The notes under the pieces were generated by a model, which saw only the letters and a program-made list of their open reading frames with translations, did no database searches and was not told the origin of the DNA. A DNA stretch of 64,000 bases from contig JBAQWV010000041.1 of NCBI GenBank assembly GCA_049299095.1, positions 64,278 to 128,277 on the forward strand, read 5' to 3'. Numbering within the stretch: position 1 is the stretch's first letter; each line of letters starts with the position of its first letter. This DNA comes from Anaerolineae bacterium (GTDB lineage: Bacteria; Chloroflexota; Anaerolineae; JAAEKA01). Both the position numbers and the translations under genes were made by a program. Below are positions 1 through 64,000 of the stretch, one piece after another.

Positions 1-765
1 CAGGAAAACACCGATGCTGAACTGCAAGGTGGGAGCGATGTATTGCAACAGGCCAAGCGTGCTGAGGGGAACTTGGCGCGCGCCGGTGGCAAAGAGTAAT
101 AGGGGCACGGCGGTGACGACGCCGGAAAAGGCTAGTAGGAGGGTGGTTTGTGGCCCGGCGATGCCAAAAGCAACTTCACCGCGGCTGCCCAACCAGAGTA
201 GCCCGGCCAGCGCGGGCAGGAAAAGGATGGACATTTCGACGGTCAGACCTTCCAGCGATCCTAAATGGGCGGTTTTGCGCAGCAAGCCGTAGAAACCAAA
301 GCTGAGGGCCAGGGCAAAGGAGATCCACAGCCAGCCGCCAGCGGCGACCATCAAAAAGAGGACGCCGGCCGCGGCGATGCCCACCGCCAGCCATTGCCCG
401 CCGCGCAGGTGTTCATGCAAGACCACCAACCCCAGCACCACATTCACCAGCGGGTTGATGAAGTAGCCGAGGCTGGCTTCCACGATGTGGCTGTTGTTGT
501 TGGCCCAGATGTAAACCAGCCAGTTTATAGCCAGCAGCAATGCTGTGACGAAGAAAACACGCAAAATTGCTGGATGTTGGCGTGCTTCGTGGAGCCAGCG
601 TCCGTTGCGGCGTACTGCCAGCAACAGCAGGACGACCATCAGTGACCAGACGATGCGGTGCAGCAAGATTTCCGTGGCGGAAACAGCGTGCAGACTATGC
701 CAATAGATGGGCAGGATGCCCCAGAAGAAGTAAGCGACAGCCGCGGTAAGTAGACCTTTTTTCAT
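1..765 (-). CDS. rarD: RarD/EamA-family transporter (3' end of gene runs off window start)
   Basis: Minus-strand translation from ATG at 765-763 gives MKKGLLTAAVAYFFWGILPIYW..., a typical RarD N-terminus with about 10 TM segments; the ORF is open to position 1. Confidence 0.75.
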   Translation of the reverse strand, partial: MKKGLLTAAVAYFFWGILPIYWHSLHAVSATEILLHRIVWSLMVVLLLLAVRRNGRWLHEARQHPAILRVFFVTALLLAINWLVYIWANNNSHIVEASLGYFINPLVNVVLGLVVLHEHLRGGQWLAVGIAAAGVLFLMVAAGGWLWISFALALSFGFYGLLRKTAHLGSLEGLTVEMSILFLPALAGLLWLGSRGEVAFGIAGPQTTLLLAFSGVVTAVPLLLFATGARQVPLSTLGLLQYIAPTLQFSIGVFL

Positions 766-911
766 GCGGCTATTGTAGCGCGCTGACTAGTGCGCTGCAA
801 ATACTTGTCTTGTTCTCTGCTTGACTTTTCGCGCCAATGGGGGTAAGAAGGTGATGGAAGGCTTTTTTGTACCTTGACGACGATAACTGCGTTTGGAAAA
901 GGAGGTTCCTT

Positions 912-1148
912 GTGATTCGACTCTACAATGATGCAACCAATGCCCTGATCGGTGAGATTAGCGAAGCAGATTTCGCTTTGTTGCAGGGTGATCTGGAAGA
1001 AGAATCGTCTACCGACAATAATTACTACATCAATCAGGCAACCGTGGATATGTTCGAGGAACAAAAGGCTAGTCCGGCGCTGGTAAGTCTGCTGCGTAAG
1101 GCGCTGGGCGGCAACGAGGATATAGATATTCGCTGGGATTATGCTTGA
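912..1148 (+). CDS. small acidic hypothetical protein (78 aa, GTG start after AAGGAGG)
   Basis: ORF 867..1148; a good RBS aaggagg lies 6 nt before GTG at 912; followed by a terminator. Confidence 0.45.
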   Translation: MIRLYNDATNALIGEISEADFALLQGDLEEESSTDNNYYINQATVDMFEEQKASPALVSLLRKALGGNEDIDIRWDYA

Positions 1149-1162
1149 GTCATCTGCGAGTC

Positions 1163-1197
1163 AAAAAAGGCCTGTCCACACGGACAGGCCTTTTTGT
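1163..1197. terminator. bidirectional rho-independent terminator
   Basis: aaaaaaGGCCTGTCCacacGGACAGGCCtttttg hairpin flanked by A- and T-tracts, between the convergent small ORF and the trkA-like gene. Confidence 0.7.
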
Positions 1198-1863
1198 TTA
1201 CATCGGTTCGAATAGCTTGGCAAGCTGGGCAGCGCCGGGGCTGTCGGTGACAGCTAGGACCTCGTCGCCTGCTTCAAAGGTTGTGGAGCCGCGCGGCACA
1301 ACGATTTCGCCGTCGCGAATTATGGCAGCGATAACGCACTGATCGGGGAATTGAATATCCTTGAGCGCCTTGCCGATCACCTTGGCATCGGCGTCTATTT
1401 TTTCTTCCACGAGCGCGTAGCGGCCGCGGCGCAGCTTGAGCAGGGTCATCATGTCGCCCATGGACATTTCTTCCATGATCAGGCTGGCCATGACCTCGGC
1501 GTTGTTGAAGGCAACGTCTACGTGGAATTTTTTATCGAATAGCCAGGCTGCGCGCGGGTTGTTGATGCGGGCGATGGTGCGACCGATGTTGTAACGCTGG
1601 CGCGCTATAAAGCAGATAGCCAGATTGTCCGCGTCGTTGTCTGTGGTGGCCGCGACAACGTCCGCTTCGCGGATGCCCGCCTGTTCCAGGACGTTAGGAT
1701 CAGTCGGGCTACCCTCGAAGATCGCTTCGGTGGGCAATTCGTAGTGAATACGTGCCAGGATGTCGGGACGGTTGTCCACTAGATGAACCCGGTGATCTTG
1801 CGCCATCAGCAAGTTGGCAAGCTGAGTGCCGGTACGTCCGCCGCCAGCAACGATAACAAACAT
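1198..1863 (-). CDS. TrkA/KtrA-type K+ transport regulatory subunit (TrkA-N + TrkA-C)
   Basis: MFVIVAGGGRTGTQLA... Rossmann GxGxxG motif, 221 aa, typical KtrA architecture. Confidence 0.8.
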   Translation of the reverse strand: MFVIVAGGGRTGTQLANLLMAQDHRVHLVDNRPDILARIHYELPTEAIFEGSPTDPNVLEQAGIREADVVAATTDNDADNLAICFIARQRYNIGRTIARINNPRAAWLFDKKFHVDVAFNNAEVMASLIMEEMSMGDMMTLLKLRRGRYALVEEKIDADAKVIGKALKDIQFPDQCVIAAIIRDGEIVVPRGSTTFEAGDEVLAVTDSPGAAQLAKLFEPM

Positions 1864-1933
1864 AGTAAAAACCTCATTTAGGCCGAGTTAACAAGTATAC
1901 AAGTAAGTATACAGGTAGGCAGGTAGCGATGGA

Positions 1934-2578
1934 TCAGACGATCTTTTCGCGCAGGGGTGTCATACCCGCGGTGCTGGTGCTGACATGAACGACATCACCG
2001 GTTTGCAGCACAGTGTCTGGTGTGGGCAAGAAGCCGCGTCCGGCGCGCGTGACGGCAGCGACGATGCACGGCCCGACAGTTGCTAACTCTTGCACGGTCT
2101 TGCCATTCCATGACGTGGGAATCATCAGATCGCAGATCTCGACTTCGCCATTGCCTGCCGATACCAACGGATGAACCGTGCCACCTTCCAGCAATTCTTC
2201 CATGCGTTGTGCGCCCCAACTGCTGGAACCGACCACCTGCAAGCCAAAGGTCTCCAGCAAGCCGCGCCAACGCGGGTTGTAGTTACGCACAGCCACGCGG
2301 TGGATGTTGTAAACTTCGGCGGCCGTGCGTCCCACGACACCGTTTAGTGAATCGGAGCTGGTGACAGCGGCTAAGGCGTGCGCATCTGCAATGCCGGCGC
2401 GATGCAACACGGCTTCTGACAGCACGTCGCCTTCCAGTGTGCGCCCGCGAAAATCGGGCGGCAGGTTCTTGAAAGCTTCTTGCGAACGGTCAATGACGCA
2501 AACGCGATGACCGTTGAGGAAAAGCCGGTGGGCCAGTTCAGACCCGACACGGCCACAACCGACAACGATGACGTTCAT
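1934..2578 (-). CDS. TrkA/KtrA-type K+ transport regulatory subunit (paralog)
   Basis: MNVIVVGCGRVGSELA... 214 aa, TrkA-N/TrkA-C. Confidence 0.8.
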   Translation of the reverse strand: MNVIVVGCGRVGSELAHRLFLNGHRVCVIDRSQEAFKNLPPDFRGRTLEGDVLSEAVLHRAGIADAHALAAVTSSDSLNGVVGRTAAEVYNIHRVAVRNYNPRWRGLLETFGLQVVGSSSWGAQRMEELLEGGTVHPLVSAGNGEVEICDLMIPTSWNGKTVQELATVGPCIVAAVTRAGRGFLPTPDTVLQTGDVVHVSTSTAGMTPLREKIV

Positions 2579-2580
2579 AA

Positions 2581-4584
2581 TTAGTTTGTAGCCTCCTTGG
2601 GAGGAAGTGAGTTCTCTTGTTGAAGCTGATCAGTGTTGATTTGGTAAGGGACATCCATGATGACCACGCCAGGCATGGAGCGGAAGGCGAAGCGCAGGGT
2701 CAGGGCTGCCTGTGTGTGTAACAAGTTTTGCCACCAGTGTTGCGGCACAAATTCAGGCACAGCGACAACGATCAGTTCATTGGGCTGGCGGTGCTCGGCA
2801 ACGCTGGCGATATAATCCATCAAGGGTTCGTGGAGCAGGCGGTAGGGCGATTCGAGAATGACCAAGCGAACGCCTTCACCCCAGACATCCCATTTTTGCT
2901 TGATGCGCTCCATTTGTTCGGGGTCTACCGATACGTGGACTGCGGTCACGTCATTCGAGAGCGACCGCGCAAAGCGCAATGCCTGCAAAGTGCCCTGGTG
3001 TACGCCGCTGACTGGTAAGATGACGCGCTTGCGCATAATACCGGGCGGAGCTGCATAGGAATTGAGTGACAGGCTGCTGGCAATCGTGCGATAGTGCTTG
3101 TTGATGATGCGGAAGACGAAAACAATCGCTGGGATCAAAATCAGCACCACCCAGGCGCCATCGCTGAATTTGGTGACCGCAAAAATGACGGCGATGATAG
3201 CCGTTAGAACGGCACCGAAGGTATTGATTGCCATCTTGATCTGCCAGCTTGGATCGGGGTGCAGGGGTGTGGCATGGGCATGCACCTCCTCTACCGGCTC
3301 TCCGCGTGTGAGCTTGCCCGTTTTCCACCAGCGACGGGCCATGCCCGCCTGAGAAAGGGTAAACGACAGGAAGACGCCGATGGCATACAGGGGGATTAAG
3401 GATGTGACACTGGCACGGAAGATGATAATCAGGATCGCGGCAACGAAAGCCAGGAACAAGATACCGCGCGAGAAAACCAGCCGACTGCCACGGAATGCCA
3501 GATAGCGCGGCAGGAAGCCGTCACCGGCGAGCAACGCGCTCAAACGAGGAAAGTCCGCGAATGAGGTGTTGGTCGCCATGATCAAAATCACGGTGGTAGC
3601 GGCTATCATCAAGAAATACAACAGGCCGGAGCCGTCATACACGGTTCGCGCCAACTGTGAGATGACAGTTTCGACTGCGGAGGGTACAGCGCCAATCTTG
3701 TAACTCAAAAAGGTAATGGCAAGCAGCAGTATCCCCAAAATCGTTGACATCCAGATCAGGGTGATACCGGCGTTGCGGCTTTTTGGCTCAGAGAAGGCTG
3801 GAATACCGTTGGAAATCGCTTCAACACCTGTGAGCGCGCTGGTGCCACTGGAGAATGCTTTTAAGAGCAAGAAGAAGGTAAGCGCCTGTGCGCCGTGAAT
3901 AACCTCCATCTCAGGCGGGTTCACCACCTGGCCCAGCGTGCCGGTGAAGTAGCGAAAAAGCCCGATGCCGACAGTGGCAAACATCATCACCACAAAGAAA
4001 TAGGTGGGAATTGCAAAAAGAGTACCTGATTCCTTGACACCGCGTAGATTGACGAGCATTACAAAGAAGACTAGCACCAGAGCGATGACGACACGCCACG
4101 GGAATAAATCGGGAAACGCGGACGTAATCTGGGCCACACCGGATGACACCGACACGGCAACCGTGAGGATGTAATCTGTCAATAATGCGGCGCCGGCTAC
4201 CATCGCCGGCCACTCTCCCAGATTGTCAAAAGAGACAATGTAGGAACCGCCGCCGTTGGGATAGGCGTGAATGGTTTGTTCGTAGGATATGGTTACGATC
4301 GCGAGCAAGGCCACGATGGCGATCGAGATAGGAAACGCAAAGCTAAAGGCGGCGACTCCCGCACTGGCGAGCATCACCATCATTTCCTGAGTAGCATAAG
4401 CCGTTGATGACAAGGCATCGCTGGCAAAGACAGCCAAACCAACCTTTTTGCTGATGGTTTGATGGGGCGCATCAGCAGTGGGAAGTGGCCTTCCCAGCAA
4501 CCAGGTGCTTAAAGAGCGCGGCGGTTTGTAGTTGGTTGGACGCACCAAAACCGTCGTGCGGCTTTCTTCATCTATTATTGTCAC
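2581..4584 (-). CDS. APC-superfamily permease with C-terminal UspA-like domain
   Basis: About 470-aa 12-TM APC-like N-terminal domain plus a C-terminal Usp-like fold (VILPVSG...VAVPEF); 667 aa. Confidence 0.65.
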   Translation of the reverse strand: MTIIDEESRTTVLVRPTNYKPPRSLSTWLLGRPLPTADAPHQTISKKVGLAVFASDALSSTAYATQEMMVMLASAGVAAFSFAFPISIAIVALLAIVTISYEQTIHAYPNGGGSYIVSFDNLGEWPAMVAGAALLTDYILTVAVSVSSGVAQITSAFPDLFPWRVVIALVLVFFVMLVNLRGVKESGTLFAIPTYFFVVMMFATVGIGLFRYFTGTLGQVVNPPEMEVIHGAQALTFFLLLKAFSSGTSALTGVEAISNGIPAFSEPKSRNAGITLIWMSTILGILLLAITFLSYKIGAVPSAVETVISQLARTVYDGSGLLYFLMIAATTVILIMATNTSFADFPRLSALLAGDGFLPRYLAFRGSRLVFSRGILFLAFVAAILIIIFRASVTSLIPLYAIGVFLSFTLSQAGMARRWWKTGKLTRGEPVEEVHAHATPLHPDPSWQIKMAINTFGAVLTAIIAVIFAVTKFSDGAWVVLILIPAIVFVFRIINKHYRTIASSLSLNSYAAPPGIMRKRVILPVSGVHQGTLQALRFARSLSNDVTAVHVSVDPEQMERIKQKWDVWGEGVRLVILESPYRLLHEPLMDYIASVAEHRQPNELIVVAVPEFVPQHWWQNLLHTQAALTLRFAFRSMPGVVIMDVPYQINTDQLQQENSLPPKEATN

Positions 4585-4693
4585 GTCTTCTTCCTCAACT
4601 TACGGGTATTGTGATAAAGAGTAAGTTTTGCCTGTTTATACCCTTAAACAGGCCCAAATGCAAGTCTTAAACGTTTTCTTTCGTCCGTTGCTG

Positions 4694-5770
4694 TTACAGC
4701 CAGTGTTTGCGGCGGAAATAAGCGAGCATCAAGGCGGCAATTACAGCGCAGATCAGCCAGAAAAACAAATAGCCATAGCGCCAGGTGATTTCGGGGAAAT
4801 AATGAAAATTCATGCCGTATACGCCGGCCAGGAAGGTTAATGGAATAAAAATCGTCGAGAAGATCGTCAAAACTTTGATGATCTCATTCATCCGGTTACT
4901 CAGCACCGACAAATGGACATCCAACAGACCTGACAAGATATCACGCATCCCCTCGATGGTATCCATGATCTGGATCGTATGATCGTACACGTCGCGCAGG
5001 TAAATGACCGTGCCCGGTTGGATCAGCGACGAGTCACTGTGTTGCAAGGCGGCGATCACTTCGCGCAAGGGCCACACCGCACGGCGCAGCGCGATCACCT
5101 CGCGGCGCAGGCGATAAACCTCTTGCAAAGGGTGTGCACGTTTTTGCCCGGTCACTTGCTCTTCCACATCCTCGACTTCATCACCGATGCGTTCGAGAAT
5201 GACGAAATAGTGGTCTACAATTGCATCAAGTAGCACATAATTCAAGCCGTCCGAGCCAAGCTTGCGCAGGCGCGCGGCCGCACTACGCAGACGCACGCGC
5301 ACAGGATTGAACACGTCGTCGTTGTCTTCTTGAAACGATACCAGATAATTTTGCCCTAATATCAAGCTAACCTGCTCAACACCGACTGACCGATCTTCCT
5401 CCAGATATTCGAGCATCTTGACGACGATATAGAAGTAATCGTCATAGCTCTCCACCTTGGGGCGTTGGTTGGTGTTGGCAATATCTTCCAGCACCAGCGG
5501 ATGCAAGCCCAGCGCGTGGCCGAGGCTTTCGATGCGTTCAGTGTCATGCACACCGGCAAAGTTGATCCAGGTAACGCCGGGTTGCGCGAGATAAGATAGC
5601 GCCTCCTCAACGCTTTCAACCACCTTTTCAACGTAGGTGATTTCGTCGAAATGGATCACTGATAAGACAGCCGGGCCGCTTGCCTGGTCGCCGATATGTA
5701 CCACAGTGCCGGGGGGCAAGCCCGATTTGTGAGAACGACGCAACGGCGAGTTTGTCATAGTCAACCTCAA
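4694..5770 (-). CDS. corA: CorA magnesium/cobalt transporter
   Basis: C-terminal two TM segments with YGMNF (GMN) signature; 358 aa. Confidence 0.85.
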   Translation of the reverse strand: MRLTMTNSPLRRSHKSGLPPGTVVHIGDQASGPAVLSVIHFDEITYVEKVVESVEEALSYLAQPGVTWINFAGVHDTERIESLGHALGLHPLVLEDIANTNQRPKVESYDDYFYIVVKMLEYLEEDRSVGVEQVSLILGQNYLVSFQEDNDDVFNPVRVRLRSAAARLRKLGSDGLNYVLLDAIVDHYFVILERIGDEVEDVEEQVTGQKRAHPLQEVYRLRREVIALRRAVWPLREVIAALQHSDSSLIQPGTVIYLRDVYDHTIQIMDTIEGMRDILSGLLDVHLSVLSNRMNEIIKVLTIFSTIFIPLTFLAGVYGMNFHYFPEITWRYGYLFFWLICAVIAALMLAYFRRKHWL

Positions 5771-6792
5771 GCGATTAGCGGGATACCAACGGTGGCCGCG
5801 GGAACTTTTAAGGAGACGAGCATTTGCCGCCCCAGCCGCTCTGCAAGCAGCGCGGGATCGGCGCCATTTAGCGGCACCTGCCCGCCCGCCATACGTCCGT
5901 GTCCGCCGGCCATACCCAGGTTGCCGACCACAGCCTGCACCAACTTACCGGCGCCAGTGCGGCGACTGCGGCTGCGCACAGCCAGCATCAAGCTGTTGTT
6001 ATACGTCCCTGTACACATCACCCACTGCACCCCTTCCAGCCGCGAAAGCAGATCGGCCATTTCCGCGGCCTGGTCGGGGTAATTCATCGCGCCGATGTAG
6101 GACAGTGCCACCTGATCGTACACGCGCGCGGCCTGAATCGCCGTGACATAGCTTTTGAAATAACTGGCAGGGACCTGGGCGCGTTCGATCTCGACAAGGT
6201 CCTCGATCTCCACCAGCGGTTGCAAATAGTAGTACGCGGCCACATCGCCCAGACCAGCACCGCGGCCCAGCCCCATCGTGTCAGTTTTGATGCCGTAAAA
6301 GAGCGCGGTGGCCAGCCAGGCAGGCAAATCAATCGCCGAAGCTTCCAGATATTCAGTTACAATGGTTGAAGTGGCTCCTTGATCCGGCCGTACGTCGCAA
6401 TAGGCAACTTGAGCCGATTCGTCGCGCCAGGCATGATGATCAAGGACAATCGAAGGGATGCGGTCCGCGGGCAAAGGATTGTTGCCTGTCCCCGGCTGCG
6501 TATCTACCAGAGCAACGTGCGTTGCACGGCGCAGATCGGCTTCGGTCAGCGGTTTGAGCGGCTTGCCCAGATAACGCACCAGGGCTTTGTTTTCAGCGCG
6601 GCCAATAATGCCCTGATACGCGATGTGTACGTCCAGTTGCAGGCGTTGCTGCAACAGATAGCGCAGGCCGACCGCGCTGGCAATTGCATCGGGATCGGGG
6701 TCGTTGTGGGGTAAAATGAGAAGATTGCCGGCGTTGGCCAGCAGATCAAAAAGCTGCTGCAACGGCGGCAACTGCATCGGAGAACCGTTCAC
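5767..6792 (-). CDS. nrnA: DHH/DHHA1 phosphoesterase (NrnA-like oligoribonuclease/pAp phosphatase)
   Basis: DHH motif (VLDHHAW) and GGGH motif (MAGGHGRMAGG); 4-nt overlap with corA. Confidence 0.75.
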   Translation of the reverse strand: MNGSPMQLPPLQQLFDLLANAGNLLILPHNDPDPDAIASAVGLRYLLQQRLQLDVHIAYQGIIGRAENKALVRYLGKPLKPLTEADLRRATHVALVDTQPGTGNNPLPADRIPSIVLDHHAWRDESAQVAYCDVRPDQGATSTIVTEYLEASAIDLPAWLATALFYGIKTDTMGLGRGAGLGDVAAYYYLQPLVEIEDLVEIERAQVPASYFKSYVTAIQAARVYDQVALSYIGAMNYPDQAAEMADLLSRLEGVQWVMCTGTYNNSLMLAVRSRSRRTGAGKLVQAVVGNLGMAGGHGRMAGGQVPLNGADPALLAERLGRQMLVSLKVPAATVGIPLIA

Positions 6793-6870
6793 AAAAGGTT
6801 TAGCTTTCAGGCGCGGGGCTGGACAAGCAGTGAAAGCGCGGGGACGCAGGCGCGCCCCCGCGGGGTATTG

Positions 6871-8424
6871 TTAGTTGGCTGCGTCGGTGCTGTCCGCATC
6901 AGCCGCCTTCGGTAAGCGACCAAAGATCGCTGTCAGTTCCAGCAGGCGATGTTGCAGGGTGGCGTCAAGGTCACCTGTCTGATAACGCCATTGCCAGTTA
7001 CCGCCGGGGCGTCCCGGCAGGTTCATGCGCGCTTCAGTGCCGCGGCTCAGCAGGTCTTGCACCGTGGCAATCGCCAGCTTGGCGATGGATGCCCAGGCCA
7101 CGCGGATCAAATCCCAGGCAATGTCGTTACCGTCCTGGCGATTCAGATACAGCAAGGCGAAGGTTCGTTCGTCTGGCAGCGAGGAATTCTGCCACCAGCC
7201 CACGGTCGTGTCGTTGTCGTGCGTGCCCGGATACACCACCAGATCAGGCGATTCGTAGTTGTGTGGCAAAAACTGGTCATCCGGCGTACTCAGAAAGGCA
7301 AACTGCAACACCTTCATGCCCGGCAGGTCGAACTTGCGCATGATCGCGTCCATCCCTGCCTTGGCATCTGGCTCAAAATAGCCGAGGTCTTCGGCAATAA
7401 TCGGTACATCGCCCAGCGTTGCTTTGACGGCATCGAACAGGCCGCCGCCGGGGCCGAGCACCCAGCGGCCATTGACCGCGGTCGGCTCGCCAGCCGGAAT
7501 TTCCCAATAGTTATAGAAGCCGCGGAAGTGATCAACCCTGATGATGTCCACCAGGTTCAGAATGCCGCGGAAGCGAGCAATCCACCAGGAATAGCCATCT
7601 GCCGCCATCGCGTCCCAGCGATAGAGCGGGTTGCCCCAAAGCTGGCCCGTTTCGCTGAAATAATCCGGCGGAACGCCCGCCACGACGGTTAGTTGGTTCT
7701 CTTCGTCCATGTAAAATGCTTCGGGGTGCGACCAGGCATCGGCGCTGTCCGCGGCGACGAAGATCGGAATATCACCGATGATCTGGATGCCCTGCGCGTT
7801 AGCGTAGGCGCGAACTCGGCTCCATTGGCGGAAGAAAAGCCACTGTAAATATTTGTGAACGTTAATGGCTTCGGCCAGCTCTGCGCGCCAATGAGTCAAT
7901 GCTTCTGGCTGCCGCGTGCGGATGTCCAGTTCCCAGGTATTCCAAGCCGCGCCACCGTGCGCGTCTTTCAACGCCATAAACAGCGCATAATCATCCAGCC
8001 ACTCCGCTTGTTCTGCGCAGAAAACCTTGAATTCCAGCTCCAGTTCCATGCTGGCGGCCTGGCTGAAGCGTGCGTAGGTGTATTTCAGCAGCGGGATCTT
8101 CCAGTTGATCACAGCGCCGTAGTCAATTAGATCGTTGGAAAAGGCTGGCAGACTGCCGTTCAACTCGTCCCAGGTCAACAGCCCGTCGCCCACCAGTTGT
8201 TCCGGATCAATCAACAGCGGATTACCCGCGAAAGCGGAAAAGCATTGATAGGGCGAATCGCCGTAGCCAGTTGGGCCAAGAGGCAGCACCTGCCACAAGC
8301 TTTGCCCCGCGCCGTGCAAGAAGTCAACAAACCGATAGGCCGCATCGCCCAGATCGCCAATGCCGTAGCGACCAGGAAATGAGGTTGGATGCACTAAAAT
8401 ACCGGAAGAACGGACAAACGCCAT
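6871..8424 (-). CDS. malQ: 4-alpha-glucanotransferase (amylomaltase, GH77)
   Basis: N-terminus GILVHPTSFPGRYGIGDLG... QVLPLGPTGYGDSPY is a canonical MalQ. Confidence 0.9.
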   Translation of the reverse strand: MAFVRSSGILVHPTSFPGRYGIGDLGDAAYRFVDFLHGAGQSLWQVLPLGPTGYGDSPYQCFSAFAGNPLLIDPEQLVGDGLLTWDELNGSLPAFSNDLIDYGAVINWKIPLLKYTYARFSQAASMELELEFKVFCAEQAEWLDDYALFMALKDAHGGAAWNTWELDIRTRQPEALTHWRAELAEAINVHKYLQWLFFRQWSRVRAYANAQGIQIIGDIPIFVAADSADAWSHPEAFYMDEENQLTVVAGVPPDYFSETGQLWGNPLYRWDAMAADGYSWWIARFRGILNLVDIIRVDHFRGFYNYWEIPAGEPTAVNGRWVLGPGGGLFDAVKATLGDVPIIAEDLGYFEPDAKAGMDAIMRKFDLPGMKVLQFAFLSTPDDQFLPHNYESPDLVVYPGTHDNDTTVGWWQNSSLPDERTFALLYLNRQDGNDIAWDLIRVAWASIAKLAIATVQDLLSRGTEARMNLPGRPGGNWQWRYQTGDLDATLQHRLLELTAIFGRLPKAADADSTDAAN

Positions 8425-8667
8425 AGAGCCTCCTCAAGGCCAACAGAAGCGAGCCAAGGCTGCTGCTGGTCTTGGCAGTGAATATGTGGATACGACTAAG
8501 ACCGAATAACATTTTCTAACCATTATATCTTAACCGAAAGTGGGCTGGACGCCAAGAGTGCAGCGAGGCGTGAAGAGTAAGTCGTAAGGAGTGAGTTGAA
8601 AGGGAGCAAATAGAAAACGGCTCGGTGTAGAGTGAACAGAAAACGACCGCGCGGGCGGTAAGGTGAG

Positions 8668-8705
8668 AATAGAAAACGGCCCCCTGCATGGTGCAGGAGG
8701 CCGTT
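8668..8705 (-). terminator. rho-independent terminator downstream of the subtilase gene
   Basis: Hairpin GGCCtCCTGCAccatGCAGGgGGCC followed by a U-rich tract on the minus strand. Confidence 0.55.
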
Positions 8706-8734
8706 TCATTTACCGACTACTCACACGTCGCTGG

Positions 8735-11700
8735 TCACTGCTTGCGGCGCACGGCATACGCTGCGCCGAGAGCAAAGGTGACCACGGTCGGCAGGGCCGC
8801 CAGCGGCAAGCCAGCCGGCAGGCTCTGCGCCGGAACCGCCTGGATGCCCGCCAGCGTCACCGCAGTCGGCGGCGCAGTCGTGCACTTCAGGTGCGGTTCA
8901 TCAATCTGGGCATACCACCCCAGGCCATTGCCGCCCGGGTAGTAGTAGCGCCAGCGCAGCATCAGGTTGCTCATGCCCGCATACGCCCCCAGATCAATCG
9001 TCGGGAAGGTCCCAGGCGTGCTCTGGAACGCACCCTGGTCTGTCGTCCAGGTGTGCAGGTTCGACCATGTGCCGCCCGCATCGGTGGAGATGTCGAGGGT
9101 CAGGCGGTCAATCCCCGCAAAAGCCTGGAAGTTCAGCAGGAAGCTGATCGTGGCATCAGAGTAGCCCACCAGGTCGAAGACCGGCGTGCGCAACTCAGCA
9201 TCGAAGGGCTGCTCCACCAGCGTGCCAGGGCTCATGCAGGCGGCATTGCCCGTGCTGCCGGTGTAGTTGCCAGCCTGACCACAGGCGGCCAGGTCGCCCC
9301 AGGTCGGGCCACCCACCACGTTGTTGATCACGCTCCAGCCCACCGGCGGCACACCCGCCTCGAAGTTCTCCTGCGGGTAGAGGCACGAGAAGCCGACTTG
9401 GGCAGGTTCGCGCACCGTGAGAGAAACAGGTACGATAACCATCTCAGTTTCATTGGCCGGACCAGCATCTGGATCGTTGCTGGTAACGCACAGGTTGCCC
9501 GTGTACGTGCCGGCGGCCAGACCGGTGGCGTCAAAGCCGAGGGCCACATCGCTGCTCATGCCTGCAGCGGTATCGCCGCTGGTCGGCGCGACCGTCAGCC
9601 ACGGGATGTCCGACAGAACCGAACATTCCGGTGCAACGACATCCGCATCACCCGTGACGTTCATCACGATCTGCATATCCGGGAAGCCGATAGCCGCTGT
9701 GTCGGTTGGCTCGTCCACGCCACAGTCTGCCGCAGCCAGATAGCTGGGCGCAGTTTGACCGCCGTTATTCGAACCAATGAAGAAGAGGTTACCGGCCACG
9801 CTACCATCAGGCGTGAACACTTCGACTACCAACACCGAGCCAGCTGGTGCGCTGCCGGTAACGGGTACCGACAACAGTGTGCCTGACTGATCGGCGACGT
9901 TAACTGTGGCCGAGCCGATGGGGGTCAGGTTGGCAAAGACCAGCGCGCCTGCCGGGTTGGTCTTGGTGTAAAGGTTGACAGTGACGGGCTGATCGGTGCC
10001 GCCTGCGATGGCATCTTCTATACCGAACTCAACCGCTGTGACATCCAGGCCGTTGCTCAAGCCAAAGGAGGCAAGATCGAAGACGCGGATGTAACTGTTA
10101 TCGGTATGCGACGAACCGTCATTACATGACACGGAATTGGCAGCCGTGATAGCTTGAGAAGCAGAGTGCGTGATCGTCACCACGGCGTCCGGGGTGGATT
10201 GGCGCACCGGTGTGGTGGTCTGGCCTGCACTTGCGCCCGCAACGCGTGCGGTGCTAAGGGTGTTGTCGCCGATGGTGACGCGCTGCTTGGCGGCCTTGTC
10301 GGCTGCGTCCGTGCCGCCACTGTAAGCAGACGGCTTGGTGGGTAGAATCAGACCAGTGGAGGTCAGATTCTCTTCTTCGATCATCCAGGTCAGCGTCATT
10401 TCACCAGTATTGCTGATGGTTAGGCTGCTGGTGTCGGTGTCGCCAACTTCCAAAGCTGCGGATACTGCTTCGGGGCCAACCACAATGTTGGGCGGGGCAG
10501 CAGCACATTCCACAGCGACGTTGTCAACTTGGGCGTACCAGTCCCAATCGTCGGTGTTGGGATCGTAGTAGCGCCAACGCAACAATGCGCCTGTTGTACC
10601 GGCGTAAGCCGACAGGTCAACATTTACATCAACGCCTGGAGGAGCGGCGAATGTGCCATGATCTTCGTTCCAGCTCAACAGCGTGGTCCAGGTGGCGCCA
10701 GCGTCGGTGCTGATGTCAAGATCAAGGAAGTCCAGAGCTGCGTAGTTCTGGTAGTTGGCCGTGTAGTGTAACGTAACCGTGCCCGCGCCGGTCAGATCCA
10801 GCGGCGGAGAAACGAGCGATGTGTCGAACTCAGCAGTACCGAAAACATCACTGCTGACGCAGGCAGCTTCGCCGGAGCCGTTGGTGTAGTTATCTTCACC
10901 GCAGTCAGCCAGCATACTCCACTGCGGACCGTCCGGTTCGTTGGTCTGTACCGACCAGTTGGCTGGTGGCACACCTGTGTCAAAGCCTTCGGCTGGTGCG
11001 TTACACACCAAGCCTGCCAGCGCTTCGGTGACTTCCAACGTCAGTGGTATCATCTTCAACGGCGACGCGGCGTCGTTGCTTGAAATACACAATGTACCGT
11101 GGTAAGTCCCCATAGCCAAGCCTAAGGTGCTGAAGGTTACGTTGACATTGGAGGTGGCTAGCGGTGCAGTGCTACCCGATGTGGGGTTGACACTGGCCCA
11201 CGGAATGTCTTCCGGGCTAGAGCAGGTCGCGGTGGTAGCCATCAGGCTGATGTCGTCGTAGTAAACCACCGACGCGCCATTGGCATACAGGTCCACCGCA
11301 GCGATGCTGAGGGAACCGCCACCAGAAGCGCCATCGGTCCAGCTGCTGGTGTACAGCACCTGATTGTCATAGAAGAAAGTCTGAGTGTCATTATTCAGAT
11401 CGATCTCGACACGAATCTCCACCCAGCGCCCCTTGATCAGCGGCAACGACTGACCGCCGTTGTTGATCACCTGATTGGAGCTACTCTGGAACTTCACTTC
11501 GCTGGACCAGTTACCGCTACCGCCGCCGGAGGGGCTGTACTCGTTGAGCAGGATGAAGTAGGTCTCACCGCTGAAGTTGGTGGGGATATACTGCCAGGCT
11601 GTGTAGTTCCACACGCCGCTGGTATAGCCGCTGTACTGATGGACGAGATCGGAACTGCCCTGGATCGCGGCCGAATTCGGTGCGCTCTTGGCCTGTGCGC

Positions 11701-14296
11701 TGCTGGTGAGTGCACCGGCTGCGGCGCTGCCGCCCCAGCCTTCCCAGCCGCCCTGACCGATCAACTGACTGCCAATGGCGTAGCTATCGAAGTTCTCACT
11801 CCAGTCCACATTGGCGGCGCGGGCTGCATTGTCTTCGAAGATGTTCCAATTCAGATTCACGCCACCCGTGTTGCTGATGCTAAAGTTCTGGCTTGTGCTC
11901 GTGTCGGCTGGCTGTGTACTGCTCATGCTGGCAGCGCTGACCCCAATCACGGCCACCGGAGACGAAGGTTTGACGGCCACCGGCATGTGGGTAGCGGTAA
12001 CCAGCGCGCCGCGCTGCGCGGGCGGTGTCAGGTTGACTTGCGCAAAGGCCCACGTACCGAGCGGCAACCCGGCCACGTCGGCTGTGATGGTCAAAACCTG
12101 CGTGCCACCGGCAGCCAACGTGAAGTTGCTGGGGGTGACAGTCATGGTCATGCCGGTGGGAACCACCGTGGAGGCCGTCCACGAACCGGCAGCTGTTGCC
12201 TTTACTGTACGAGTCCAGGAACAGGTGCCACCGCAGGCATCGTTCGCCATGCTGGCCAAGTTCAGGGTTTTGGGATCACCACCAGAAGCGGGATTAGCCG
12301 CCAGGAATGCACCCGCAGGGACATCCAGCAGCAGCATTGCCGTTGCTGCCTGATCTACCTGAACGCGGCCGGCGCCCATGTCAAAGGGTGTCGCCGGGGT
12401 GACGCTGTCTTCTTTCAAGACGCCAGCAACCTTGGCCGTGCTCATCAGAGCGGATTTTACTTCAGCCGGGGTCCAGGTGGGGTGCAGGCCCTTCAACAGC
12501 GCGGCCGCGCCGGCTGTGTGCGGGCTGGACATGGACGTGCCGCTGACGATGGCATAGTTGCGGGTAGGACTGTCTTCGTCAGGAGCGACATCGCGATACG
12601 CCGCCAGAATGTCCACACCAGGGGCAGTTACGTCCGGTTTGATGACGTCCGCTGCGGTGTTGAGGATGGGGCCGCGCGAGCTGAAGCCGGCCATGATGTC
12701 GCCGTTGCTGGCAGAAAGGTCAATGTTCGCACCGGCAATCGTTCCCATGTGACCGGAGCCGCTGGCCAGCCAGGTCTTGAGGGTAGTCCCGTTGCTGGAA
12801 GCAAGTTGCACGGCAGGCAGCCAATGCACGTCACCATTCATGGATTGGCCGGGATCGGTGTTGACAAGCACCATACCCACTGCGCCACCTTGCAAGACAT
12901 TGTAGCCCTTGGCGACGCGCGCATTGGTGCCGCGATCGCAGACCACGATTTTGCCCGTAACGCTACCGGCTGCAAAGGGATTCAGACACAGAGCATCGCC
13001 CAGTGTGCCTGCATAGACCAGCGGAGCGGGGCCGGCACCAGCAGCGAAGCCCTTGCCAGCCATATTGGCCGGCGGCGTTGTGCTGCCGCCGCTCATGTTG
13101 ATCAAACCGTTGTTCGCCGCACGATTGTGCGTGCTGGCGCCCACACCCACGACCCAGGGCGCGTCCGCGGGGGAACCGAGGGTGGAAGCGCCGGGGCCAG
13201 AGTTGCCAGCGGAAGTCACAGGTACAACACCTGCATCCTGCGCAGCCAGGAAGGCCAGCGCGTCGGAATCGGTCCAGGGATCGGTGCTGCTACCGCCGAT
13301 GGAGTAGTTAATCACATCTACGCCGTTGGCAGTCGCCTGGTTGATGGAACTGATCAGAGCTGTGCTGGGGCAGCCACCGACATCCAGACAGGCTTTGTAG
13401 CCGATGATGTTGGCGTGAGGGGCAACGCCGGAGATCGCCGGACTGTATACGCCATAGGGATCGAGATCCACAGTGCCGGCAGGCAGATAGTTGCCGGCCG
13501 TGGTGCTGCCGGTGTGGCTGCCGTGACCGTCGCCATCCTGCGTGGTTTCACCGGTGAAGATGTAGAAACCGATGGTCTTGTCATTGCAGGGATAGCTGCC
13601 GGGGTTGGAAGCGCACAGGCCCAGATAAGTGCCTGCGCCCAGCGGATTGGTGTGGTTGTAGCCATCGCCGCCGATATCAGCGAACGAAGGATGCCCCAGG
13701 TTGAGGCCGGTGTCAATGATGCCGACCACGACACCTTCGCCCTTATAGGCGCTACCGGTGGCTGCGCCGCTCCAGATATTGCTGGCGCCGATCCACTGGG
13801 GACCGAAATCGGTCTGGGGATAGCGCATGAATTCGCGCTGAATGAACTTTACGCCGGGCACGGTCGCCACGACAGCCGCTTCTGCCGGTGTCATTTCGAT
13901 GGCGAAACCGTTGTAGGCCACATTCCACTGCGCCTTGGCTGCAACTGTGCGACCCAAAGCCTTGTTAATCGCGGCCAGGGCATTTGCCTGCTTGCCGTCC
14001 AGGTAGCTCATGTACGCCTGGCTGGCGGCGCTTTTCATGTTGAGCTTGCTTTCGCCAGTCACGCGCGGGCTGGTGGCGGCCATGCTTTCAACGCCGCCGT
14101 AGTAGCTGGCTAAGGGGGCATCTTTCAATTGAACGATGTAAACGGCCGAGCCGGTGGCATCAGATGGCTGGCTGATGCGCGCGGTCTGGGTGGTTGGGGG
14201 GGTTGCGGTGGCGCTGGGCGTCGCCGCGAGGGCCGGAGATGCGATCATGGACAACAGCATGATCAGGACAAGAAAAAAAGCAACTTTACCTTTCAT
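8735..14296 (-). CDS. giant secreted subtilisin-like serine protease (S8, PA-domain insert, tandem C-terminal beta-sandwich modules, C-terminal TM anchor)
   Basis: Signal peptide; S8 catalytic motifs GHGSHTGSTTAGN and GTSMSSPHTAGAAALL; two about 170-aa internal repeats (GVPPxxWSV...LDISTDAGxTW...LRWRYY); C-terminal hydrophobic stretch ending VRRKQ. 1853 aa. Confidence 0.85.
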   Translation of the reverse strand: MKGKVAFFLVLIMLLSMIASPALAATPSATATPPTTQTARISQPSDATGSAVYIVQLKDAPLASYYGGVESMAATSPRVTGESKLNMKSAASQAYMSYLDGKQANALAAINKALGRTVAAKAQWNVAYNGFAIEMTPAEAAVVATVPGVKFIQREFMRYPQTDFGPQWIGASNIWSGAATGSAYKGEGVVVGIIDTGLNLGHPSFADIGGDGYNHTNPLGAGTYLGLCASNPGSYPCNDKTIGFYIFTGETTQDGDGHGSHTGSTTAGNYLPAGTVDLDPYGVYSPAISGVAPHANIIGYKACLDVGGCPSTALISSINQATANGVDVINYSIGGSSTDPWTDSDALAFLAAQDAGVVPVTSAGNSGPGASTLGSPADAPWVVGVGASTHNRAANNGLINMSGGSTTPPANMAGKGFAAGAGPAPLVYAGTLGDALCLNPFAAGSVTGKIVVCDRGTNARVAKGYNVLQGGAVGMVLVNTDPGQSMNGDVHWLPAVQLASSNGTTLKTWLASGSGHMGTIAGANIDLSASNGDIMAGFSSRGPILNTAADVIKPDVTAPGVDILAAYRDVAPDEDSPTRNYAIVSGTSMSSPHTAGAAALLKGLHPTWTPAEVKSALMSTAKVAGVLKEDSVTPATPFDMGAGRVQVDQAATAMLLLDVPAGAFLAANPASGGDPKTLNLASMANDACGGTCSWTRTVKATAAGSWTASTVVPTGMTMTVTPSNFTLAAGGTQVLTITADVAGLPLGTWAFAQVNLTPPAQRGALVTATHMPVAVKPSSPVAVIGVSAASMSSTQPADTSTSQNFSISNTGGVNLNWNIFEDNAARAANVDWSENFDSYAIGSQLIGQGGWEGWGGSAAAGALTSSAQAKSAPNSAAIQGSSDLVHQYSGYTSGVWNYTAWQYIPTNFSGETYFILLNEYSPSGGGSGNWSSEVKFQSSSNQVINNGGQSLPLIKGRWVEIRVEIDLNNDTQTFFYDNQVLYTSSWTDGASGGGSLSIAAVDLYANGASVVYYDDISLMATTATCSSPEDIPWASVNPTSGSTAPLATSNVNVTFSTLGLAMGTYHGTLCISSNDAASPLKMIPLTLEVTEALAGLVCNAPAEGFDTGVPPANWSVQTNEPDGPQWSMLADCGEDNYTNGSGEAACVSSDVFGTAEFDTSLVSPPLDLTGAGTVTLHYTANYQNYAALDFLDLDISTDAGATWTTLLSWNEDHGTFAAPPGVDVNVDLSAYAGTTGALLRWRYYDPNTDDWDWYAQVDNVAVECAAAPPNIVVGPEAVSAALEVGDTDTSSLTISNTGEMTLTWMIEEENLTSTGLILPTKPSAYSGGTDAADKAAKQRVTIGDNTLSTARVAGASAGQTTTPVRQSTPDAVVTITHSASQAITAANSVSCNDGSSHTDNSYIRVFDLASFGLSNGLDVTAVEFGIEDAIAGGTDQPVTVNLYTKTNPAGALVFANLTPIGSATVNVADQSGTLLSVPVTGSAPAGSVLVVEVFTPDGSVAGNLFFIGSNNGGQTAPSYLAAADCGVDEPTDTAAIGFPDMQIVMNVTGDADVVAPECSVLSDIPWLTVAPTSGDTAAGMSSDVALGFDATGLAAGTYTGNLCVTSNDPDAGPANETEMVIVPVSLTVREPAQVGFSCLYPQENFEAGVPPVGWSVINNVVGGPTWGDLAACGQAGNYTGSTGNAACMSPGTLVEQPFDAELRTPVFDLVGYSDATISFLLNFQAFAGIDRLTLDISTDAGGTWSNLHTWTTDQGAFQSTPGTFPTIDLGAYAGMSNLMLRWRYYYPGGNGLGWYAQIDEPHLKCTTAPPTAVTLAGIQAVPAQSLPAGLPLAALPTVVTFALGAAYAVRRKQ

Positions 14297-14539
14297 AACA
14301 GCGATGTATCTCCTTCTGCAAAACGATAGGAATGCCCGATCAACAAGCTAATGGCTTGCACGGGTTGAGCTGCTACCGAGAGGACCACACATACGATGCA
14401 CTTACCGATATTCACCTCCTAAAACAACAAACAGATCTGACGGTTTAAATGACCGACGTGGAATGAAAACGCTACCCTGGAAGCCTGCACAGAAGCCCAA
14501 AACTTGTATTGACAAGACAAGCTGTGTACGAAATTCCCG

Positions 14540-14572
14540 CACGCTGAGTGGATGCAAGATCCACTCAGCGTG
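14540..14572. repeat. perfect 14-bp inverted repeat (CACGCTGAGTGGAT-5 nt-ATCCACTCAGCGTG)
   Basis: Read directly from the sequence; intergenic between the fadD end and the subtilase start. Confidence 0.6.
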
Positions 14573-14654
14573 ATACTGCGCTAGAGTCAGGTAGCTGACA
14601 CGAGAAGGATGGGCTGGAAGAATGGCGCAATTATAGTCCCCCTCTGCGGATACG

Positions 14655-16379
14655 TCAACCTTGGCGCGCCTTTTGCTTCTCTTCTTCCACGAGGACGCGG
14701 CGCAGGAACTTGCCAACCATGCTCTTGGGCAGTTCACTGCGAAATTCAATGGCGGTTGGCACCTTGTACGCGGCCAATTCCTGCTTGCAGAATTCGATCA
14801 GTTCCGCGGATTTGATCACTTCGCCGGTTTTGAGTACGACATACGCCTTGACTGTTTCACCGCGCACCGGATGCGGGATGCCCACTACCACCGCTTCCTG
14901 CACTTTGGGATGGCTGAACAGCACCTCTTCGACCTCGCGCGGCACGACGTTATAGCCACTGGCAATGATGATGTCCTTCTTGCGATCAACAATGTAGAAG
15001 TAGCCGTCGTCGTCCATTTTGGCAATATCGCCGGTGTACAGCCAGCCGTCAGCATCCTTGACGTTGGTCGTTTCTTCTGGTTTGTTCCAGTAGCCCATCA
15101 TCACCTGCGGGCCGCGCAGCGCCAGCTCGCCTTCCTTGCCGGGGGGCACATCCACCATGTTGCCGTTCGCGTCTGGTTCCAGCGATACCAGCCGCGCTTC
15201 CACATCGGGCAACGGAATGCCGATTGAGCCGGACTTGCGCAGGCCGTATACCGGGTTACAGTGCGTGACCGGAGCAGCCTCGGTCAGGCCATAGCCTTCG
15301 ACCAAACGCCCACCGGTGATCGCGCCGAACTGTTCCTGCACTTCCATCGGCAATGGCGCCGCGCCGCTGATGCAGGCTTTGACGCTTTTCAGGTCATACT
15401 TCGTCACTTCGGGGTGGTTGACAATGCCGATGTACATGGCCGGAACGCCGGGGAAGATCGAAGCCTTCTCGCGCTGAATCTGGTTCATCACGTTATCAAT
15501 CGGCCGCGGGTTCGGCACAACGATCAACTTGCCGCCGCAGGCCACGCTTAAAGCCATCGCCACCGTCATACCAAAGACATGAAAAAAGGGAATGGCCCCC
15601 ATAAATACTTCATGCCCCGGCTCCAGATCGGTCATCCAGGCTGAACACTGAATAACGTTGGCAACCAGGTTGTAATGGCTGAGCATGGCAGCCTTGGGCA
15701 CGCCCGTTGTGCCACCCGTGTACTGGAACAGCGCCAGATCGTCCGGTTTCACGTCCACCTGCGGCAGCTTGGCTGGCGTGTGACTGATGAGCGAAGCCAT
15801 GTGATAGACACCATTGCCTTCGGGCACATTCACCCACTGCCCTTCTTTTACCTGTGTACGCTGCACCAGCCGGTTAAAGGGGAAACGGATAAAGTCGTTG
15901 ATATGCGCAATAATAACCCGTTTGACCTGAGTTTTGGCTTGAATTTCCTGCAACTTGGGGTAAAAGCTGTTCAGCATCACCACCGTTTCCGCGCCAGAAT
16001 CGCTGAATTGGTGCTCCATCTCGCGCGGGGTGTAGATCGGATTGGTGTTGACGACAATCGCGCCCAGCCGCAGCACGGCATAAAAAACGACCAGCGTATG
16101 GGGGGAATTGGGCAATTGGACGGCAACGCGATCCCCCTGGCGTACCCCCAGCTTGTAGAGCGCCGTGGCAAAACGATCCACCTTGTCTTTGAGATCGTTG
16201 TAGTTGATTTCCGTGCCGATGATCAAGCCGGCTGGCAGGTAACGCAAGATCATCTTGACCGCTGACTGATTGCCGTAGCGTGCGGCGCTGTCTGCCAGCA
16301 TTTGATACAATGGAATGTTGGGATAAGACAGAGTCGCAGCGACGCCGTCTTCATAATGCTTCAGCCAGGGCTTGTTCAT
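14655..16379 (-). CDS. fadD: long-chain fatty-acid--CoA ligase (AMP-binding)
   Basis: MNKPWLKHYEDGV... AMP-binding motifs (YTGGTTGVPKAAMLSH, GYGLTE); the long ORF extends upstream but the FadD-like N-terminus starts at 16379. Confidence 0.85.
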   Translation of the reverse strand: MNKPWLKHYEDGVAATLSYPNIPLYQMLADSAARYGNQSAVKMILRYLPAGLIIGTEINYNDLKDKVDRFATALYKLGVRQGDRVAVQLPNSPHTLVVFYAVLRLGAIVVNTNPIYTPREMEHQFSDSGAETVVMLNSFYPKLQEIQAKTQVKRVIIAHINDFIRFPFNRLVQRTQVKEGQWVNVPEGNGVYHMASLISHTPAKLPQVDVKPDDLALFQYTGGTTGVPKAAMLSHYNLVANVIQCSAWMTDLEPGHEVFMGAIPFFHVFGMTVAMALSVACGGKLIVVPNPRPIDNVMNQIQREKASIFPGVPAMYIGIVNHPEVTKYDLKSVKACISGAAPLPMEVQEQFGAITGGRLVEGYGLTEAAPVTHCNPVYGLRKSGSIGIPLPDVEARLVSLEPDANGNMVDVPPGKEGELALRGPQVMMGYWNKPEETTNVKDADGWLYTGDIAKMDDDGYFYIVDRKKDIIIASGYNVVPREVEEVLFSHPKVQEAVVVGIPHPVRGETVKAYVVLKTGEVIKSAELIEFCKQELAAYKVPTAIEFRSELPKSMVGKFLRRVLVEEEKQKARQG

Positions 16380-16526
16380 AATGGGTACCTTTCTGTTGTA
16401 CATAGAAACTGTGCCAACCACCATGTTGGCAGTCTCCACCCGACAACCAACGCTCTCATTGTACATTATAACGCAACCCAGTCTTGTCGTCAACGCAAAA
16501 ACACGACGACTCGCACGCCAATTGGT

Positions 16527-16555
16527 TTGACAAGAGCTGCAAGTCCGTTTATAGT
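16527..16555 (+). promoter_or_regulatory. sigma70-like promoter (TTGACA-17 nt-TATAGT) upstream of the radical SAM gene
   Basis: Consensus -35, 17-nt spacer, near-consensus -10. Confidence 0.5.
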
Positions 16556-16610
16556 AAGCATATCAGTCACGACGCTCCGTCTGGCTGGCCTATGTTCAAG
16601 ACTTGAATGA

Positions 16611-17645
16611 ATGATTATGTCTACGATTAAACCTGTAAGAATTCGCCTGGAAGCCTCCTCCGCTTGCCAGCTCCGCTGCCCCTCCTGCCCCACAGCCCAA
16701 GGCATCATCGCAAAAAGCGCCGTCGGTACCGGTATCCTCAAATTCAGCGATTTCCAAACGCTGCTGGACGAGAACCCCGACGTGCGCGAGATCGGCTTGT
16801 CCAACTGGGGCGAGGTGATGCTCAACCCGCAACTGCTGGACATTCTAGCCTATGCCCACGCCAAAGGGGTCAAGATCAACCTCAGCAACGGCGTCAACCT
16901 GAACACAGCTTCCGATGAAGCACTCGAAGCATTGGTGAAGTACGGCGTAGAGGAAATCACCGTTTCCATTGACGGTGCAAGCCAGGCCACCTACGAGCAA
17001 TACCGCGTGCGCGGCCATTATGACACGGTGATCGGCAACATCCGCAAGATCAACACCTTCAAACAGCAGCACGGCAGCGCCACCCCGCGGCTGAACTGGC
17101 AATTCGTCATCTTCGGCCACAACGAACACGAAATCAACCAGGTCAAGGCGCTGTGCCAGGAATTGAACATGACCTTCCGTCCCAAATTAAACTGGGACGC
17201 GGAGTTTTCGCCTGTACGCAACCGCGAGCAAGTGTTACTGGACAGCGGCCTGTCAGCCACCAACCGCGAAGACGACTGGGAACAAACGCATCTCTTCCAG
17301 CAGTGCCTGCAACTGTGGAATGACCCGCAAGTCAATTGGGACGGCAAGGTGCTGGGCTGCTGCGTCAACTACTGGCAAGATTTCGGCGGCAACGTCTTCA
17401 CCGATGGCTTGAGTGCCGCGCTGAACAACGAAAAAATCAGCTACGCGCGTGCGATGCTGATGGGCAAAGTTCCCGACCGTGCCGATATTCCGTGCAGCAC
17501 TTGCACCAAATATCACCGCATGGCTGCAGAACAAGCCTGGGTAACGCAAAGCGAAATCCTGGCCGACAAAAAATGGCTGAACCGACTGCGCCGCATTCCA
17601 CTGGCCTACCGCGCCGCACGCTTCGTCATCAACCAAATCGGATAA
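16611..17645 (+). CDS. radical SAM protein with C-terminal Cys-rich (SPASM/twitch-like) region
   Basis: CQLRCPSC (Cx3Cx2C) near the N-terminus; additional Cys cluster (GCCVNYW...PCSTCTKY) near the C-terminus; 344 aa. Confidence 0.75.
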   Translation: MIMSTIKPVRIRLEASSACQLRCPSCPTAQGIIAKSAVGTGILKFSDFQTLLDENPDVREIGLSNWGEVMLNPQLLDILAYAHAKGVKINLSNGVNLNTASDEALEALVKYGVEEITVSIDGASQATYEQYRVRGHYDTVIGNIRKINTFKQQHGSATPRLNWQFVIFGHNEHEINQVKALCQELNMTFRPKLNWDAEFSPVRNREQVLLDSGLSATNREDDWEQTHLFQQCLQLWNDPQVNWDGKVLGCCVNYWQDFGGNVFTDGLSAALNNEKISYARAMLMGKVPDRADIPCSTCTKYHRMAAEQAWVTQSEILADKKWLNRLRRIPLAYRAARFVINQIG

Positions 17646-17690
17646 AAATACCGCCCTGTTATACCGTAGGTACAGGGCGGTATTTTTGGA
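17646..17690. terminator. bidirectional rho-independent terminator
   Basis: aaaaATACCGCCCTGTtataccgtaggtACAGGGCGGTATtttt between the convergent radical SAM and rhodanese genes. Confidence 0.7.
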
Positions 17691-17693
17691 ATG

Positions 17694-18320
17694 TTACTCC
17701 AGCGGAAAGCCAGCGTTTTGCCAGGCTTTCAAGCCACCCTGCAGGGCAGCCACATCAGTATAACCAGCATCAAGCAGTTCCTGCGCCGCACGGGCGCTCG
17801 TCTCTTCCGCCGGTCAGGTGCAGTAAAGCAGAATTTGGTTATCCTTGGGTAGCTCATTCATGCGCGCGGGCAGCTCAGCCAACGGGATAGAAATCGCACG
17901 AGCCGCATGACCAGCCTCATAATATTCTTTGTCACGCACGTCCACCAACACAGCGTCGCCTGACATCACAGCCACATGCGCTTCCTCCACAGCAATGCGC
18001 CGCACAGCCGGATAGGGCAGGTCAGCGGGAACCGCGGTCGCAGTGGCGCTCATAGGCACACTCGCAACCGGCGGTTGCGCATTACGCGATGAAAAAAAGG
18101 CTGCGGCCGCAGCCACCAGCAGCAACGCACCGATCACCAACAGCCACGCATTGCCACCAGGGCGGGTACGGGCGGGTAGCGTGGACGGGCGCGCCGTCAC
18201 AGGACCGGGAGCGCCGGTCACAACCGCGCCACACGTGGCACAGAAGCGCGCTTCTGGCCGCAACGCCGCGCCGCAATGGGCACAGAAACGCTGCGAAGGT
18301 AAAGATTTCGTTTCAGGCAT
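17694..18320 (-). CDS. membrane-anchored rhodanese-domain protein with N-terminal zinc ribbon and an in-frame TGA (17816-17814) in the active-site loop
   Basis: CxxC...CxxC zinc ribbon, one TM, then a rhodanese domain ...ILLYCT-TGA-PAEETSARAAQELLDAGYTDVAALQGGLKAWQNAGFPLE*. The same reading frame continues for 39 codons after the TGA and finishes the rhodanese fold, ending just before the terminator. Confidence 0.55.
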
Positions 18321-18481
18321 TGTTTCTCCTCATAACGGGACCTAATCCGGCATCCATCGCATGGATATAGTACATCGCACGTTCACACGCAAACTGCCAG
18401 CCACCGTCCAGCAACCCGGTTTATATACCCAAACTGCGTCGTAAAGCGACATTCCGGCAGCCGACCCTTCACAGTCACTGG

Positions 18482-19756
18482 CTAGTCGCCAATCCATTCC
18501 ACAATCGTCGCTTCGCCCTGCCCCACGCCGACACACAGCGTCACCAGCCCATAACGCACCGGCTGGCCCGCGGCCGCGCGCAGCCGCATTTCGTGTACCA
18601 GCGTCGTCATCAACCGCGCGCCAGAGCAGCCCAACGGATGCCCCAGCGCAATCGCACCGCCGTTGACGTTAGCACGCTCCGGGTCAATCTCCAACTCGCG
18701 CAGGCAGGCGATGCTTTGCACCGCAAACGCCTCATTAATTTCCACCAAACCGATGTCAGCCATGTGCAGCCCCGCGCGCGCCAACGCCTTGCGCGTGGCC
18801 GGCACCGGCCCCAGTCCCATCAGCCGCGGATCAACGCCCGCCGCTGCCGAAGCCACGATGCGCGCCAACGGTCGCACCCCCAGAGTAGACGCGCGCGCCG
18901 CTGACATCAACAACAACGCGGCCGCGCCATCGTTCAAACCGCTGGAATTCCCCGCGGTCACCGTGCCCCCTTTGCGAAAGATCGGGCCTAACTTGGCAAG
19001 CTGCTCCAGGTTGGTATCCAGCACAATTTCGCCTTCGGCAGTACGGCGATAGCGCGGGTGTTCATCCAGTTCCACCAGCGTAGGCGGTCCCTTGCGCTGG
19101 GCAATCGCCACCGGCACCATCTCCTGTGCCAGCCGCCCGCTTTGCATAGCAGCCACCGCGCGCCGCTGGCTTTCCAGCGCAAACGCATCCTGCGCTGCGC
19201 GCGTGATCGCACCACCCGCCACACCGCCCTGCACGCTCAGCTCATAGATATTTTCCGCGGTCTCGCCCATCTGCTCCAGCGGGAACAACGCCTCCAGCCG
19301 CGGATTGGGATAGCGCCAGCCCAGCGTGGTGTCATAGATCGTAGCATGGCCGGTCGGATACGCTCGTTCCGCTTTGGGCATGGAATAAGGGGAGCGGCTC
19401 ATCGATTCGACACCACCCGCCAGATACACATCCCCTTCGCCCGTCTTGATCGCGCGCGCGGCTTGGTTGATCGCATTCAGCCCGGACGCGCACAGCCGGT
19501 TAAAAGTGACGCCTGCCACCTGCTGCGGCAAGCCAGCCAACAGCACCGCCATACGCGCCACATCGCGGTTATCCTCGCCCGCCTGGTTGGCGCACCCCAG
19601 GTACACTTCTTCAATCAGCGCGGGATCAAGGCCAGTACGCTGCACCAACGCCTGCAAAGGCAGCGCGGCCAGGTCATCCGGGCGCACGCCAGCCAGCGCG
19701 CCGCCGTGTCGCCCCACCGGCGTGCGAATCGCATCCACAATCACTGCATCAGGCAT
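18482..19756 (-). CDS. acetyl-CoA C-acyltransferase (thiolase)
   Basis: [16 protein letters not shown]... thiolase N- and C-terminal signatures ([12 protein letters not shown]). Confidence 0.85.
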
Positions 19757-19871
19757 AAACCACCTCGTTCTAAAGTTGCCATCGGCAACCTGCTTATTTG
19801 CTTCGTACCTCATTCTACCATAGAATTAAACAACGCTGGCAAGCAGCGGGTATCTGAAGAAGGAAGCGCCC

Positions 19872-20150
19872 ATGACCACTCCGGCAAACCCATCTGACGG
19901 CATCACCATGATTGCCACGCCATTTTGCTTCGACACCCGGCTGGCGCGCCGCGTATTGGACGAACTGGCCGTGCCCTACACCTTTATAGACATGCGCCAG
20001 GATCAAGCAGCCGCGCGCCAGGTCGAACAGATCACCGGCGGCTTTCGCAGCTCGCCCACGATCCTGTTCCCCGATGGCAGCGTACTGGTCGAGCCATCCG
20101 AGCCGACATTGCGCGCCAAGCTGGCCGCACTCGCTGCCGCCGGTTCCTGA
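19872..20150 (+). CDS. glutaredoxin-like small redox protein (single Cys)
   Basis: MIATPFCFDTRLARRVLDEL...TGGFRSSPTILFPDGS is a thioredoxin-fold, glutaredoxin-like architecture; RBS GAAGGAAG. Confidence 0.55.
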   Translation: MTTPANPSDGITMIATPFCFDTRLARRVLDELAVPYTFIDMRQDQAAARQVEQITGGFRSSPTILFPDGSVLVEPSEPTLRAKLAALAAAGS

Positions 20151-20174
20151 TCCGAATAACCGAGGAGACCCGCC

Positions 20175-20360
20175 ATGCCCCGAGTTGGTCGCAGTTTAAT
20201 CCTGACGATTGCCGTCCTCATCGCCTTTTGGTTAATCTGGAGCAAGCTGCGCATTGTCGTGTTCGTCAACGCCAGTTTCAGCCAGATTTTGCTACTCTTC
20301 GCCGTGCTGGCCGTGGCGCTCTTCCTCGGCATTGACTACCTGCTCAACCACGACCGGTAG
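20175..20360 (+). CDS. small 2-TM membrane protein
   Basis: 61 aa with two hydrophobic helices; GAGGAG RBS. Confidence 0.45.
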   Translation: MPRVGRSLILTIAVLIAFWLIWSKLRIVVFVNASFSQILLLFAVLAVALFLGIDYLLNHDR

Positions 20361-20398
20361 TCATCTGCCACCTATCTACTTATCTGCTGAATTGTCCC

Positions 20399-21676
20399 AT
20401 GTCATCATTTCACTTGACTGACGAAGAACAGCGCCTGCTGGCAGGCGACGAAGGCCCCGGCGTCCAACGCGCCATGGAGATCGTCGCCACCCTGGGCCGC
20501 ATCTACGGCGCGCCCGATCTCGTGCCGATCACCCACGCACAGATCGCCGGGGTCAGCTACAAAAACCTGGGCGACGCGGGCGTGCAATTCCTGCTCGAAT
20601 GGGCCGCGCAGGGCGCGCGGGTGCGCGTTCCCACCACTCTCAACCCCGCAGGCATGGAACTGGCACGCTGGCAAGAAATGGGCATCCAACCCAGCTTTGC
20701 CGAACCGCAACTGAGCGCAATTGACGCGTTCGCGCAGATGGGTGTCACCCCCACCATGAGCTGCACCCCGTACCTCTTCCCCGGCTACGTGCCGCGCCGC
20801 GGCGATCCACTAGCGTGGGCCGAAAGCTCCGCAGTCATCTTCGCCAACTCGATCCTTGGCGCGCGCAGCAACCGCGAAGGCGGCCCCTCCGCGCTGGCCG
20901 CGGCCATTGTCGGACGCACCCCGCGCTACGGCTATCATCTGGACAGCGAGCGGCTAGCTGATGTAGTGATCGAAGTGCGCTGCCCCGTGCGTGACGTGGC
21001 CGACTTCGGCGCGCTAAGCTACATCGTCGGTAAGCAGGTGGGCAACGCCACCCTGTGGTGGGATGATTTAGCCACCTGGCTGCCGCCGCTCCCTGACGAT
21101 CTGACACAGGGTGGCGATGCAGGCGACCGGCTAAAAACACTGGGTGCGGGGCTGGCTGCCTATGGCGCGGTGGCGCTCTTTCATGTCGCCGGGTACACGC
21201 CGGAAGCGCGCGAACTCGGCGCGCAGTTGATCCGTCCCCACGCGCGGCGGCTCAGCGTTGACAGCCTCGATCCGGGCTATGCTGTAATGGACGCCGACCC
21301 CGGCCTGCGCGCCATTGACCTCGTCACCATCGGCTGCCCGCACGCCAGCCTGAGCGAAATCGAACAGATCGCCGAGCGGCTGCACGGCCAGCAGGTACGC
21401 ACGCAGCTCTGGGTCACCACCGCCAACATCACGCGCGCCCGCGCCCGTGAAGCAGGCTGGGTGCAGACCATTGAAGCCGCAGGTGGGCAAGTCGTGGCCG
21501 ACACCTGCGCTGTCGTCGCGCCGATGCGCAGTCTGGGCGTCACGAGCATGGCCACCAACGCGGGCAAGATGGCCTGTTACGCGCCCGCGCACAGCAAGGT
21601 TAAGATGCGCTACGGCAGCCTGGAGCAGTGTCTTGACGCGGCGCTCACGGGCGAATGGGCAGACGCGTCGCCGTAG
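20399..21676 (+). CDS. aconitase X catalytic-domain protein (AcnX/DUF521 family)
   Basis: About 400-aa DUF521-like sequence (VPTTLNP..., SCTPY...); no adjacent small (DUF126) subunit. Confidence 0.55.
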   Translation: MSSFHLTDEEQRLLAGDEGPGVQRAMEIVATLGRIYGAPDLVPITHAQIAGVSYKNLGDAGVQFLLEWAAQGARVRVPTTLNPAGMELARWQEMGIQPSFAEPQLSAIDAFAQMGVTPTMSCTPYLFPGYVPRRGDPLAWAESSAVIFANSILGARSNREGGPSALAAAIVGRTPRYGYHLDSERLADVVIEVRCPVRDVADFGALSYIVGKQVGNATLWWDDLATWLPPLPDDLTQGGDAGDRLKTLGAGLAAYGAVALFHVAGYTPEARELGAQLIRPHARRLSVDSLDPGYAVMDADPGLRAIDLVTIGCPHASLSEIEQIAERLHGQQVRTQLWVTTANITRARAREAGWVQTIEAAGGQVVADTCAVVAPMRSLGVTSMATNAGKMACYAPAHSKVKMRYGSLEQCLDAALTGEWADASP

Positions 21677-22061
21677 ACGGTGGCCGGATAACCTTCACCT
21701 CGACGCCAAGCACGGCTCCGGCGCTCTCCCAGGCCCGGTCGGCTGTCCAAACGGGGAGCTGATAGCGCAGCCCCAGTGCCAAACAGGCCCGATCAGCCAG
21801 CGACAACCCGTGGCCTGCGGACCACAAGCGCGCAGCCTCCTCGGCATCCAGCGCGTCGAACGGCACAATGCGCAGCCCCAGCGCCTCCAGATCGGCTCGC
21901 AGTCCTGCCACCTCGACCCCGTGTGCCAGCGCCTTTTGCCACACTTCTGACCAATTTATGCTGGAAATCGCGGCTTCTGGCAGACTATCTTCGACACTGG
22001 CTGCGCCCGGCTCATCCTGAAGCCAGGCTAACAAGGCAGAGGCATCCAGGATAAGCTTCAC
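21645..22061 (-). CDS. vapC: PIN-domain toxin VapC
   Basis: MKLILDASALLAWL... acidic PIN residues; 4-nt overlap with the upstream antitoxin gene. Confidence 0.8.
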   Translation of the reverse strand: MKLILDASALLAWLQDEPGAASVEDSLPEAAISSINWSEVWQKALAHGVEVAGLRADLEALGLRIVPFDALDAEEAARLWSAGHGLSLADRACLALGLRYQLPVWTADRAWESAGAVLGVEVKVIRPPSTATRLPIRP

Positions 22062-22324
22062 GGACTTTCCTCCACGGCAGCCTCACGCTGCCGTTCAGCA
22101 ATCAATTCGTTGGCCAGGCTGGGTTGACCATACAAGGCGCTGAAACGCTGCTTGGCGCGCTGCGCGATATTGGCCGGTTTTTCCATGATCAGCCGGTCAT
22201 CCTCCAGATAAACCACCAGCTTCTCACCGGTTTTCAACTGCCACGTATGCCGAAGGCTGGCTGGAATCACCACCCGGCCTTGCGGGCCAACCTGCAATTC
22301 TGCAAGCAATGATTTTTCGTGCAT
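22058..22324 (-). CDS. vapB: AbrB/SpoVT-family antitoxin VapB
   Basis: MHEKSLLAELQVGPQGRVVIPASLR... swapped-hairpin motif; the ORF is open upstream to 22384 but the start at 22324 fits the family. Confidence 0.7.
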   Translation of the reverse strand: MHEKSLLAELQVGPQGRVVIPASLRHTWQLKTGEKLVVYLEDDRLIMEKPANIAQRAKQRFSALYGQPSLANELIAERQREAAVEESP

Positions 22325-22346
22325 AATATTCACCTCGTGCCATATT

Positions 22347-22392
22347 TTATCATTATGTGGCACATTTTGAAAAACATGCCACATAATGATAA
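22347..22392. promoter_or_regulatory. perfect 16-bp inverted repeat (TTATCATTATGTGGCA-14 nt-TGCCACATAATGATAA); likely VapB autoregulatory operator
   Basis: Perfect palindrome immediately upstream of or overlapping the vapB start, in the divergent promoter region. Confidence 0.6.
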
Positions 22393-22407
22393 AGTTTAGA
22401 ATATAGC

Positions 22408-23022
22408 ATGGACCTCACCTACGCGCCCCATTTCAACTGCGAGCTGTGCCCGACGCGCTGTGACGGACGCAGCAAGAGTGCATACGTGTTCGAGGAGGAT
22501 GTGGCGCTGTCGGAGGCCGCCGAGGACTGGCTGGCCGGTCATCTGGCCGATGCGCTGGGGGTAGATGTATACAAAGCGCCGCCGCGACGACATGGCCTGC
22601 CCGACCTGGCGCTGATCCGCGGCGACCGCGTACTGGCGCGCGTAGAGGTGAAGGCACAGGGCCGCGCGTTCATGGCCGTCCAGCGGCTCCTGCCGCACGC
22701 CGACTTGTTGCCCTATGAAACGGTCGCGCTCAACCTTAGCGACATCAAACGCTATGCTGCACACTACCGCATGGATGGCGTCCCCCTGTTTTTGATCTGG
22801 CGCGTCAAGCGTCCTTGTTTGGGAGAAGGCTACTGGGGCCAGCACATTGAGCCACTGATGCAGATCGGCAATCACTACCGCGACCATCGCACCTGGCGGC
22901 GTGCGTCCACGAACAGCGATTATGTAGAGGGTGAACACCGCGGCGTGACCGTCAACTATCACTTCAGCCTGCGCGAACTCCTCCCGCTCACCGAACTGCT
23001 GCCGCTGTTGGCCGCGCTGTAG
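22408..23022 (+). CDS. hypothetical protein with PD-(D/E)xK-like nuclease motif and N-terminal Cys cluster
   Basis: ...GLPDLALIRGDRVLARVEVKAQ... matches the PD-x(n)-E-x-K pattern; N-terminal CELCPTRC; 204 aa. Confidence 0.45.
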   Translation: MDLTYAPHFNCELCPTRCDGRSKSAYVFEEDVALSEAAEDWLAGHLADALGVDVYKAPPRRHGLPDLALIRGDRVLARVEVKAQGRAFMAVQRLLPHADLLPYETVALNLSDIKRYAAHYRMDGVPLFLIWRVKRPCLGEGYWGQHIEPLMQIGNHYRDHRTWRRASTNSDYVEGEHRGVTVNYHFSLRELLPLTELLPLLAAL

Positions 23023-23042
23023 CCGAGTGCAGGAGAAAGCCC

Positions 23043-24371
23043 ATGATCCCGAAACCATCCGATTCCGATATTGAAAGCTATGTCGCCCGCTACTACGACA
23101 AAAACGCTGAAAACGAATGGTCACGGCTGGAGCGTCACCCGACCGAGTATGCGGTGACGCTGCGCGCACTGCAAGCCTATTTACCGCCGGCACCGGCGCA
23201 CATTCTGGATTGCGGCGGTGGGCCGGGGCGCTACGCACTCGAATTGACGCGCCAAGGCTATTCGGTCACACTGTTCGATCTAGCCGCGGGGAATCTGGCG
23301 CTGGCCGAGCAAAAAGCCGCAGAAGCTGGGCTGGCTCTGGCCGCGCTGGCACAGGGCAACGCGCTCGACCTGACCCGCTTCGCCGACGATGCTTTCGATG
23401 CGGTGCTGCTGATGGGCCCACTCTATCATCTGTTGGAACGAAACGAGCGAACTCAGGCGTTGTGCGAAGCCACCCGCGTGCTCAAGCCGGGCGGCGTCCT
23501 TTTCGCCGCGTTTCTGGCCCCGTACGCCGCGCACCGCGATGCGGCCATTCGCTACCCCGAAGAGCCGCTGCTCAATTCTGCGCTCTACGAGGAAATCGAA
23601 CGCAGCGGACGACTGTTGCCGCGCAGCCCGGATGCAACCGCCTTTAGCGCGTACTTTGCCCAGCCTGCCGAAGTGCAGACACTCTGCCGCGCGGCCGGGC
23701 TGGAGATGCTCACCCTGCTCGGTGTAGAAGGCCATGTGGGTATCAACGAGACGGGCGGCGTCAACAGCCTGTCCGGGCCAGCCTGGGAATGGTGGGTTGA
23801 AGCGAATTGGCGCGTCGCCGCCGATCCAGCCATTCATAGTGCGGTCGAACATTTGCTGGCCGTGGCTCGTAAACCGCGTTGGCCGCGCGTGCTGGCCGCG
23901 TTACAGCAGCAGGCAGCGGCCGCGGGGGTGCAGTTGATGCTCACCGGCGGGGCCGGACTGGCCGCGCAGGGGATGCCGGTGGCTGTGCGCGACCTTGATC
24001 TTCTGACCGACCGCGCGGGCGCATACCGGCTCAGCGAACTTTGGAATGCTTTTGCCATTCAGCCTGTACAATACAGCGAAAACCCACCCTATCGTTCGCA
24101 TTTTGGTCGCTTTTTGTTCGACGGCATAGGGGTTGACCTGATGGCCGAACTCGAATGGCGCACGGAAGACCACTGGCAGCCCATCACATCAGCCACCAGC
24201 CAGACAGTGACTGTCGCTGGGGTGGAAATTCTTGTGCCGTGGGCCGAAGAGGAATTTCTGGCGTACATTCGCCGGGGACGACTGGAGCGCGCCGCGGCCA
24301 TTTTGCCGCACCTTGACCCCCAACGGCTGCTGCAATTGCTGCGCGGCCAGCCCGTTGCGGGCATGGTGTGA
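23043..24371 (+). CDS. fusion protein: class I SAM-dependent methyltransferase (N-terminal) plus Lnu/ANT(2'')-like pol-beta nucleotidyltransferase (C-terminal)
   Basis: Motif I ILDCGGGPGRYALEL and Methyltransf_25-like core (about aa 40-200); C-terminal LMLTGGAGLAAQGMPVAVRDLDLL resembles the GGxG...DxD motif of Lnu/ANT-type nucleotidyltransferases. Confidence 0.6.
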   Translation: MIPKPSDSDIESYVARYYDKNAENEWSRLERHPTEYAVTLRALQAYLPPAPAHILDCGGGPGRYALELTRQGYSVTLFDLAAGNLALAEQKAAEAGLALAALAQGNALDLTRFADDAFDAVLLMGPLYHLLERNERTQALCEATRVLKPGGVLFAAFLAPYAAHRDAAIRYPEEPLLNSALYEEIERSGRLLPRSPDATAFSAYFAQPAEVQTLCRAAGLEMLTLLGVEGHVGINETGGVNSLSGPAWEWWVEANWRVAADPAIHSAVEHLLAVARKPRWPRVLAALQQQAAAAGVQLMLTGGAGLAAQGMPVAVRDLDLLTDRAGAYRLSELWNAFAIQPVQYSENPPYRSHFGRFLFDGIGVDLMAELEWRTEDHWQPITSATSQTVTVAGVEILVPWAEEEFLAYIRRGRLERAAAILPHLDPQRLLQLLRGQPVAGMV

Positions 24372-24405
24372 TCCTGCTTCTGGCTCAGTCGGTCACTTTC
24401 GTCAG

Positions 24406-26715
24406 CTACGTCCCCACAACGCGCAGGCGCGCCATGCTGGCCATCAGCTTCTTGATGCCCTTGCCCGGAAACGCCACACTCACGTACTCGTCGTCATCGG
24501 CCAACTCGGTACTAACCACCACTCCCTCGCCAAACAGCCCGTGACTGACACGTTGACCCGGCTTGAACTGCGCCTGCCGCGCCGTGCCAGCCGCGGGCGC
24601 GGCTGCCGCGCCGGGGCGCGGCCCTGAACGCGGCGCAGCGGGACTCCACACCGTGGCGCGTGCGTCCGGCTGGCGACGCACCTCATTACGTGCCTGCTGC
24701 TTGCGCCCGCGCATCCCCTGCCCATTGACCAAATGCGGCGGAATATCATCGAGGAATGGGCTAGGCGGGTTCACCTGCGACGCGCCATACAACATGCGGC
24801 GAAAAGCATGGATGAGGTATAAATGCTGCTTGGCGCGCGTGATGCCGACATAGGCCAAGCGGCGCTCCTCCTGCATCTGATCGGGGTCATCCTTGCTGCG
24901 GCTGTGCGGGAAGATACCTTCCTCCAGACCAACGATAAAAACCACTGGATATTCCAGCCCTTTGGCGGTGTGTAGCGTCATCAGGGTCGGCACCGACTGC
25001 GTTTCTGGCAGCTCATCGCTGTCGCTTACCAAAGCCACCTCTTCCAAAAACGCCGCCAGCCCCTCCCCTTCAGCGAAATCCGCATAGTTGGCGGCCACTG
25101 TGCGCAGTTCTTGTAAGTTCTCCCAGCGCCCCTCCCCTTCTTCCGTGCCGTCGCGCACATACGTGGCGTAGCCCGATTCGTCGAGGATACGATCCAGCAA
25201 CTGGCCGACCTGCAAGTTGGGCCTGGCAGCAATCCAACCGGCCAGCAAGCGCCAGAAGCTCAGCAGCGCGGCCTTCGCAACACCGCTGAACGGTGCTTCA
25301 TCCAGCGCCTGCGGTGACAGCGTCTTGCGCGCCAGCTCGCCGCGCTCGCCAGCCAGCACGCGCAGCGCCTCTGTCTGCGACAGTCCCAGTTGGTACGCCC
25401 ACTGCGTTAGCGCACTTTCGCTGGTCTTACCGATGCGCCGCGGCGGCTCGTTGATCACGCGCGCCAGACTGATGCTGTCGTCGGGATTATGCACCAGCCG
25501 CAAATAAGCGATGGCGTCCTTGATTTCCTTGCGTTCGTAGAAACGCGTCGCGCCGACGAGGCGATAGGGCAAGTTGCGCCGCACAAATGCATCTTCCAGC
25601 GCGCGCGACTGCGCGTTGGTGCGGTAGAGGATGACGCAATCGCCCGGTTCCAGGCCGTTACGCGCTGCGGTCAGCCGCGCGATCTCATCCACCACGTAGT
25701 TGGCCTCATCCATCTCGTCATAAGCCTGGTAAACAGTCACCAGCGCGCCGCCGCTGCGTTCTGTGAATAACTTTTTCGGCGTGCGCGCACTGTTGTGACG
25801 AATCACCTCATTGGCCGCGTCCAGGATCACCTGCGTCGAGCGGTAATTGCGCTCCAGCAGCACCTGGCGCATGTCGGGGAAATCCTCGCGCAAGCGGCGA
25901 ATGTTGCGCGGGTCCGCGCCGCGCCAGCCGTAGATAGACTGGTCTTCGTCAGCCACGCAAAACAGGTTGCGCTGTGGGCCAACGAGCAACTTCACCAGCT
26001 CGTACTGCGCCACGTTCGTATCCTGAAACTCGTCCACCAGCAGATGCAGATAACGTTCCTGGTAGCGCGTGCGCACATCGGGATGATCGCGCAGCAGCAG
26101 CGCGGTTTCCATTAACAGATCGTCGAAATCCAGCGCGTTGTTGTTGCGCAGAATCTCCTGATAGCGCGTGTAAATCCGTCCAGCCACCTCTTCCCAGTAG
26201 GTATGCGTTTCCAGTGTAGCAGGTATCACCAACTCATTCTTGCAGCGGCTGATGAAGCCGTGGATCGCCTGGGGCCGGTACAGCTTATCGTTAAGGTTCA
26301 GCTCCTTGATCACCGTCTTAACGATACGCAGTTGATCGTCACTGTCGAAGATGACAAAGTTATTGGGAAAAGGGGTGCTTTGCGGCTCGCGGCGCAGAAT
26401 CTGCGCGCAAATCGAGTGAAATGTACCGATAGTCAGGCCGCGCAACCCGCTACGGCTGGGGGTTTCTGCCGCGTTCACCACATCACCGCCCAGGATGCGT
26501 TCGGTGCGCGCGCGCATCTCGCGCGCGGCCTTGTTGGTGAAGGTAACCGCCATCAGCCGGTAGGGCGGAATGCCGCGCTGCTGCACCAGATAGGCGATGC
26601 GATGCGTCAACACGCGCGTCTTGCCGGAGCCTGGCCCAGCCAGCACCAGCGCCGGGCCATCTGGCGCTGTCACCGCGGCGATTTGTTGTTCATTCAGACC
26701 TGCGAGAATATCCAT
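24406..26715 (-). CDS. pcrA: ATP-dependent DNA helicase UvrD/PcrA
   Basis: MDILAGLNEQQIAAVTAPDGPALVLAGPGSGKTRVLTHRIAYL... SF1 helicase motifs throughout; 769 aa. Confidence 0.9.
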   Translation of the reverse strand: MDILAGLNEQQIAAVTAPDGPALVLAGPGSGKTRVLTHRIAYLVQQRGIPPYRLMAVTFTNKAAREMRARTERILGGDVVNAAETPSRSGLRGLTIGTFHSICAQILRREPQSTPFPNNFVIFDSDDQLRIVKTVIKELNLNDKLYRPQAIHGFISRCKNELVIPATLETHTYWEEVAGRIYTRYQEILRNNNALDFDDLLMETALLLRDHPDVRTRYQERYLHLLVDEFQDTNVAQYELVKLLVGPQRNLFCVADEDQSIYGWRGADPRNIRRLREDFPDMRQVLLERNYRSTQVILDAANEVIRHNSARTPKKLFTERSGGALVTVYQAYDEMDEANYVVDEIARLTAARNGLEPGDCVILYRTNAQSRALEDAFVRRNLPYRLVGATRFYERKEIKDAIAYLRLVHNPDDSISLARVINEPPRRIGKTSESALTQWAYQLGLSQTEALRVLAGERGELARKTLSPQALDEAPFSGVAKAALLSFWRLLAGWIAARPNLQVGQLLDRILDESGYATYVRDGTEEGEGRWENLQELRTVAANYADFAEGEGLAAFLEEVALVSDSDELPETQSVPTLMTLHTAKGLEYPVVFIVGLEEGIFPHSRSKDDPDQMQEERRLAYVGITRAKQHLYLIHAFRRMLYGASQVNPPSPFLDDIPPHLVNGQGMRGRKQQARNEVRRQPDARATVWSPAAPRSGPRPGAAAAPAAGTARQAQFKPGQRVSHGLFGEGVVVSTELADDDEYVSVAFPGKGIKKLMASMARLRVVGT

Positions 26716-26738
26716 GCTTCCTAACCAATCTTACCTGT

Positions 26739-27713
26739 CTACTCGTCCACTTGCAGCAACAACTTGCCCGCGGTTTGGCGGCTTTGCAGCAAACGGTGCG
26801 CCTCTGCCGCGTCTCGCAGCGGCAACATGCGATCAACGCGCACCTTGAGCTGCCCCTCCGTCACCCACATAAACACATCCCCGGCGCGGCTCAACAGCTC
26901 CGTGCGCGTGGTTATGTAATGCGCCAGATTGGGCCGCGTGGCATACAGCGACCCCTTCTGGTTGAGCAGTTGCAGATCAATCGGCGGCACTGGCCCACTG
27001 GACTGACCAAACAACACCATCAGCCCGCGCGGGCGCAGACAGGCCAGACTTTGCATGAACGTCGCCTGTCCCACCGAATCATAGACCACATTCACCCCGC
27101 GGCCCGCGGTGATGTCCTTCACCGCGTCCACAAAGTCGGTTTCCGTGTACAGGACGACATGATCTGCCCCGTCGGCCGCGGCCAGCTCCGCCTTGGCCGC
27201 GCTACCCACAGTGGCAATCACGGTCGCACCCATCATCTTGGCAATCTGCACCAGCAAGGAACCGGTCGCCCCCGCGGCCGCATGTACCAGCGCCACATCG
27301 TCCGGGCCGAGCGCGTAGGTGCTGAGCGCCAGATAGTGCGCAGTCATGCCCTGCAACAGCACCGCGGCTGCGCGGTCCAGGCTCAAACCATCCGGCACCG
27401 GCACCAACTTATCCGCGGGAGCCAGCGCATAGTCGCCGTACGTGCCTGCGGTCATGCAATAGGCCACGCGGCTGCCGCGGCGCACGCCGACAACATCTGG
27501 CCCCAGCGCGTCGACAACACCCGCACCCTCGACGCCGGGGGTGAAGGGGAGTGGCAACGGATACTGGCCGAGGCGATGATACACGTCAATAAAATTCACG
27601 CCAGCCGCCGCAATCTTCACGCGCACCTGACCCGGGCCTGGCTCAGGCAACGGCGCATCACCGTAAACCAACACTTCGGGGCCGCCGAATTGTTGAATTT
27701 GAATTGCTTTCAT
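26739..27713 (-). CDS. qor: NADPH:quinone oxidoreductase (zinc-type ADH superfamily)
   Basis: MKAIQIQQFGGPEVLVYGD... AAGATGSLLVQIAK is a typical Qor. Confidence 0.8.
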   Translation of the reverse strand: MKAIQIQQFGGPEVLVYGDAPLPEPGPGQVRVKIAAAGVNFIDVYHRLGQYPLPLPFTPGVEGAGVVDALGPDVVGVRRGSRVAYCMTAGTYGDYALAPADKLVPVPDGLSLDRAAAVLLQGMTAHYLALSTYALGPDDVALVHAAAGATGSLLVQIAKMMGATVIATVGSAAKAELAAADGADHVVLYTETDFVDAVKDITAGRGVNVVYDSVGQATFMQSLACLRPRGLMVLFGQSSGPVPPIDLQLLNQKGSLYATRPNLAHYITTRTELLSRAGDVFMWVTEGQLKVRVDRMLPLRDAAEAHRLLQSRQTAGKLLLQVDE

Positions 27714-27913
27714 AATGATTTCCTCAATTCACAGCAACAAAAACGAACGGAGCTATGCGTTCCGATTGTACCCTATGTGCGCACCTCCGGCCAAACAACT
27801 GGCAGGATAATGCGCCGTATCTTTTGTACGCTGTTTGTGTTATCCTTGATGGACGGACTGCCAAGCCAGCAGCCCGCTTTCTTATGTCATAGCCCTTTTC
27901 CTGGAGGTGCGCC

Positions 27914-29164
27914 GTGCTGCCAGATCAACAGCGCGTGGTAGTGACCGGCATGGGTGTGATTTCGCCGGTGGGCAACGATCTTGCCAGCTTTTGGGCCAGC
28001 TTGCAGGCTGGCCGCAGCGGCATCGGCCTGCTTACCAGCCTGGATACGTCCCAACTGAAGACGCGCATCGGCGCGGAGGTCAAGGATTTCGACCCTACGG
28101 CTTACATGGAGCGCAAGGACGCGCGGCGGCTGGATCGTTACACGCATTTCGCGCTGGCCGCGGCCCAGCAAGCCGTGGCCGACGCCGGATTGGTGATGGC
28201 TGCTGAAGACCCGCGACGTGTGGGCGTGGTGGTTGGTTCGGGCATCGGCGGCATCCAAACCCTGTTGGAGCAATACGATGTGCTACAACAGCGCGGCCCG
28301 CGGCGGATTGGGCCGTTTACAATCCCCAGTATGTTGGTTAATTCGGCTGCTGGGCAGGTGGCGGTATGGCTGGGAGCGCGCGGCCCCAACCTGGCGCCGG
28401 TGCTAGCCTGTGCCACAGGTAACGCCTCGATTGGTGAAGCCTTCGTGCAGATTCGCCGCGGGCTGGCCGATGTGATGCTGGCCGGCAGCGCGGAAGCAGC
28501 TTTTTGCACGCTGGCTATTGCCGGTTTCGACGTAATGGGTGCGCTGTCGTCGCGCAACGATGATCCCGCGGCCGCGTGCCGTCCCTTCGACGCCGACCGC
28601 GATGGCTTTGTGATGGGTGAAGGCGCGGGGATGCTGGTGCTGGAAAGCCTCACCCACGCACAGGCGCGCGGCGCACAGATTTACGGCGAAGTCCTCGGCT
28701 ACGGCGTTACGGCAGACGCGTATCACCCCACTGCGCCGCGCGAGGATGGCCTGGGCGCGTCGGAAGCAATGCAGATGGCGTTGAACGAAGCTGGTTTATT
28801 ACCACAAGCCATAGATTATGTCAATGCACATGCCACCAGCACACTGCTGGGCGACATCGCGGAAACTGCGGCCATCAAGCGCGTCTTCAGCGACCACGCG
28901 CCCCGGCTGGCGATCAGCGCGATCAAGTCCATGACCGGTCACCTACTGGGCGCAGCGGGCGCGGTGGAAGCTATTGCCACCCTGAAAACGTTGCAAGAAG
29001 GCGTGATTCCTCCTACCATCAATTATCAAACCCCTGATCCACTGTGTGACCTGGACTATGTGCCGAATGTCGCGCGTCATGTGCCTGTACATGTTGCGCT
29101 GTCCAACTCGTTCGGCTTCGGCGGCCACAATGCCACCCTGATCATGCGGCGTTGGCCTGCCTAG
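27914..29164 (+). CDS. fabF: beta-ketoacyl-ACP synthase II
   Basis: VVVTGMGVISPVGN... active-site Cys/His/His regions; 416 aa. Confidence 0.85.
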   Translation: MLPDQQRVVVTGMGVISPVGNDLASFWASLQAGRSGIGLLTSLDTSQLKTRIGAEVKDFDPTAYMERKDARRLDRYTHFALAAAQQAVADAGLVMAAEDPRRVGVVVGSGIGGIQTLLEQYDVLQQRGPRRIGPFTIPSMLVNSAAGQVAVWLGARGPNLAPVLACATGNASIGEAFVQIRRGLADVMLAGSAEAAFCTLAIAGFDVMGALSSRNDDPAAACRPFDADRDGFVMGEGAGMLVLESLTHAQARGAQIYGEVLGYGVTADAYHPTAPREDGLGASEAMQMALNEAGLLPQAIDYVNAHATSTLLGDIAETAAIKRVFSDHAPRLAISAIKSMTGHLLGAAGAVEAIATLKTLQEGVIPPTINYQTPDPLCDLDYVPNVARHVPVHVALSNSFGFGGHNATLIMRRWPA

Positions 29165-29182
29165 CTTTCCGGTGAGTTTATC

Positions 29183-30433
29183 ATGAAAAACCCAAAGACA
29201 AGCGCGCCGGCTGTGCTGCGCGACCCGCGCCCGCGCTATGCGCAGATCGTAGGCTGGGGTATGGCGCTGCCCGAGCGCGTGCTGACCAACCACGAATTGG
29301 CGCAGCGCGTAGCGACCAGCGATGAATGGATCCGCACGCGTACCGGCATTCTAGAACGGCGTGTAGCGACCGCGCCGAAGGAATCGACCGTTTCGCTGGC
29401 GACGCAAGCCGCGCGCGAAGCGTTGAAAATCGCCAATGTCGCGCCCAGCGCGCTCGATTTGGTGATCTGCGCCACCTCGACGCCGGAATATCTGATCCCG
29501 CCGACGGCCTGCCTGGTGCAAGACACGCTGGGCGCGAGCAAGGCAGGCGCATACGATCTGGCTGCGGCGTGTTCTGGCTTCGTCTATGGCCTGTCTATGG
29601 CACGCGGGCTGGTGGTGGCGGGCGATGCGGACTATGTGCTGGTGATCGGCGCGGAGACGCTGACGCGCTTTGTGGACTGGAACGACCGCAACACTTGCAT
29701 TTTGTTCGGCGACGGCGCGGGCGCGGTGCTGGTGGCGGCCAGCCATGAGCCGGGGGGCATTTTGAGCTGTGTACTCGGCTCGGATGGCTCCGGTGGCGAC
29801 CTATTGATTGTGCCGGGCGGTGGCAGCGCCCATCCGCCCACACTGGAAACGGTGCAAAGTGGCCTGCACACGGTGCGCATGGACGGGCAGGCGGTGTTCC
29901 GTTTTGCGGTGCAGGCGATGGCCGACGGCACGCGAGAAGCCGCGGCGCGCGCCGGGCTGGAACTGGCCGAGGTGGATTTGGTAATTCCGCACCAAGCCAA
30001 CACGCGCATCATCCACTCTTCGGTGATCAAGCAGCTTAAAATCCCCGAACAAAAGGTTTTTATCAATCTGCAACGCTACGGCAACACCTCCGCGGCGTCA
30101 ATCCCCATCGCGTTGTGTGAAGCAATTGCCGCCGGGCGGGTGCGGCCCGGACATAATCTGGTGTTTGCCGGTTTTGGCGCTGGGTTGACCTGGGCGGCTA
30201 CGGCGATTCGCTGGTGTGCGCCAGTGAAGCGGCAGGTCACACCGTGGTGGCGGGATGCGCAGCGCGAGGCGGGCTACCAGTTGGCGTCGGCGCGCTCGAT
30301 TTGGCGACGGACAGCGCGACGCGCGTATAGCGCGGTGATGGGGCCAGCGGAAGCGCCGACAATGCGCGGGCGGCTGCGCGCCAGTATTGCTGCAGGACGG
30401 ACAGTGTGGGCCGCGCGTAAGCCGCGCAAGTGA
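29183..30433 (+). CDS. fabH: beta-ketoacyl-ACP synthase III with about 80-aa Arg-rich C-terminal extension
   Basis: CSGFVYGL (Cys), HQANTRII (His) and GNTSAASIP (Asn) FabH triad. The FabH fold normally ends near ...TWAATAIRW, but the ORF continues with a basic tail. Confidence 0.75.
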   Translation: MKNPKTSAPAVLRDPRPRYAQIVGWGMALPERVLTNHELAQRVATSDEWIRTRTGILERRVATAPKESTVSLATQAAREALKIANVAPSALDLVICATSTPEYLIPPTACLVQDTLGASKAGAYDLAAACSGFVYGLSMARGLVVAGDADYVLVIGAETLTRFVDWNDRNTCILFGDGAGAVLVAASHEPGGILSCVLGSDGSGGDLLIVPGGGSAHPPTLETVQSGLHTVRMDGQAVFRFAVQAMADGTREAAARAGLELAEVDLVIPHQANTRIIHSSVIKQLKIPEQKVFINLQRYGNTSAASIPIALCEAIAAGRVRPGHNLVFAGFGAGLTWAATAIRWCAPVKRQVTPWWRDAQREAGYQLASARSIWRRTARRAYSAVMGPAEAPTMRGRLRASIAAGRTVWAARKPRK

Positions 30434-30524
30434 GCGGGGAGTGCTGTTCAAAAATTTGACCGCCTGGGCACGACAGATCGCCAACGCCCAAGCGGCCAAA
30501 TTTGGAGGTAATGATTAACGCGGG

Positions 30525-32336
30525 TTACTTGTCCTTGCGCAGTTCACGCACATTCTCGCGCGTCATCACAATTACCAACGCGGCCACTCCGCCGATCAGC
30601 AGCCAGCGCCAGTATTCCTTGAACAAGACCGCGGCTGACAGCACAGCCAGCACAATGGTTGTGTTGAGCAGGTAGCGGGCCAGGCGGCTACGCAGCACTG
30701 CATCAATTGCACCAAAGATGAAGATGCTGATGACTACCCAGGCCAACCAGTGTGCGGGGCGCAGGGCCAACAGCAACACCAGCGAGAGCAGCACCAGGCC
30801 GCCGCTGAGCGCAGCCCACAGCTCGGCCAGGCGCGCTTGCGAGCCAGGCGGCGAGGTGGGGATGTCGGCATGGCGTACATGGGCCTGCGGATCGCCCCAG
30901 TCGCCGGCCAGCAGCCGGGCGAGTGTGCTCAAGCTGGCACGGCGGGTTTCTTCCACGCTGACGCGCCGCGCCTGCATGGCTTGCAATGAGGTTTGCTTGG
31001 CAAGCAGGTCTTCTTCCAGCGAGTTGTGCAGCGCCAGCAGGTGATCAGTGCGCTGTGTGGCGGATACTTCCAGCGCGAGGGTACGTAACTCTTCGCGCGC
31101 GACGTCAATATCCTGCCGCAGCTTTTCCTCTTCATCGCCCAACTGGGTAATGTTCTGGCGTAAGCGGCTGATTGTTTCGTTGGGGGGAACGACCTTGTCC
31201 AGCCCGGCCCAGCCGAGCGGGTCGTACCACGATTGACGCACTGTACCGTTGCGATTGTATTTCGGGCCGGACGGCGCACGTTCGCCGCCGAGCAGGTCTT
31301 TGGTATCCAGTCCCCACAGGCCGCGATAGCCATCTACCCAAATATCCTGATCGCTGATTATAATGGGCGTCCAAGTTTCGGTTTGATCCGGGCCGATAGA
31401 AACGCCGTCGCCGCGTGCATAATCTACAAACGGCACGCCAATCGCATCAAAAGTACGCGGCGTGTCTTCATCCAGTCCCTGTTGCAAAGTGCGTATCCAG
31501 AAGCGTTGGGCGGTTTCGAGAACTTGCCGCACTTTGCGCAGCGCGGCTGGCTCGGCCTTCATCAAATATTCACCAGGCAGGAAGTAGCTGGCATGGGAAC
31601 CGGCTCCGGCAAACACCACGGGATGATCGTTGTGTTTGTGAAGCATTGGGTCGTCCCAGCGGCGCCGCAGATCGTCGCCGCGAAAATCGTGAGAGGCAAA
31701 GGCGACCCACTGTGGACGTAAAACTTCGTTTTGATCAGGTGCGAGATAAATAAAGATCTGCTCCCAGTCAGCTTCATGATCGTTGACGCCGTAAAAATCT
31801 GAACGCCAATCGTTCATGGGGAAAAAGAACAGGTATTGCAGCACGGTATAGCCACCGTCGCGGATCACGCGGCCATAATAAATGCGCCGCGGATCCTCCG
31901 CTCGCATGGCGGTGTAGGCTTCTTCGGCGGCGGCGGCGGTGCCGCCGGGGACTTTACCGCGCAACAACAAGGAAATATTAAAGAAAGCGTCTATGACGCG
32001 CGACAAAATCCCGACGCGCGCCAATCGTCCGGGTGCGAGAAAGATCGGTCGGTTTGGCCGTCGCGACCAGCGTTGATATTCGACGGCATTGAGCGGCTTT
32101 TTGACGAACCGCAGGTACAGGGTGCTGTCGGGATGAGCAGACTGGTGGGCAGCCAGTGCCTTGGGCGTTAATTCGCCGGGCCTGGCCAAGCACCGATCTT
32201 CCTTGTTATGTTCATACAGCCACAAGCTGCTGGCACGCACATAGCCATCTACCGCACAAGGGAAGAACAATTCGCCTTTGGTATAGCGCACTACCGGCTC
32301 GTAGGTCCGCAGCAATTCCAGATCAGTGGGCAGCAT
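30525..32336 (-). CDS. large hypothetical protein with coiled-coil and C-terminal TM helices
   Basis: ORF 30525..32387; the start was moved to the internal Met (MLPTDLELL...) to limit overlap with the upstream gene. No family assigned. Confidence 0.4.
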   Translation of the reverse strand: MLPTDLELLRTYEPVVRYTKGELFFPCAVDGYVRASSLWLYEHNKEDRCLARPGELTPKALAAHQSAHPDSTLYLRFVKKPLNAVEYQRWSRRPNRPIFLAPGRLARVGILSRVIDAFFNISLLLRGKVPGGTAAAAEEAYTAMRAEDPRRIYYGRVIRDGGYTVLQYLFFFPMNDWRSDFYGVNDHEADWEQIFIYLAPDQNEVLRPQWVAFASHDFRGDDLRRRWDDPMLHKHNDHPVVFAGAGSHASYFLPGEYLMKAEPAALRKVRQVLETAQRFWIRTLQQGLDEDTPRTFDAIGVPFVDYARGDGVSIGPDQTETWTPIIISDQDIWVDGYRGLWGLDTKDLLGGERAPSGPKYNRNGTVRQSWYDPLGWAGLDKVVPPNETISRLRQNITQLGDEEEKLRQDIDVAREELRTLALEVSATQRTDHLLALHNSLEEDLLAKQTSLQAMQARRVSVEETRRASLSTLARLLAGDWGDPQAHVRHADIPTSPPGSQARLAELWAALSGGLVLLSLVLLLALRPAHWLAWVVISIFIFGAIDAVLRSRLARYLLNTTIVLAVLSAAVLFKEYWRWLLIGGVAALVIVMTRENVRELRKDK

Positions 32337-32850
32337 AAGCGGCCTCCGTATGGGTTGCTTTAGGGGTGACGAACTGTTGTTGCACATCGCGCTGGTTTAG
32401 GTAGAAGACAATAGCAATGCTGATCGCGAGGGTAATTGAAACTTCAGCTTTATTGACATAGTTCCAAAGGTCGGTTGCCATGGACAGACCGGTCAACAAC
32501 ATAGTAGCCAGCCAGGCCCATTGACGGCGATACCACAGTCCGATGGCCGCGACCAACTGAATAATCGCGCGTATGATATCCCAGCTTAAGCTGCCATACA
32601 TGTTCAATCGTTCTGTTTCGTTGGTAAAAAGCGTTGGGGCGTTGCGCCAAAGCAAATAGGCCAGCCCGAGTGTGATAACTGCTGCCAGCGCTTCCAACAC
32701 AATGATGGCATACAGACCAAAGGGACGGCGATGCGGTTTGATTGGCTGAGACAAGTCAATATCCGGTGGATCGGGGACGTTGGCCGGAATGACCACAGAT
32801 GGTTGGGGCATAAAACCTCCTTCTGAAAAGAATTGCTGATTGTATCTCAA
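32323..32850 (-). CDS. hypothetical membrane protein (4 TM)
   Basis: Hydrophobic profile only. Confidence 0.35.
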   Translation of the reverse strand: MRYNQQFFSEGGFMPQPSVVIPANVPDPPDIDLSQPIKPHRRPFGLYAIIVLEALAAVITLGLAYLLWRNAPTLFTNETERLNMYGSLSWDIIRAIIQLVAAIGLWYRRQWAWLATMLLTGLSMATDLWNYVNKAEVSITLAISIAIVFYLNQRDVQQQFVTPKATHTEAAYAAH

Positions 32851-32874
32851 AAAAGCTGTTCACTGGAATGCTTG

Positions 32875-33753
32875 CTAGAATATCGGGCCGTAGTGGCCTT
32901 CACCATATTGCTCGAATTTAGCGAGTGCCAGATAGCGTATCGTCAGGGCAGATTGGTCAGCGATGCTGTTGGCAACTCGCACCAAAAATGAACCTCCTTC
33001 TTGTTCACATTGGATGTGGAATGCGTTCCAATCCATTTGATCAGCCACTGCCTTTTTGTTGTCGCACACAATAGCGGTGCGCCAGCCTTGCGGGTAAAGC
33101 GCCACACCCAGGCGGTCTACGGAATAGTTTTCCGCGCGCTGTAAAAAGCGGCCCGGCACCCGCATCAAGTCAGGCAGTACCGTAATTATGGAACGCCAGC
33201 CCTTGGTATGCCCAAGGAAATCGGGAGCAAGAATACGTACTAATGCAAAATCCACCACCGCAGGGTCTTCTGTGGTCAGCTTTACCAGGCCAGAGGGCAA
33301 AATGGTAAATTCCCCCTGCGCATCCTGCCGCGTCTTTTCATCGAGCGCGGCATCACTGCTGGCAACATAGAGCTGCGGTGGCTCGGCGATTCCCAGTTGC
33401 CGGGCAATTGCCTGGTAACGTTTGAACAAGGCGGGGAACTGCGTATCACTGGCGCATACCGCATTGCTGCGAATGTGAGCCGCCTTCAACCGCCTGTACC
33501 ATCTATACCCAACTAATAAAAGCGGTGACGCCACAAAGGCCAGCTCAAATAAAAGCATGTAAGCCTTGTCTTCGGCGCTAAATCCGAAAAAATCAGGATA
33601 AAGAATGTTTATCGTGATTAAGCCCAAGTACAATGCTGCTGCCAGGAACGTAATCAGACCGCACAGCCACAAGAGCGGCGCTTCCGCGCGGTGACGGGCT
33701 TTTCGGCGCAAGGCCGCGAGAGATTGATCTGACATAAGTCCTATCCTTCGCAT
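32875..33753 (-). CDS. hypothetical membrane-anchored protein
   Basis: N-terminal TM segments; no recognisable motif. Confidence 0.35.
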   Translation of the reverse strand: MRRIGLMSDQSLAALRRKARHRAEAPLLWLCGLITFLAAALYLGLITINILYPDFFGFSAEDKAYMLLFELAFVASPLLLVGYRWYRRLKAAHIRSNAVCASDTQFPALFKRYQAIARQLGIAEPPQLYVASSDAALDEKTRQDAQGEFTILPSGLVKLTTEDPAVVDFALVRILAPDFLGHTKGWRSIITVLPDLMRVPGRFLQRAENYSVDRLGVALYPQGWRTAIVCDNKKAVADQMDWNAFHIQCEQEGGSFLVRVANSIADQSALTIRYLALAKFEQYGEGHYGPIF

Positions 33754-33851
33754 ACATCTGAGAACCAGACAGCACGATCTTGCCCCTTGGCTGCAAGGCC
33801 AATAGCCAAATTGACAACAAAGAACTGGCTAAAGCCCCACCCAGTCCTACT

Positions 33852-34742
33852 TTATGCCAGTGCGGCTTCGCCGAGCGCCATCGCGCCCAGCACGCCCGCC
33901 ATGTTGCCCAAACCCGGCGGCACGATGTACTGGTTTATCTGCTCCAGGATCGCAGGCGCTTGCACGTAGCCGTTGAGCAGTTCCAGCACCTCGCGTCGCA
34001 CATCCGCGAACATGTGCGGGCTGCTCATCACGCCACCGCCCAAAATAATGCGCTGCGGCGAGACGGTGAGAACGAGGTTGGCCAGGCCCAGCGCCAGATA
34101 GTGCGCCTCCAGCTTCCACGCCGGATGATCGGCGGGCAGAGTTTCGGCGCGCTGCCCCCAGCGGTCGTTCATCGCAGGCCCGGCGGCCATGCCCTCCCAG
34201 CAATCACCGTGGAAGGGACAGCGACCGGGGAAAGGATCGGCTTGCCAGTCGTGCGGGATGCGGATATGGCCGATCTCAGGATGCACGAGGCCGTGCATCA
34301 GCTTGCCGCCCACCATGCCACCGCCACCGATGCCGGTGCCGATGGTCAAATATAAAAAGGTGTCCAGCCCCTGCGCTGCGCCCCAGCGATATTCGCCCAG
34401 CGCCGCGCCGTTCACATCGGTGTCGAAGCCAATCGGCACGCCCAGCGCGCGCCGCACCTCGCCCGCCAGGTCCACATTGGCCCAGTACGGCTTTGGTGTA
34501 CTGGTGATGTAGCCAAAGGTTGGCGACGCGGGATCGGGGTCCACCGGACCGAACGCAGCAATCCCGATGGCCGCCAGGTCTACTTGTTGAGCCTGTTCGC
34601 GGAAAAAGGCAATAGCTTGAGCCATCGTTTCTTCGGGGCGGGTCGTGGGGAAACGTACTTCTGCGCGCACATCGTTTGGGCCAGAGCCAACCGCGCAGAC
34701 AAATTTGGTGCCGCCTGCTTCAATGCCACCAAGGTAGCGCAT
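33852..34742 (-). CDS. ROK-family sugar kinase (fructokinase/Mak-like)
   Basis: [14 protein letters not shown]... and zinc motif [11 protein letters not shown]; start chosen at the internal Met of ORF 33852..34850. Confidence 0.75.
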
Positions 34743-34965
34743 AGAACCTCCAAAGCGGGATGAGGTGAGGATGGAAGAGTTTGCCAGCAACGAATTGCTG
34801 CTTGCTATTGTGCCCGAATTCGTCGCTTTCGGCAAGGTATGCAACGGCAAAAAATGCGGCTTGCGGTGAAATTGGTTTTACAGTTGGCAAAATCGTTGTA
34901 TAATCCCGCCGGAAAATCGCTGCCTGGCAGCCTGATCTTATCCTGTTCTTCCCAAATGACACACA

Positions 34966-36795
34966 ATGACTTTATCCTTGAAACACGCTCCCCCCTCGCC
35001 ACAAACGACACCCCTGGCTGACGACACGCCCTCGGCCCAGCGGCATATCCATGCTGCGCCGCCGCGCCATACCGTTCAGGTGCGTTTCCCAGATGGCAAC
35101 ATCCTGGAAGGCCCGCCCGGCACGACGCTGGAAGCCTTCGCGCAGGTCGCTGAAGTCAACGGCCAGCAGGCAAGTGATCCAATCGTAGCCGCGCTGGTCG
35201 AAGGCGAGCTGGCTGGGCTGGACCTACCAATCGGCCGCGATGCCGAGGTCACCTGGCTGCACATGAGTTCCGATGACGGGATGCGCATCTATCGGCGTTC
35301 GCTGACCTTCTTGCTGGTGGCTGTGGTGCATGAACTGTTCCCCGGCGCGCGGCTGCACATTGATTATTCCATGACCTTTGGCGGGCTGTTCTGTCACGTC
35401 GCCGCCCGCGCGCCCTTCACGCCGGAAGAGTTGCAAACCATCGAGGCGCGGATGCGCGAAAAGGTGGCAGCCAACCTACCGCTTCAGCGTTTTGATATTC
35501 CCATTCAGGAGGCCATCGCCGAATTCCGCGGCTATCATGACGAGGAAAAGGTCAGCCTGCTCACCACTGCCGTAGCCAGTGGCAAGCGCGAGATCTCGAT
35601 TCACCAATTGGAGAAATACCGCAACCACTTTCACGGCTACATGACCCCGCGCACCGGCTATCTGCGCTGGTTCGATCTGGTTTATTACCCGCCGGGCTTT
35701 GTGCTGCATTATCCGCGGCGACAGGAACCGACGCAGCTCAGCGCATTTCGCGATGTACCGCGGCTGGGCCAGGTCTTTCAAGAATACCGTGACTGGTTGC
35801 AGCGCATCGGTGTGGACAATCTGCCTGCGCTCAATCGCACCATCGAGGATGGCCGCATCCGCGAAGTAGTGCTGGTGGCCGAGGCGCTGCACGAACAGCG
35901 CATCGCCGCGATGGCGGGCACGGTTGCGCAGCAACACGGCGATATTGGCATGGTGCTGATCGCCGGGCCATCTTCTTCCGGCAAAACCACCTTTGCGCGG
36001 CGGCTGGCCGTGCAGTTAATGGCGTATGGTTTGCAACCGGTGGCACTGGGGCTGGATAACTGGTTCGTCAACCGCGACCAAACCCCGCTCGACGCCGAGG
36101 GCAAGCACGATTTCGAATCGCTGCAAGCGATTGACGTCACCCTGTTCAACCAGCAACTCAATCAACTGCTGGCAGGCGAAACGGTCACGCTGCCTTCGTA
36201 CAACTTCCTGACCGGCAAGCGTGAGGCTGGCGAAACCCTGCGCATTACGCCCAACCATGTGATTTTGGTCGAGGGAATTCATGGTCTTAACCCGCAACTG
36301 GTCTCCGACGTGCCGGGCAACCGCATTTACCGCATCTACATCTCCGCGCTGACGCAGCTCAACCTGGACCGGCACAACCGGGTTTCGACCACCGACACGC
36401 GCCTGATCCGGCGCATCGTACGCGATGCGGCCCACCGCGGCTACAGCGCAGCGGACACCATCGGACGCTGGCCCAGCGTGCAGCGCGGCGAGTGGCGTTG
36501 GATTTTCCCCTTTCAGGAACACGCGGATGTGATGTTCAATTCGGCGTTGGCCTATGAGCTGGCAATGCTGCGCCCGCTGGCCGAGCCGTTGCTGCTGCGC
36601 GTCAGCACGAACACGCCGGAGCGCGTCGAGGCAGACCGCCTGCTGAGCTTGCTACGCTGGTTCCAGCCTGCGTCGAGCGATCTGGTGCCAGATAATTCGA
36701 TTTTACGGGAGTTCCTCGGCGGCTCCATTCTGGAAGATTTCATGCCCTGGAAGCAGCGGGTAGGGAAGGAACCTGTGCAGGCTGGGCAGCGTTAA
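34966..36795 (+). CDS. uridine/nucleoside kinase-family P-loop protein with ThrRS-N/TGS-like N-terminal region
   Basis: Walker A GPSSSGKTTFARRL in the C-terminal half; N-terminal about 300 aa resemble the ThrRS N-terminal domain fusions described for this family. Confidence 0.6.
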   Translation: MTLSLKHAPPSPQTTPLADDTPSAQRHIHAAPPRHTVQVRFPDGNILEGPPGTTLEAFAQVAEVNGQQASDPIVAALVEGELAGLDLPIGRDAEVTWLHMSSDDGMRIYRRSLTFLLVAVVHELFPGARLHIDYSMTFGGLFCHVAARAPFTPEELQTIEARMREKVAANLPLQRFDIPIQEAIAEFRGYHDEEKVSLLTTAVASGKREISIHQLEKYRNHFHGYMTPRTGYLRWFDLVYYPPGFVLHYPRRQEPTQLSAFRDVPRLGQVFQEYRDWLQRIGVDNLPALNRTIEDGRIREVVLVAEALHEQRIAAMAGTVAQQHGDIGMVLIAGPSSSGKTTFARRLAVQLMAYGLQPVALGLDNWFVNRDQTPLDAEGKHDFESLQAIDVTLFNQQLNQLLAGETVTLPSYNFLTGKREAGETLRITPNHVILVEGIHGLNPQLVSDVPGNRIYRIYISALTQLNLDRHNRVSTTDTRLIRRIVRDAAHRGYSAADTIGRWPSVQRGEWRWIFPFQEHADVMFNSALAYELAMLRPLAEPLLLRVSTNTPERVEADRLLSLLRWFQPASSDLVPDNSILREFLGGSILEDFMPWKQRVGKEPVQAGQR

Positions 36796-36998
36796 AGCAA
36801 ATAGCCTGTATTCGCCGCGGCCTCTTCACCACGCCGGTGACATGTGGTCGCGCACGCAAGGCGGGCAAACTGCCCGCAGTCTTGCTATTTCCGCCACGTT
36901 GGGCTACAATCACACTCCGGCCAGGTCAAAGCATCTGGCAATTGGCTTGTGCGGTGCTGTCAAAGCTGAAACCGCGCAGCCGAAGGGTAGGCAATCCT

Positions 36999-37733
36999 GT
37001 GAAACAGAAACAAACCTCATTCCGGTTAATTGTCAGTATGTTAGTGTTCATGGCTTTGTTGGCGGCCTGCAAAACCCCGACACCCATCGGCCCGCGGCCA
37101 GCAGGCACCCAAACGGTCGCACCGCCAACCACACTGCCCGCACCCGGCTCGACCCAGGCCGCCCCCGCGGCTACAGTCGCGAGTGCGGCACAGCCGACCG
37201 CGGCAGTCGCCACAGCCACCCAGCCCCCCGCCGACACCGCAGTAGCTAACCCAACTGCCACGCCCGTCGCTGGTCAGCCCAATCATCTGGTCATCCCCAA
37301 GCTCGGACTGGATACAGCGATTGTAGATGTCGGTTGGGAAGTGGTGGAACGCGACGGCCAGCGCGTGACTGAATGGCAGACTGCCGATAACGCGGCTGGT
37401 CGTCACCTTAACAGCGCGCGGCCCGGCGAAAAGGGCAACGTTGTGCTGTCCGGCCATCACAACACCAAAGGCGAGGTCTTTCGCTCCATCAGCGAAGGCG
37501 GTTTAGCTGTGGGCGACATGCTCTATCTTTTCGATGCCACAGGCCGCCGTTATAGCTACCAGGTGAGCGAAGTGACGGAACCGCTGCTGGAAGTAGGGGC
37601 TACCGAAGCACAGCGCCTCGCCAATGCCAGTTACATCCAACCAACGCAGGATGCACGCGTCACGTTGGTCACCTGCTGGCCCTATATTAGCAATACGCAT
37701 CGTGTGATTGTTGTCGCCAAACTGGTTCAGTAA
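36999..37733 (+). CDS. sortase (class E-like transpeptidase)
   Basis: N-terminal TM, Pro/Thr/Ala linker, catalytic His (VLSGHHN) and TLxTC Cys (RVTLVTCWPY); GTG start in frame of ORF 36837..37733. Confidence 0.8.
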   Translation: MKQKQTSFRLIVSMLVFMALLAACKTPTPIGPRPAGTQTVAPPTTLPAPGSTQAAPAATVASAAQPTAAVATATQPPADTAVANPTATPVAGQPNHLVIPKLGLDTAIVDVGWEVVERDGQRVTEWQTADNAAGRHLNSARPGEKGNVVLSGHHNTKGEVFRSISEGGLAVGDMLYLFDATGRRYSYQVSEVTEPLLEVGATEAQRLANASYIQPTQDARVTLVTCWPYISNTHRVIVVAKLVQ

Positions 37734-37759
37734 GACCGTTGACTTTGGAAGGCAGGACT

Positions 37760-39469
37760 ATGGATTTACGTCAGTACGCTCGGACACTCTGGAAGTGGCT
37801 TTGGCTGGTGCTGTTGGGCGCAGCTTTGGCTGGTGGTATCACCTACATCGTCAGCAAGCGCAGCACTCCCATCTACCGCGCATCGTCACAGTTGTTGATC
37901 CAGCAAGCCAGCAGCGTTGCCGGCCTGCAATGGACCGAAGTCTTGACCAGTGAGCGTCTGGCAGCGAACTATGCCCGCTTGCTTACCACGCGTCCAGTAC
38001 TGAATGAAGTGGCCACCAACCTGCGCCTGCCGGAGGTTGCATCCAACATCATCGTAGACCCTGTACGCGAAACGCAAATCATCGTCTTGCACGTAGAAGA
38101 CCCCAACCCCGCGCTGGCAACGGCCATCGCCAACGACCTGCCCGCAGTTTTTATTGCCCAAAACGAAAAGCAGCAGCAGCAACGCATCAACAGCACGCTG
38201 GAAGTGTACGAAAGCCAGATTGACAGCGTGCAGGCAGATATTGAACAGGCGCAAACGCAGCTTCAAGCCTTCACTGCGCTGGAACTGGATGGCGAAGAGT
38301 TGACGTTGGATCAAGCGTCGGAGCGCGCGCGGTTGGAATCCAGCCTGGCGCAATATCGCAGTTCGCTGGCGGAACTATTGCGCAACCGTGATGATGTCAG
38401 GCGCGCTGAAGCCAATCGCGGCGACACCATCACCGTAGTCGAACCCGCCATTGAGCCGACCCATCCTGTGCGCCCGCGCACGCTGGTGAACACCTTAATC
38501 GCCGCGGCACTCGGTGCGCTGCTGATGGGCGCGCTGGCTTTTCTGATCGAGTATCTCGATGACACCGTCAAGCTGCCAGACGAAGCGGCCCGCGTCACAG
38601 GGCTGCCCGCGCTCGGCTCGCTGGTGCAGTACCGCAACAGCGACAAGGAACGCAAGCTGATTGCAGCAGACAGTCCGATGTCGCCGTTTACCGAGGCATA
38701 CCGCACCTTACGCACCAATATCCAATTTTCCAGCCTGGACAAGCCGCTGCAAAAGTTGATGGTCACCAGCGCCAGCCCCGGCGAAGGCAAAAGCACCACG
38801 GCTGCCAATCTCGCGGTGGTAATGGCACAGGGCGGCAAGCGGACTATTTTGATTGATACAGACCTGCGCAAACCGGTTTTGCATCAGGTTTTTGGCTTGC
38901 CCAATGCCGTAGGCGTGACCAATGCACTGCTACTGGCACAGAACAGCGACTTGGGCGGCCTGCTGCAAGCCACCTCGATTGAAAATTTATGGCTGTTGAG
39001 CAGCGGCCCGCAACCCCCCAATCCCTCCGAACTGCTTGGTTCGCACCGCATGAGCGAGCTAATCGAGGAACTGATGCAGTACGGCGATATGCTGGTCTTC
39101 GACAGCCCGCCAACCCTGGCCGTGACAGACGCAGCAGTGCTGGCGCGACAGATGGACGGCGTGCTGCTGGTGATCGAATCGGCCAAAACGCGCGAAGTAG
39201 CCGCCAAACGCGCCGCGCAAGGCTTGCTCAAAGTCAACGCTAACGTGTTGGGCGTGGCGGTCAACCGCATTTCTTATCGGCTGGCCGGGTCGCATTACTA
39301 CTACTACGACTACTACGACAACAAAAACGATAACTCGGACGATAACCAAAGTCAGGGCCGCAAACGACGCTCACGCAAAGACCGTGGGGCAGAAACTGCT
39401 GCATCACCCGCAGGTACATTTGCAAGCAGTCAGTTGCGTCAATCTGGCCCTTCCTCGCGTGACGGCTAG
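37760..39469 (+). CDS. Wzz-domain chain-length determinant fused to BY-kinase (tyrosine autokinase) of an exopolysaccharide pathway
   Basis: N-terminal Wzz-like TM/coiled-coil; Walker A SASPGEGKSTTAANLA; C-terminal Tyr cluster YYYYDYYD. Confidence 0.85.
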   Translation: MDLRQYARTLWKWLWLVLLGAALAGGITYIVSKRSTPIYRASSQLLIQQASSVAGLQWTEVLTSERLAANYARLLTTRPVLNEVATNLRLPEVASNIIVDPVRETQIIVLHVEDPNPALATAIANDLPAVFIAQNEKQQQQRINSTLEVYESQIDSVQADIEQAQTQLQAFTALELDGEELTLDQASERARLESSLAQYRSSLAELLRNRDDVRRAEANRGDTITVVEPAIEPTHPVRPRTLVNTLIAAALGALLMGALAFLIEYLDDTVKLPDEAARVTGLPALGSLVQYRNSDKERKLIAADSPMSPFTEAYRTLRTNIQFSSLDKPLQKLMVTSASPGEGKSTTAANLAVVMAQGGKRTILIDTDLRKPVLHQVFGLPNAVGVTNALLLAQNSDLGGLLQATSIENLWLLSSGPQPPNPSELLGSHRMSELIEELMQYGDMLVFDSPPTLAVTDAAVLARQMDGVLLVIESAKTREVAAKRAAQGLLKVNANVLGVAVNRISYRLAGSHYYYYDYYDNKNDNSDDNQSQGRKRRSRKDRGAETAASPAGTFASSQLRQSGPSSRDG

Positions 39470-39475
39470 ACGAGT

Positions 39476-40594
39476 GTGCGCCAAGGTGATCTTATGATCG
39501 GCGAGCCTGGCCCCAGGCAGCCTTTTTCCCCTAGTGACAACGATCCAGTTGTCGCACCGCAGCCCCGTCCAACGCTGTTAACAAGCTGGCGGCTCTGGTT
39601 GGGGGTGTTATTAAGTGTTCTCTGCCTGGCTCTGGCTGCGCTCAATGTAGATTACCAGGAACTGTGGCAGACGCTGCGTTCAGCCAGCGGGTGGTGGGCC
39701 GGGCTGACCGCAGCATCGGTCCTGGTGACTGGCGTTGCCAAAGCCTGGCGCTGGCAGCTTTTGCTGGCCCCCTCGACCCCCTCCCCGCGCCTGCATCTGC
39801 CGCGCTTATCCAGCATCTGGCTGGCAGGAACCGGCGTCAACCTGGCCCTTCCTGTGCCGCGAGCAGGGGACTTGCTGCGAATTTATCTAACGGGCGAAGC
39901 CGGGCAGGTCAGCAAATCGTTGGTACTGGGCACCCTCGCGGCTGAAAAGCTGCTGGATGCGGTTTTTCTGGCACTGTGTTTTCTGGCCCTGCTGATTTTA
40001 ATGGCCCTGCCGCAAGAAGTTGCGCAACAGCAAGTTTCAACGATGGGTGTAGCGACGGCAATGGTCGCGGCCGCCGTACTCTTGCTCTGGCAGCGGGCGC
40101 GCGTGGTAAGCTGGACGGGCCGGATCGTGCGTTTTTTGCCGTTTGGTTCCAGAGTAACAGACAGTCTGGAGCGCGGTGTTGAAGGCTTGACCGCGCTGCG
40201 CCAGCCGAACCGCCTGCTGGGGCTGGTGCTCGTCACCGCCGCCATCTGGTTTCTGTCCGTTCTGACCAACTACTGGTGCTTTCTGGCGCTGCATATGCCC
40301 GCTTCCTGGGTGCAAAGCCTGTTTGTGTTTGTGGTGCTACAAGTTGGTGTCGCTCTGCCTTCGACACCAGGCAAGTTCGGTGTCTTTCCTTTGCTGTGCC
40401 GTTGGGCGCTTGGTGTTTTTGGTGTTGCCAGCGCGGCTGGACTGGCGTATGGTATCCTGCTTTACGGCCTTGCACCGGTGTTGCTGATGATCTGTGGCGC
40501 GTTGTGCCTTGTCATCGAGGGGTGGCGGTTAGGCAAGCTGCCGACACAGGTGGGCGCAGCGGCCGCGCGCGGCTCGGATGCCGGCGCGTTGTGA
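39476..40594 (+). CDS. flippase-like (LPG-synthase TM domain) membrane protein
   Basis: Polytopic; resembles the PF03706-like family commonly paired with GT2. Confidence 0.5.
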   Translation: MRQGDLMIGEPGPRQPFSPSDNDPVVAPQPRPTLLTSWRLWLGVLLSVLCLALAALNVDYQELWQTLRSASGWWAGLTAASVLVTGVAKAWRWQLLLAPSTPSPRLHLPRLSSIWLAGTGVNLALPVPRAGDLLRIYLTGEAGQVSKSLVLGTLAAEKLLDAVFLALCFLALLILMALPQEVAQQQVSTMGVATAMVAAAVLLLWQRARVVSWTGRIVRFLPFGSRVTDSLERGVEGLTALRQPNRLLGLVLVTAAIWFLSVLTNYWCFLALHMPASWVQSLFVFVVLQVGVALPSTPGKFGVFPLLCRWALGVFGVASAAGLAYGILLYGLAPVLLMICGALCLVIEGWRLGKLPTQVGAAAARGSDAGAL

Positions 40595-40596
40595 GT

Positions 40597-41646
40597 ATGA
40601 CGTTGAAGATTATGGCGGATGTGTTAGCTAAAATACCTCAAGAGACAACCGGGCGGCACTGCTCGGTAATTATTCCCGTCTACAACGGCGCGGCAGTCAT
40701 TACCCGCTGCCTTGATGCGCTCATCGGGCAGACTGTACCAGCCAACCAGTTCGAAGTTATTATCGTAGACGACGGCTCAACCGACCAAACTGTGGCGCAG
40801 GTGGAACGCTGGGCGGCTGAACATCGTTCTATGCTTGTACGCCTGGTGCGGCAGGATCATGCTGGTCCGGCTGCGGCCCGTAATCGTGGTGCGGCTCTGG
40901 CCGCAACGCCGCTCCTGCTCTTCACTGATGCCGACTGCCGCCCGACGCCCAACTGGATCGCGGCCTTGCTGGCTGGTTTTGCCCGCCCGGAGCGCCCCGA
41001 CGGCTTGATGGGCACATATCGCTCCGAGCAGCGCACGCTGGCTGCCCGCTTTGCTCAGATGGAGTTCGAAGATCGCTATCGTCTGATGCGACACAAGCCG
41101 GAGTTGGATTTGGTGGCGACGTATTCAGCCGCGTTTCGCCGCGATGTGTTTGTGCAGACAGGCGGCTTTGATCCCGGCTTTCCTGAAGCCAACAATGAAG
41201 ATGTCGAATTTTCCTACCGCTTGAGTGAGCAAGGCTATCGGATGTACTTTGTGCCAGATGCACAAGTCATTCATCCCCATGCGCCAAGCTGGCTGGGCTA
41301 CGCCCGCACCAAGATGGGCCGCGGTTACTGGCGAATGCTGGTCTATCGTCGCTATCCGAGCAAGGCGCTCAAGGATACCTATACGCCCCAGGTGCTGAAG
41401 CTGCAAATTCTGCTGGCTCCGCTAATGCTGTTAGGCGTGGTGCTGGCACTGCTGCGGCGTCGGCCTGATCCCCTGCTGCTGGCTACGCCCTTTTTGGCGA
41501 CTGCTGTACCTTTTACCGCTTTTGTTGCTTCGCGCGACCCCGTGGTGGCCGCGGTTTCCCCTTACGGGCTTTGGCTGCGCTCGATGGCTTTCGGCATTGG
41601 TATTGCCAAGGGCCTCCTGGCCGGTTGGCGCCAGAGACAGGATTGA
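40597..41646 (+). CDS. family 2 glycosyltransferase with C-terminal TM helices
   Basis: CSVIIPVYNGAAVITRCLDAL...VIIVDDGSTD DxD region; start ATG at 40597, in frame within ORF 40276..41646. Confidence 0.8.
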   Translation: MTLKIMADVLAKIPQETTGRHCSVIIPVYNGAAVITRCLDALIGQTVPANQFEVIIVDDGSTDQTVAQVERWAAEHRSMLVRLVRQDHAGPAAARNRGAALAATPLLLFTDADCRPTPNWIAALLAGFARPERPDGLMGTYRSEQRTLAARFAQMEFEDRYRLMRHKPELDLVATYSAAFRRDVFVQTGGFDPGFPEANNEDVEFSYRLSEQGYRMYFVPDAQVIHPHAPSWLGYARTKMGRGYWRMLVYRRYPSKALKDTYTPQVLKLQILLAPLMLLGVVLALLRRRPDPLLLATPFLATAVPFTAFVASRDPVVAAVSPYGLWLRSMAFGIGIAKGLLAGWRQRQD

Positions 41647-43035
41647 ATGTGTTTTATGAAAAGGATTTTTGATTGGCGGTGGCAGATTGGCATGTGTATA
41701 GGGACTATATTGCTGGCTGCGTGCAGTCAGCCCATAGACCGGCAGGCTCTTTTATTAACTTCGCCCTCTGATTCTTCTCCCCATTTAGTCACTCATGCTG
41801 AAGACAGTGCGCCGGCTGAATCTATCGAACCTACCGTGGTCTTGGTTGAGCCTGAATTGCCTGTTGTAGCACCGGAGACAAGTGTTCCCGCAACCGAGTC
41901 AACAGCAACGCCCTTAGCCGCTCCTGTTACACCGGAAGCAACCGCGGAGCCAGCAGCGCGGCTTACACCGACCGTGGTAGCCATGCGCACGCTGGAGCCG
42001 CTGGTGCCCACGGTGGTAGCTGTGCCGCAGCCTGACCCAATTGCTACCTTACCGACCGACCAAGGCGCAGCGACCAACGAGAACGCTATGGTTGCTGCCT
42101 TGCCGCGCCACGCGCGCAGCCGCGTGGGTGTGGGGGTGCCGCTCTATGTAACGAAGTTTGAGTTCGACGCCAGCCTGGCGAAGCAGCTCGGTATGGGGTG
42201 GTATCTCGATTGGAATATTGATGCAACCCCGGTACAGCTGGATGGGCTGAAGTACGCCCAGCTTTATTCCATGCGCGGCGGCAATATCCCGCTCAAGCTG
42301 GATATGATCGCTGACATCGCCGCGGCCAACCCGGGAGCGTTGTGGCTGGCTGGCAACGAGCCGGACGTGGTCTGGCAGGACAACCAGACGCCGGAACACT
42401 ACGCGGCGCTATACCATGAGTTTTACACCGCGGTCAAGGCTGCCGATCCTACCGCGCAAGTAGCAATTGCCGGTGTCTCACAGGTAACACCGCTACGGCT
42501 GCAATATCTGGAAGCGATCATGGCAGCCTACGAACAAGCCTACGGCGAGCCGTTGCCAGTAGATGTATGGAATGTTCATACGTTTATTCTGCGCGAAGAA
42601 CGCGGCTCGTGGGGCGTCGGTATTCCGCCCGGCTTTGACGCCGTAGATCAGGGCATTTTGTGGGAAATCACCGATCACGACAATCTGGAGCTATTCCGTC
42701 AACAGATCATTGACTTTCGTCGCTGGATGGCAAAGCACGGCCAGCGTGACAAGCCCTTGATCGTGACCGAATTCGGGATTTTGATGCCCGCGGAGTACGG
42801 ATTTCCCCCGGAACAGGTAGCCGCGTTTATGACTGCTACCTTCGATTATCTGCTTACTGCCACCGATGATCAAATCGGCTACGAGGCTGATGCCAACCGA
42901 TTGGTACAGCGTCTGTTGTGGTACAGCTTGAGCGACAGCGTGTACCCCACCGGCAATCTGGCAGATTTACAGACCGGTGAACTAACAAGCTTGGGCGAGG
43001 TCTTTGCGGCTTACACCACCAAGTTGGAAGATTAA
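41647..43035 (+). CDS. secreted/lipoprotein glycoside hydrolase (GH5-like catalytic-core fold, PF11790-like)
   Basis: Lipobox-like LLAAC; Pro/Thr/Ala linker; WLAGNEPD (acid/base) and IVTEFG (nucleophile) motifs. Confidence 0.6.
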   Translation: MCFMKRIFDWRWQIGMCIGTILLAACSQPIDRQALLLTSPSDSSPHLVTHAEDSAPAESIEPTVVLVEPELPVVAPETSVPATESTATPLAAPVTPEATAEPAARLTPTVVAMRTLEPLVPTVVAVPQPDPIATLPTDQGAATNENAMVAALPRHARSRVGVGVPLYVTKFEFDASLAKQLGMGWYLDWNIDATPVQLDGLKYAQLYSMRGGNIPLKLDMIADIAAANPGALWLAGNEPDVVWQDNQTPEHYAALYHEFYTAVKAADPTAQVAIAGVSQVTPLRLQYLEAIMAAYEQAYGEPLPVDVWNVHTFILREERGSWGVGIPPGFDAVDQGILWEITDHDNLELFRQQIIDFRRWMAKHGQRDKPLIVTEFGILMPAEYGFPPEQVAAFMTATFDYLLTATDDQIGYEADANRLVQRLLWYSLSDSVYPTGNLADLQTGELTSLGEVFAAYTTKLED

Positions 43036-43089
43036 TCGTAAGCTAAACCAGAAGATCGCATGTGATGGAATGATAACAGGAGATATCTT

Positions 43090-45396
43090 ATGAAACGCCT
43101 GCTTAATCTAGCCTTGTTGACAACCTTGCTGGCATCGCTTTTCCTGCTGCCGACTTCTGTTGTCCAGGCTGATACGGATGTTCCGCCGCCAACCAACTGC
43201 TTGTATCCCTCAGCCGCAGATCGCTTTGGCATAACGGTGTACTCCTCCGATGAAATCACCCGCTACAACGTGACTCCATTGTCAGCCGGACGCTATCTGA
43301 ATTGGCGCGCCGATCTGACGCCTCCCCGCCCGAACGCCATACCGTATTATTTCATGGTACGTGTGGGGGAAAACTCATTTTTTCCCAATGTGGATACTTT
43401 GAAATCCGTTGCTTTCAACAATCCCGGCTCTACCTGGATCGTAGGGAATGAAGCGGATGTGATCTGGCAGGATAACACCACGCCCGCAGCTTATGCGCGT
43501 GTCTATCACACGGTCTATAACGCGATTAAGTCAATTGATCCCACAGCCAAGTTTGTCATAAGCGGTGTTGTTCAGGTTTCACCGTTGCGTTTACATTGGC
43601 TTGATTTGGTGTGGGATAGCTATTATTCCATGTACGGTACGGAGATTCCTGTTGATATCTGGAATATCCATACTTATATAGCAAATGAGATGCATCAGGA
43701 ATGGGGATTTGAAATTCCCCCAGGCATTCCTAATGCTGTTGGATATTCCAATCATCCGGGTACCGATTGGAGCGAAGTAGCAATCACCGGAGCCAGTGGT
43801 GGCACCATTCATCAAAGTCGCATTCCCGGGGCAAAAGCGACATTTGCGTTTCATGGAGCAGACGTGACTTTGTATCTGTGGACAGGGCCTGACGCAGGTA
43901 TTGCAGAAATTTATGTTGATCAAGTGGCAGCGCCAGTGGCCGAAGTAGACCTGTACTCCCAGACGCCAGCCTCAATTGAGTATACCCTCACCGGTTTGGT
44001 CGCTCCAGGCGGTATTCTGACGGACAGACACAATATTCGCGTGCAGGTTACAGGACGTCGCAACAGCGCAGCAACCGATACATGGATCAAGGTGGATGCT
44101 GTTGCCGCACCTTCAACGGCCAGCCTGCCTGGGGGGCGTTTTGAGGATAACAGCCCGCTGCGGGCGCGTATCATTACCTCGATTGATGCTCACGATAACC
44201 TGGAAGTGATCGCCCAGCAAATTCTCGATTTTCGCCAGTGGATGCTGGAGCATGGTCAGCGCAACAAGCCGCTTATCAACACAGAGCACGGCATCCTGAT
44301 GACCGAAGACCTCGGCTTTGACTATACGCGCGTTCGCACCTTCATGCTCAACAGCTTTAATCTTTTCCTCAACCAACTCGTGGATACCAACCTCGGCTAT
44401 CCCGCGGACGATAACCGTCTGTTGCAGGAATGGTTCTGGTTTGCTCTGGCCGTGGACGATTTTGAAGGTCGCACCACAGCAACCGGATTATTCAGCGAAG
44501 CGACGCGCACCATCAAGCCACTCGGCACAGACTTTAGTAATTATGTCAGCGCGTTGGCCCAGAATTACACCGATCTGGAAGTCTATGCGGGCCAGGCCAC
44601 GCCCTACTGGCCGATTTTTGCCGGCCAGTCCAGCTTATTGCATATCGAAGCGTTGCTGCGCAATCGTGGTACTATAGCCAGTGGGCCTTTCAATGTGAAT
44701 TTCCGCGCCGGCAACGGCACTTTGTTGCAAGCCCTGCCGAATCCTGGCTTGCCCAAACGCTTCGATCCTGGGTACATCGTTCCGGTCAGTTACGACTGGG
44801 TCGTACCGATGACCGCCGGACGCGGCATCAAGATCATTGCCGACGAAGAAAACGTTGTGCCGGAGCCATGCAACCCCAACAACGAATATTACCTATCGAT
44901 TCCTTTCCAGTCAGGAACCGATCTGGCGCTAGTCAATCTGCGTACCAATCCTGCCCCGCTGTCCCCAATTCGTCCAGACACCACCACCACGATCCGCTTG
45001 CAAGTTGACTTGCGCAACCTCGGCGGCGTCGGCACCTCTGCCTCACAAGTGCAGGTCAAGTTTTGGCACGGTAACCCCGATGCTGGCGGTCAGCTCATCG
45101 GCACACAAACCTTCACCCCGGCCAATACCACCCTGCCCGTTACCGTCACGCTGGACTGGCCCGATCGTGGTGTCGGACAGTACGAAATTTACGCGCGTGT
45201 GGACACTGTCGCGGGCGACACCAACTTGCAAAACAACACACAGCACCTGACTGTGCTACAATCCGCTACACTATTCAGTTTCCCAATCACAAAATATAAT
45301 TTCCGTGAGAGCAGTGCCAACGCGGGTTCGTATGCCGAAAACTCTTTGTGGGCCGAACCGCGCGCTGCCTTCCCACTGCCCCAACCGGAGCAATAA
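43090..45396 (+). CDS. secreted glycoside hydrolase paralog (PF11790-like core) with inserted and C-terminal beta-sandwich (CARDB-like) domains
   Basis: Signal peptide; WIVGNEAD and INTEHG motifs homologous to the upstream gene; about 300 aa of extra C-terminal domains; visibly lower GC. Confidence 0.6.
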   Translation: MKRLLNLALLTTLLASLFLLPTSVVQADTDVPPPTNCLYPSAADRFGITVYSSDEITRYNVTPLSAGRYLNWRADLTPPRPNAIPYYFMVRVGENSFFPNVDTLKSVAFNNPGSTWIVGNEADVIWQDNTTPAAYARVYHTVYNAIKSIDPTAKFVISGVVQVSPLRLHWLDLVWDSYYSMYGTEIPVDIWNIHTYIANEMHQEWGFEIPPGIPNAVGYSNHPGTDWSEVAITGASGGTIHQSRIPGAKATFAFHGADVTLYLWTGPDAGIAEIYVDQVAAPVAEVDLYSQTPASIEYTLTGLVAPGGILTDRHNIRVQVTGRRNSAATDTWIKVDAVAAPSTASLPGGRFEDNSPLRARIITSIDAHDNLEVIAQQILDFRQWMLEHGQRNKPLINTEHGILMTEDLGFDYTRVRTFMLNSFNLFLNQLVDTNLGYPADDNRLLQEWFWFALAVDDFEGRTTATGLFSEATRTIKPLGTDFSNYVSALAQNYTDLEVYAGQATPYWPIFAGQSSLLHIEALLRNRGTIASGPFNVNFRAGNGTLLQALPNPGLPKRFDPGYIVPVSYDWVVPMTAGRGIKIIADEENVVPEPCNPNNEYYLSIPFQSGTDLALVNLRTNPAPLSPIRPDTTTTIRLQVDLRNLGGVGTSASQVQVKFWHGNPDAGGQLIGTQTFTPANTTLPVTVTLDWPDRGVGQYEIYARVDTVAGDTNLQNNTQHLTVLQSATLFSFPITKYNFRESSANAGSYAENSLWAEPRAAFPLPQPEQ

Positions 45397-45399
45397 CCT

Positions 45400-46227
45400 A
45401 TGCCTAATCAATCATCATCACCGCAACGCAGTTCTGCTGCGCGCCTTATCAGCTTTGTCTTCGTCGGCATTCTGATTCTGGGTTTTCTAGCCGCACTACC
45501 CGCCGCATGGGCGCTGCCCGCTCAAATCCCTGATTCGCAGACCGTGCCAACATTGACCCCGACGCGCCCCAGCGGCGGCGGCTCACAGCCCACCGCCACA
45601 TCACCTTCCGGCGGCGGTTCGCCCACGAACACCCCCCAACCCGGCGCCACGGCAACCCCCGTGCCGCCCCCCGGCGCCACAGCGACCGCCACACCGCCCC
45701 CCGGCTCCACAGCAACACCGACGCCAACGGCCACCGTCACACCGACTGCGACACCAACGCTGGTGCCCGCGCCGATTCAGCCCGCGTCGCAGTCGTGCTG
45801 GACAATTCCGACCCCCGGCTTCCAGCCAGAGCAGGCGTTGAGCGCGTCTTGGACCGCCGAAAGCGATCAGTACCTGGTGATGCCGGGTCAAACGATTACC
45901 CTGCGTCTGATTGTCAAAAACACCGGCACGAACCAGCTTGCCAACCTGACCGTCTGTAATCCGATCATGACGGGGCTGGTGGTAGGCAAGCCAACAAGCA
46001 CGCAGGGTCGTGTCTGGGTCGAACAGCCCGGCATTGTCGCCCAATTAGGCAACCTGGCAGCTGGCAGCACTGCGCGCATTGACGTTAAGTTGTCCATTCC
46101 TGCCACGCAGCCGCTGGGCGGCGTCATCGAGAATCAAGGCTGGCTGTTCAGCGGCAACCAACGTTCCAGCACCAACCTGCTGACTTGGGCCTTGCCGCCC
46201 GCCTACTTGCCGAAAACAGGGCAGTGA
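45400..46227 (+). CDS. DUF11-like surface protein with N-terminal TM, Pro/Thr-rich linker and LPKTG motif at the extreme C-terminus
   Basis: Ends ...AYLPKTGQ* followed by a TGATAA double stop; no hydrophobic/basic tail after LPXTG. Confidence 0.6.
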   Translation: MPNQSSSPQRSSAARLISFVFVGILILGFLAALPAAWALPAQIPDSQTVPTLTPTRPSGGGSQPTATSPSGGGSPTNTPQPGATATPVPPPGATATATPPPGSTATPTPTATVTPTATPTLVPAPIQPASQSCWTIPTPGFQPEQALSASWTAESDQYLVMPGQTITLRLIVKNTGTNQLANLTVCNPIMTGLVVGKPTSTQGRVWVEQPGIVAQLGNLAAGSTARIDVKLSIPATQPLGGVIENQGWLFSGNQRSSTNLLTWALPPAYLPKTGQ

Positions 46228-46247
46228 TAATCTGTCGGTCAAGACCG

Positions 46248-47735
46248 ATGCACCGTTTTTCGTATCTTGAAAGGCTGCCAATACTGGTCTTCGGACTGGC
46301 ATTGGCAGCCTATGGTTTAACCGCTCCTGCCGGTTTGACATGGGCCAACGCCAGCGCGGACGGTGGCGACCTCGCCACTGCCGCACTAGTACGCGGTGTT
46401 CCCCATCCCACTGGCTACCCCACCTGGACACTGCTGGCAATTCTGTGCAGCAAGCTGCCCTTCGGCGCGCCCATCTGGCGCATCACCCTGCTGTCCATGC
46501 TCAGCGGCGCGGCCGCGGCGGCATTAGTGACAGCCACCGTGCCGCGGTTGCTGGGTTCCCGCAACTTGGCAACTACCATGGCCGCGGCGCTGGCCGGCCT
46601 GACCCTCGCTCTGTCACCACTGCTGTGGGGACAAGCCATTGTCATCGAAGTCTACACGCTGCACGCCGCGCTGGCCGCGGCCATTCTTTGGGCATTAGTG
46701 CGCTGGCAGTCGGCCCCACAGCGGCGGTGGGCCGCCCTGACAGGCGCGTTGTTCGGCGTCGGCCTCGGCAATCACCTAACCCTGATCTGGCTGCTGCCCG
46801 CCGCGCTCGCCGTAGCCTGGCCCCACCGCCGTACCTGGCCGGTCTTTTTGGCTGCGCTGCTGGCCGGGCTGACGGTCTACATCTATTTGCCCCTCGCATC
46901 CGCGGGCAATCCGCCAGTCAATTGGGGCCAGCCGCACACCCTGAACGGCTTCTGGTGGCTCGTATCGGGCCAGTTGTACCACGGCTACGCCTTCGCCGTT
47001 CCGTGGCCGACTGTGCCCGCCCGCGTGGCCGCGTGGACGCGCGAGCTGTGGCGCGACTTCATGCCCTGGGGCGTGATCGCGGCCCTGGCCGGTTTTGGCT
47101 TGCTGTACGCGCGCCAGCGCGCCCTGACACTCGGCATGGCGTTCAGTTTGCTGCTCAGCCTGCTTTGGGCAATCGGCTACAACACCAGCGATTCGCTGCT
47201 ATTTGCCCTGCCCGGCTGGGTTATCATCGCGCTCTGGCTGGGAGTGGGCCTGGCTGCGGCGCTGAACTGGCTGGCCGCGCGTTGGCCGCATCGTCTGGGA
47301 CTGGTCGTGCTGTTGACTGCTGCGCTGGTGCTGGCTCCGGCTGCCCTCCGTTGGCCAAACCTCAACCTGCGCCACGACCAGAATGCAGAACAGTTTTACC
47401 AGCAAGTGCTAGCCGCCCTGGAGCCGGACGCCGTAGTGCTGACCGCGGGTGACCGCGCCACCTTTGCGTTGTGGTATGCACGCTACGGCCTGCGGTTGCG
47501 TCCCGATGTTGCACCAGTCAGCCATGCACTGTGGGCGCTGCCCAGCTATCGCGCCACAGTCATCGCCCAGCACCCCGCGCTGTCCAGCCTGGCCGCCGCG
47601 GATTGGCCCCAATTTACCCAGCCGCTGTATTGGGCGGAAACAGGCGCAGCCCCCCCCGCTCTGCCCGGCCTGACGCCTGTACAGACCGCATCTGGCGATG
47701 GTTGGATCGTGTGGCGCTTGCTCCCCACCGATTGA
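46248..47735 (+). CDS. DUF2723/TMEM260-like polytopic membrane protein (putative GT-C glycosyltransferase)
   Basis: VPHPTGYPT motif after TM1; more than 10 TM helices; start placed at the Met preceding TM1 (the ORF is open from 46185). Confidence 0.55.
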   Translation: MHRFSYLERLPILVFGLALAAYGLTAPAGLTWANASADGGDLATAALVRGVPHPTGYPTWTLLAILCSKLPFGAPIWRITLLSMLSGAAAAALVTATVPRLLGSRNLATTMAAALAGLTLALSPLLWGQAIVIEVYTLHAALAAAILWALVRWQSAPQRRWAALTGALFGVGLGNHLTLIWLLPAALAVAWPHRRTWPVFLAALLAGLTVYIYLPLASAGNPPVNWGQPHTLNGFWWLVSGQLYHGYAFAVPWPTVPARVAAWTRELWRDFMPWGVIAALAGFGLLYARQRALTLGMAFSLLLSLLWAIGYNTSDSLLFALPGWVIIALWLGVGLAAALNWLAARWPHRLGLVVLLTAALVLAPAALRWPNLNLRHDQNAEQFYQQVLAALEPDAVVLTAGDRATFALWYARYGLRLRPDVAPVSHALWALPSYRATVIAQHPALSSLAAADWPQFTQPLYWAETGAAPPALPGLTPVQTASGDGWIVWRLLPTD

Positions 47736-47795
47736 TGTCTGTGCGGGCCATTCTGGCGCTTGCCAGAATGTTTACCCTGTGGTAGGTTACACGTT

Positions 47796-49745
47796 ATGAC
47801 TGTCAACCCTGTTTCTTCTTCCTCACCGCGTCGCTTTTCCTGGAAAACCATCCTGGCCATGCTGGCTATCGTGCTGGCCGTGGTCGCTGTGTTGCTAGCT
47901 GTGCGCGTGATACGCGCGGCCAACGCGGCACGCTCGGCCATGAACGAACTGCAAGTCCTGCAAGACCTCGACCCGGCACTCATCACCAGCCTCGATCCGT
48001 CCACCTTGCGCGATCTGCGTGACCGCTTCGCTCGTCTTGAAGGCGATTTCACCATCATTGAGCGTCAGGCCGGGCCATTTTTGCCCTTGACGCGTCACAT
48101 GGGTTGGCTGCCGCGCTATAGTGCCGAAGCGCAGGCCGCGCCAGCCTTGCTCGATTTAGCGCAGAATGTGGCGACCGCTGGCCGCGCGGGCATGGACGGC
48201 GCAGCGGTGATCGCGGAAGCCCTGAAAGCACAGGAAACTGGCGGCAGCGCACTGGCACGGCTGGTTCCAGCCCTGCAACAGACACAGCCGAGCTGGCAGG
48301 AAGTGGACGATGCACTGGTTGCCGTGGCCGCAGCGCGCAGCCACCTGGATTTGACCAGCCTCGACCCGCGTTTGACCCACCAACTGCAACAGCTCGACAC
48401 CTATTTGCCCCTGCTGCAAACCGGGTCGGCGCTGGCGCGCCTGGCCCCGCAGTTGCTCGGCGCAGAAGGCGCAAAGACCTACCTGGTATTGCCACAGAAC
48501 AGCGATGAACTGCGCCCCACTGGTGGCTTCATCAGCGGCGTCGGCCTGCTGCCACTTGACCGCGGCGAGCTGGGTGAGGTGGATTTCGAGGACAGCTACA
48601 CGATCTACAACGACCAGGTGGATCACCCACTGGCCCCCGCCGATCTGGAAGCGACGATGGGCGCGCAGATTTTACTCTTCCGCGACGCCAATTGGTCGGT
48701 GGATTTCCCGGCGTCCGCGGGCGTGGCCCAGGCGCTCTATCAACTCGATACCGGTCGCAGCACCGATGGCGTTATTGCTTTTGATCTGGTCGCCACGCAA
48801 CGCTTGATGGCCGGGCTGGAGCCGCTGACCCTGCCAGGCTATCAGGAGCCGCTCACCACCGGCAACGTCCTCGCGGCCCTGCGCGCGGTCTGGAACGAAC
48901 CATTAACCACGGAAGGCACCGCCAGTCAAAGCACCACCTCCGACTGGTGGCTGCATCGCAAGGACTTCATGGGCGATCTGGCCGCGGCCGCGCGTACCAA
49001 ACTAGAAGCCGGACAGGTGGACATGGGCAAGCTGGCGCAAGCGTTGTACAGCAGCTTACAGGAAAAGCATCTCCTGCTGGCGATGAATGACCCCGCCGTG
49101 CAGGCCTTGCTGGATGAAGCCGGTTGGAGCGGCAAGGTGACGCCGGGCGATGGTGATTATCTGTTAGTGGTAGATAGCAACATCGGCTGGAACAAGGTCA
49201 ACAGCGTGGTGCAACGCAACACCAACTACACCATTACGCCGAACGCCGACGGCAGCGCCCGTGCCCAACTAGAATTGGTCTATCAGCATACCGGCACAAC
49301 CTCCGCCGACCTGTGTGTACACGTGGCGCGCTACGGCGATTCCTATGAGGACATGGTGCGCCGCTGCTATTTCAACTATCTACGCGTGCTGGTACCAGAC
49401 GGGGCAAAACTGGTGCAGGCGGAGGGTTTCAACGAGCCAACGGCCAGCACGCAGCGCGGTGAGCGTAACACCACGCAGTTCGCCGGTAATCTGACCGTGC
49501 CGCCAGGTGAAACCCGTCGCGTCCTGTTGACCTACGACCTGCCCGCGGGTCTGGTCACGCCCAACGCCTATCATCTGCGCATCCAAAAGCAGCCGGGCAT
49601 TCCAGCCTGGCCGGCGCGCGTGGTGGTGGCTGATCCCGTGGGGGGCTGGCAAACTGCTGCCGCGGGGAGCAAACCAACCGACGCGGGCTTGCTGACACCG
49701 GTCGAGCTGAGCCGCGATACCGATTTGGTCTGGACGCGACCCTAG
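47796..49745 (+). CDS. membrane-anchored DUF4012-like protein
   Basis: N-terminal TM; YLVLPQNSDELRPTGGFISGVGLL motif recalled as DUF4012-like; 649 aa. Confidence 0.45.
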   Translation: MTVNPVSSSSPRRFSWKTILAMLAIVLAVVAVLLAVRVIRAANAARSAMNELQVLQDLDPALITSLDPSTLRDLRDRFARLEGDFTIIERQAGPFLPLTRHMGWLPRYSAEAQAAPALLDLAQNVATAGRAGMDGAAVIAEALKAQETGGSALARLVPALQQTQPSWQEVDDALVAVAAARSHLDLTSLDPRLTHQLQQLDTYLPLLQTGSALARLAPQLLGAEGAKTYLVLPQNSDELRPTGGFISGVGLLPLDRGELGEVDFEDSYTIYNDQVDHPLAPADLEATMGAQILLFRDANWSVDFPASAGVAQALYQLDTGRSTDGVIAFDLVATQRLMAGLEPLTLPGYQEPLTTGNVLAALRAVWNEPLTTEGTASQSTTSDWWLHRKDFMGDLAAAARTKLEAGQVDMGKLAQALYSSLQEKHLLLAMNDPAVQALLDEAGWSGKVTPGDGDYLLVVDSNIGWNKVNSVVQRNTNYTITPNADGSARAQLELVYQHTGTTSADLCVHVARYGDSYEDMVRRCYFNYLRVLVPDGAKLVQAEGFNEPTASTQRGERNTTQFAGNLTVPPGETRRVLLTYDLPAGLVTPNAYHLRIQKQPGIPAWPARVVVADPVGGWQTAAAGSKPTDAGLLTPVELSRDTDLVWTRP

Positions 49746-49779
49746 CGCGCCCCGTGGCGCACCCATTCAGGAGCAATTT

Positions 49780-50259
49780 GTGCGAGGACGGTTCCTTCTT
49801 TTCTGCTTGATCATTTGTCTGAGCCTCAGCGCGGTCTGGGCCAGTACGGCCGCGGCCAGTGGTCGCCCGCAGGGCAAGCCCGGCCAGCCAATTGTAATTA
49901 GCTGGTCCACCGAGACCGAAGTCAACACCGCCGGGTTCAATGTGTACCGCGCGCTGTCCGAGGATGGCCCGTGGGAAAAAATCAACGACCGGCTAATCCC
50001 CGGTTCGTCCGATCCTTTGCGCGGCGGCAACTACACCTTCACCGATAGTAAGGTGCAAGCGGGCATCACCTACTGGTACGAACTGGAGGAAGTCGAACTG
50101 AGCGGCCAAACCACGCGGCTGGAGCGCACTAAAGCCACCGCGCGCGGCACTGGCTTGTTCGATGGCCTGCAATGCTTCGGTGGCTTGTCCGCGCTGACCG
50201 TCTTCAGCCTGGGATTGGTCTGGACGCAGCGGCGCAAGGTAGCTTATGGCTATTCCTGA
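49780..50259 (+). CDS. small secreted FN3-like protein with C-terminal hydrophobic anchor plus RRK
   Basis: Signal peptide, FN3-like core (ISWSTETEVNTAGFNVYRAL...), C-terminal CFGGLSALTVFSLGLVWTQRRK; 14-nt overlap with the downstream radical SAM gene. Confidence 0.5.
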   Translation: MRGRFLLFCLIICLSLSAVWASTAAASGRPQGKPGQPIVISWSTETEVNTAGFNVYRALSEDGPWEKINDRLIPGSSDPLRGGNYTFTDSKVQAGITYWYELEEVELSGQTTRLERTKATARGTGLFDGLQCFGGLSALTVFSLGLVWTQRRKVAYGYS

Positions 50260-51886
50260 GCTGCTGCTGATCAGTCCGCCAGACTACGCTACGCGCGAAT
50301 TTCGCGGCGCGCAGCCGCTCGGCATCGCCTATCTGGCTGCGGCCTTACGTGCCGCGGCCATCCCCGCGACCCTGCTGGATGCCAATGTAGACGGCCCGCT
50401 GCCCTTTAACGACCTCGTCGCGCAGGTGCTGGCTTTCGTTGCGCGCGCGCGCGCCGACGGGAAACGTCCCGTCGTGGGTATTTCCACCGTTTCGCAGGTG
50501 ATGGGCACGGTGGCCGCGCTCGCCCAGCGCATCAAAGCAAGCGATCCCGCCGTGTTGATCGTCGTGGGGGGCTATCATGCCACCTTTGCCGACCGCGAGA
50601 TTCTGGCCGACTTCCCCGCGGTAGACTTGTGCGTGCGCGGCGAAGGGGAGTTAACCATCGTTGAGCTAATGCAGCACTGGCAGGCCGCGGGCCAGGCTGG
50701 GCCGCGTGCGATCAGTTGGGAGCAAATTGCCGGCGTCACCTGGCGACAGGGAGACGAAATCGTTGCCAACCCCAGCCGCCCAAACAACAACGACCTTGAT
50801 GCGTTGCCCTTTCCAGCCCGCGATCTGTTGCCGCCATTGCAAGCCTACGCGGCGTATGCCGACACCGTGGCGGGCAAGCTGCGGCGCAAGGCTTCGATGA
50901 TCTCCAGCCGCGGCTGCCCTTTCCATTGCAACTTCTGTTCGATCATTGCCTTTTACGCGGACGCGGGCGGCAAGCCCTGGCGCGGCCGCAGTGTGGAAAA
51001 TGTCGTTGCCGAGATGGTGGATTTGGCAGAACAGAGCGGAGCCAGTCATTTTGAATTCCAGGACGACAACTTCTTCGTGCGGCCCGACCGCGCGCTGGCA
51101 ATTGTAGAAGCCTATGCGCGCACCGGCCGCGACTTCTCCTTTGCCTTTTTGACCCGCGCCGATCAGGTGGTGAAAGGAGAACGCTACTTCCCCGCCCTGC
51201 GGCAAGCCGGGCTGCGCTATGTCAGCGTCGGCATCGAAAGCGGCAGCGAGGCGTCGCTGGAGCGCATGGTCAAGCAAACCGGGGTGGAGATCAACCGCCG
51301 CGCGCTGCAAATTCTGCACGACAACGACATCGCGGCCCAGGTGGAGTTCATCATGTTCGAGCCAGGCAGCACCCTGGCCGACCTGCGCGATAATATGCGT
51401 TTCATTGAGCAACAGGGCTTGTTCGGCTATTTCCCGCCGCTGATCCTCGGCAGCTTGCTGCTAATGCCCGGCACGCCCGCTCGCGCCCAAATCGAAGCGG
51501 AGCGTGGCCTGCGCGGCAGCATTCACCAATCCTTGCCCTATGAGTTTCTCGATCCACAGGTGACTGCGCTGCGCCAACTGCTCGACGATTTCCAGCGGCA
51601 ACTGGGCAGTGCGTGGTATGAATTGGCCTTCAGCCTGCTGGACGGCATCCCCGAGCTGGAAATTGCGCAGCGCAGCCAGGCCGCGCGCCTTACCCCACGC
51701 CAGTTGGCCGAATTAAAGCTGGAATTCTTTGCCCTGACGCGCCTCCCTTATCAATTATTGCGCAATGGCTTGCAGGCTGCGGATGAGGGAACATTGCCAA
51801 GCGAGCAGGCCGCGCTGTTGGCGCGTGCCGCCAGCGAGTTCGCAGAGGTGCAAGCGCGCGTTGCCGCGCTGCGGTCGCCAGCCTAG
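50246..51886 (+). CDS. B12-binding radical SAM protein (class B radical SAM)
   Basis: N-terminal cobalamin-binding Rossmann-like domain (LLISPP...VVGGYHATF), then CPFHCNFC (Cx3Cx2C) radical SAM core; 546 aa. Confidence 0.8.
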   Translation: MAIPELLLISPPDYATREFRGAQPLGIAYLAAALRAAAIPATLLDANVDGPLPFNDLVAQVLAFVARARADGKRPVVGISTVSQVMGTVAALAQRIKASDPAVLIVVGGYHATFADREILADFPAVDLCVRGEGELTIVELMQHWQAAGQAGPRAISWEQIAGVTWRQGDEIVANPSRPNNNDLDALPFPARDLLPPLQAYAAYADTVAGKLRRKASMISSRGCPFHCNFCSIIAFYADAGGKPWRGRSVENVVAEMVDLAEQSGASHFEFQDDNFFVRPDRALAIVEAYARTGRDFSFAFLTRADQVVKGERYFPALRQAGLRYVSVGIESGSEASLERMVKQTGVEINRRALQILHDNDIAAQVEFIMFEPGSTLADLRDNMRFIEQQGLFGYFPPLILGSLLLMPGTPARAQIEAERGLRGSIHQSLPYEFLDPQVTALRQLLDDFQRQLGSAWYELAFSLLDGIPELEIAQRSQAARLTPRQLAELKLEFFALTRLPYQLLRNGLQAADEGTLPSEQAALLARAASEFAEVQARVAALRSPA

Positions 51887-52923
51887 CCGTTCAGAGCTTC
51901 TCGCAGCACGCGGGGGATTTGCGTGCGGTCGCTGCCCAGTTGCAGGCGATAAATCGGGGTTTCTTCCACCAACTGCACCAAAAAATCTAGATGACGGCGG
52001 GCTTGGGCGGGGTCTTGCAGGTCTACGCTAAAAAAGAGCAATTCGCTCAATACAGCGGTTTTATTGGCGGGGACGAGGAGGGTATCGCGGCGGTCGGTGA
52101 CTTCCGGAGCGAGGATCACATGTACACGCGCGCGCGGTGCAATCTGTTGCGGAAACGCCTCGGTCAGGATCGCCTGGCGTTTGCCGGTATGGCTTTGCTG
52201 GGCCGACAGGTGTGGAGCCAGCGCGGGAAACCAGGCCGCGGTCTTGGCTGTCACATCCATCGTCGCCATCAACGCCACCACGTCCACCGCGCCCGCGTCC
52301 GTGCGTTGCAGCAGCGTGGTATCGTCACCGAGAAAGTCGAGGCCCGCACTGACCGCTGTCAGCATGGTGGTGGTCTTGCCCGCGCCCGAGCGGCCGGCGA
52401 TCAATGCGGCACGGCCCGCGCAGGCAATCGCCGACGCGTGGATCAGATGCAGGCCATGTGGGCGCAACAGTTGGTACAGCGAGATAAAAATCGCCTGTTT
52501 GTAGTGACGCAGCGGCCATTGCTCCGGTGCGTGTACCAGTGCCACTGCGTGACCGGTTGTCTGGTTGAGTGCGGTCAGCATCACATCACCGTGGCGCGTG
52601 AACAGATAGGGTGGATGGTGAAACTCGCTGGTCTCCTGCTCGTGCGAAACTTGCTGCGGCAGCCACGGCAAGGCTGGCAGCGGGTCCTGGCCCAGATCAA
52701 CCAGATCCAACGTCAGTTGGCTTGTCTCACTGGCGGCAACCACTGGACAGGCCAAAGGACGCAACACCTGCTGGAGCAAGGTCGGCGATGTGCTGCGCAG
52801 GGTGACGGTGCAGTCACCAATGTGTAGGGTAACGGTTTGCAGGGGGGTACGGGCTGTTTGGCTGAAGACTTGCGCAAAGCAAGCCGCTACATCAACCGCA
52901 GCTGTAGAAGAAAAGGTAGTCAA
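51883..52923 (-). CDS. HprK-related serine kinase (lasso-peptide tailoring kinase family, PadeK-like)
   Basis: P-loop IAGRSGAGKTTTML in an HprK-C-like domain; TTG start as in the ORF track; downstream of the PqqD-like gene and precursor in the same orientation. Confidence 0.6.
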   Translation of the reverse strand: MTTFSSTAAVDVAACFAQVFSQTARTPLQTVTLHIGDCTVTLRSTSPTLLQQVLRPLACPVVAASETSQLTLDLVDLGQDPLPALPWLPQQVSHEQETSEFHHPPYLFTRHGDVMLTALNQTTGHAVALVHAPEQWPLRHYKQAIFISLYQLLRPHGLHLIHASAIACAGRAALIAGRSGAGKTTTMLTAVSAGLDFLGDDTTLLQRTDAGAVDVVALMATMDVTAKTAAWFPALAPHLSAQQSHTGKRQAILTEAFPQQIAPRARVHVILAPEVTDRRDTLLVPANKTAVLSELLFFSVDLQDPAQARRHLDFLVQLVEETPIYRLQLGSDRTQIPRVLREALNG

Positions 52924-53043
52924 ACGAAAAATATAACGAAGGAAAGCTGGGGACCAACTTTCCTTCTTATGAGCTTACGCGTGAATTGCCGAAAAATCCG
53001 GCTATAAAATTCGATAAAGAGCCACGACATTGTGGCCGGGGCC

Positions 53044-53172
53044 TTAGTTATTACCGGGCAGCAGCCAATCGGGGCTGGGGGAAACAGTGCCCAGCGTTAC
53101 CTTCTGGAGTCGCTGATGCTTGGTCAAAGTCGGGGTCTGGTAGGTCTTCTTGACAGGCGTGCTCTGATTCAC
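53044..53172 (-). CDS. lasso-peptide-like RiPP precursor (42 aa): MNQSTPVKKTYQTPTLTKHQRLQKVTL|GTVSPSPDWLLPGNN
   Basis: GTG start 6 nt after GGAGGT. Leader carries YxxPxL (YQTPTL) and Thr at -2; predicted core begins with Gly1 with Asp at position 8. Lies between the PqqD-like and kinase genes. The ORF track's longer form (to 53256) lacks an RBS. Confidence 0.6.
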   Translation of the reverse strand: MNQSTPVKKTYQTPTLTKHQRLQKVTLGTVSPSPDWLLPGNN

Positions 53173-53273
53173 AATGATACCTCCGTGTTGGTTAATTGCG
53201 CTTAGGGCGCTGTTCGCGATACGACGTATGATGCTGCCACCGGGCAGCGAAGTCACATTTCACAGTTGACAAA

Positions 53274-53558
53274 TTACACAAAAACGAGCAATCCTTCGTC
53301 GGTCAATTGTTCGGCCAAACGGAGAACATCGTCAACTACCTGAGTTCGATCCGCCTCATACTCTTGCCACACGCTATCAACCAGATCTTCGACCGTGTGC
53401 TGACCGTCTATGTGCTGCCAGATTAAGGAACCCACACTGTCAAGGCTGTAGTAGTCGCCTGTTGCAAGATTGATTAGCAGGAACTGGTCTTCTACCAGCC
53501 GATCAATCACAGTATTCGTGTTTTTAGCCAGCAGAGTTTGCAAAGAAAGACGGGACAT
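53274..53558 (-). CDS. PqqD-family RiPP recognition element (lasso B1-like)
   Basis: LINLATGDYYSLDSVGSLIWQHIDGQHTVEDLVDSVWQEYEAD...VLRLAEQLTDEGLL matches the PqqD/RRE profile; 94 aa. Confidence 0.8.
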   Translation of the reverse strand: MSRLSLQTLLAKNTNTVIDRLVEDQFLLINLATGDYYSLDSVGSLIWQHIDGQHTVEDLVDSVWQEYEADRTQVVDDVLRLAEQLTDEGLLVFV

Positions 53559-53607
53559 AGAGTATTGGATGCAAGGAAAGATGCAATTACATGCGGAATC
53601 TGCTAAA

Positions 53608-53637
53608 AATTATAGCATAGCGGGAAAGAATTTGTCA
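53608..53637 (-). promoter_or_regulatory. strong sigma70-like promoter (TTGACA-18 nt-TATAAT) driving the PqqD-precursor-kinase operon
   Basis: Consensus hexamers on the minus strand about 45 nt upstream of the PqqD start, in an AT-richer 310-bp intergenic region. Confidence 0.55.
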
Positions 53638-53868
53638 AGCCAGTTGCGCAGTTTAGCTTGTCTGATGCTTGTACAATGCAAATCCCGATCTGCTTAATAA
53701 CGCACTGTCACAGTATAATCCAGTTTGCTAAACTTGCAAACCAGCGATCGGTTTTGGCAGGCGGCAGGCCAAAGCCTCAAGCACCCCGATGCTCAGGGTG
53801 CTTGAAATAACATTGGCACAACACCAGTTTCAACGCACACAGTTACCAGACAGCAAGGTTCCTCTGTC

Positions 53869-55989
53869 CTAGCGGCTGACCGCAACGAAAGTCAGCCGGA
53901 ACGATTCGTCGCCCATGCTGCCTGACAACCGCAGCTCATTGCCGGAGATTTCGTATTGGTTGGCGACCTGCAAACGGGCCAAGAAAAGATTTTCCTGATC
54001 CAAAATCGCCGGCGCGCAGGTTTGGTTTGAGATGCTGAGCGGGCCAAAGCTGATGCTGGAACCCGTTGTGCTGTAGGTGCCCTCGTAAGTATTACAGCCC
54101 GCGGAGCCGGTGATACGCCCTTCGCTGAAGTTGGCGGTAATGCGCGCGTCAGGCATGGCGTTTTGCAGCGCCCACGGCGTGGTTTGCAGCCCCAGCAGCG
54201 GGGTTGTGGTCGGCGTATTCGCTGTCACCTGCACGGTGGTGCGCGCCTGACTGGTCTGGCCGCCTGCATTGCTGACCGTCAGTGTGATGACGTACAGTCC
54301 GGGTTGAGCGAAAACATGACTGGCAGTAGGAATATTGGCTGCGCCGCCATCACCGAAGTCCCACCGATAGCTGTTCAGCCCGCCGACCGGCGTTGAGCTG
54401 CTGCCGTCAAAGGTGACCGCCGCGCCTGCGAGCGTTTGCGAAGGCCCGCTGATGATGGCAACAGGCGGCGCGACCGTAGTGGGGGTGGCCGTGGGTGCGA
54501 GGATGGTTACTTGCTGGACGGCCACGCCGGTCAGTCCGGCGTCATCGGTGACGACCAGGGTGATGTCGAACGTTCCTGCGGTGCTATAGGTTTTGGCACT
54601 TTGCGCCTGGGTGTCGCCCGTACCGTCACCGAAACGCCATTCGTAGCGCACGATCTTGTGACCGGTGGCTACGCTGGACGCGCGGCCATCGAAAGTGAGT
54701 GGCTGGCCGATCATGCCTTGCGTCGGGCCGGTGATGATGGCGGTGGGGGGCTGATTAGCCTGGAACTGCCAGCTTGCGGCCAGTTGAGCATCGCCGCTGA
54801 AATGAACGTATTCGATGACGACACTGTGATCGCCGCGCGTTAACAGTCCGCTGTCGGCTTCCAGTTGCCGCATGGCCGCGTTCTGCCAGTCGTTGACAAT
54901 CGGACGACCATCTACCCACACACGTACCCCCCCCTGAGCTGCGACGCGGAAGCGGTAGTTGCCTTCCTCGAAGAATACCTGACGCGACCAGCGCGCAGAG
55001 AAATTGTCTGCGGGTACGCCGGTGACGGGTTCGCCCGCTCCCCAGTTGAAGCTGATGTCCGGGTCGTCCTGTACCACGGCCGCGGGCGCTTGCAGGTTGG
55101 GATTAGCAAAATATTCCCCCTTCCACCCGCGGAAGGTAGTGAGCGGTGTCGGGGTAGGCGTGGGTAACGGCGGCGGGGTAACTACGGGCACCGCGTCGGT
55201 GTTGCGCGCCTGGATGCGCTCGCTGGCAACCCAGCCAGCGCCGCCCTGAATGTTATCCGCGCGGATTTGCCACCAGGCGTTGTCCTCGGTCTTGCCGATG
55301 ATCGTGGCTGAACCGCCCGCGGGCAGGATGCCGATGACGGTATATGACTCGCCGGGACCGTTGCGCACCGAGACATTGGTCAGCGCGATAGCGGTGGCAA
55401 CGTCAGGTGTTAAAGTCACGGTGCTGGTGATGGCCGTTGACGTTGCGCTGCCGGGCGTGATGGTGGCGGTGCTGCCGCCGCTGGGGCTGGCAAACAGGCG
55501 GCTCAGTGCCCAGAGGATGAGCAGCAACACCAGGCCCAGTCCGATTACGGTGGCGATCAGACCGACGCGCAGGCCAGAAGCTGGTGGTTCTTCGCCGGGC
55601 ACGGGTTGCGCGGGGCGGGGGGATGCTGTGGGGGTGCTGGTGGTGTCGGGCCGCGGCTGCGCGCTGGTGGCTGAAGGTGGCAGGGGGCGGGGCGCAGCCG
55701 GCACAGGCGCGACCGGACGCGGGGTCACTGGCGGCGGTGCGACGGGCAGCGTCACGCCCAACTGCGCCAGCGCGGCTTCATCGTCGGCGTCAAGCGGCAG
55801 CACCGAAGCAGGCAGCGTGTTGAGGGCCGTCACAAGCGCGGTCTGTGACAGAAAATCGAGCGAAGTCTGCGCGTCCTGTTCGATGCGCAGACTGTCGCGT
55901 GGGTTAAGCTTATAGATGGCGGCTGGTGGCCCTTCGTAGATCACCAGCGTGCTTTGGGGGCGTCGGAGTACACGGGGTAAATGAGGCAT
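53869..55989 (-). CDS. membrane-anchored surface protein with SH3b, PA14, two PKD and a C-terminal META/HslJ-like domain
   Basis: Pro-rich segment plus TM; PA14 (FRGWKGEYFANPNL...); PKD (WRFGDGTGDT, WDFGDGGAAN); META-like C-terminus (GSAGCNTYEGTY...); 706 aa. Confidence 0.65.
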   Translation of the reverse strand: MPHLPRVLRRPQSTLVIYEGPPAAIYKLNPRDSLRIEQDAQTSLDFLSQTALVTALNTLPASVLPLDADDEAALAQLGVTLPVAPPPVTPRPVAPVPAAPRPLPPSATSAQPRPDTTSTPTASPRPAQPVPGEEPPASGLRVGLIATVIGLGLVLLLILWALSRLFASPSGGSTATITPGSATSTAITSTVTLTPDVATAIALTNVSVRNGPGESYTVIGILPAGGSATIIGKTEDNAWWQIRADNIQGGAGWVASERIQARNTDAVPVVTPPPLPTPTPTPLTTFRGWKGEYFANPNLQAPAAVVQDDPDISFNWGAGEPVTGVPADNFSARWSRQVFFEEGNYRFRVAAQGGVRVWVDGRPIVNDWQNAAMRQLEADSGLLTRGDHSVVIEYVHFSGDAQLAASWQFQANQPPTAIITGPTQGMIGQPLTFDGRASSVATGHKIVRYEWRFGDGTGDTQAQSAKTYSTAGTFDITLVVTDDAGLTGVAVQQVTILAPTATPTTVAPPVAIISGPSQTLAGAAVTFDGSSSTPVGGLNSYRWDFGDGGAANIPTASHVFAQPGLYVITLTVSNAGGQTSQARTTVQVTANTPTTTPLLGLQTTPWALQNAMPDARITANFSEGRITGSAGCNTYEGTYSTTGSSISFGPLSISNQTCAPAILDQENLFLARLQVANQYEISGNELRLSGSMGDESFRLTFVAVSR

Positions 55990-56033
55990 CTTGCCTTGTC
56001 TCCTGAGGGTCGAAAGAAAAATGAAACGCCGAT

Positions 56034-56819
56034 TCAGGCGATTATCTGTTGATGCGCGTAAAGCAGCGGCAACTTGGCGGGTTTGATCCTGAATTTCGTA
56101 CCGTGGTTGTGGCCGGTACGGGCGTCAATGTCCACAAACACATGACCGTTTTCAAGTCCATCCAGCAATCCAGCAAATTTGAAGCCTTGCAAAATCATAA
56201 TACTGGAGTACCGAAAATATTCTTTGCCCGCTTCGAGTTTTCTTTCTGCCCGCACGAAAAAACTGTTGAGTAATTTTGTGCCTGCTTTGTTGCGCAGATC
56301 CTCGAATCCCCAATAAGGCTGTGGATCGAGTTCATGCAAGCCAACGCGGCCTGCTACATCTGCAAGCCAGAGATCATGCCTGGAATTGACTGCGTCAGGA
56401 TTGAAAGAGATCAATACTTTGTTCTCACTACGATCAATAGACACTTTAAAGCCGCGATCGCTGTGCGTCGCTCCCGTAATAGTCTGCCGGAAGCTCATTT
56501 CTGTGAACGCATAGCGCTCACCGGCTTTCTGGTGTGACCAGCCATACTGAGGTAGTAACACCGCTGGCACAAAACGTAGTGCACGCGGGGAAGGTTCCAT
56601 GTGAAAGAGCGTCACCAGCGAGTTGCTATCTACGCGGTGGGCTTTCAGTTCCCATTCGGCAGCGTTCGGGATGGGAAGGTTGTTTTCCTGAATTCCCAAC
56701 AGATCCTCCAGCGTATTGCCTATACTGCCCGCGTTGTCAGGGCGAGATCCGGCAATCCATCCCCTCGCTTTAATTTTGAGCAATTCCTCAATCAGGGTTT
56801 CTTTGGTATAGAGTTTCAT
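56034..56819 (-). CDS. type II restriction endonuclease, MvaI/BcnI family
   Basis: MKLYTKETLIEELLKIKARGW... about 260 aa resembling MvaI/BcnI; ATGA start/stop overlap with the upstream methyltransferase; lower GC than flanks. Confidence 0.6.
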   Translation of the reverse strand: MKLYTKETLIEELLKIKARGWIAGSRPDNAGSIGNTLEDLLGIQENNLPIPNAAEWELKAHRVDSNSLVTLFHMEPSPRALRFVPAVLLPQYGWSHQKAGERYAFTEMSFRQTITGATHSDRGFKVSIDRSENKVLISFNPDAVNSRHDLWLADVAGRVGLHELDPQPYWGFEDLRNKAGTKLLNSFFVRAERKLEAGKEYFRYSSIMILQGFKFAGLLDGLENGHVFVDIDARTGHNHGTKFRIKPAKLPLLYAHQQIIA

Positions 56820-57766
56820 TGATTGATTGGCGGTCGCCAGAAATCCAAAAGGTATTCGAACGTTGTACCCATCGTAATGTAATTGGAAGGCCAGCCAAAA
56901 ATGCCGACCCGGTTCACGATGTTGGTGCGATCCCAAATGATTGTGTTGCGCAACTCGTAGCCACGTTTGCGCAATTCCTCAACCAGGGCAATATGGATCG
57001 TGATGCGCTCATTTTCCCACCACATATCAGGTACATTGATGACGCAGTGGCCCTTGGGCTTCAAGAGCGGCAATAGCTGCTCAAAGATATCACCCATCGC
57101 TTGCGTATACTCTTCGAGCGGCATCGTGCCGAGGTCGCGCGGGTCTTGCGAATACTGCTCGACTTTGTCGAATTGTTCGTTCTTGCGCTCTTCACCCCGC
57201 CGCGACTTGTTCTTGCGTTTGCGGTTCAGTAAATTCGCGTATGGCGGGGATGTCCAGATCAAGCTGACACTTCCGGGGTGCAGGTAGTTGGCAATATGCG
57301 AAGCATCATCCTGGACAGCAATTTGCTGCGCCTGGTTGAAGAAATTATCGCTGGTGAGTCGCTGTTCGCACAAGTTGATGTATTTCTCTTGCAAGTCAAA
57401 GCCAACCGCATTGCGATTTAGTTCCTGTGCTGCGACCAACGACGTTCCGCTACCGACGAATGGATCAAGTACCAACTCACCTTCATGCGTGAACAATTCA
57501 ATGACCCGTTTGGCAAGAGAAACTGGAAACGTCGCGGGGTGCAAATCTTTATTGCGCACATCCTTGCCACTGTATGTAAACTGCCAAACACCTAGCTGAC
57601 TTTTAATCCAATCCTTGGCCGTCATACAGTTCAGATGATTGGCAGCACACTGGCAACTGCGTGTGGCGGGAACGGCCAGATGCAGCCGATAAAGCGGTGT
57701 ATTTTCGCGGATAGTGCGCGGCAGTGTCGTAGCTTCTGTGGGAGTTAAAATATCTACTGTTTCCAT
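56816..57766 (-). CDS. DNA N4-cytosine methyltransferase (M.MvaI-like, SPPY motif)
   Basis: FxGSGT motif I (DPFVGSGTS) and SPPY motif IV (IWTSPPYANL); start at internal Met of ORF 56816..57841; lower GC. Confidence 0.7.
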   Translation of the reverse strand: METVDILTPTEATTLPRTIRENTPLYRLHLAVPATRSCQCAANHLNCMTAKDWIKSQLGVWQFTYSGKDVRNKDLHPATFPVSLAKRVIELFTHEGELVLDPFVGSGTSLVAAQELNRNAVGFDLQEKYINLCEQRLTSDNFFNQAQQIAVQDDASHIANYLHPGSVSLIWTSPPYANLLNRKRKNKSRRGEERKNEQFDKVEQYSQDPRDLGTMPLEEYTQAMGDIFEQLLPLLKPKGHCVINVPDMWWENERITIHIALVEELRKRGYELRNTIIWDRTNIVNRVGIFGWPSNYITMGTTFEYLLDFWRPPINQ

Positions 57767-57854
57767 AAATCGTTTACCTGCTTCAAATAAGACGGTCTGC
57801 CCGGAATTATAACATCCGTTCTCTGAATGGGCGAATGACACGGGATATGCCTGT

Positions 57855-57895
57855 CAAAAAGCAGGCGCTCCCTTGCTGGCAGCAAGGAAGCGCCC
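57855..57895 (-). terminator. rho-independent terminator downstream of the BNR-repeat gene
   Basis: 15-bp near-perfect hairpin GGCGCTTCCTTGCTG/CAGCAAGGGAGCGCC followed by UGCUUUUUG on the minus strand. Confidence 0.6.
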
Positions 57896-57935
57896 GTTAC
57901 CCGTTAAAGGTAGCCGTGAGCGAAGGGGAAACCGG

Positions 57936-60839
57936 CTAGCAACTATCACCGAACGCGGAGGCTGTGAGCAAAATGTCAATGATGTCCACATCGCCGTCGC
58001 CATCGCGGTCGTAGCGGTTGTTCCAGCCCGGCGATGCACTGGTTTCCAGCCAGTGTGCGGCTTCTGTTGCCACATCCAGCACATCAATGTCGCTGTCGCC
58101 GTCGAAATCGGGACAGGTACGCATCGGCGCGCTGGGTAACGGCCACACATACGCGCCGCGCCCGCGCGTCCAAACGGCCAGCGTGGTGGCTCCCGCGTCA
58201 ATCGTCATGTCCCAGATCATCACGTTCGGCAGACCCGCTTGGAAACGATACCATTCCGGCGCGGTTGCGTCAATGTCGTTGGTGTAATACAGCCCCCAGT
58301 CTGTGCCGGCAAAGACCTGCTGCCGAAAATTCGGGTTGACCATGATCGAATCAACCGGAATATTGGGCAGGTTGCCCGACTTGTTCACCCACGTAAAGGA
58401 GGCACAAGAGGTGGCACAAGTGACCTGGAACAGATGCCCCGGCGTGGTCGGCGTGTTTTGATCGAACCCGCCCACCGCGGCATAGCCGATCAGCGGGTTG
58501 GCGGTGTCCTGGAACACATCCAGGATCGGGCGATTGGGCAGCACAGCGTTGCCGCCGGTGACGTTTACCCAGGTGGCGCTGTTTGCCACCCCCTGTCCCA
58601 GATTAAAGCCCATCTGCACGTTACCATCGCTCGTACCGACAATTGCGCGCGTGTTGTCGCTCCAGGCGTAGTTAAGTTGATTGATGAACGAACGGTCGGC
58701 CAGGGTATTCTTGGTCAGGTCACCGCTGTTGACGTGCCAGCGCGCGCTGGCCGAGCCGCCAATCGCCCCATGCACCGATTCAAAAACCCGGTAGCTACCC
58801 GCAATCATGTGGGTGCAGCCAGTGGGGGGGCAACCATTCTTCTGGATTTCATACGGAAAGATGAAGCTTAACCGGTCGGCTGTCCAGCCGCCGGTAGCCG
58901 TGGTTTGCGAACCGTAAGCGCCGGTGGTGCTGACAGCCAGGTTGCCGTTCTGGCTTTCCTGATACCAGCGCTGCCCCAGCACCGGTTCAATACGCGCGAA
59001 CATACCATCGCCACCCTTGCGCATCTGCCAAACCGTCTGGGTCGGGTTACCCGCGCTCCACACATACACCGCCGAACCATTGTCCTGCATCCCGCCGTTG
59101 ATGCCTGGCTGCGCAGCGATGGCAAAGTTCGCTGTAATGTCACCCGAATAAAACTCCAGCGTACTCAAACTGCTGTTGATCTGTGTAAACGTTGGGTTGA
59201 CCGCGTTGGCATTGGTGGAAACATACGCACCACCATCGCTGCCCGCCAGCAGCACGCTAGATGAGCCAGGTACAAAGGCCAGCGCGTGCTGGTCAACGTG
59301 AACCGTGGTGCCACCTGCATAGCCGCAAGTCAGGTTGGTGTAACTCGTGCCGCCATTAGTAGAACGGAAGATGTCCACCGTGCTGAGAAAAGTGGTGTCG
59401 GCGTTGTTGGGATCCACGGCGATGTTTTGGTCATACCAGTTTTGGTTATAATCGCCAAAACAGCCACCCAAACCAGCCGGCCCAGCCTGCTTGGTCCAGG
59501 TAGTGCCGCCGTTGGTGGTGCGCCACACCCCCAGCAAGCCGCCGCGCTGCGTGCCGCCACTCGCCAGAATCGCCTGCACCGCCACATAAATCACGTCGGG
59601 ATTACTGGGAGCAATGGCCGCGTCCAGCCGTCCGAGCTGGTTGCCGGTGAGCGTGGAAGTATTCACCGGCACGCCAGTTGCGGTATCGGTCGGCCAGCCA
59701 TTGTCCGCCCGGCTCAACGTTTCCCAGCCGGATGGGCAGCCATTGGCAGGCAGCAGTGCCCGGTAAACGCCATTCGCGCCGTTCTGGTCCAGGTTGTTTT
59801 GCACCGTCGTGGCAAAGCCGCGCGCACCAATAAACGCGTAAATCTGTGTCTGTGTGCCGGTATCGCGCAGGATCAGGCCGGTAGTGTCCTGCCGCTGCGT
59901 GGTAAACGCGTTGGTCACGCAAGGGCCAGTCCAGTTCGTGCCCGCGTCATAGGAGAGAAACAGGCCCGTTTTTGTACCCACCACCAGATTGTTGCTGTTG
60001 TTCGGATCAACGCGCACCTTGCCGATGGCCTGATATTGTGGATAGATACCCGCTGGCTGGCTGTACGCGCCATTGAACACATCGGCGCCGAGGACATGCC
60101 AAGTCGCGCCCTGATCGTCACTCTTCAGCACGCCCGCAGAGCCGAAGCTGTACGATCCAAAGCGCAGGTCGCCCGTACCAGCATAAACCACGTTATGGTT
60201 GTTCGGGTCAATAACGATGTCGCCGATGGCAATAGTAGTCAACAGCGGGTCGTCGGTCACCGATGTCCAGGTGGTGCTGGTGGTGCAGCAATTGGTGGTT
60301 TTCCAGACACCGCCGCCGTCCGAACCCAGGTACGCCACATTGGGCGAGACGGGGTCCACCGCGATGACGTTGGTGCGTCCACTAACCAGCCCAAAGTAAT
60401 AGCAGGCAAGACAGCCATTGCTCTGTAGCGGCTGTGGCCCCAATGCGGTGAAACGATCCGGGTTCAGCGCCAGGGGCGACTGGCTGGCGGTACGGTTATA
60501 CGTCACCACTCCATCCGGCGTGGCCCGCTCGATCTGTTCATCCTGCGTTTTCGCTTGCAGGTACCAGGCCGGGTCGAACTGACCAGTAGGGTAGCTGACG
60601 CGATGATAAAAATAATCACCCATTGCCAGCAAGTGCGCGCCTTCCTGCGTTTCGTCTTCGCCCGGCTCCGGCAAAAAACGCTCGCGTCCCGGATCGAGGT
60701 TGGGAGCGATGCTGTCCACACTGGAAGCTGAGCGTGGTTCCGCGGGCATCAGAACAGAGGCTGGTGTGGGCAGCACGGCCAGCGTCAACACACCACAGAC
60801 AATCAAAACACCGGCAAGATGACGATAAAATCGGTTCAC
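57936..60839 (-). CDS. secreted BNR/Asp-box repeat protein with C-terminal dockerin-like Ca-binding repeats
   Basis: Signal peptide; multiple SxDxGxTW BNR repeats (SDDQGATW, SYDAGTNW, TTNGGTTW); C-terminus DFDGDSDIDVLDV...DRDGDGDVDIIDIL resembles a dockerin type I duplicated segment; 967 aa. Confidence 0.7.
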   Translation of the reverse strand: MNRFYRHLAGVLIVCGVLTLAVLPTPASVLMPAEPRSASSVDSIAPNLDPGRERFLPEPGEDETQEGAHLLAMGDYFYHRVSYPTGQFDPAWYLQAKTQDEQIERATPDGVVTYNRTASQSPLALNPDRFTALGPQPLQSNGCLACYYFGLVSGRTNVIAVDPVSPNVAYLGSDGGGVWKTTNCCTTSTTWTSVTDDPLLTTIAIGDIVIDPNNHNVVYAGTGDLRFGSYSFGSAGVLKSDDQGATWHVLGADVFNGAYSQPAGIYPQYQAIGKVRVDPNNSNNLVVGTKTGLFLSYDAGTNWTGPCVTNAFTTQRQDTTGLILRDTGTQTQIYAFIGARGFATTVQNNLDQNGANGVYRALLPANGCPSGWETLSRADNGWPTDTATGVPVNTSTLTGNQLGRLDAAIAPSNPDVIYVAVQAILASGGTQRGGLLGVWRTTNGGTTWTKQAGPAGLGGCFGDYNQNWYDQNIAVDPNNADTTFLSTVDIFRSTNGGTSYTNLTCGYAGGTTVHVDQHALAFVPGSSSVLLAGSDGGAYVSTNANAVNPTFTQINSSLSTLEFYSGDITANFAIAAQPGINGGMQDNGSAVYVWSAGNPTQTVWQMRKGGDGMFARIEPVLGQRWYQESQNGNLAVSTTGAYGSQTTATGGWTADRLSFIFPYEIQKNGCPPTGCTHMIAGSYRVFESVHGAIGGSASARWHVNSGDLTKNTLADRSFINQLNYAWSDNTRAIVGTSDGNVQMGFNLGQGVANSATWVNVTGGNAVLPNRPILDVFQDTANPLIGYAAVGGFDQNTPTTPGHLFQVTCATSCASFTWVNKSGNLPNIPVDSIMVNPNFRQQVFAGTDWGLYYTNDIDATAPEWYRFQAGLPNVMIWDMTIDAGATTLAVWTRGRGAYVWPLPSAPMRTCPDFDGDSDIDVLDVATEAAHWLETSASPGWNNRYDRDGDGDVDIIDILLTASAFGDSC

Positions 60840-60955
60840 GGCAGTACTCCTTACTCCATCGGGTGCGGCCTATTATAGCTACTCCCCGTTCGTGCGGCAA
60901 TTGTGTTGTCAGCAACAAAAAAGCAACATTCGTGAGAAAATACACGCAAAAAGGC

Positions 60956-60984
60956 TTGTCAACGAATTCGACGTGTGTTATAAT
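60956..60984 (+). promoter_or_regulatory. sigma70-like promoter (TTGTCA-17 nt-TATAAT) with about 320-nt leader upstream of the ABC ATPase gene
   Basis: Near-consensus hexamers; the leader contains a stable GC hairpin (about 61079-61106) and a short uORF. Confidence 0.5.
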
Positions 60985-61312
60985 GCAAAAGTCATCGGCC
61001 GCACCGCGGCCCCAGCCCGTGCAGCAAAGTTGCTGCCTCATGGATCTATCAAGGAGGTGACATCCCCAAGATCTGGTGACGCGCGAGCTTCGGCGGGAAG
61101 CCTCGCGGACGCTGTATCCTGCTAAATGCAGCGCCCCTCCAGTCTGCACCCCCACTGCTGGCTTCGGCCAGTTCCCCATAACCGCCCAACCCGTGACCTG
61201 GACGCATGCTGTGGAAAAGCGGTTTCGGCGCTCATGCCCGGATGTCTGTCAACCATCTGACCGCAAAGTTCTGTTTTCCGTGGTGTGCTCAATTTCCAAG
61301 GAGTTGCCTTTC

Positions 61313-62413
61313 ATGGCAAGCGTAACTTACAAGAACGTCTACAAGCGCTGGGGCGATGTCATCGCCGTTAACGATTTCAACCTGGACATTCAAGACAAAG
61401 AATTCATGGTATACGTCGGTCCTTCCGGCTGCGGCAAATCCACCACCCTGCGCCTGCTGGCTGGCCTTGAAGAGATCAGCGACGGCCAGATTTTGATCGG
61501 TGACCGCGTGGTCAATGACGTGCCGCCCAAGGATCGTGACATCGCGATGGTATTCCAGAGCTACGCGCTCTATCCGCACATGTCGGTATACGACAACATG
61601 GCCTTCGGCTTGAAGCTGCGCAAGATGCCGAAGGAAGAAATTGATCGCCGCGTCAAGGAAGCTGCCGACGTTCTGAGCATTACCCAGTACCTGGATCGCA
61701 AGCCGAAGGCCCTGTCCGGCGGCCAGCGCCAGCGTGTGGCCGTGGGCCGCGCCATCGTGCGTAACCCCAAGGTCTTCCTCTTTGACGAGCCGCTCTCCAA
61801 CCTGGACGCCAAACTGCGCGTGCAGACCCGCGCCGAAATCACCAAACTGTGGCAAAACCTGGGCACCACCTTCATCTATGTGACCCACGACCAGGTGGAA
61901 GCCATGACGATGGCGACCCGCATCGCAGTCATGAAAGATGGCCTCTTGCAGCAGTGCGATACCCCGCAATATCTGTACGACCATCCCAACAACATCTTCG
62001 TCGCCGGCTTCATCGGCAGCCCCTCCATGAATTTCTTCGATGCCACCCTGGTTGAGGCCGATGGCAAGATGTACGCCGACGGCGGCACGTTCCGCCTGGA
62101 AGTGCCCGGCAAGAACCTGGCGCTGGCTCAGAAGCACAAGGGCAAGCAGATCGTTTTCGGTATTCGCCCCGAAGACATTCAGAGCCGCGAATTTACACCG
62201 CCCGGCATCGCACCCGCCTACATGAAATCCAAGGTGGACGTGACGGAAATGATGGGTAGCGAAATCTTCGCCTACCTGTTGAGTGGCAAGAAGAGCTTCG
62301 TCGCCCGCCTTGACCCGCGCACACGCGCCCACGTCGGCGAAGACCTCGATCTGGTAGTCAACATGGACAACATGCACATGTTCGATCCCAAGACCGAGCA
62401 GCGCCTCGTCTAA
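61313..62413 (+). CDS. sugar ABC transporter ATP-binding protein (MalK/UgpC/MsmK family)
   Basis: Walker A GPSGCGKST, signature LSGGQRQR, Walker B FLFDEPLSNLD, C-terminal TOBE-like domain; RBS AAGGAG. Confidence 0.9.
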   Translation: MASVTYKNVYKRWGDVIAVNDFNLDIQDKEFMVYVGPSGCGKSTTLRLLAGLEEISDGQILIGDRVVNDVPPKDRDIAMVFQSYALYPHMSVYDNMAFGLKLRKMPKEEIDRRVKEAADVLSITQYLDRKPKALSGGQRQRVAVGRAIVRNPKVFLFDEPLSNLDAKLRVQTRAEITKLWQNLGTTFIYVTHDQVEAMTMATRIAVMKDGLLQQCDTPQYLYDHPNNIFVAGFIGSPSMNFFDATLVEADGKMYADGGTFRLEVPGKNLALAQKHKGKQIVFGIRPEDIQSREFTPPGIAPAYMKSKVDVTEMMGSEIFAYLLSGKKSFVARLDPRTRAHVGEDLDLVVNMDNMHMFDPKTEQRLV

Positions 62414-62435
62414 TCTCTGTTTCTTGCAGCTATCA

Positions 62436-62468
62436 GGGGTAGGTCGTGTGACGACCTACCCCTTTTTA
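62436..62468 (+). terminator. rho-independent terminator
   Basis: GGGGTAGGTCGtgtgaCGACCTACCCC followed by TTTTTAT. Confidence 0.75.
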
Positions 62469-62489
62469 TGCCAAAAATAAAGGAACCCC

Positions 62490-62987
62490 TTGCTCACCTT
62501 ACTCGCTGAAACGCAACCCATCGCCGCGCGGCCATTAACCCTGCCAGCCGGCTACGTTCTGCGCCCCATGCACGCCCCCGACGTGCCCGCGCTGGCCGCG
62601 CTCTATTTTGCCGCCTACGACCGCACCATCGTGCCCGACCTGCCCGCCGCCCTGGAGGAAATGCAACAAACCTTCGCACACGAATACGGCCAGTTGCTCC
62701 TGGCTTGCTCGCCTGTGTTGATCCACGACGCCATCATCGTCAGCGCAGTGATGACAGTAGCGCATGCTCCGTGGCCCGACACCCCCGCCGGCCCATTCGT
62801 CATCGAAGTCTTCACACATCCAGCCCACCGACAGCGCGGCCTGGCGCGCGCCGGATTGATCGCCGCAGCGCAGGCCCTCCACCAGCAAGGCTGGCGCACG
62901 CTCGCCCTCCGCGTTGATCCCGACAACACAGCTGCAACGACACTCTACACCGCGCTGGGCTTTCATGTATGGCAAGCTCCCCCGTAA
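62490..62987 (+). CDS. GNAT-family N-acetyltransferase
   Basis: HRQRGLARAGL...TLALRVDPDNTAATTLYTALGF acetyl-CoA-binding motif A region; 165 aa. Confidence 0.75.
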   Translation: MLTLLAETQPIAARPLTLPAGYVLRPMHAPDVPALAALYFAAYDRTIVPDLPAALEEMQQTFAHEYGQLLLACSPVLIHDAIIVSAVMTVAHAPWPDTPAGPFVIEVFTHPAHRQRGLARAGLIAAAQALHQQGWRTLALRVDPDNTAATTLYTALGFHVWQAPP

Positions 62988-62995
62988 ATCCGCCC

Positions 62996-64000
62996 ATGAC
63001 TGCTCCCATCGCTTTAGTCACCGGCGCCAGCGGCTTTGTCGGCGCCAACATTGTGGCCGCCCTCAACGAAGCAGGCTGGCAGGTACGCACACTGCTGCGC
63101 AAAACTTCATCCCACGCGGGGCTGGCTGGCCTCGCCTACACGCCCGTGCTGGGTGACGTGACCGACCCTGCTTCGCTGCAACCCGCCATGCAAGGCTGCA
63201 CCGCAGTCTTTCACGCCGCCGGTGTCGTGGCCGACTACTGGAACCAGGACAAGACGCTGACCTATCACGTCAACGTGGACGGCACGCGCAACGTGGTCGA
63301 GGCTGCGCTGATGGCCGGCGTGCCGCGCCTGGTATTCACCAGTTCACAAGCCGCGCTGGGCTTTAGCACAGGCCAGCAGCCGGTGGACGAAACCCACACC
63401 TTCAATCTGCATCCGCGGGTTTACCCCTACGGTCACAGCAAACACCTGGCCGAGCAGGTCGTACAGACCGCGGTACAGCGTGGCCTACACGCCGTGATCG
63501 TCAACCCCTCGGTGGTGCTTGGCCCGCGCGACGCCACCCTTTACAACAGCCAGATCATCCTGAACATACAGGCAGGCAGGCTGCCGCTGGTTCCCGCGGG
63601 TGGCGTCAACGTAGTGGACGCCACCGATTTGGCACGCGGCCATCTGCTGGCGCTGCAAAAAGGCCGACCAGGAGAACGCTATCTGCTGGCCGGCCACAAT
63701 ATCACCTTGTTGCATCTGGGGCGTCAGATCGCCGCGGCGCTGGACGTGGCCTGGCCGCGCGGCGTCATTCCTGACCGCCTGATCGGTGCGCTGGCGCTAA
63801 CGATTGACGGGCTGAACCGCGTGTCACCGCGTCGGTTACCACTGGCGGGCGATGTGCTGCGCTTTGGCAGTCGGTATATCTATGCTGACAACGGCAAGGC
63901 AATGCGCGAACTGGCCTGGCAGGTGACGCCGCTGCCGCAGACCATTGCCCAAGCCATACTCTGGCTGCGCAGCGTTGGCGCGTTGCCACCTGCCAGGCCG
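62996..64000 (+). CDS. NAD-dependent epimerase/dehydratase-family protein (SDR; 3' end runs off window)
   Basis: LVTGASGFVGANIV Rossmann motif, YxxxK (YGHSK); the ORF is open to the window end. Confidence 0.75.
   Translation, partial: MTAPIALVTGASGFVGANIVAALNEAGWQVRTLLRKTSSHAGLAGLAYTPVLGDVTDPASLQPAMQGCTAVFHAAGVVADYWNQDKTLTYHVNVDGTRNVVEAALMAGVPRLVFTSSQAALGFSTGQQPVDETHTFNLHPRVYPYGHSKHLAEQVVQTAVQRGLHAVIVNPSVVLGPRDATLYNSQIILNIQAGRLPLVPAGGVNVVDATDLARGHLLALQKGRPGERYLLAGHNITLLHLGRQIAAALDVAWPRGVIPDRLIGALALTIDGLNRVSPRRLPLAGDVLRFGSRYIYADNGKAMRELAWQVTPLPQTIAQAILWLRSVGALPPARP

Follow-up and report, generated by a model that had tools for sequence, protein, structure and literature searches.

A four-gene module of Anaerolineae with lasso-type leader recognition, an HprK-like kinase, and a B12-radical SAM enzyme is a candidate new RiPP family

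The genome of an uncultured Anaerolineae bacterium carries, on the minus strand of the 64-kb stretch of DNA analyzed here (the window), a trio of genes encoding a PqqD-family recognition protein, a 42-aa peptide, and an HprK/PEPCK-fold kinase. A preliminary description of this DNA had compared the trio with phosphorylated lasso peptide systems and had noted that the enzymes that make a lasso are missing, which raises the question of whether these genes are one part of a split lasso cluster or a system of another kind. On balance, we lean toward the view that the trio and a convergent gene for a B12-binding radical SAM enzyme form a RiPP-type module distinct from lasso systems, and that the product is linear and modified by both the kinase and the B12-radical SAM enzyme; the two chemistries are those predicted from family membership. 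We regard the module as a candidate new RiPP family of Anaerolineae. The positions of its features are given in Table 1.

Table 1. Features of the module and of the one ABC protein in the 64-kb window
Feature	Position	Strand	Details
Sigma-70 promoter	53609..53638	-	TTGACA, 18-nt spacer, extended -10 TGcTATAAT; 12/12 consensus match
PqqD-family RiPP recognition element (RRE), lasso-B1-like, 94 aa	53274..53558	-	PF05402, E = 8.4e-18
Precursor peptide, 42 aa	53044..53172	-	MNQSTPVKKTYQTPTLTKHQRLQKVTL/GTVSPSPDWLLPGNN; GGAGG 7 nt before GTG start
13-bp GC-rich hairpin with T-rich tail	52928..52966	-	Between precursor and kinase; terminator/attenuator-like
HprK/PEPCK-fold kinase, Pfam ScmC family, 346 aa	51883..52923	-	PF27840 match in precomputed annotation
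B12-binding radical SAM enzyme, 546 aa	50246..51886	+	PF02310, E = 4.5e-19; PF04055, E = 5.3e-16; CPFHCNFC cluster motif
MalK-type importer ATPase	61076..62413		Sole ABC protein in the scanned ORFs

Along the minus strand, a consensus promoter is followed by the PqqD-family gene, the peptide gene, a hairpin, and the kinase gene. The promoter, PqqD protein, precursor, and kinase of the preliminary description were all confirmed in place, and its interpretation of them as an RRE-dependent RiPP-type unit was borne out by the PF05402 match, the lasso-register leader, and the HprK-related kinase. The three genes were adjacent wherever their flanks were covered in the loci found via the kinase or the radical SAM protein (L001–L016), and, as far as the sequences reached, the same adjacency and a convergent radical SAM gene recurred in 18 metagenome loci found via the peptide alone. 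The promoter is also as strong as had been proposed; its blocks CTTGACAAAT and CTATGCTATAAT were invariant in an alignment of five loci (the window, L002, L005, L006, and L010), although the kinases of these loci are merely 45–66% identical to that of the window. A separate observation is the conserved 13-bp hairpin with a T-tail between the precursor and kinase genes, an element missing from the preliminary description. Ten loci have a strong hairpin (−18 to −28 kcal/mol) at this position, the stem occurring in the variants GGAAAGTTGG and GGGAAGTT, and Candidatus Amarolinea has a different hairpin and a T-run at this place.

The two proteins that flank the peptide gene were compared with curated models and known structures. 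The PqqD-family protein, for which a comparison with PF05402 had been suggested as a check, clearly matched that model, and scored below the cut-offs of two lasso-specific models (51.6 bits against a cut-off of 80 for NF033536, lasso_PqqD_Bac; 38.4 against 70 for a second NCBIfam model). Its best solved relatives were TbiB1 (5v1u, E = 5.1e-11) and PbaB1 (9x90, E = 6.6e-8), with LppB (9x8z), from the linear polyphosphorylated peptide (LPP) systems of Bacillota, at E = 0.17. Lasso RREs scored 44.7 and 38.9 bits, and LPP RREs 34.7 bits or less. These scores place the RRE of the window closer to the lasso B1 proteins than to LppB, and outside the LppB clade. The kinase shares its fold and catalytic motifs with HPr kinase/phosphorylase (HprK/P), namely the invariant His, the P-loop, and the DD motif, with a confident PEPCK/HprK fold, and its intact catalytic residues predict a competent enzyme. 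Its earlier designation as HprK-related was correct for the fold and motifs, but the match to TIGR04355 reached only 39 bits against a cut-off of 200, and the kinase fell under every curated cut-off tried. The suggested check for a bona fide HprK/P led us to reject that identity, with 21.5 bits for TIGR00679 (equivalog cut-off, 240) and 19.6 bits for PF07475 (gathering threshold, 33.3). The wider ScmC/HprK-related family comprises about 1,500 clusters at 50% identity (E ≤ 1e-30), and one distant homologue (P0067) adjoins an NTP_transf_5 gene.

The small ORF between these genes could be a regulatory leader peptide or a chance ORF, with the PqqD protein and the kinase regulating envelope synthesis via protein phosphorylation, as HprK/P proper is a regulatory protein kinase and the hairpin and T-run that follow the ORF are attenuator-like. 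However, the amino acids of the peptide are conserved while nearly every codon varies synonymously, and locus L030 has two tandem, differing precursor genes, and therefore we interpret the ORF as a real coding peptide. Furthermore, the RBS and the start position are conserved among relatives (Candidatus Amarolinea has ATG where the window has GTG), an RRE-binding YxxPxL motif occurs in the peptide beside an RRE gene, and the peptide was found solely within this module. A purely regulatory role for the locus is accordingly most improbable.

The homologues of the precursor contain 38 distinct cores behind a nearly invariant leader, YxxPxLxK[H/Y]QRLQKVTL. When the core is set to start at Gly, the leader residues Tyr-17, Pro-14, Leu-12, and Thr-2 lie in the exact lasso register, a spacing that is also compatible with the LPP register, in which Thr would sit at −1. 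The module thus appears, from its lasso-type leader and lasso-B1-like RRE, to use the leader-recognition parts of lasso peptides. The window peptide on its face fits the split cluster that the preliminary description had offered as one possibility, in which a cyclase and a B2 protease encoded elsewhere make a Gly1–Asp8 lasso that is then phosphorylated, and the trio supplies the RRE, the precursor, and a tailoring kinase. Its core contains Gly1 and Asp8, along with a 7-residue tail that includes Trp9; the RRE most resembles TbiB1 and PbaB1; and the leader has a weak, below-threshold match to the NF033528 lasso_cyano model (E = 1.4e-3). The family as a whole argues otherwise. Close relatives have Asn, Ser, Gly, or Lys in place of Asp8; only 12 of the 38 cores have Asp or Glu at positions 7–9 (26 do not), 13 contain no acidic residue whatsoever, and the acid, where present, ranges from position 5 to 14. 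Because of these counts, we consider that a macrolactam is not the chemistry of this family. What is constant is the start of the core, where Thr2 is invariant (38/38) and position 4 is Ser or Thr in 36 cores; the middle varies in sequence and length (13–27 residues). The precursor is unusually conserved over its full length across an order-level span, and strong purifying selection acts on all of it, unlike typical lasso cores.

The missing enzymes were searched for in the window and around the relatives. Pfam scans of 49 ORFs, which are essentially all the large and many of the small ORFs of the window, detected no Asn_synthase cyclase (PF00733), no B2 protease (Transglut_core3, PF13471; small ORFs included), and no exporter, in agreement with what had been described for the 64 kb. 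The comparison of the neighborhoods of kinase relatives, which had also been suggested, extended this result: neither a cyclase nor a B2 protease occurred within about 10 kb in 10 Pfam-annotated places with relatives of the module (nine with DNA, loci L001–L008 and L014–L016, and one from the annotation listing alone). The proposal of a cluster split across the genome did not withstand these results together with the 26 cores that have no acid at positions 7–9, and we give a lasso product very little credence. Additionally, no protease or transporter was conserved alongside the module across its loci; the C25 peptidases and the ABC-2 transporter that lie beside it in most relatives are absent from the window.

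The alternative suggestion of a non-canonical maturation route was right in spirit, but it overlooked a likely second modifying enzyme. The B12-radical SAM gene is indeed present and convergent, and overlaps the 3′ end of the kinase gene by 4 bases, but it is a conserved partner rather than the mere flank it had been taken for. In every locus whose sequence covered the far side of the kinase gene, Candidatus Amarolinea included, it lay next to that gene in convergent orientation. In Candidatus Amarolinea dominans, the four genes occur together (identity to the window proteins: kinase, 37%; PqqD, 30%; radical SAM, 53%) in an otherwise different neighborhood, from which the DUF4012/TMEM260-like operon is absent. 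The next-closest radical SAM homologues (32–34% identity) come from clusters that contain multiple radical SAM genes, and they adjoin PqqD genes there. Because the gene remains joined to the trio despite the changed neighborhood in Candidatus Amarolinea, and because the outgroup homologues adjoin PqqD genes, the gene appears to belong to the module and to have been inherited with it. These same observations weigh against a minimal, LPP-like system in which the kinase alone produces a linear phosphopeptide and the radical SAM enzyme is a mere neighbor that modifies a glycan or lipid for the envelope/polysaccharide operon, as does the finding that none of the other three proteins is as conserved as the radical SAM enzyme (53–82% identity, vs. 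35–66% for the kinase). Such a system would have a precedent in LPPs, whose primary product requires just the RRE, kinase, and protease (Popov et al., 2026; PMC13381572). In the window and most relatives, moreover, an operon that runs from a GT2 gene through TMEM260-like and DUF4012 genes ends with the radical SAM gene, which shares 14 bases with the ORF before it. We consider this kinase-only alternative unlikely, but cotranscription with envelope genes also counts against our preferred reading, because the enzyme could have a substrate other than the peptide.

In the linear, doubly modified route that we prefer, the PqqD protein would bind the YxxPxL motif of the leader, and the invariant block K[H/Y]QRLQKVTL-[G/A]-T would present the leader–core junction to the enzymes. 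The kinase may phosphorylate a hydroxyl at the start of the core; by analogy with Ser3 of LPPs, this could be that of Thr2 or of the Ser/Thr at position 4. The B12-radical SAM enzyme would add a second modification, most simply a C-methylation, and the product would stay linear; leader removal and export, if they occur, would depend on unlinked genes. Because a kinase and a radical enzyme dependent on vitamin B12 accompany the peptide in place of a ring-closing enzyme, the module probably yields an undescribed kind of linear modified peptide. The peptide is probably made together with envelope material, because the radical SAM gene ends a cell-envelope/polysaccharide operon in most genomes. 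Several points weigh against this route: the loci share no protease or transporter linked to the module, the leader resembles that of LPPs only modestly, and the change of Ser3 to Thr in LppA abolished phosphorylation (PMC13381572), while the present family has Thr at the corresponding position.

The missing exporter and the near-invariant sequence would also be explained if a small modified fragment were excised from the peptide scaffold and used inside the cell as a cofactor or small molecule. The PQQ and mycofactocin pathways likewise combine a discrete PqqD protein with a radical SAM enzyme, the peptide is conserved end to end, no transporter or dedicated protease is linked, and some members of the wider kinase family are fused to MftF-like GT2 glycosyltransferases. 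The variable middle of the core, however, is unusual for a cofactor precursor, two different precursor copies occur at one locus, and the linkage of the module is to envelope rather than redox genes, so that a cofactor is, in our judgment, a rather improbable product.

If the linear product is correct, a wider interpretation can be offered tentatively. The module may represent a second, independent branching from the lasso recognition machinery, this time outside Bacillota, and may be the first RiPP class in which an HprK-like peptide kinase works alongside a B12-radical SAM enzyme. Its linear peptide, highly conserved and both phosphorylated and methylated, might be produced in concert with the polysaccharide machinery for the cell envelope or sheath in filamentous Anaerolineae, among them Candidatus Amarolinea, which causes sludge bulking, and might serve as a structural primer/anchor or a signal, not an antibiotic. 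The lasso-type leader/RRE pair would then be reusable for a different chemistry in a phylum with no earlier report of such use; LPPs, the sole cyclase-less relatives described so far, are said to be confined to Bacillota (PMC13381572). A very large, uncharacterized family of ScmC/HprK-related kinases would also gain a clear candidate substrate and partner enzyme. The near-invariance of the peptide and its link to envelope operons in filamentous bacteria that are abundant in wastewater suggest a physiological function instead of one in warfare, which is unusual among RiPPs.

Among known systems, B12-radical SAM peptide modifiers (TIGR03975 RiPP C-methyltransferases, ApyD, and the CUAEP-tail enzymes) have the same domains beside an RRE and a small peptide, but the similarity is generic only (94–125 bits against cut-offs of 282–750), and none of the systems compared includes an HprK-like kinase. 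The SynChlorMet cassette (TIGR04248–04251), a bioinformatic family of unknown function, combines an HprK-like ScmC, a PqqD-like ScmD, and the radical SAM-SPASM proteins ScmE/F, and thus shares with the module a PqqD homologue, an HprK-related protein of the ScmC family (PF27840), and radical SAM chemistry. The kinase matches ScmC at this broader Pfam level, but membership in the cassette was rejected (ScmC, TIGR04249, 16.7 vs. 125 bits; ScmD, TIGR04248, 45.9 vs. 100). In addition, the radical SAM enzyme of the module is B12-binding, with no SPASM domain found by the Pfam scan, and the module has an identifiable precursor peptide. Paeninodin-type phosphorylated lasso systems (A, B1, B2, C, D, and kinase) share the B1-type RRE, the lasso-register leader, and the HprK-related kinase, but the module has no cyclase, B2 protease, or ABC exporter in the 64-kb window and no conserved Asp/Glu acceptor; its core in the window also has no C-terminal Ser, the known phosphorylation site of paeninodin kinases, as had been described.

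The closest described analogue is the LPP system (lppA-K-B-S-D-N) of Bacillota, which is cyclase-less, pairs an RRE with an HprK-like kinase in capsule loci, and is phosphorylated at Ser3 of the core (Popov et al., Nat Commun, 2026; PMC13381572). Both systems have a discrete lasso-derived RRE, an HprK-like kinase, and a short precursor whose leader contains YxxPx[V/L]; both lack a macrolactam cyclase and are embedded in polysaccharide/envelope loci. In a gapless alignment with the LPP leaders (motif YxxPxVLxHQxIxFETxxS), the precursor matches at nine positions (Lys-18, Tyr-16, Pro-13, [V/L]-11, His-8, Gln-7, [I/L]-5, Thr-1, and [S/T]+3), a modest likeness in which F-E at −3/−2 becomes K-V, and the F-E-T cleavage motif is missing. 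Its score with the LPP leader HMM (5.2 bits) was reached by 29 of 5000 shuffles, and that with a gapless PSSM by 105 of 20000. In tblastn searches of the window and 16 loci with four homologues of LppS, the SipW-like SpI leader peptidase, the best E-value was 0.4, and the scanned ORFs of the window included no S24/S26 peptidase, no LppN NTP transferase (PF14907), and no MsbA-like exporter LppD. In place of the SpI-type protease, nucleotidyltransferase, and exporter, the module has a B12-radical SAM enzyme. Its RRE is nearer to lasso B1 than to LppB, its host belongs to Chloroflexota and not to Bacillota, and its core is highly conserved, whereas that of LPPs is hypervariable.

The PqqD-family gene, the 42-aa precursor gene, the kinase gene and the convergent B12-binding radical SAM gene constitute a RiPP-type module dependent on a RiPP recognition element (RRE), and no prior description of it was found in the literature searched, which covered SynChlorMet, the combination of HPr kinase, PqqD and radical SAM proteins, and the RRE clusters of Anaerolineae. 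The factual points of the preliminary description were all borne out: the promoter, PqqD, precursor and kinase genes lie on the minus strand, and five Pfam scans of 49 ORFs in the 64-kb window detected no Asn-synthetase-like cyclase, no transglutaminase-like leader protease (B2) and no exporter. The sole ABC component in these scans was a MalK-type importer ATPase. Elsewhere in the window, a second, unrelated radical SAM/SPASM protein is encoded 35 kb away (16611-17645, plus strand), adjoining an AMP-binding enzyme (14655-16493) and a thiolase; a PIN-domain toxin is paired with a MazE-type antitoxin (21645-22384, minus strand), and two minus-strand ORFs (30525-32387, 620 aa; 32875-33753, 292 aa) gave no Pfam match at E ≤ 1e-3.

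Features of the module and its surroundings in the window
Feature	Position	Strand	Remark
Cell-envelope/polysaccharide operon, start (in order): PRK-like P-loop protein, sortase, Wzz + ParA-like tyrosine-kinase-type protein, LPG_synthase_TM	34966-51886	plus	co-directional; last gene is the B12-radical SAM gene
Same operon, rest (in order): GT2, Glyco_hydro_cc, CARDB, DUF11, TMEM260-like GT-C glycosyltransferase, DUF4012, 159-aa secreted protein	34966-51886	plus	
B12-binding radical SAM gene	50246..51886	plus	converges on kinase gene; 3' ends share 4 bases
HprK-related kinase, 346 aa	52923..51883	minus	ScmC (PF27840) in precomputed Pfam annotation
13-bp hairpin with T-rich tail	52966..52938	minus	between precursor and kinase
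Precursor ORF, 42 aa, MNQSTPVKKTYQTPTLTKHQRLQKVTLGTVSPSPDWLLPGNN	53172..53044	minus	GTG start 7 nt past GGAGG
PqqD-family protein, 94 aa	53558..53274	minus	PF05402, E = 8.4e-18
Sigma-70 promoter, TTGACA-18 nt-TATAAT with TG extension	53638..53609	minus	12/12 match
PKD/PA14/SH3/META surface protein, then MvaI/BcnI-type restriction enzyme and N4/N6 DNA methylase	53869-57841	minus	upstream of module

The regulatory elements recur in related loci. Both hexamer blocks of the promoter were invariant across five loci with kinases sharing 45-66% identity with that of the window. A strong hairpin occupied the gap between the precursor and kinase genes in all 10 loci examined, and Candidatus Amarolinea carries a different hairpin with a T-run at the equivalent position. 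An Rfam scan of window positions 49500-54200 returned zero matches, so the hairpin is not explained by any known riboswitch or RNA; it fits an attenuator that would hold the precursor message above the enzyme message.

Kinase homologues fell into about 65 clusters at 44-91% identity, all from metagenome-assembled genomes of Anaerolineae, Caldilineales or other Chloroflexota. The gene order PqqD, small ORF, kinase was found in all neighbourhoods retrieved, and the B12-radical SAM gene converged on the kinase gene in all neighbourhoods covering that flank. Furthermore, a search with the peptide only (back-translated KHQRLQKVTL) identified 18 further metagenome loci, and the same partner genes were present in all of these with flanks of sufficient length.

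In most genomes, the radical SAM gene ends a long envelope operon encoding GT2, a glycoside hydrolase, CARDB, DUF11, a TMEM260-like glycosyltransferase, DUF4012 and a protein of about 160 aa, and synteny extends over the glycoside hydrolase gene, the radical SAM gene and all genes between them in relatives down to 45% kinase identity. Because it is mostly the last gene of this operon, the radical SAM gene had been taken for a flanking gene, a status that two observations contradict. First, in Candidatus Amarolinea dominans, the four module genes are kept together in the absence of the envelope operon, with GH2, epimerase and MurJ genes as neighbours (identity to the window: kinase, 37%; PqqD, 30%; radical SAM, 53%). 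Second, the next-closest radical SAM homologues (32-34% identity) directly adjoin PqqD genes, in clusters encoding several radical SAM enzymes, indicating that this radical SAM clade is generally associated with RREs. As judged from gene neighbourhoods, those found with the peptide only among them, the B12-radical SAM gene is the fourth member of the module, and Candidatus Amarolinea dominans settles the point.

We also considered the upstream side as a source of the protease and exporter. The relatives annotated on this side have two C25 peptidases, an unknown gene and an ABC-2 transporter at that position, and the peptidases and transporter, which lie beside the module in most relatives, were candidates for these functions. 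In the window, tblastn detected no counterpart of either, save a match between the ABC ATPase and the MalK-type protein at 29% identity, and they are therefore not obligate partners of the module. The region 53869-57841, which has the PKD/PA14 surface protein and the restriction-modification pair in their stead, looks like a synteny break relative to these genomes, possibly because that pair was inserted there; the restriction enzyme and methylase genes have a lower GC3. No linked gene for leader removal or export is conserved with the module.

Viewed alone, the window peptide resembles the precursor of a lasso peptide. If Gly is taken as the first core residue (Gly1), the core also contains Asp8, and Tyr-17, Pro-14, Leu-12 and Thr-2 fall in the leader. 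We compared 38 distinct cores of the family. The leader block YxxPxLxK[H/Y]QRLQKVTL shows essentially no variation, and synonymous changes affect nearly all precursor codons, which indicates selection on the protein sequence. Of the 38 cores, 36 begin with Gly and two with Ala; Thr2 is shared by all, 36 have Ser or Thr at position 4, and most have a W-L-x-P-G motif close to the C-terminus. Asp or Glu occurs at positions 7-9 in only 12 of the 38 cores; 13 have no acidic residue at all, and, where one is present, its position ranges from 5 to 14. Close relatives have Asn, Ser, Gly or Lys in place of the Asp8 of the window core. Additionally, the annotation of 10 places with relatives of the module includes no cyclase or B2 protease within about 10 kb. 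Judging from the cores, a lasso-cyclase macrolactam cannot be what the family is selected for, the cyclase search having covered the 64-kb window and about 10 kb in relatives. The earlier interpretation is thus partly supported: it was right that the recognition parts are of lasso ancestry and that the cyclase is missing, and the proposed split lasso cluster is not supported, only 12 of the 38 cores having a suitably placed acidic residue.

Several precursors depart from the common form. One metagenome contig (L030, 70-514, plus strand) has two tandem precursor genes upstream of the kinase, with identical leaders and the cores GTVTPQFSGESWLQPGQ and GTVTPQFSDDSWLQAGTK. At two other loci (L021, 4313-4507; L029, 2631-2825), the precursor has a 13-residue Ser/Thr-rich extension beyond the ...PGQ at which it usually ends (SSASSKTTSSEVS), so precursors do not invariably terminate in PG[N/Q/K]. 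In the precursor variant P0344 (6 member sequences), the Pro of the YxxP recognition motif is replaced by Ala (TYQTATL), which is unexpected if YxxP is essential for RRE binding. All 29 precursor database clusters are unnamed or labelled "hypothetical protein," none has a Pfam match, and a comparison of the precursor with solved structures gave no match.

The kinase showed weak, P-loop-centred matches to HprK-related families, scoring 39 bits against TIGR04355 (cut-off, 200) and 21.5 bits against genuine HprK/P (cut-off, 240). In the search of solved structures, the single kinase sequence was uninformative, and a profile and a fold search were required. When 1.84 billion representative proteins were searched with a profile, 1,493 clusters fell within the wider kinase family at E ≤ 1e-30, of which only about 6 (clustered at 50% identity) exceeded 400 bits; none of 10 scanned, among the best-scoring clusters outside the module's clade, reached the cut-offs of the curated HprK-related families. 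Two of the 10 (P0206 and P0237) carry an MftF-like GT2 glycosyltransferase as an N-terminal fusion, which hints at a general link between ScmC-like kinases and glycosylation. Two other proteins, P0246 and P0274, are of the same size as these fusions (about 570-600 aa). A distant homologue (P0067, 34% identity), apparently from a Gram-negative organism, lies on a contig with a 148-aa PqqD protein, an NTP_transf_5 nucleotidyltransferase, three glycosyltransferases and a small radical SAM enzyme; these are the same components as in the module, arranged differently. Among solved structures, the PqqD protein was closest to that of the lasso B1 protein TbiB1 (E = 5.1e-11), with PbaB1 next. The radical SAM enzyme has a CxxxCxxC motif and a B12-binding domain, and its resemblance to characterised B12-radical SAM enzymes was generic only.

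In the mechanism that we propose, PqqD would bind the YxxPxL of the leader, and the invariant K[H/Y]QRLQKVTL-G-T segment would offer the junction of leader and core to the enzymes. Phosphorylation by the kinase would fall on Thr2 or on the Ser/Thr of position 4, the B12-radical SAM enzyme would add a methyl group or another radical modification, and the product would remain linear. A small molecule derived from the peptide is another possible product. We argue for a physiological rather than an antibiotic role, because the peptide is nearly invariant and co-located with envelope operons.

Linear polyphosphorylated peptides (LPPs), described in Bacillota, are frequently located within capsular polysaccharide loci, and have the leader motif YxxPxVLxHQxIxFET and a polyphosphorylated Ser3 in the core; the authors state that neither LPPs nor paeninodins occur outside Bacillota (Popov et al., Nat Commun 2026, PMC13381572). 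In a gapless alignment with the LPP leaders (Supplementary Data 1 of PMC13381572), the Anaerolineae peptide shares Lys-18, Tyr-16, Pro-13, [V/L]-11, His-8, Gln-7, [I/L]-5, Thr-1 and [S/T]+3. The HMM score was 5.2 bits, equalled by 29 of 5000 shuffles, and the gapless score was equalled by 105 of 20000, which is modest support; we therefore did not file the module as an LPP member. Membership was also rejected because the SpI peptidase (the LPP leader protease, for which tblastn was negative), NTP transferase and exporter of LPP systems are absent from the module, and its RRE falls outside the group of LppB, the LPP recognition protein. The PqqD protein matched LppB at only E = 0.17, and BLASTP against the sequences in the supplement of the LPP paper gave the same ranking as the search of solved structures. 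The SynChlorMet cassette also offers a partial precedent; it is a bioinformatically defined set comprising a PqqD-like protein, the HprK-like ScmC and radical SAM enzymes, and the module proteins score far from its equivalog models. By analogy, the module would work like an LPP system in outline, with a lasso-derived recognition pair and a kinase, no ring and an envelope locus, to which the Anaerolineae module adds a B12-radical SAM enzyme.

Follow-up and report, generated by a model that had tools for sequence, protein, structure and literature searches.

A conserved gene module of Chloroflexota that combines a peptide with a lasso-like leader, a PqqD-family protein, an HprK-like protein and a B12-binding radical SAM enzyme

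A 42-residue open reading frame (ORF) located between a PqqD-family gene and a ScmC-family gene in the window (the whole stretch of 64 kb of Anaerolineae DNA that was analysed here) is a real gene under strong purifying selection. It probably (at roughly 70%, in our estimate) encodes the peptide that serves as precursor, or substrate, in a previously undescribed PqqD-dependent modification module that is conserved in Chloroflexota and is not a lasso peptide system. The conserved unit is arranged in the order PqqD gene, peptide gene, hairpin, gene for a P-loop enzyme of the HprK/PEPCK fold and, converging on the latter, a gene for a B12-binding radical SAM (rSAM) enzyme (Table 1). In our best reading, the unit carries out a peptide modification guided by a RiPP recognition element (RRE), in which the front end of the phosphorylated lasso pathways (leader, B1 protein and kinase) has been joined to a radical SAM pathway.

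Table 1. Positions of the module genes and associated sequence elements in the window
Feature	Position	Strand	Description and basis
B12-binding radical SAM enzyme gene	50246..51886	plus	546 aa; convergent with the kinase gene; Pfam B12-binding 4.5e-19, Radical_SAM 5e-16
ScmC-family P-loop protein gene	51883..52923	minus	346 aa; HprK/P- and PEPCK-type fold; putative peptide kinase
Stem-loop between peptide and kinase genes	52938..52966	minus	13-bp stem followed by a U-rich run; fold; conserved in homologous loci
Precursor peptide gene	53044..53172	minus	42 codons + stop, MNQSTPVKKTYQTPTLTKHQRLQKVTLGTVSPSPDWLLPGNN; translation, homologues, purifying selection
WLLPG (W-L-x-P-G motif)	53053..53067	minus	residues 36-40; alignment, tails
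Near-invariant box KHQRLQKVTLGT	53086..53121	minus	residues 18-29, including the Thr-x-Gly/Ala-Thr junction; family alignment, codon analysis
YQTPTL (Y-x-x-P-x-L)	53125..53142	minus	residues 11-16, at -17 to -12 from Gly28; alignment; presumed PqqD-binding segment
Ribosome-binding site GGAGGT	53179..53184	minus	6 nt 5' of the GTG; GGAGG and start kept in homologous loci
PqqD-family peptide chaperone gene	53274..53558	minus	94 aa; presumed RiPP recognition element; Pfam PqqD E 8e-18
Promoter-like site TTGACA-18-TATAAT	53609..53638	minus	sigma-70 type, 12/12 consensus matches, TG extension; presumed function

The peptide gene and its surroundings

The sequence-only reading of this DNA had assigned to the short ORF a ribosome-binding site GGAGGT, a 6-nt spacer and a GTG start, and all of these were confirmed on the minus strand: the GTG occupies 53172-53170 behind the spacer ATCATT, and the TAA stop ends at 53044. 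The ORF follows downstream of the PqqD gene. Its product contains every residue to which that reading had drawn attention (YQTPTL, Thr-2, Gly1, Asp8 and Trp9), namely Y11-Q-T-P14-T-L16, T26, G28, D35 and then W36, where D35 corresponds to Asp8 when G28 is counted as residue 1 of the core.

About 50 distinct homologues of the 42-residue peptide were found, and a profile search built from the locus peptides matched 41 called peptides in the protein collection. Homologous peptides exist at the equivalent position in all of the related loci that reach that far; in every locus fetched, the short ORF between the PqqD gene and the ScmC-family gene is either uncalled or labelled "hypothetical". The gene is thus widely conserved and at the same time unannotated in most genomes. 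The 28 distinct nucleotide versions of a 19-codon box differ from one another mainly by synonymous changes (2965 synonymous versus 1007 non-synonymous pairwise codon differences), and the differences at codon positions 1, 2 and 3 number 1172, 536 and 3229, respectively. Within this box, six different codons are used for Arg and five for Leu, the amino acid being constant. A chance ORF had been deemed unlikely from the sequence, and the homologues in the same position, together with the mostly synonymous variation, bear this out; conservation of the short ORF in related genomes, on which its reality had been made to depend, was indeed observed.

A 70-residue form of the ORF is also present in the window, and this is what speaks for the view that the longer form is the real product. 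Its upstream extension is not conserved among relatives. The GGAGG and the start of the short form are conserved, with ATG replacing GTG behind the same GGAGG in four loci (L007, L009, L010 and L012). In another locus (L001), an in-frame stop is followed by no other start codon before the GTG, so that no long form is possible there, and in two more (L008 and L011) an in-frame stop exists about 10 codons upstream of the short start. Because the purifying selection seen at the codon level is confined to the short form, whose ribosome-binding site and start are conserved, and because stop codons block the extension in relatives, both a chance ORF and a 70-residue product can practically be dismissed, and the earlier preference for the 42-residue form stands.

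In the family alignment, the Tyr, Pro and Leu of Y-x-x-P-x-L and Thr-2 are invariant, and the longer stretch Y-x-x-P-x-L-x-K-[H/Y]-Q-R-L-Q-K-V-T-L-[G/A]-T is essentially so. Among the Chloroflexota sequences the box varies only at residue 19 (H/Y) and residue 28 (G/A), and one peptide from the CPR (P0107) has Leu in place of Gln20 as an additional change. The W-L-x-P-G motif is held 1-2 residues from the C-terminus, and the linker that precedes it varies in length. In the Amarolinea-like clade the motif reads N-A-L-P-G and the core begins with Ala (ATTPPPLNFPNALPGQ); three tails of the family have Ala1. Tandem duplicate precursors are recognized in some loci (L038). The conservation of the invariant box exceeds that of typical leaders and is unusual for a leader that is to be disposed of.

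The PqqD protein remains below the cut-offs of both related NCBIfam models, with 51.6 bits for lasso_PqqD_Bac (cut-off 80) and 45.9 bits for the ScmD model TIGR04248 (cut-off 100). Its nearest solved structures are the lasso B1 proteins TbiB1 (5v1u, E 5e-11), 9x90 and TfuB1, and judged by these matches it is closest to the lasso B1 proteins. The promoter-like site precedes the start of the PqqD gene by 50 nt. Between the peptide and kinase genes, the hairpin GAAGG(A/G)AAGUUG...CA(A/G)CUU(U/C)CCUUC recurs in about 20 homologous loci, with a compensatory change from A:U to G:C, and is probably an attenuator or an mRNA-stabilising element. The first hairpin past the stop codon (52990-53050) was discarded, since its folding did not exceed that of shuffled sequence (z 0.17), and an Rfam scan of the whole window at gathering thresholds gave no known RNA family.

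The lasso question

From its sequence, the peptide had been taken for a lasso precursor that is served by the adjacent PqqD protein and forms a macrolactam between Gly1 and Asp8, with Trp9 as the plug. The first part of this proposal, a lasso-like leader served by the neighbouring PqqD protein, is retained here; the macrolactam is not, because neither a cyclase nor a B2 protein was found in the scanned large ORFs and the homologous loci examined, and the acceptor position is variable. That the leader is homologous to lasso leaders is well supported, since Tyr, Pro, Leu and Thr stand at exactly -17, -14, -12 and -2 from Gly28, the same distances as those described in lasso precursors (PMC10368454).

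The same metagenome scan also gave a genuine lasso locus (L043), whose leader (KKPYETPVLTKLGKVEEVTQG/VVGAGSDPLLIGSQ) is similar and which served as a control; its precursor is flanked by genes for a cyclase (Asn_synthase), a kinase related to HprK and an NTP_transf_5 protein. Among 40 large ORFs across the window scanned with Pfam (a set to which a few ORFs, such as 61076-62413 and 62490-62987, do not belong), no Asn_synthase-type cyclase (PF00733) was detected, nor was there one in the Pfam-annotated gene tables of three homologous loci (L001-L003), and the cyclase of the control locus, used as a tblastn probe, had no match in the window or the family loci. Similarly, no transglutaminase-type B2 protease was detected by Pfam in the 40 large ORFs or in the annotated homologous loci. 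The gaps flanking the peptide gene are 101 and 120 nt, and are therefore too small for a B2 gene beside the peptide.

The ring acceptor is also poorly conserved. Only 14 of 48 distinct tails (the sequences following KVTL) have Asp or Glu at core positions 7-9, and 13 lack any acidic residue; others carry Asn8, or Asp at position 10, 11 or 14. Judged from these tails, the linker position occupied by Asp8 in the window peptide is variable, and ring closure to a macrolactam cannot be what the peptide family conserves. Scoring with a curated model went against the lasso assignment: the window peptide reaches 13.2 bits on the NCBIfam model lasso_leader_L3 (NF033521; cut-off 19) and other family members reach 15.5 bits or do not match, while the control precursor scores 28.3 bits. 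The four features that had been counted as independent class markers are not independent, as three of them were inherited with the leader and are linked to the binding of PqqD, and the fourth, Asp8, is the variable position. Moreover, a peptide starting with MKYETPKI was found in a non-lasso cluster of the PqqD/rSAM-SPASM type (an outgroup rSAM locus), which shows that Y-x-x-P marks PqqD-dependent leaders generally and not lasso leaders specifically.

Since the tests for a cyclase, for B2 and for a conserved acceptor all failed, the module falls outside the lasso class. One may still suppose a true lasso peptide that is cut after Leu27 and closed into an eight-residue Gly1-Asp8 macrolactam with a Trp9 plug by a cyclase and B2 encoded elsewhere in the genome. 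The exact leader spacing with Thr-2, Gly1 and Asp8 in the window sequence, a PqqD protein closest to lasso B1, a kinase homologous to those of lasso clusters and weak, sub-threshold matches to the lasso_cyano and lasso_leader_L3 models would all agree with such a peptide. Against it stand the lack of a cyclase or B2 in the scanned large ORFs of the window and in the examined homologous loci, when the control locus has its cyclase adjacent to the precursor, and a leader score under the cut-off that the control surpasses. The tails, with their few acceptors at positions 7-9, the 13 without acidic residues and the three with Ala1, largely refute it on grounds of conservation, and we regard it as very improbable.

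For genome mining, the lasso hallmarks and a neighbouring PqqD gene are accordingly insufficient to call a lasso peptide. Searches, automated or by eye, that rely on Y-x-x-P-x-L, Thr-2, Gly1 and Asp8 would assign this Chloroflexota peptide family to the wrong class, and the leader/B1 pair is a portable recognition module that is reused by other chemistries.

The modifying enzymes and the distribution of the module

With the 346-residue ScmC-family protein as query, 67 homologues were found, and all those for which the source gives a name belong to Chloroflexota. Homologues of the protein match Pfam PF27840 (ScmC); the window protein itself scores 16.7 bits on the ScmC model TIGR04249 (cut-off 125), and at E<=1e-30 the ScmC-like family is very large, with 1376 representatives. 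In 47 ScmC-family sequences, His162, the P-loop G180-x-G-K183-T and Asp200-Asp201 never vary, and they align with the active-site segment of HprK/P; the protein has the fold, the catalytic His, the Walker-A sequence GxxGxGK(S/T) and the Asp-Asp pair that characterize the HprK/P-PEPCK superfamily. In a profile comparison with the lasso kinase of the control locus, 256 columns were aligned (probability 94%, E 1e-7). A 266-residue protein in an outgroup rSAM locus (L048) was considered as ScmC-like and rejected (probability 0.4%). In several relatives from the ScmC family, a GT2 domain resembling MftF/TuaG is fused to the N-terminus, and the most distant ScmC homologue exists together with a PqqD gene, an NTP_transf_5 gene, two GT2 genes, a GT4 gene and an rSAM gene. 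The HprK-type kinases of lasso clusters phosphorylate linear precursors before cyclisation, and in the case of pseudomycoidin, a kinase and a nucleotidyltransferase phosphoglycosylate the lasso peptide (PMC8498205); for BsfK, the B1 protein speeds up the phosphorylation of Ser3 of the core (PMC10368454). Outside these lasso-cluster kinases, no assignment of function or substrate was found for ScmC-type proteins; a search of the full-text literature gave no ScmC papers, the acronym returning unrelated uses only.

The stop codons of the rSAM and kinase genes overlap by 4 nt, and the two genes lie side by side in every locus that is long enough. The rSAM enzyme has the features of the B12-binding type, with PF02310 (4.5e-19), PF04055 (5.3e-16) and the cluster motif CPFHCNFC (CxxxCxxC). 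For the PqqD protein, the kinase and the rSAM enzyme, no NCBIfam equivalog was found above cut-off; the best matches of the rSAM enzyme were BchE-like, CUAEP-tail, ApyD, HpnR and RiPP C-methyltransferase models, all far below cut-off. Its nearest structures are OxsB, AprD4 and TokK, at E-values (1e-7 to 1e-9) from which the type of reaction cannot be assigned. B12-binding rSAM enzymes can methylate or cross-link peptide residues. Their genes are present in RiPP clusters, for example biphenomycin-like clusters (PMC12257519), and the outgroup B12-rSAM enzymes nearest to that of the window (32-34% identity) also adjoin PqqD genes and small peptides.

The loci of the main clade have the rSAM gene at the end of a long envelope operon on the plus strand, which encodes, in this order, a BY-kinase, a flippase-like protein, an EpsD/MftF-like GT2, a glycosyl hydrolase, a CARDB protein, a DUF11 protein, a TMEM260-like GT-C, a DUF4012 protein, a 159-residue membrane protein (p159) and the rSAM enzyme, and the rSAM start overlaps the preceding gene. 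The substrate of the rSAM enzyme could therefore lie in the envelope operon rather than in the peptide, which we count against our best explanation. In a distant clade of three loci (L040-L042; kinase 36% and rSAM 52% identical), however, all four module genes are kept and no homologues of p159, DUF4012 or TMEM260 were detected in the loci; in one of them (L040) a GH2 gene comes after the rSAM gene. This retention without the envelope genes, and the association of the nearest outgroup rSAM enzymes with PqqD genes, argue that the rSAM enzyme belongs to the peptide module.

The complete module (PqqD, peptide, ScmC-like protein and convergent B12-rSAM) was recognized in 12 genome or MAG loci and in about 20 metagenome loci, and its four genes remain linked until the identity of the kinases falls to about 35%. 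The hosts are Anaerolineae, Caldilineales and the Amarolinea-like clade of the Chloroflexota, including abundant and largely uncultured Chloroflexota of wastewater and sediment. This conservation across classes suggests a physiological role. Peptides with an identical box and a different tail (...GCSGDWKTPSKWH) are encoded in CPR genomes of the Woesebacteria type, where the neighbouring genes encode a DUF4153 protein and a GT-C glycosyltransferase (PMT_2); the peptide gene of one locus (L019) overlaps the start of PMT_2. Within about 3.5-8 kb of the CPR peptides, a range that reaches the ends of the contigs, no gene for PqqD, the kinase or an rSAM enzyme was found, and, given these peptides without the enzymes nearby, the invariant box may serve something other than the module enzymes. 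The CPR PMT_2 protein was examined as a close relative of the TMEM260-like enzyme of the window and rejected, the pairwise similarity being not significant, so that the glycosyltransferase link exists only at the superfamily level. No description of the module was found in the full-text literature covered (which does not extend to subscription journals), and the RRE-Finder paper and a 2025 RRE paper make no mention of kinases or B12.

Proposed pathway, alternatives and related systems

The chemistry proposed for the module is deduced from the enzyme families. The PqqD protein would bind the Y-x-x-P-x-L segment and present the peptide to the kinase and the rSAM enzyme. The kinase would phosphorylate a hydroxyl group near the junction, most likely that of the invariant Thr29 (+2) or of Ser/Thr31 (+4), a location suggested by the precedent of the B1-dependent lasso kinase BsfK acting on Ser3. 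The B12-rSAM enzyme would install a C-methyl group or a radical cross-link; its most likely target is the W-L-x-P-G motif, which is favoured because it is fixed 1-2 residues from the C-terminus despite the varying linker, and the invariant box is the alternative. A macrolactam would not be made, and the module appears to encode no dedicated leader protease or exporter, so that the product may stay linear and be possibly intracellular or envelope-associated. In evolutionary terms, the module may represent a recognition unit of lasso leader, B1 and kinase from which cyclase and B2 were lost, or in which they had never been present, and which became coupled to an rSAM enzyme.

More tentatively, and with somewhat less than even odds, the module can be regarded as a new RiPP class of filamentous Chloroflexota, in which a lasso-type leader/B1/kinase unit has been captured by a cobalamin rSAM enzyme, with a linear, phosphorylated and radical-modified product and a housekeeping-like conservation. 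The product of such a class may be a peptide-derived cofactor or a (phospho)glycosylated component of envelope glycan rather than an antibiotic. The product has a fair prospect of defining a new class of RiPP or cofactor, and its identification could reveal a new cofactor or envelope component; the compact four-gene unit is directly reconstitutable.

A (phospho)glycosylated product is nevertheless a serious alternative. In this case the peptide would be a substrate or partner of the envelope glycan machinery, the kinase would prime Thr/Ser in VTLGT(V)S, and the rSAM enzyme would belong functionally to the envelope operon. The alternative is serious because of the CPR peptides next to PMT_2 GT-C genes, with the start overlap in L019, the fusion of ScmC-family relatives to MftF/TuaG-like GT2 domains, the locus of the most distant ScmC homologue and the pseudomycoidin precedent of a kinase working with a nucleotidyltransferase; the operon that terminates with the rSAM gene also carries a TMEM260/PMT_2-like GT-C and an EpsD/MftF-like GT2, which point in the same direction. 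However, no TMEM260-type gene was detected in the distant clade, the 20-kb L040 locus included, where the module remains; the CPR PMT_2 protein and the TMEM260-like protein lack significant pairwise similarity; GT-C enzymes act outside the membrane, whereas the peptide has, by inspection, no recognisable export signal; and the NTP_transf_5 gene is absent from the module. On balance we hold this explanation to be unlikely, though clearly less so than the idea that the peptide functions without modification as a small protein or regulator (for example a PqqD partner or an enzyme subunit) and that the neighbouring enzymes act on other substrates. An extremely conserved 12-residue box resembles a segment of a functional protein, and it persists in CPR genomes without the enzymes nearby, as an unmodified peptide would lead one to expect. 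This last explanation seems improbable in view of the tight co-conservation of the four genes, the role of lasso-B1-like PqqD proteins as peptide chaperones for modifying enzymes, and the tandem duplicate precursors (L038), which are typical of RiPP substrates.

The PqqD-dependent modification module preferred here resembles the phosphorylated lasso clusters with split B1/B2 proteins (paeninodin with PadeK, BsfK and pseudomycoidin) in its PqqD-type B1 chaperone, in the peptide with Y-x-x-P-x-L at -17 to -12, Thr-2 and Gly at +1, and in the HprK-family kinase, which in those clusters acts on the linear precursor and to whose representative in the control locus the window protein is related with a probability of 94%. 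It differs from them in having no Asn-synthetase-like cyclase, transglutaminase-like B2 or ABC exporter, in the lack of a conserved ring acceptor, in the lack of the C-terminal Ser that is the classical target of the kinase, and in the presence of the B12 radical SAM enzyme instead. With the B12-rSAM enzymes that tailor RiPPs (C-methyltransferases of the TIGR03975 type and the biphenomycin-like enzymes; PMC12257519), the module shares the combination of B12-binding and radical SAM domains and an RRE-assisted peptide substrate, but unlike them, the window enzyme has no equivalog match.

As in the PQQ (PqqA/D/E) and mycofactocin (MftA/B/C and MftF) systems, a small conserved peptide with a fixed C-terminal motif is combined with a PqqD chaperone and a radical SAM enzyme, and no exporter is encoded. 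An MftF-like GT2 gene near the window module, and GT2 domains of this kind fused to ScmC relatives elsewhere, add to the likeness to mycofactocin. In contrast to both of these systems, the rSAM enzyme is of the B12 type and not of the SPASM type, a kinase is present, and the module includes no peptidase, other cofactor-maturation genes or identified redox-enzyme partners.

The SynChlorMet (SCM) cassette of TIGRFAMs/NCBIfam (ScmC, ScmD, ScmE and ScmF) was reportedly defined bioinformatically, and to our knowledge no precursor has been identified for it. The window module is similar to this cassette in its ScmD-like PqqD relative (45.9 bits), its HprK-like protein of the ScmC family and its radical SAM chemistry. 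It is not a SynChlorMet cassette, since the ScmC and ScmD models give its proteins scores far under their cut-offs (16.7/125 and 45.9/100 bits) and its rSAM enzyme is of a different type, a single B12-binding enzyme without SPASM in place of the two PqqE-like SPASM enzymes ScmE and ScmF. Unlike in SynChlorMet, the precursor is evident in the window module, and a concrete substrate peptide is now attached to an HprK-like protein of the ScmC type.

Surroundings of the precursor and B12-rSAM genes

The long operon of the cell-envelope/EPS type beside the B12-rSAM gene encodes a BY-kinase, a flippase-like protein, an EpsD/MftF-like GT2, a glycosyl hydrolase, CARDB and DUF11 proteins, a TMEM260-like GT-C, a DUF4012 protein and a protein of 159 aa that, as judged by eye, carries a signal sequence at its N-terminus and is anchored in the membrane by its C-terminus. 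The end of its last gene overlaps the start of the B12-rSAM gene by 14 nt. Across the main Chloroflexota clade, to which the window belongs, synteny of this operon was found from the glycosyl hydrolase gene onward; this excludes the BY-kinase, flippase-like and GT2 genes, which the fetched loci do not reach.

Between the precursor and kinase genes lies a conserved stem-loop, GAAGG(A/G)AAGUUG-loop-CA(A/G)CUU(U/C)CCUUC, with a compensatory change of A:U to G:C between clades. The Amarolinea-like clade, another Chloroflexota group with the module, has a different hairpin in the same place.

Two further features were recognized in the window. The restriction-modification pair, composed of an MvaI/BcnI-family endonuclease and an N4/N6 DNA methylase, is probably a horizontally acquired insertion, because relatives have Peptidase_C25 genes in its place upstream of PqqD; the GC content of the patch is low (0.50 vs about 0.60–0.64). 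An AMP-binding enzyme adjoins the second radical SAM/SPASM protein, about 36 kb from the precursor gene.

Coordinates of features in the window and in comparison loci (L numbers)
Feature	Locus	Position	Strand	Remark
Cell-envelope/EPS-type operon	window	37739-50259	plus	long
Stem-loop	window	52938-52966	minus	conserved; equivalent position in about 20 loci
Type II restriction-modification pair	window	56034-57841	minus	
Second radical SAM/SPASM protein	window	16611-17645	plus	344 aa; unrelated
Box-bearing peptide	L017	3559-3738		CPR / Candidatus Woesebacteria contig
Box-bearing peptide	L018	5244-5423		CPR / Candidatus Woesebacteria contig
Box-bearing peptide	L019	8001-8177		CPR / Candidatus Woesebacteria contig
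Lasso cluster	L043	6700-11231		metagenome contig WNGM01000689.1
Tandem duplicated precursors	L038	70-514		
Tandem duplicated precursors	L046	33-352		
Locus of a nearest outgroup B12-rSAM	L048	3009-8599		other PqqD-containing cluster
Locus of a nearest outgroup B12-rSAM	L049	1003-8741		other PqqD-containing cluster

Peptides related or comparable to the precursor

The conserved segment of the family, the invariant box, is the same in the three CPR peptides (Y..P.L.K[HY]QRLQKVTLGTVS) as in the Chloroflexota, and their tail is longer and different (...GCSGDWKTPSKWH). Encoded next to them are a GT-C glycosyltransferase (PMT_2) and a DUF4153 protein, the peptide and PMT_2 start overlapping by 10 nt in L019; PqqD, ScmC-like and B12-rSAM genes are absent within about 3.5–8 kb, that is, to the contig ends.

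The positive control for the lasso tests, L043, is a genuine lasso cluster, containing a PqqD, an HprK-related kinase, an Asn_synthase cyclase, the precursor KKPYETPVLTKLGKVEEVTQGVVGAGSDPLLIGSQ and an NTP_transf_5 nucleotidyltransferase. Of the tandem precursors, those of L038 are two family members ahead of the kinase gene (...SGESWLQPGQ and ...SDDSWLQAGTK), and L046 carries a different peptide type, YETPTLSKRE(K/R)LS, in two copies.

Kinase relatives and outgroup radical SAM clusters

The ScmC-like family comprises 1376 cluster representatives at E ≤ 1e-30. Three scanned members (P0246, P0284 and P0311) have an N-terminal GT2 glycosyltransferase, best resembling MftF/TuaG/EpsD, fused to the ScmC-like kinase domain, and P0349 and P0360 would be such fusions too, to judge solely by an N-terminal extension of ~230 aa. 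The most distant ScmC homologue, P0067 (JGI 3300056388; 34% identity), is accompanied by PqqD, NTP_transf_5, two GT2 genes, a GT4 and a radical SAM gene of small size. Its locus lacks a lasso cyclase and is similar to the 'HPr-rel-A' systems of PqqD, kinase and nucleotidyltransferase that accompany polysaccharide loci.

Among the outgroup B12-rSAM loci, L048 contains two PqqD genes and an rSAM/SPASM gene, together with a peptide of 48 aa (MKYETPKIKKLDWPPESEDEIIEIEALMKQASHNTVICGPPGGQGGSS) and a transporter of the MFS type; L049 combines an ABC transporter with a PqqD gene and four more radical SAM genes.
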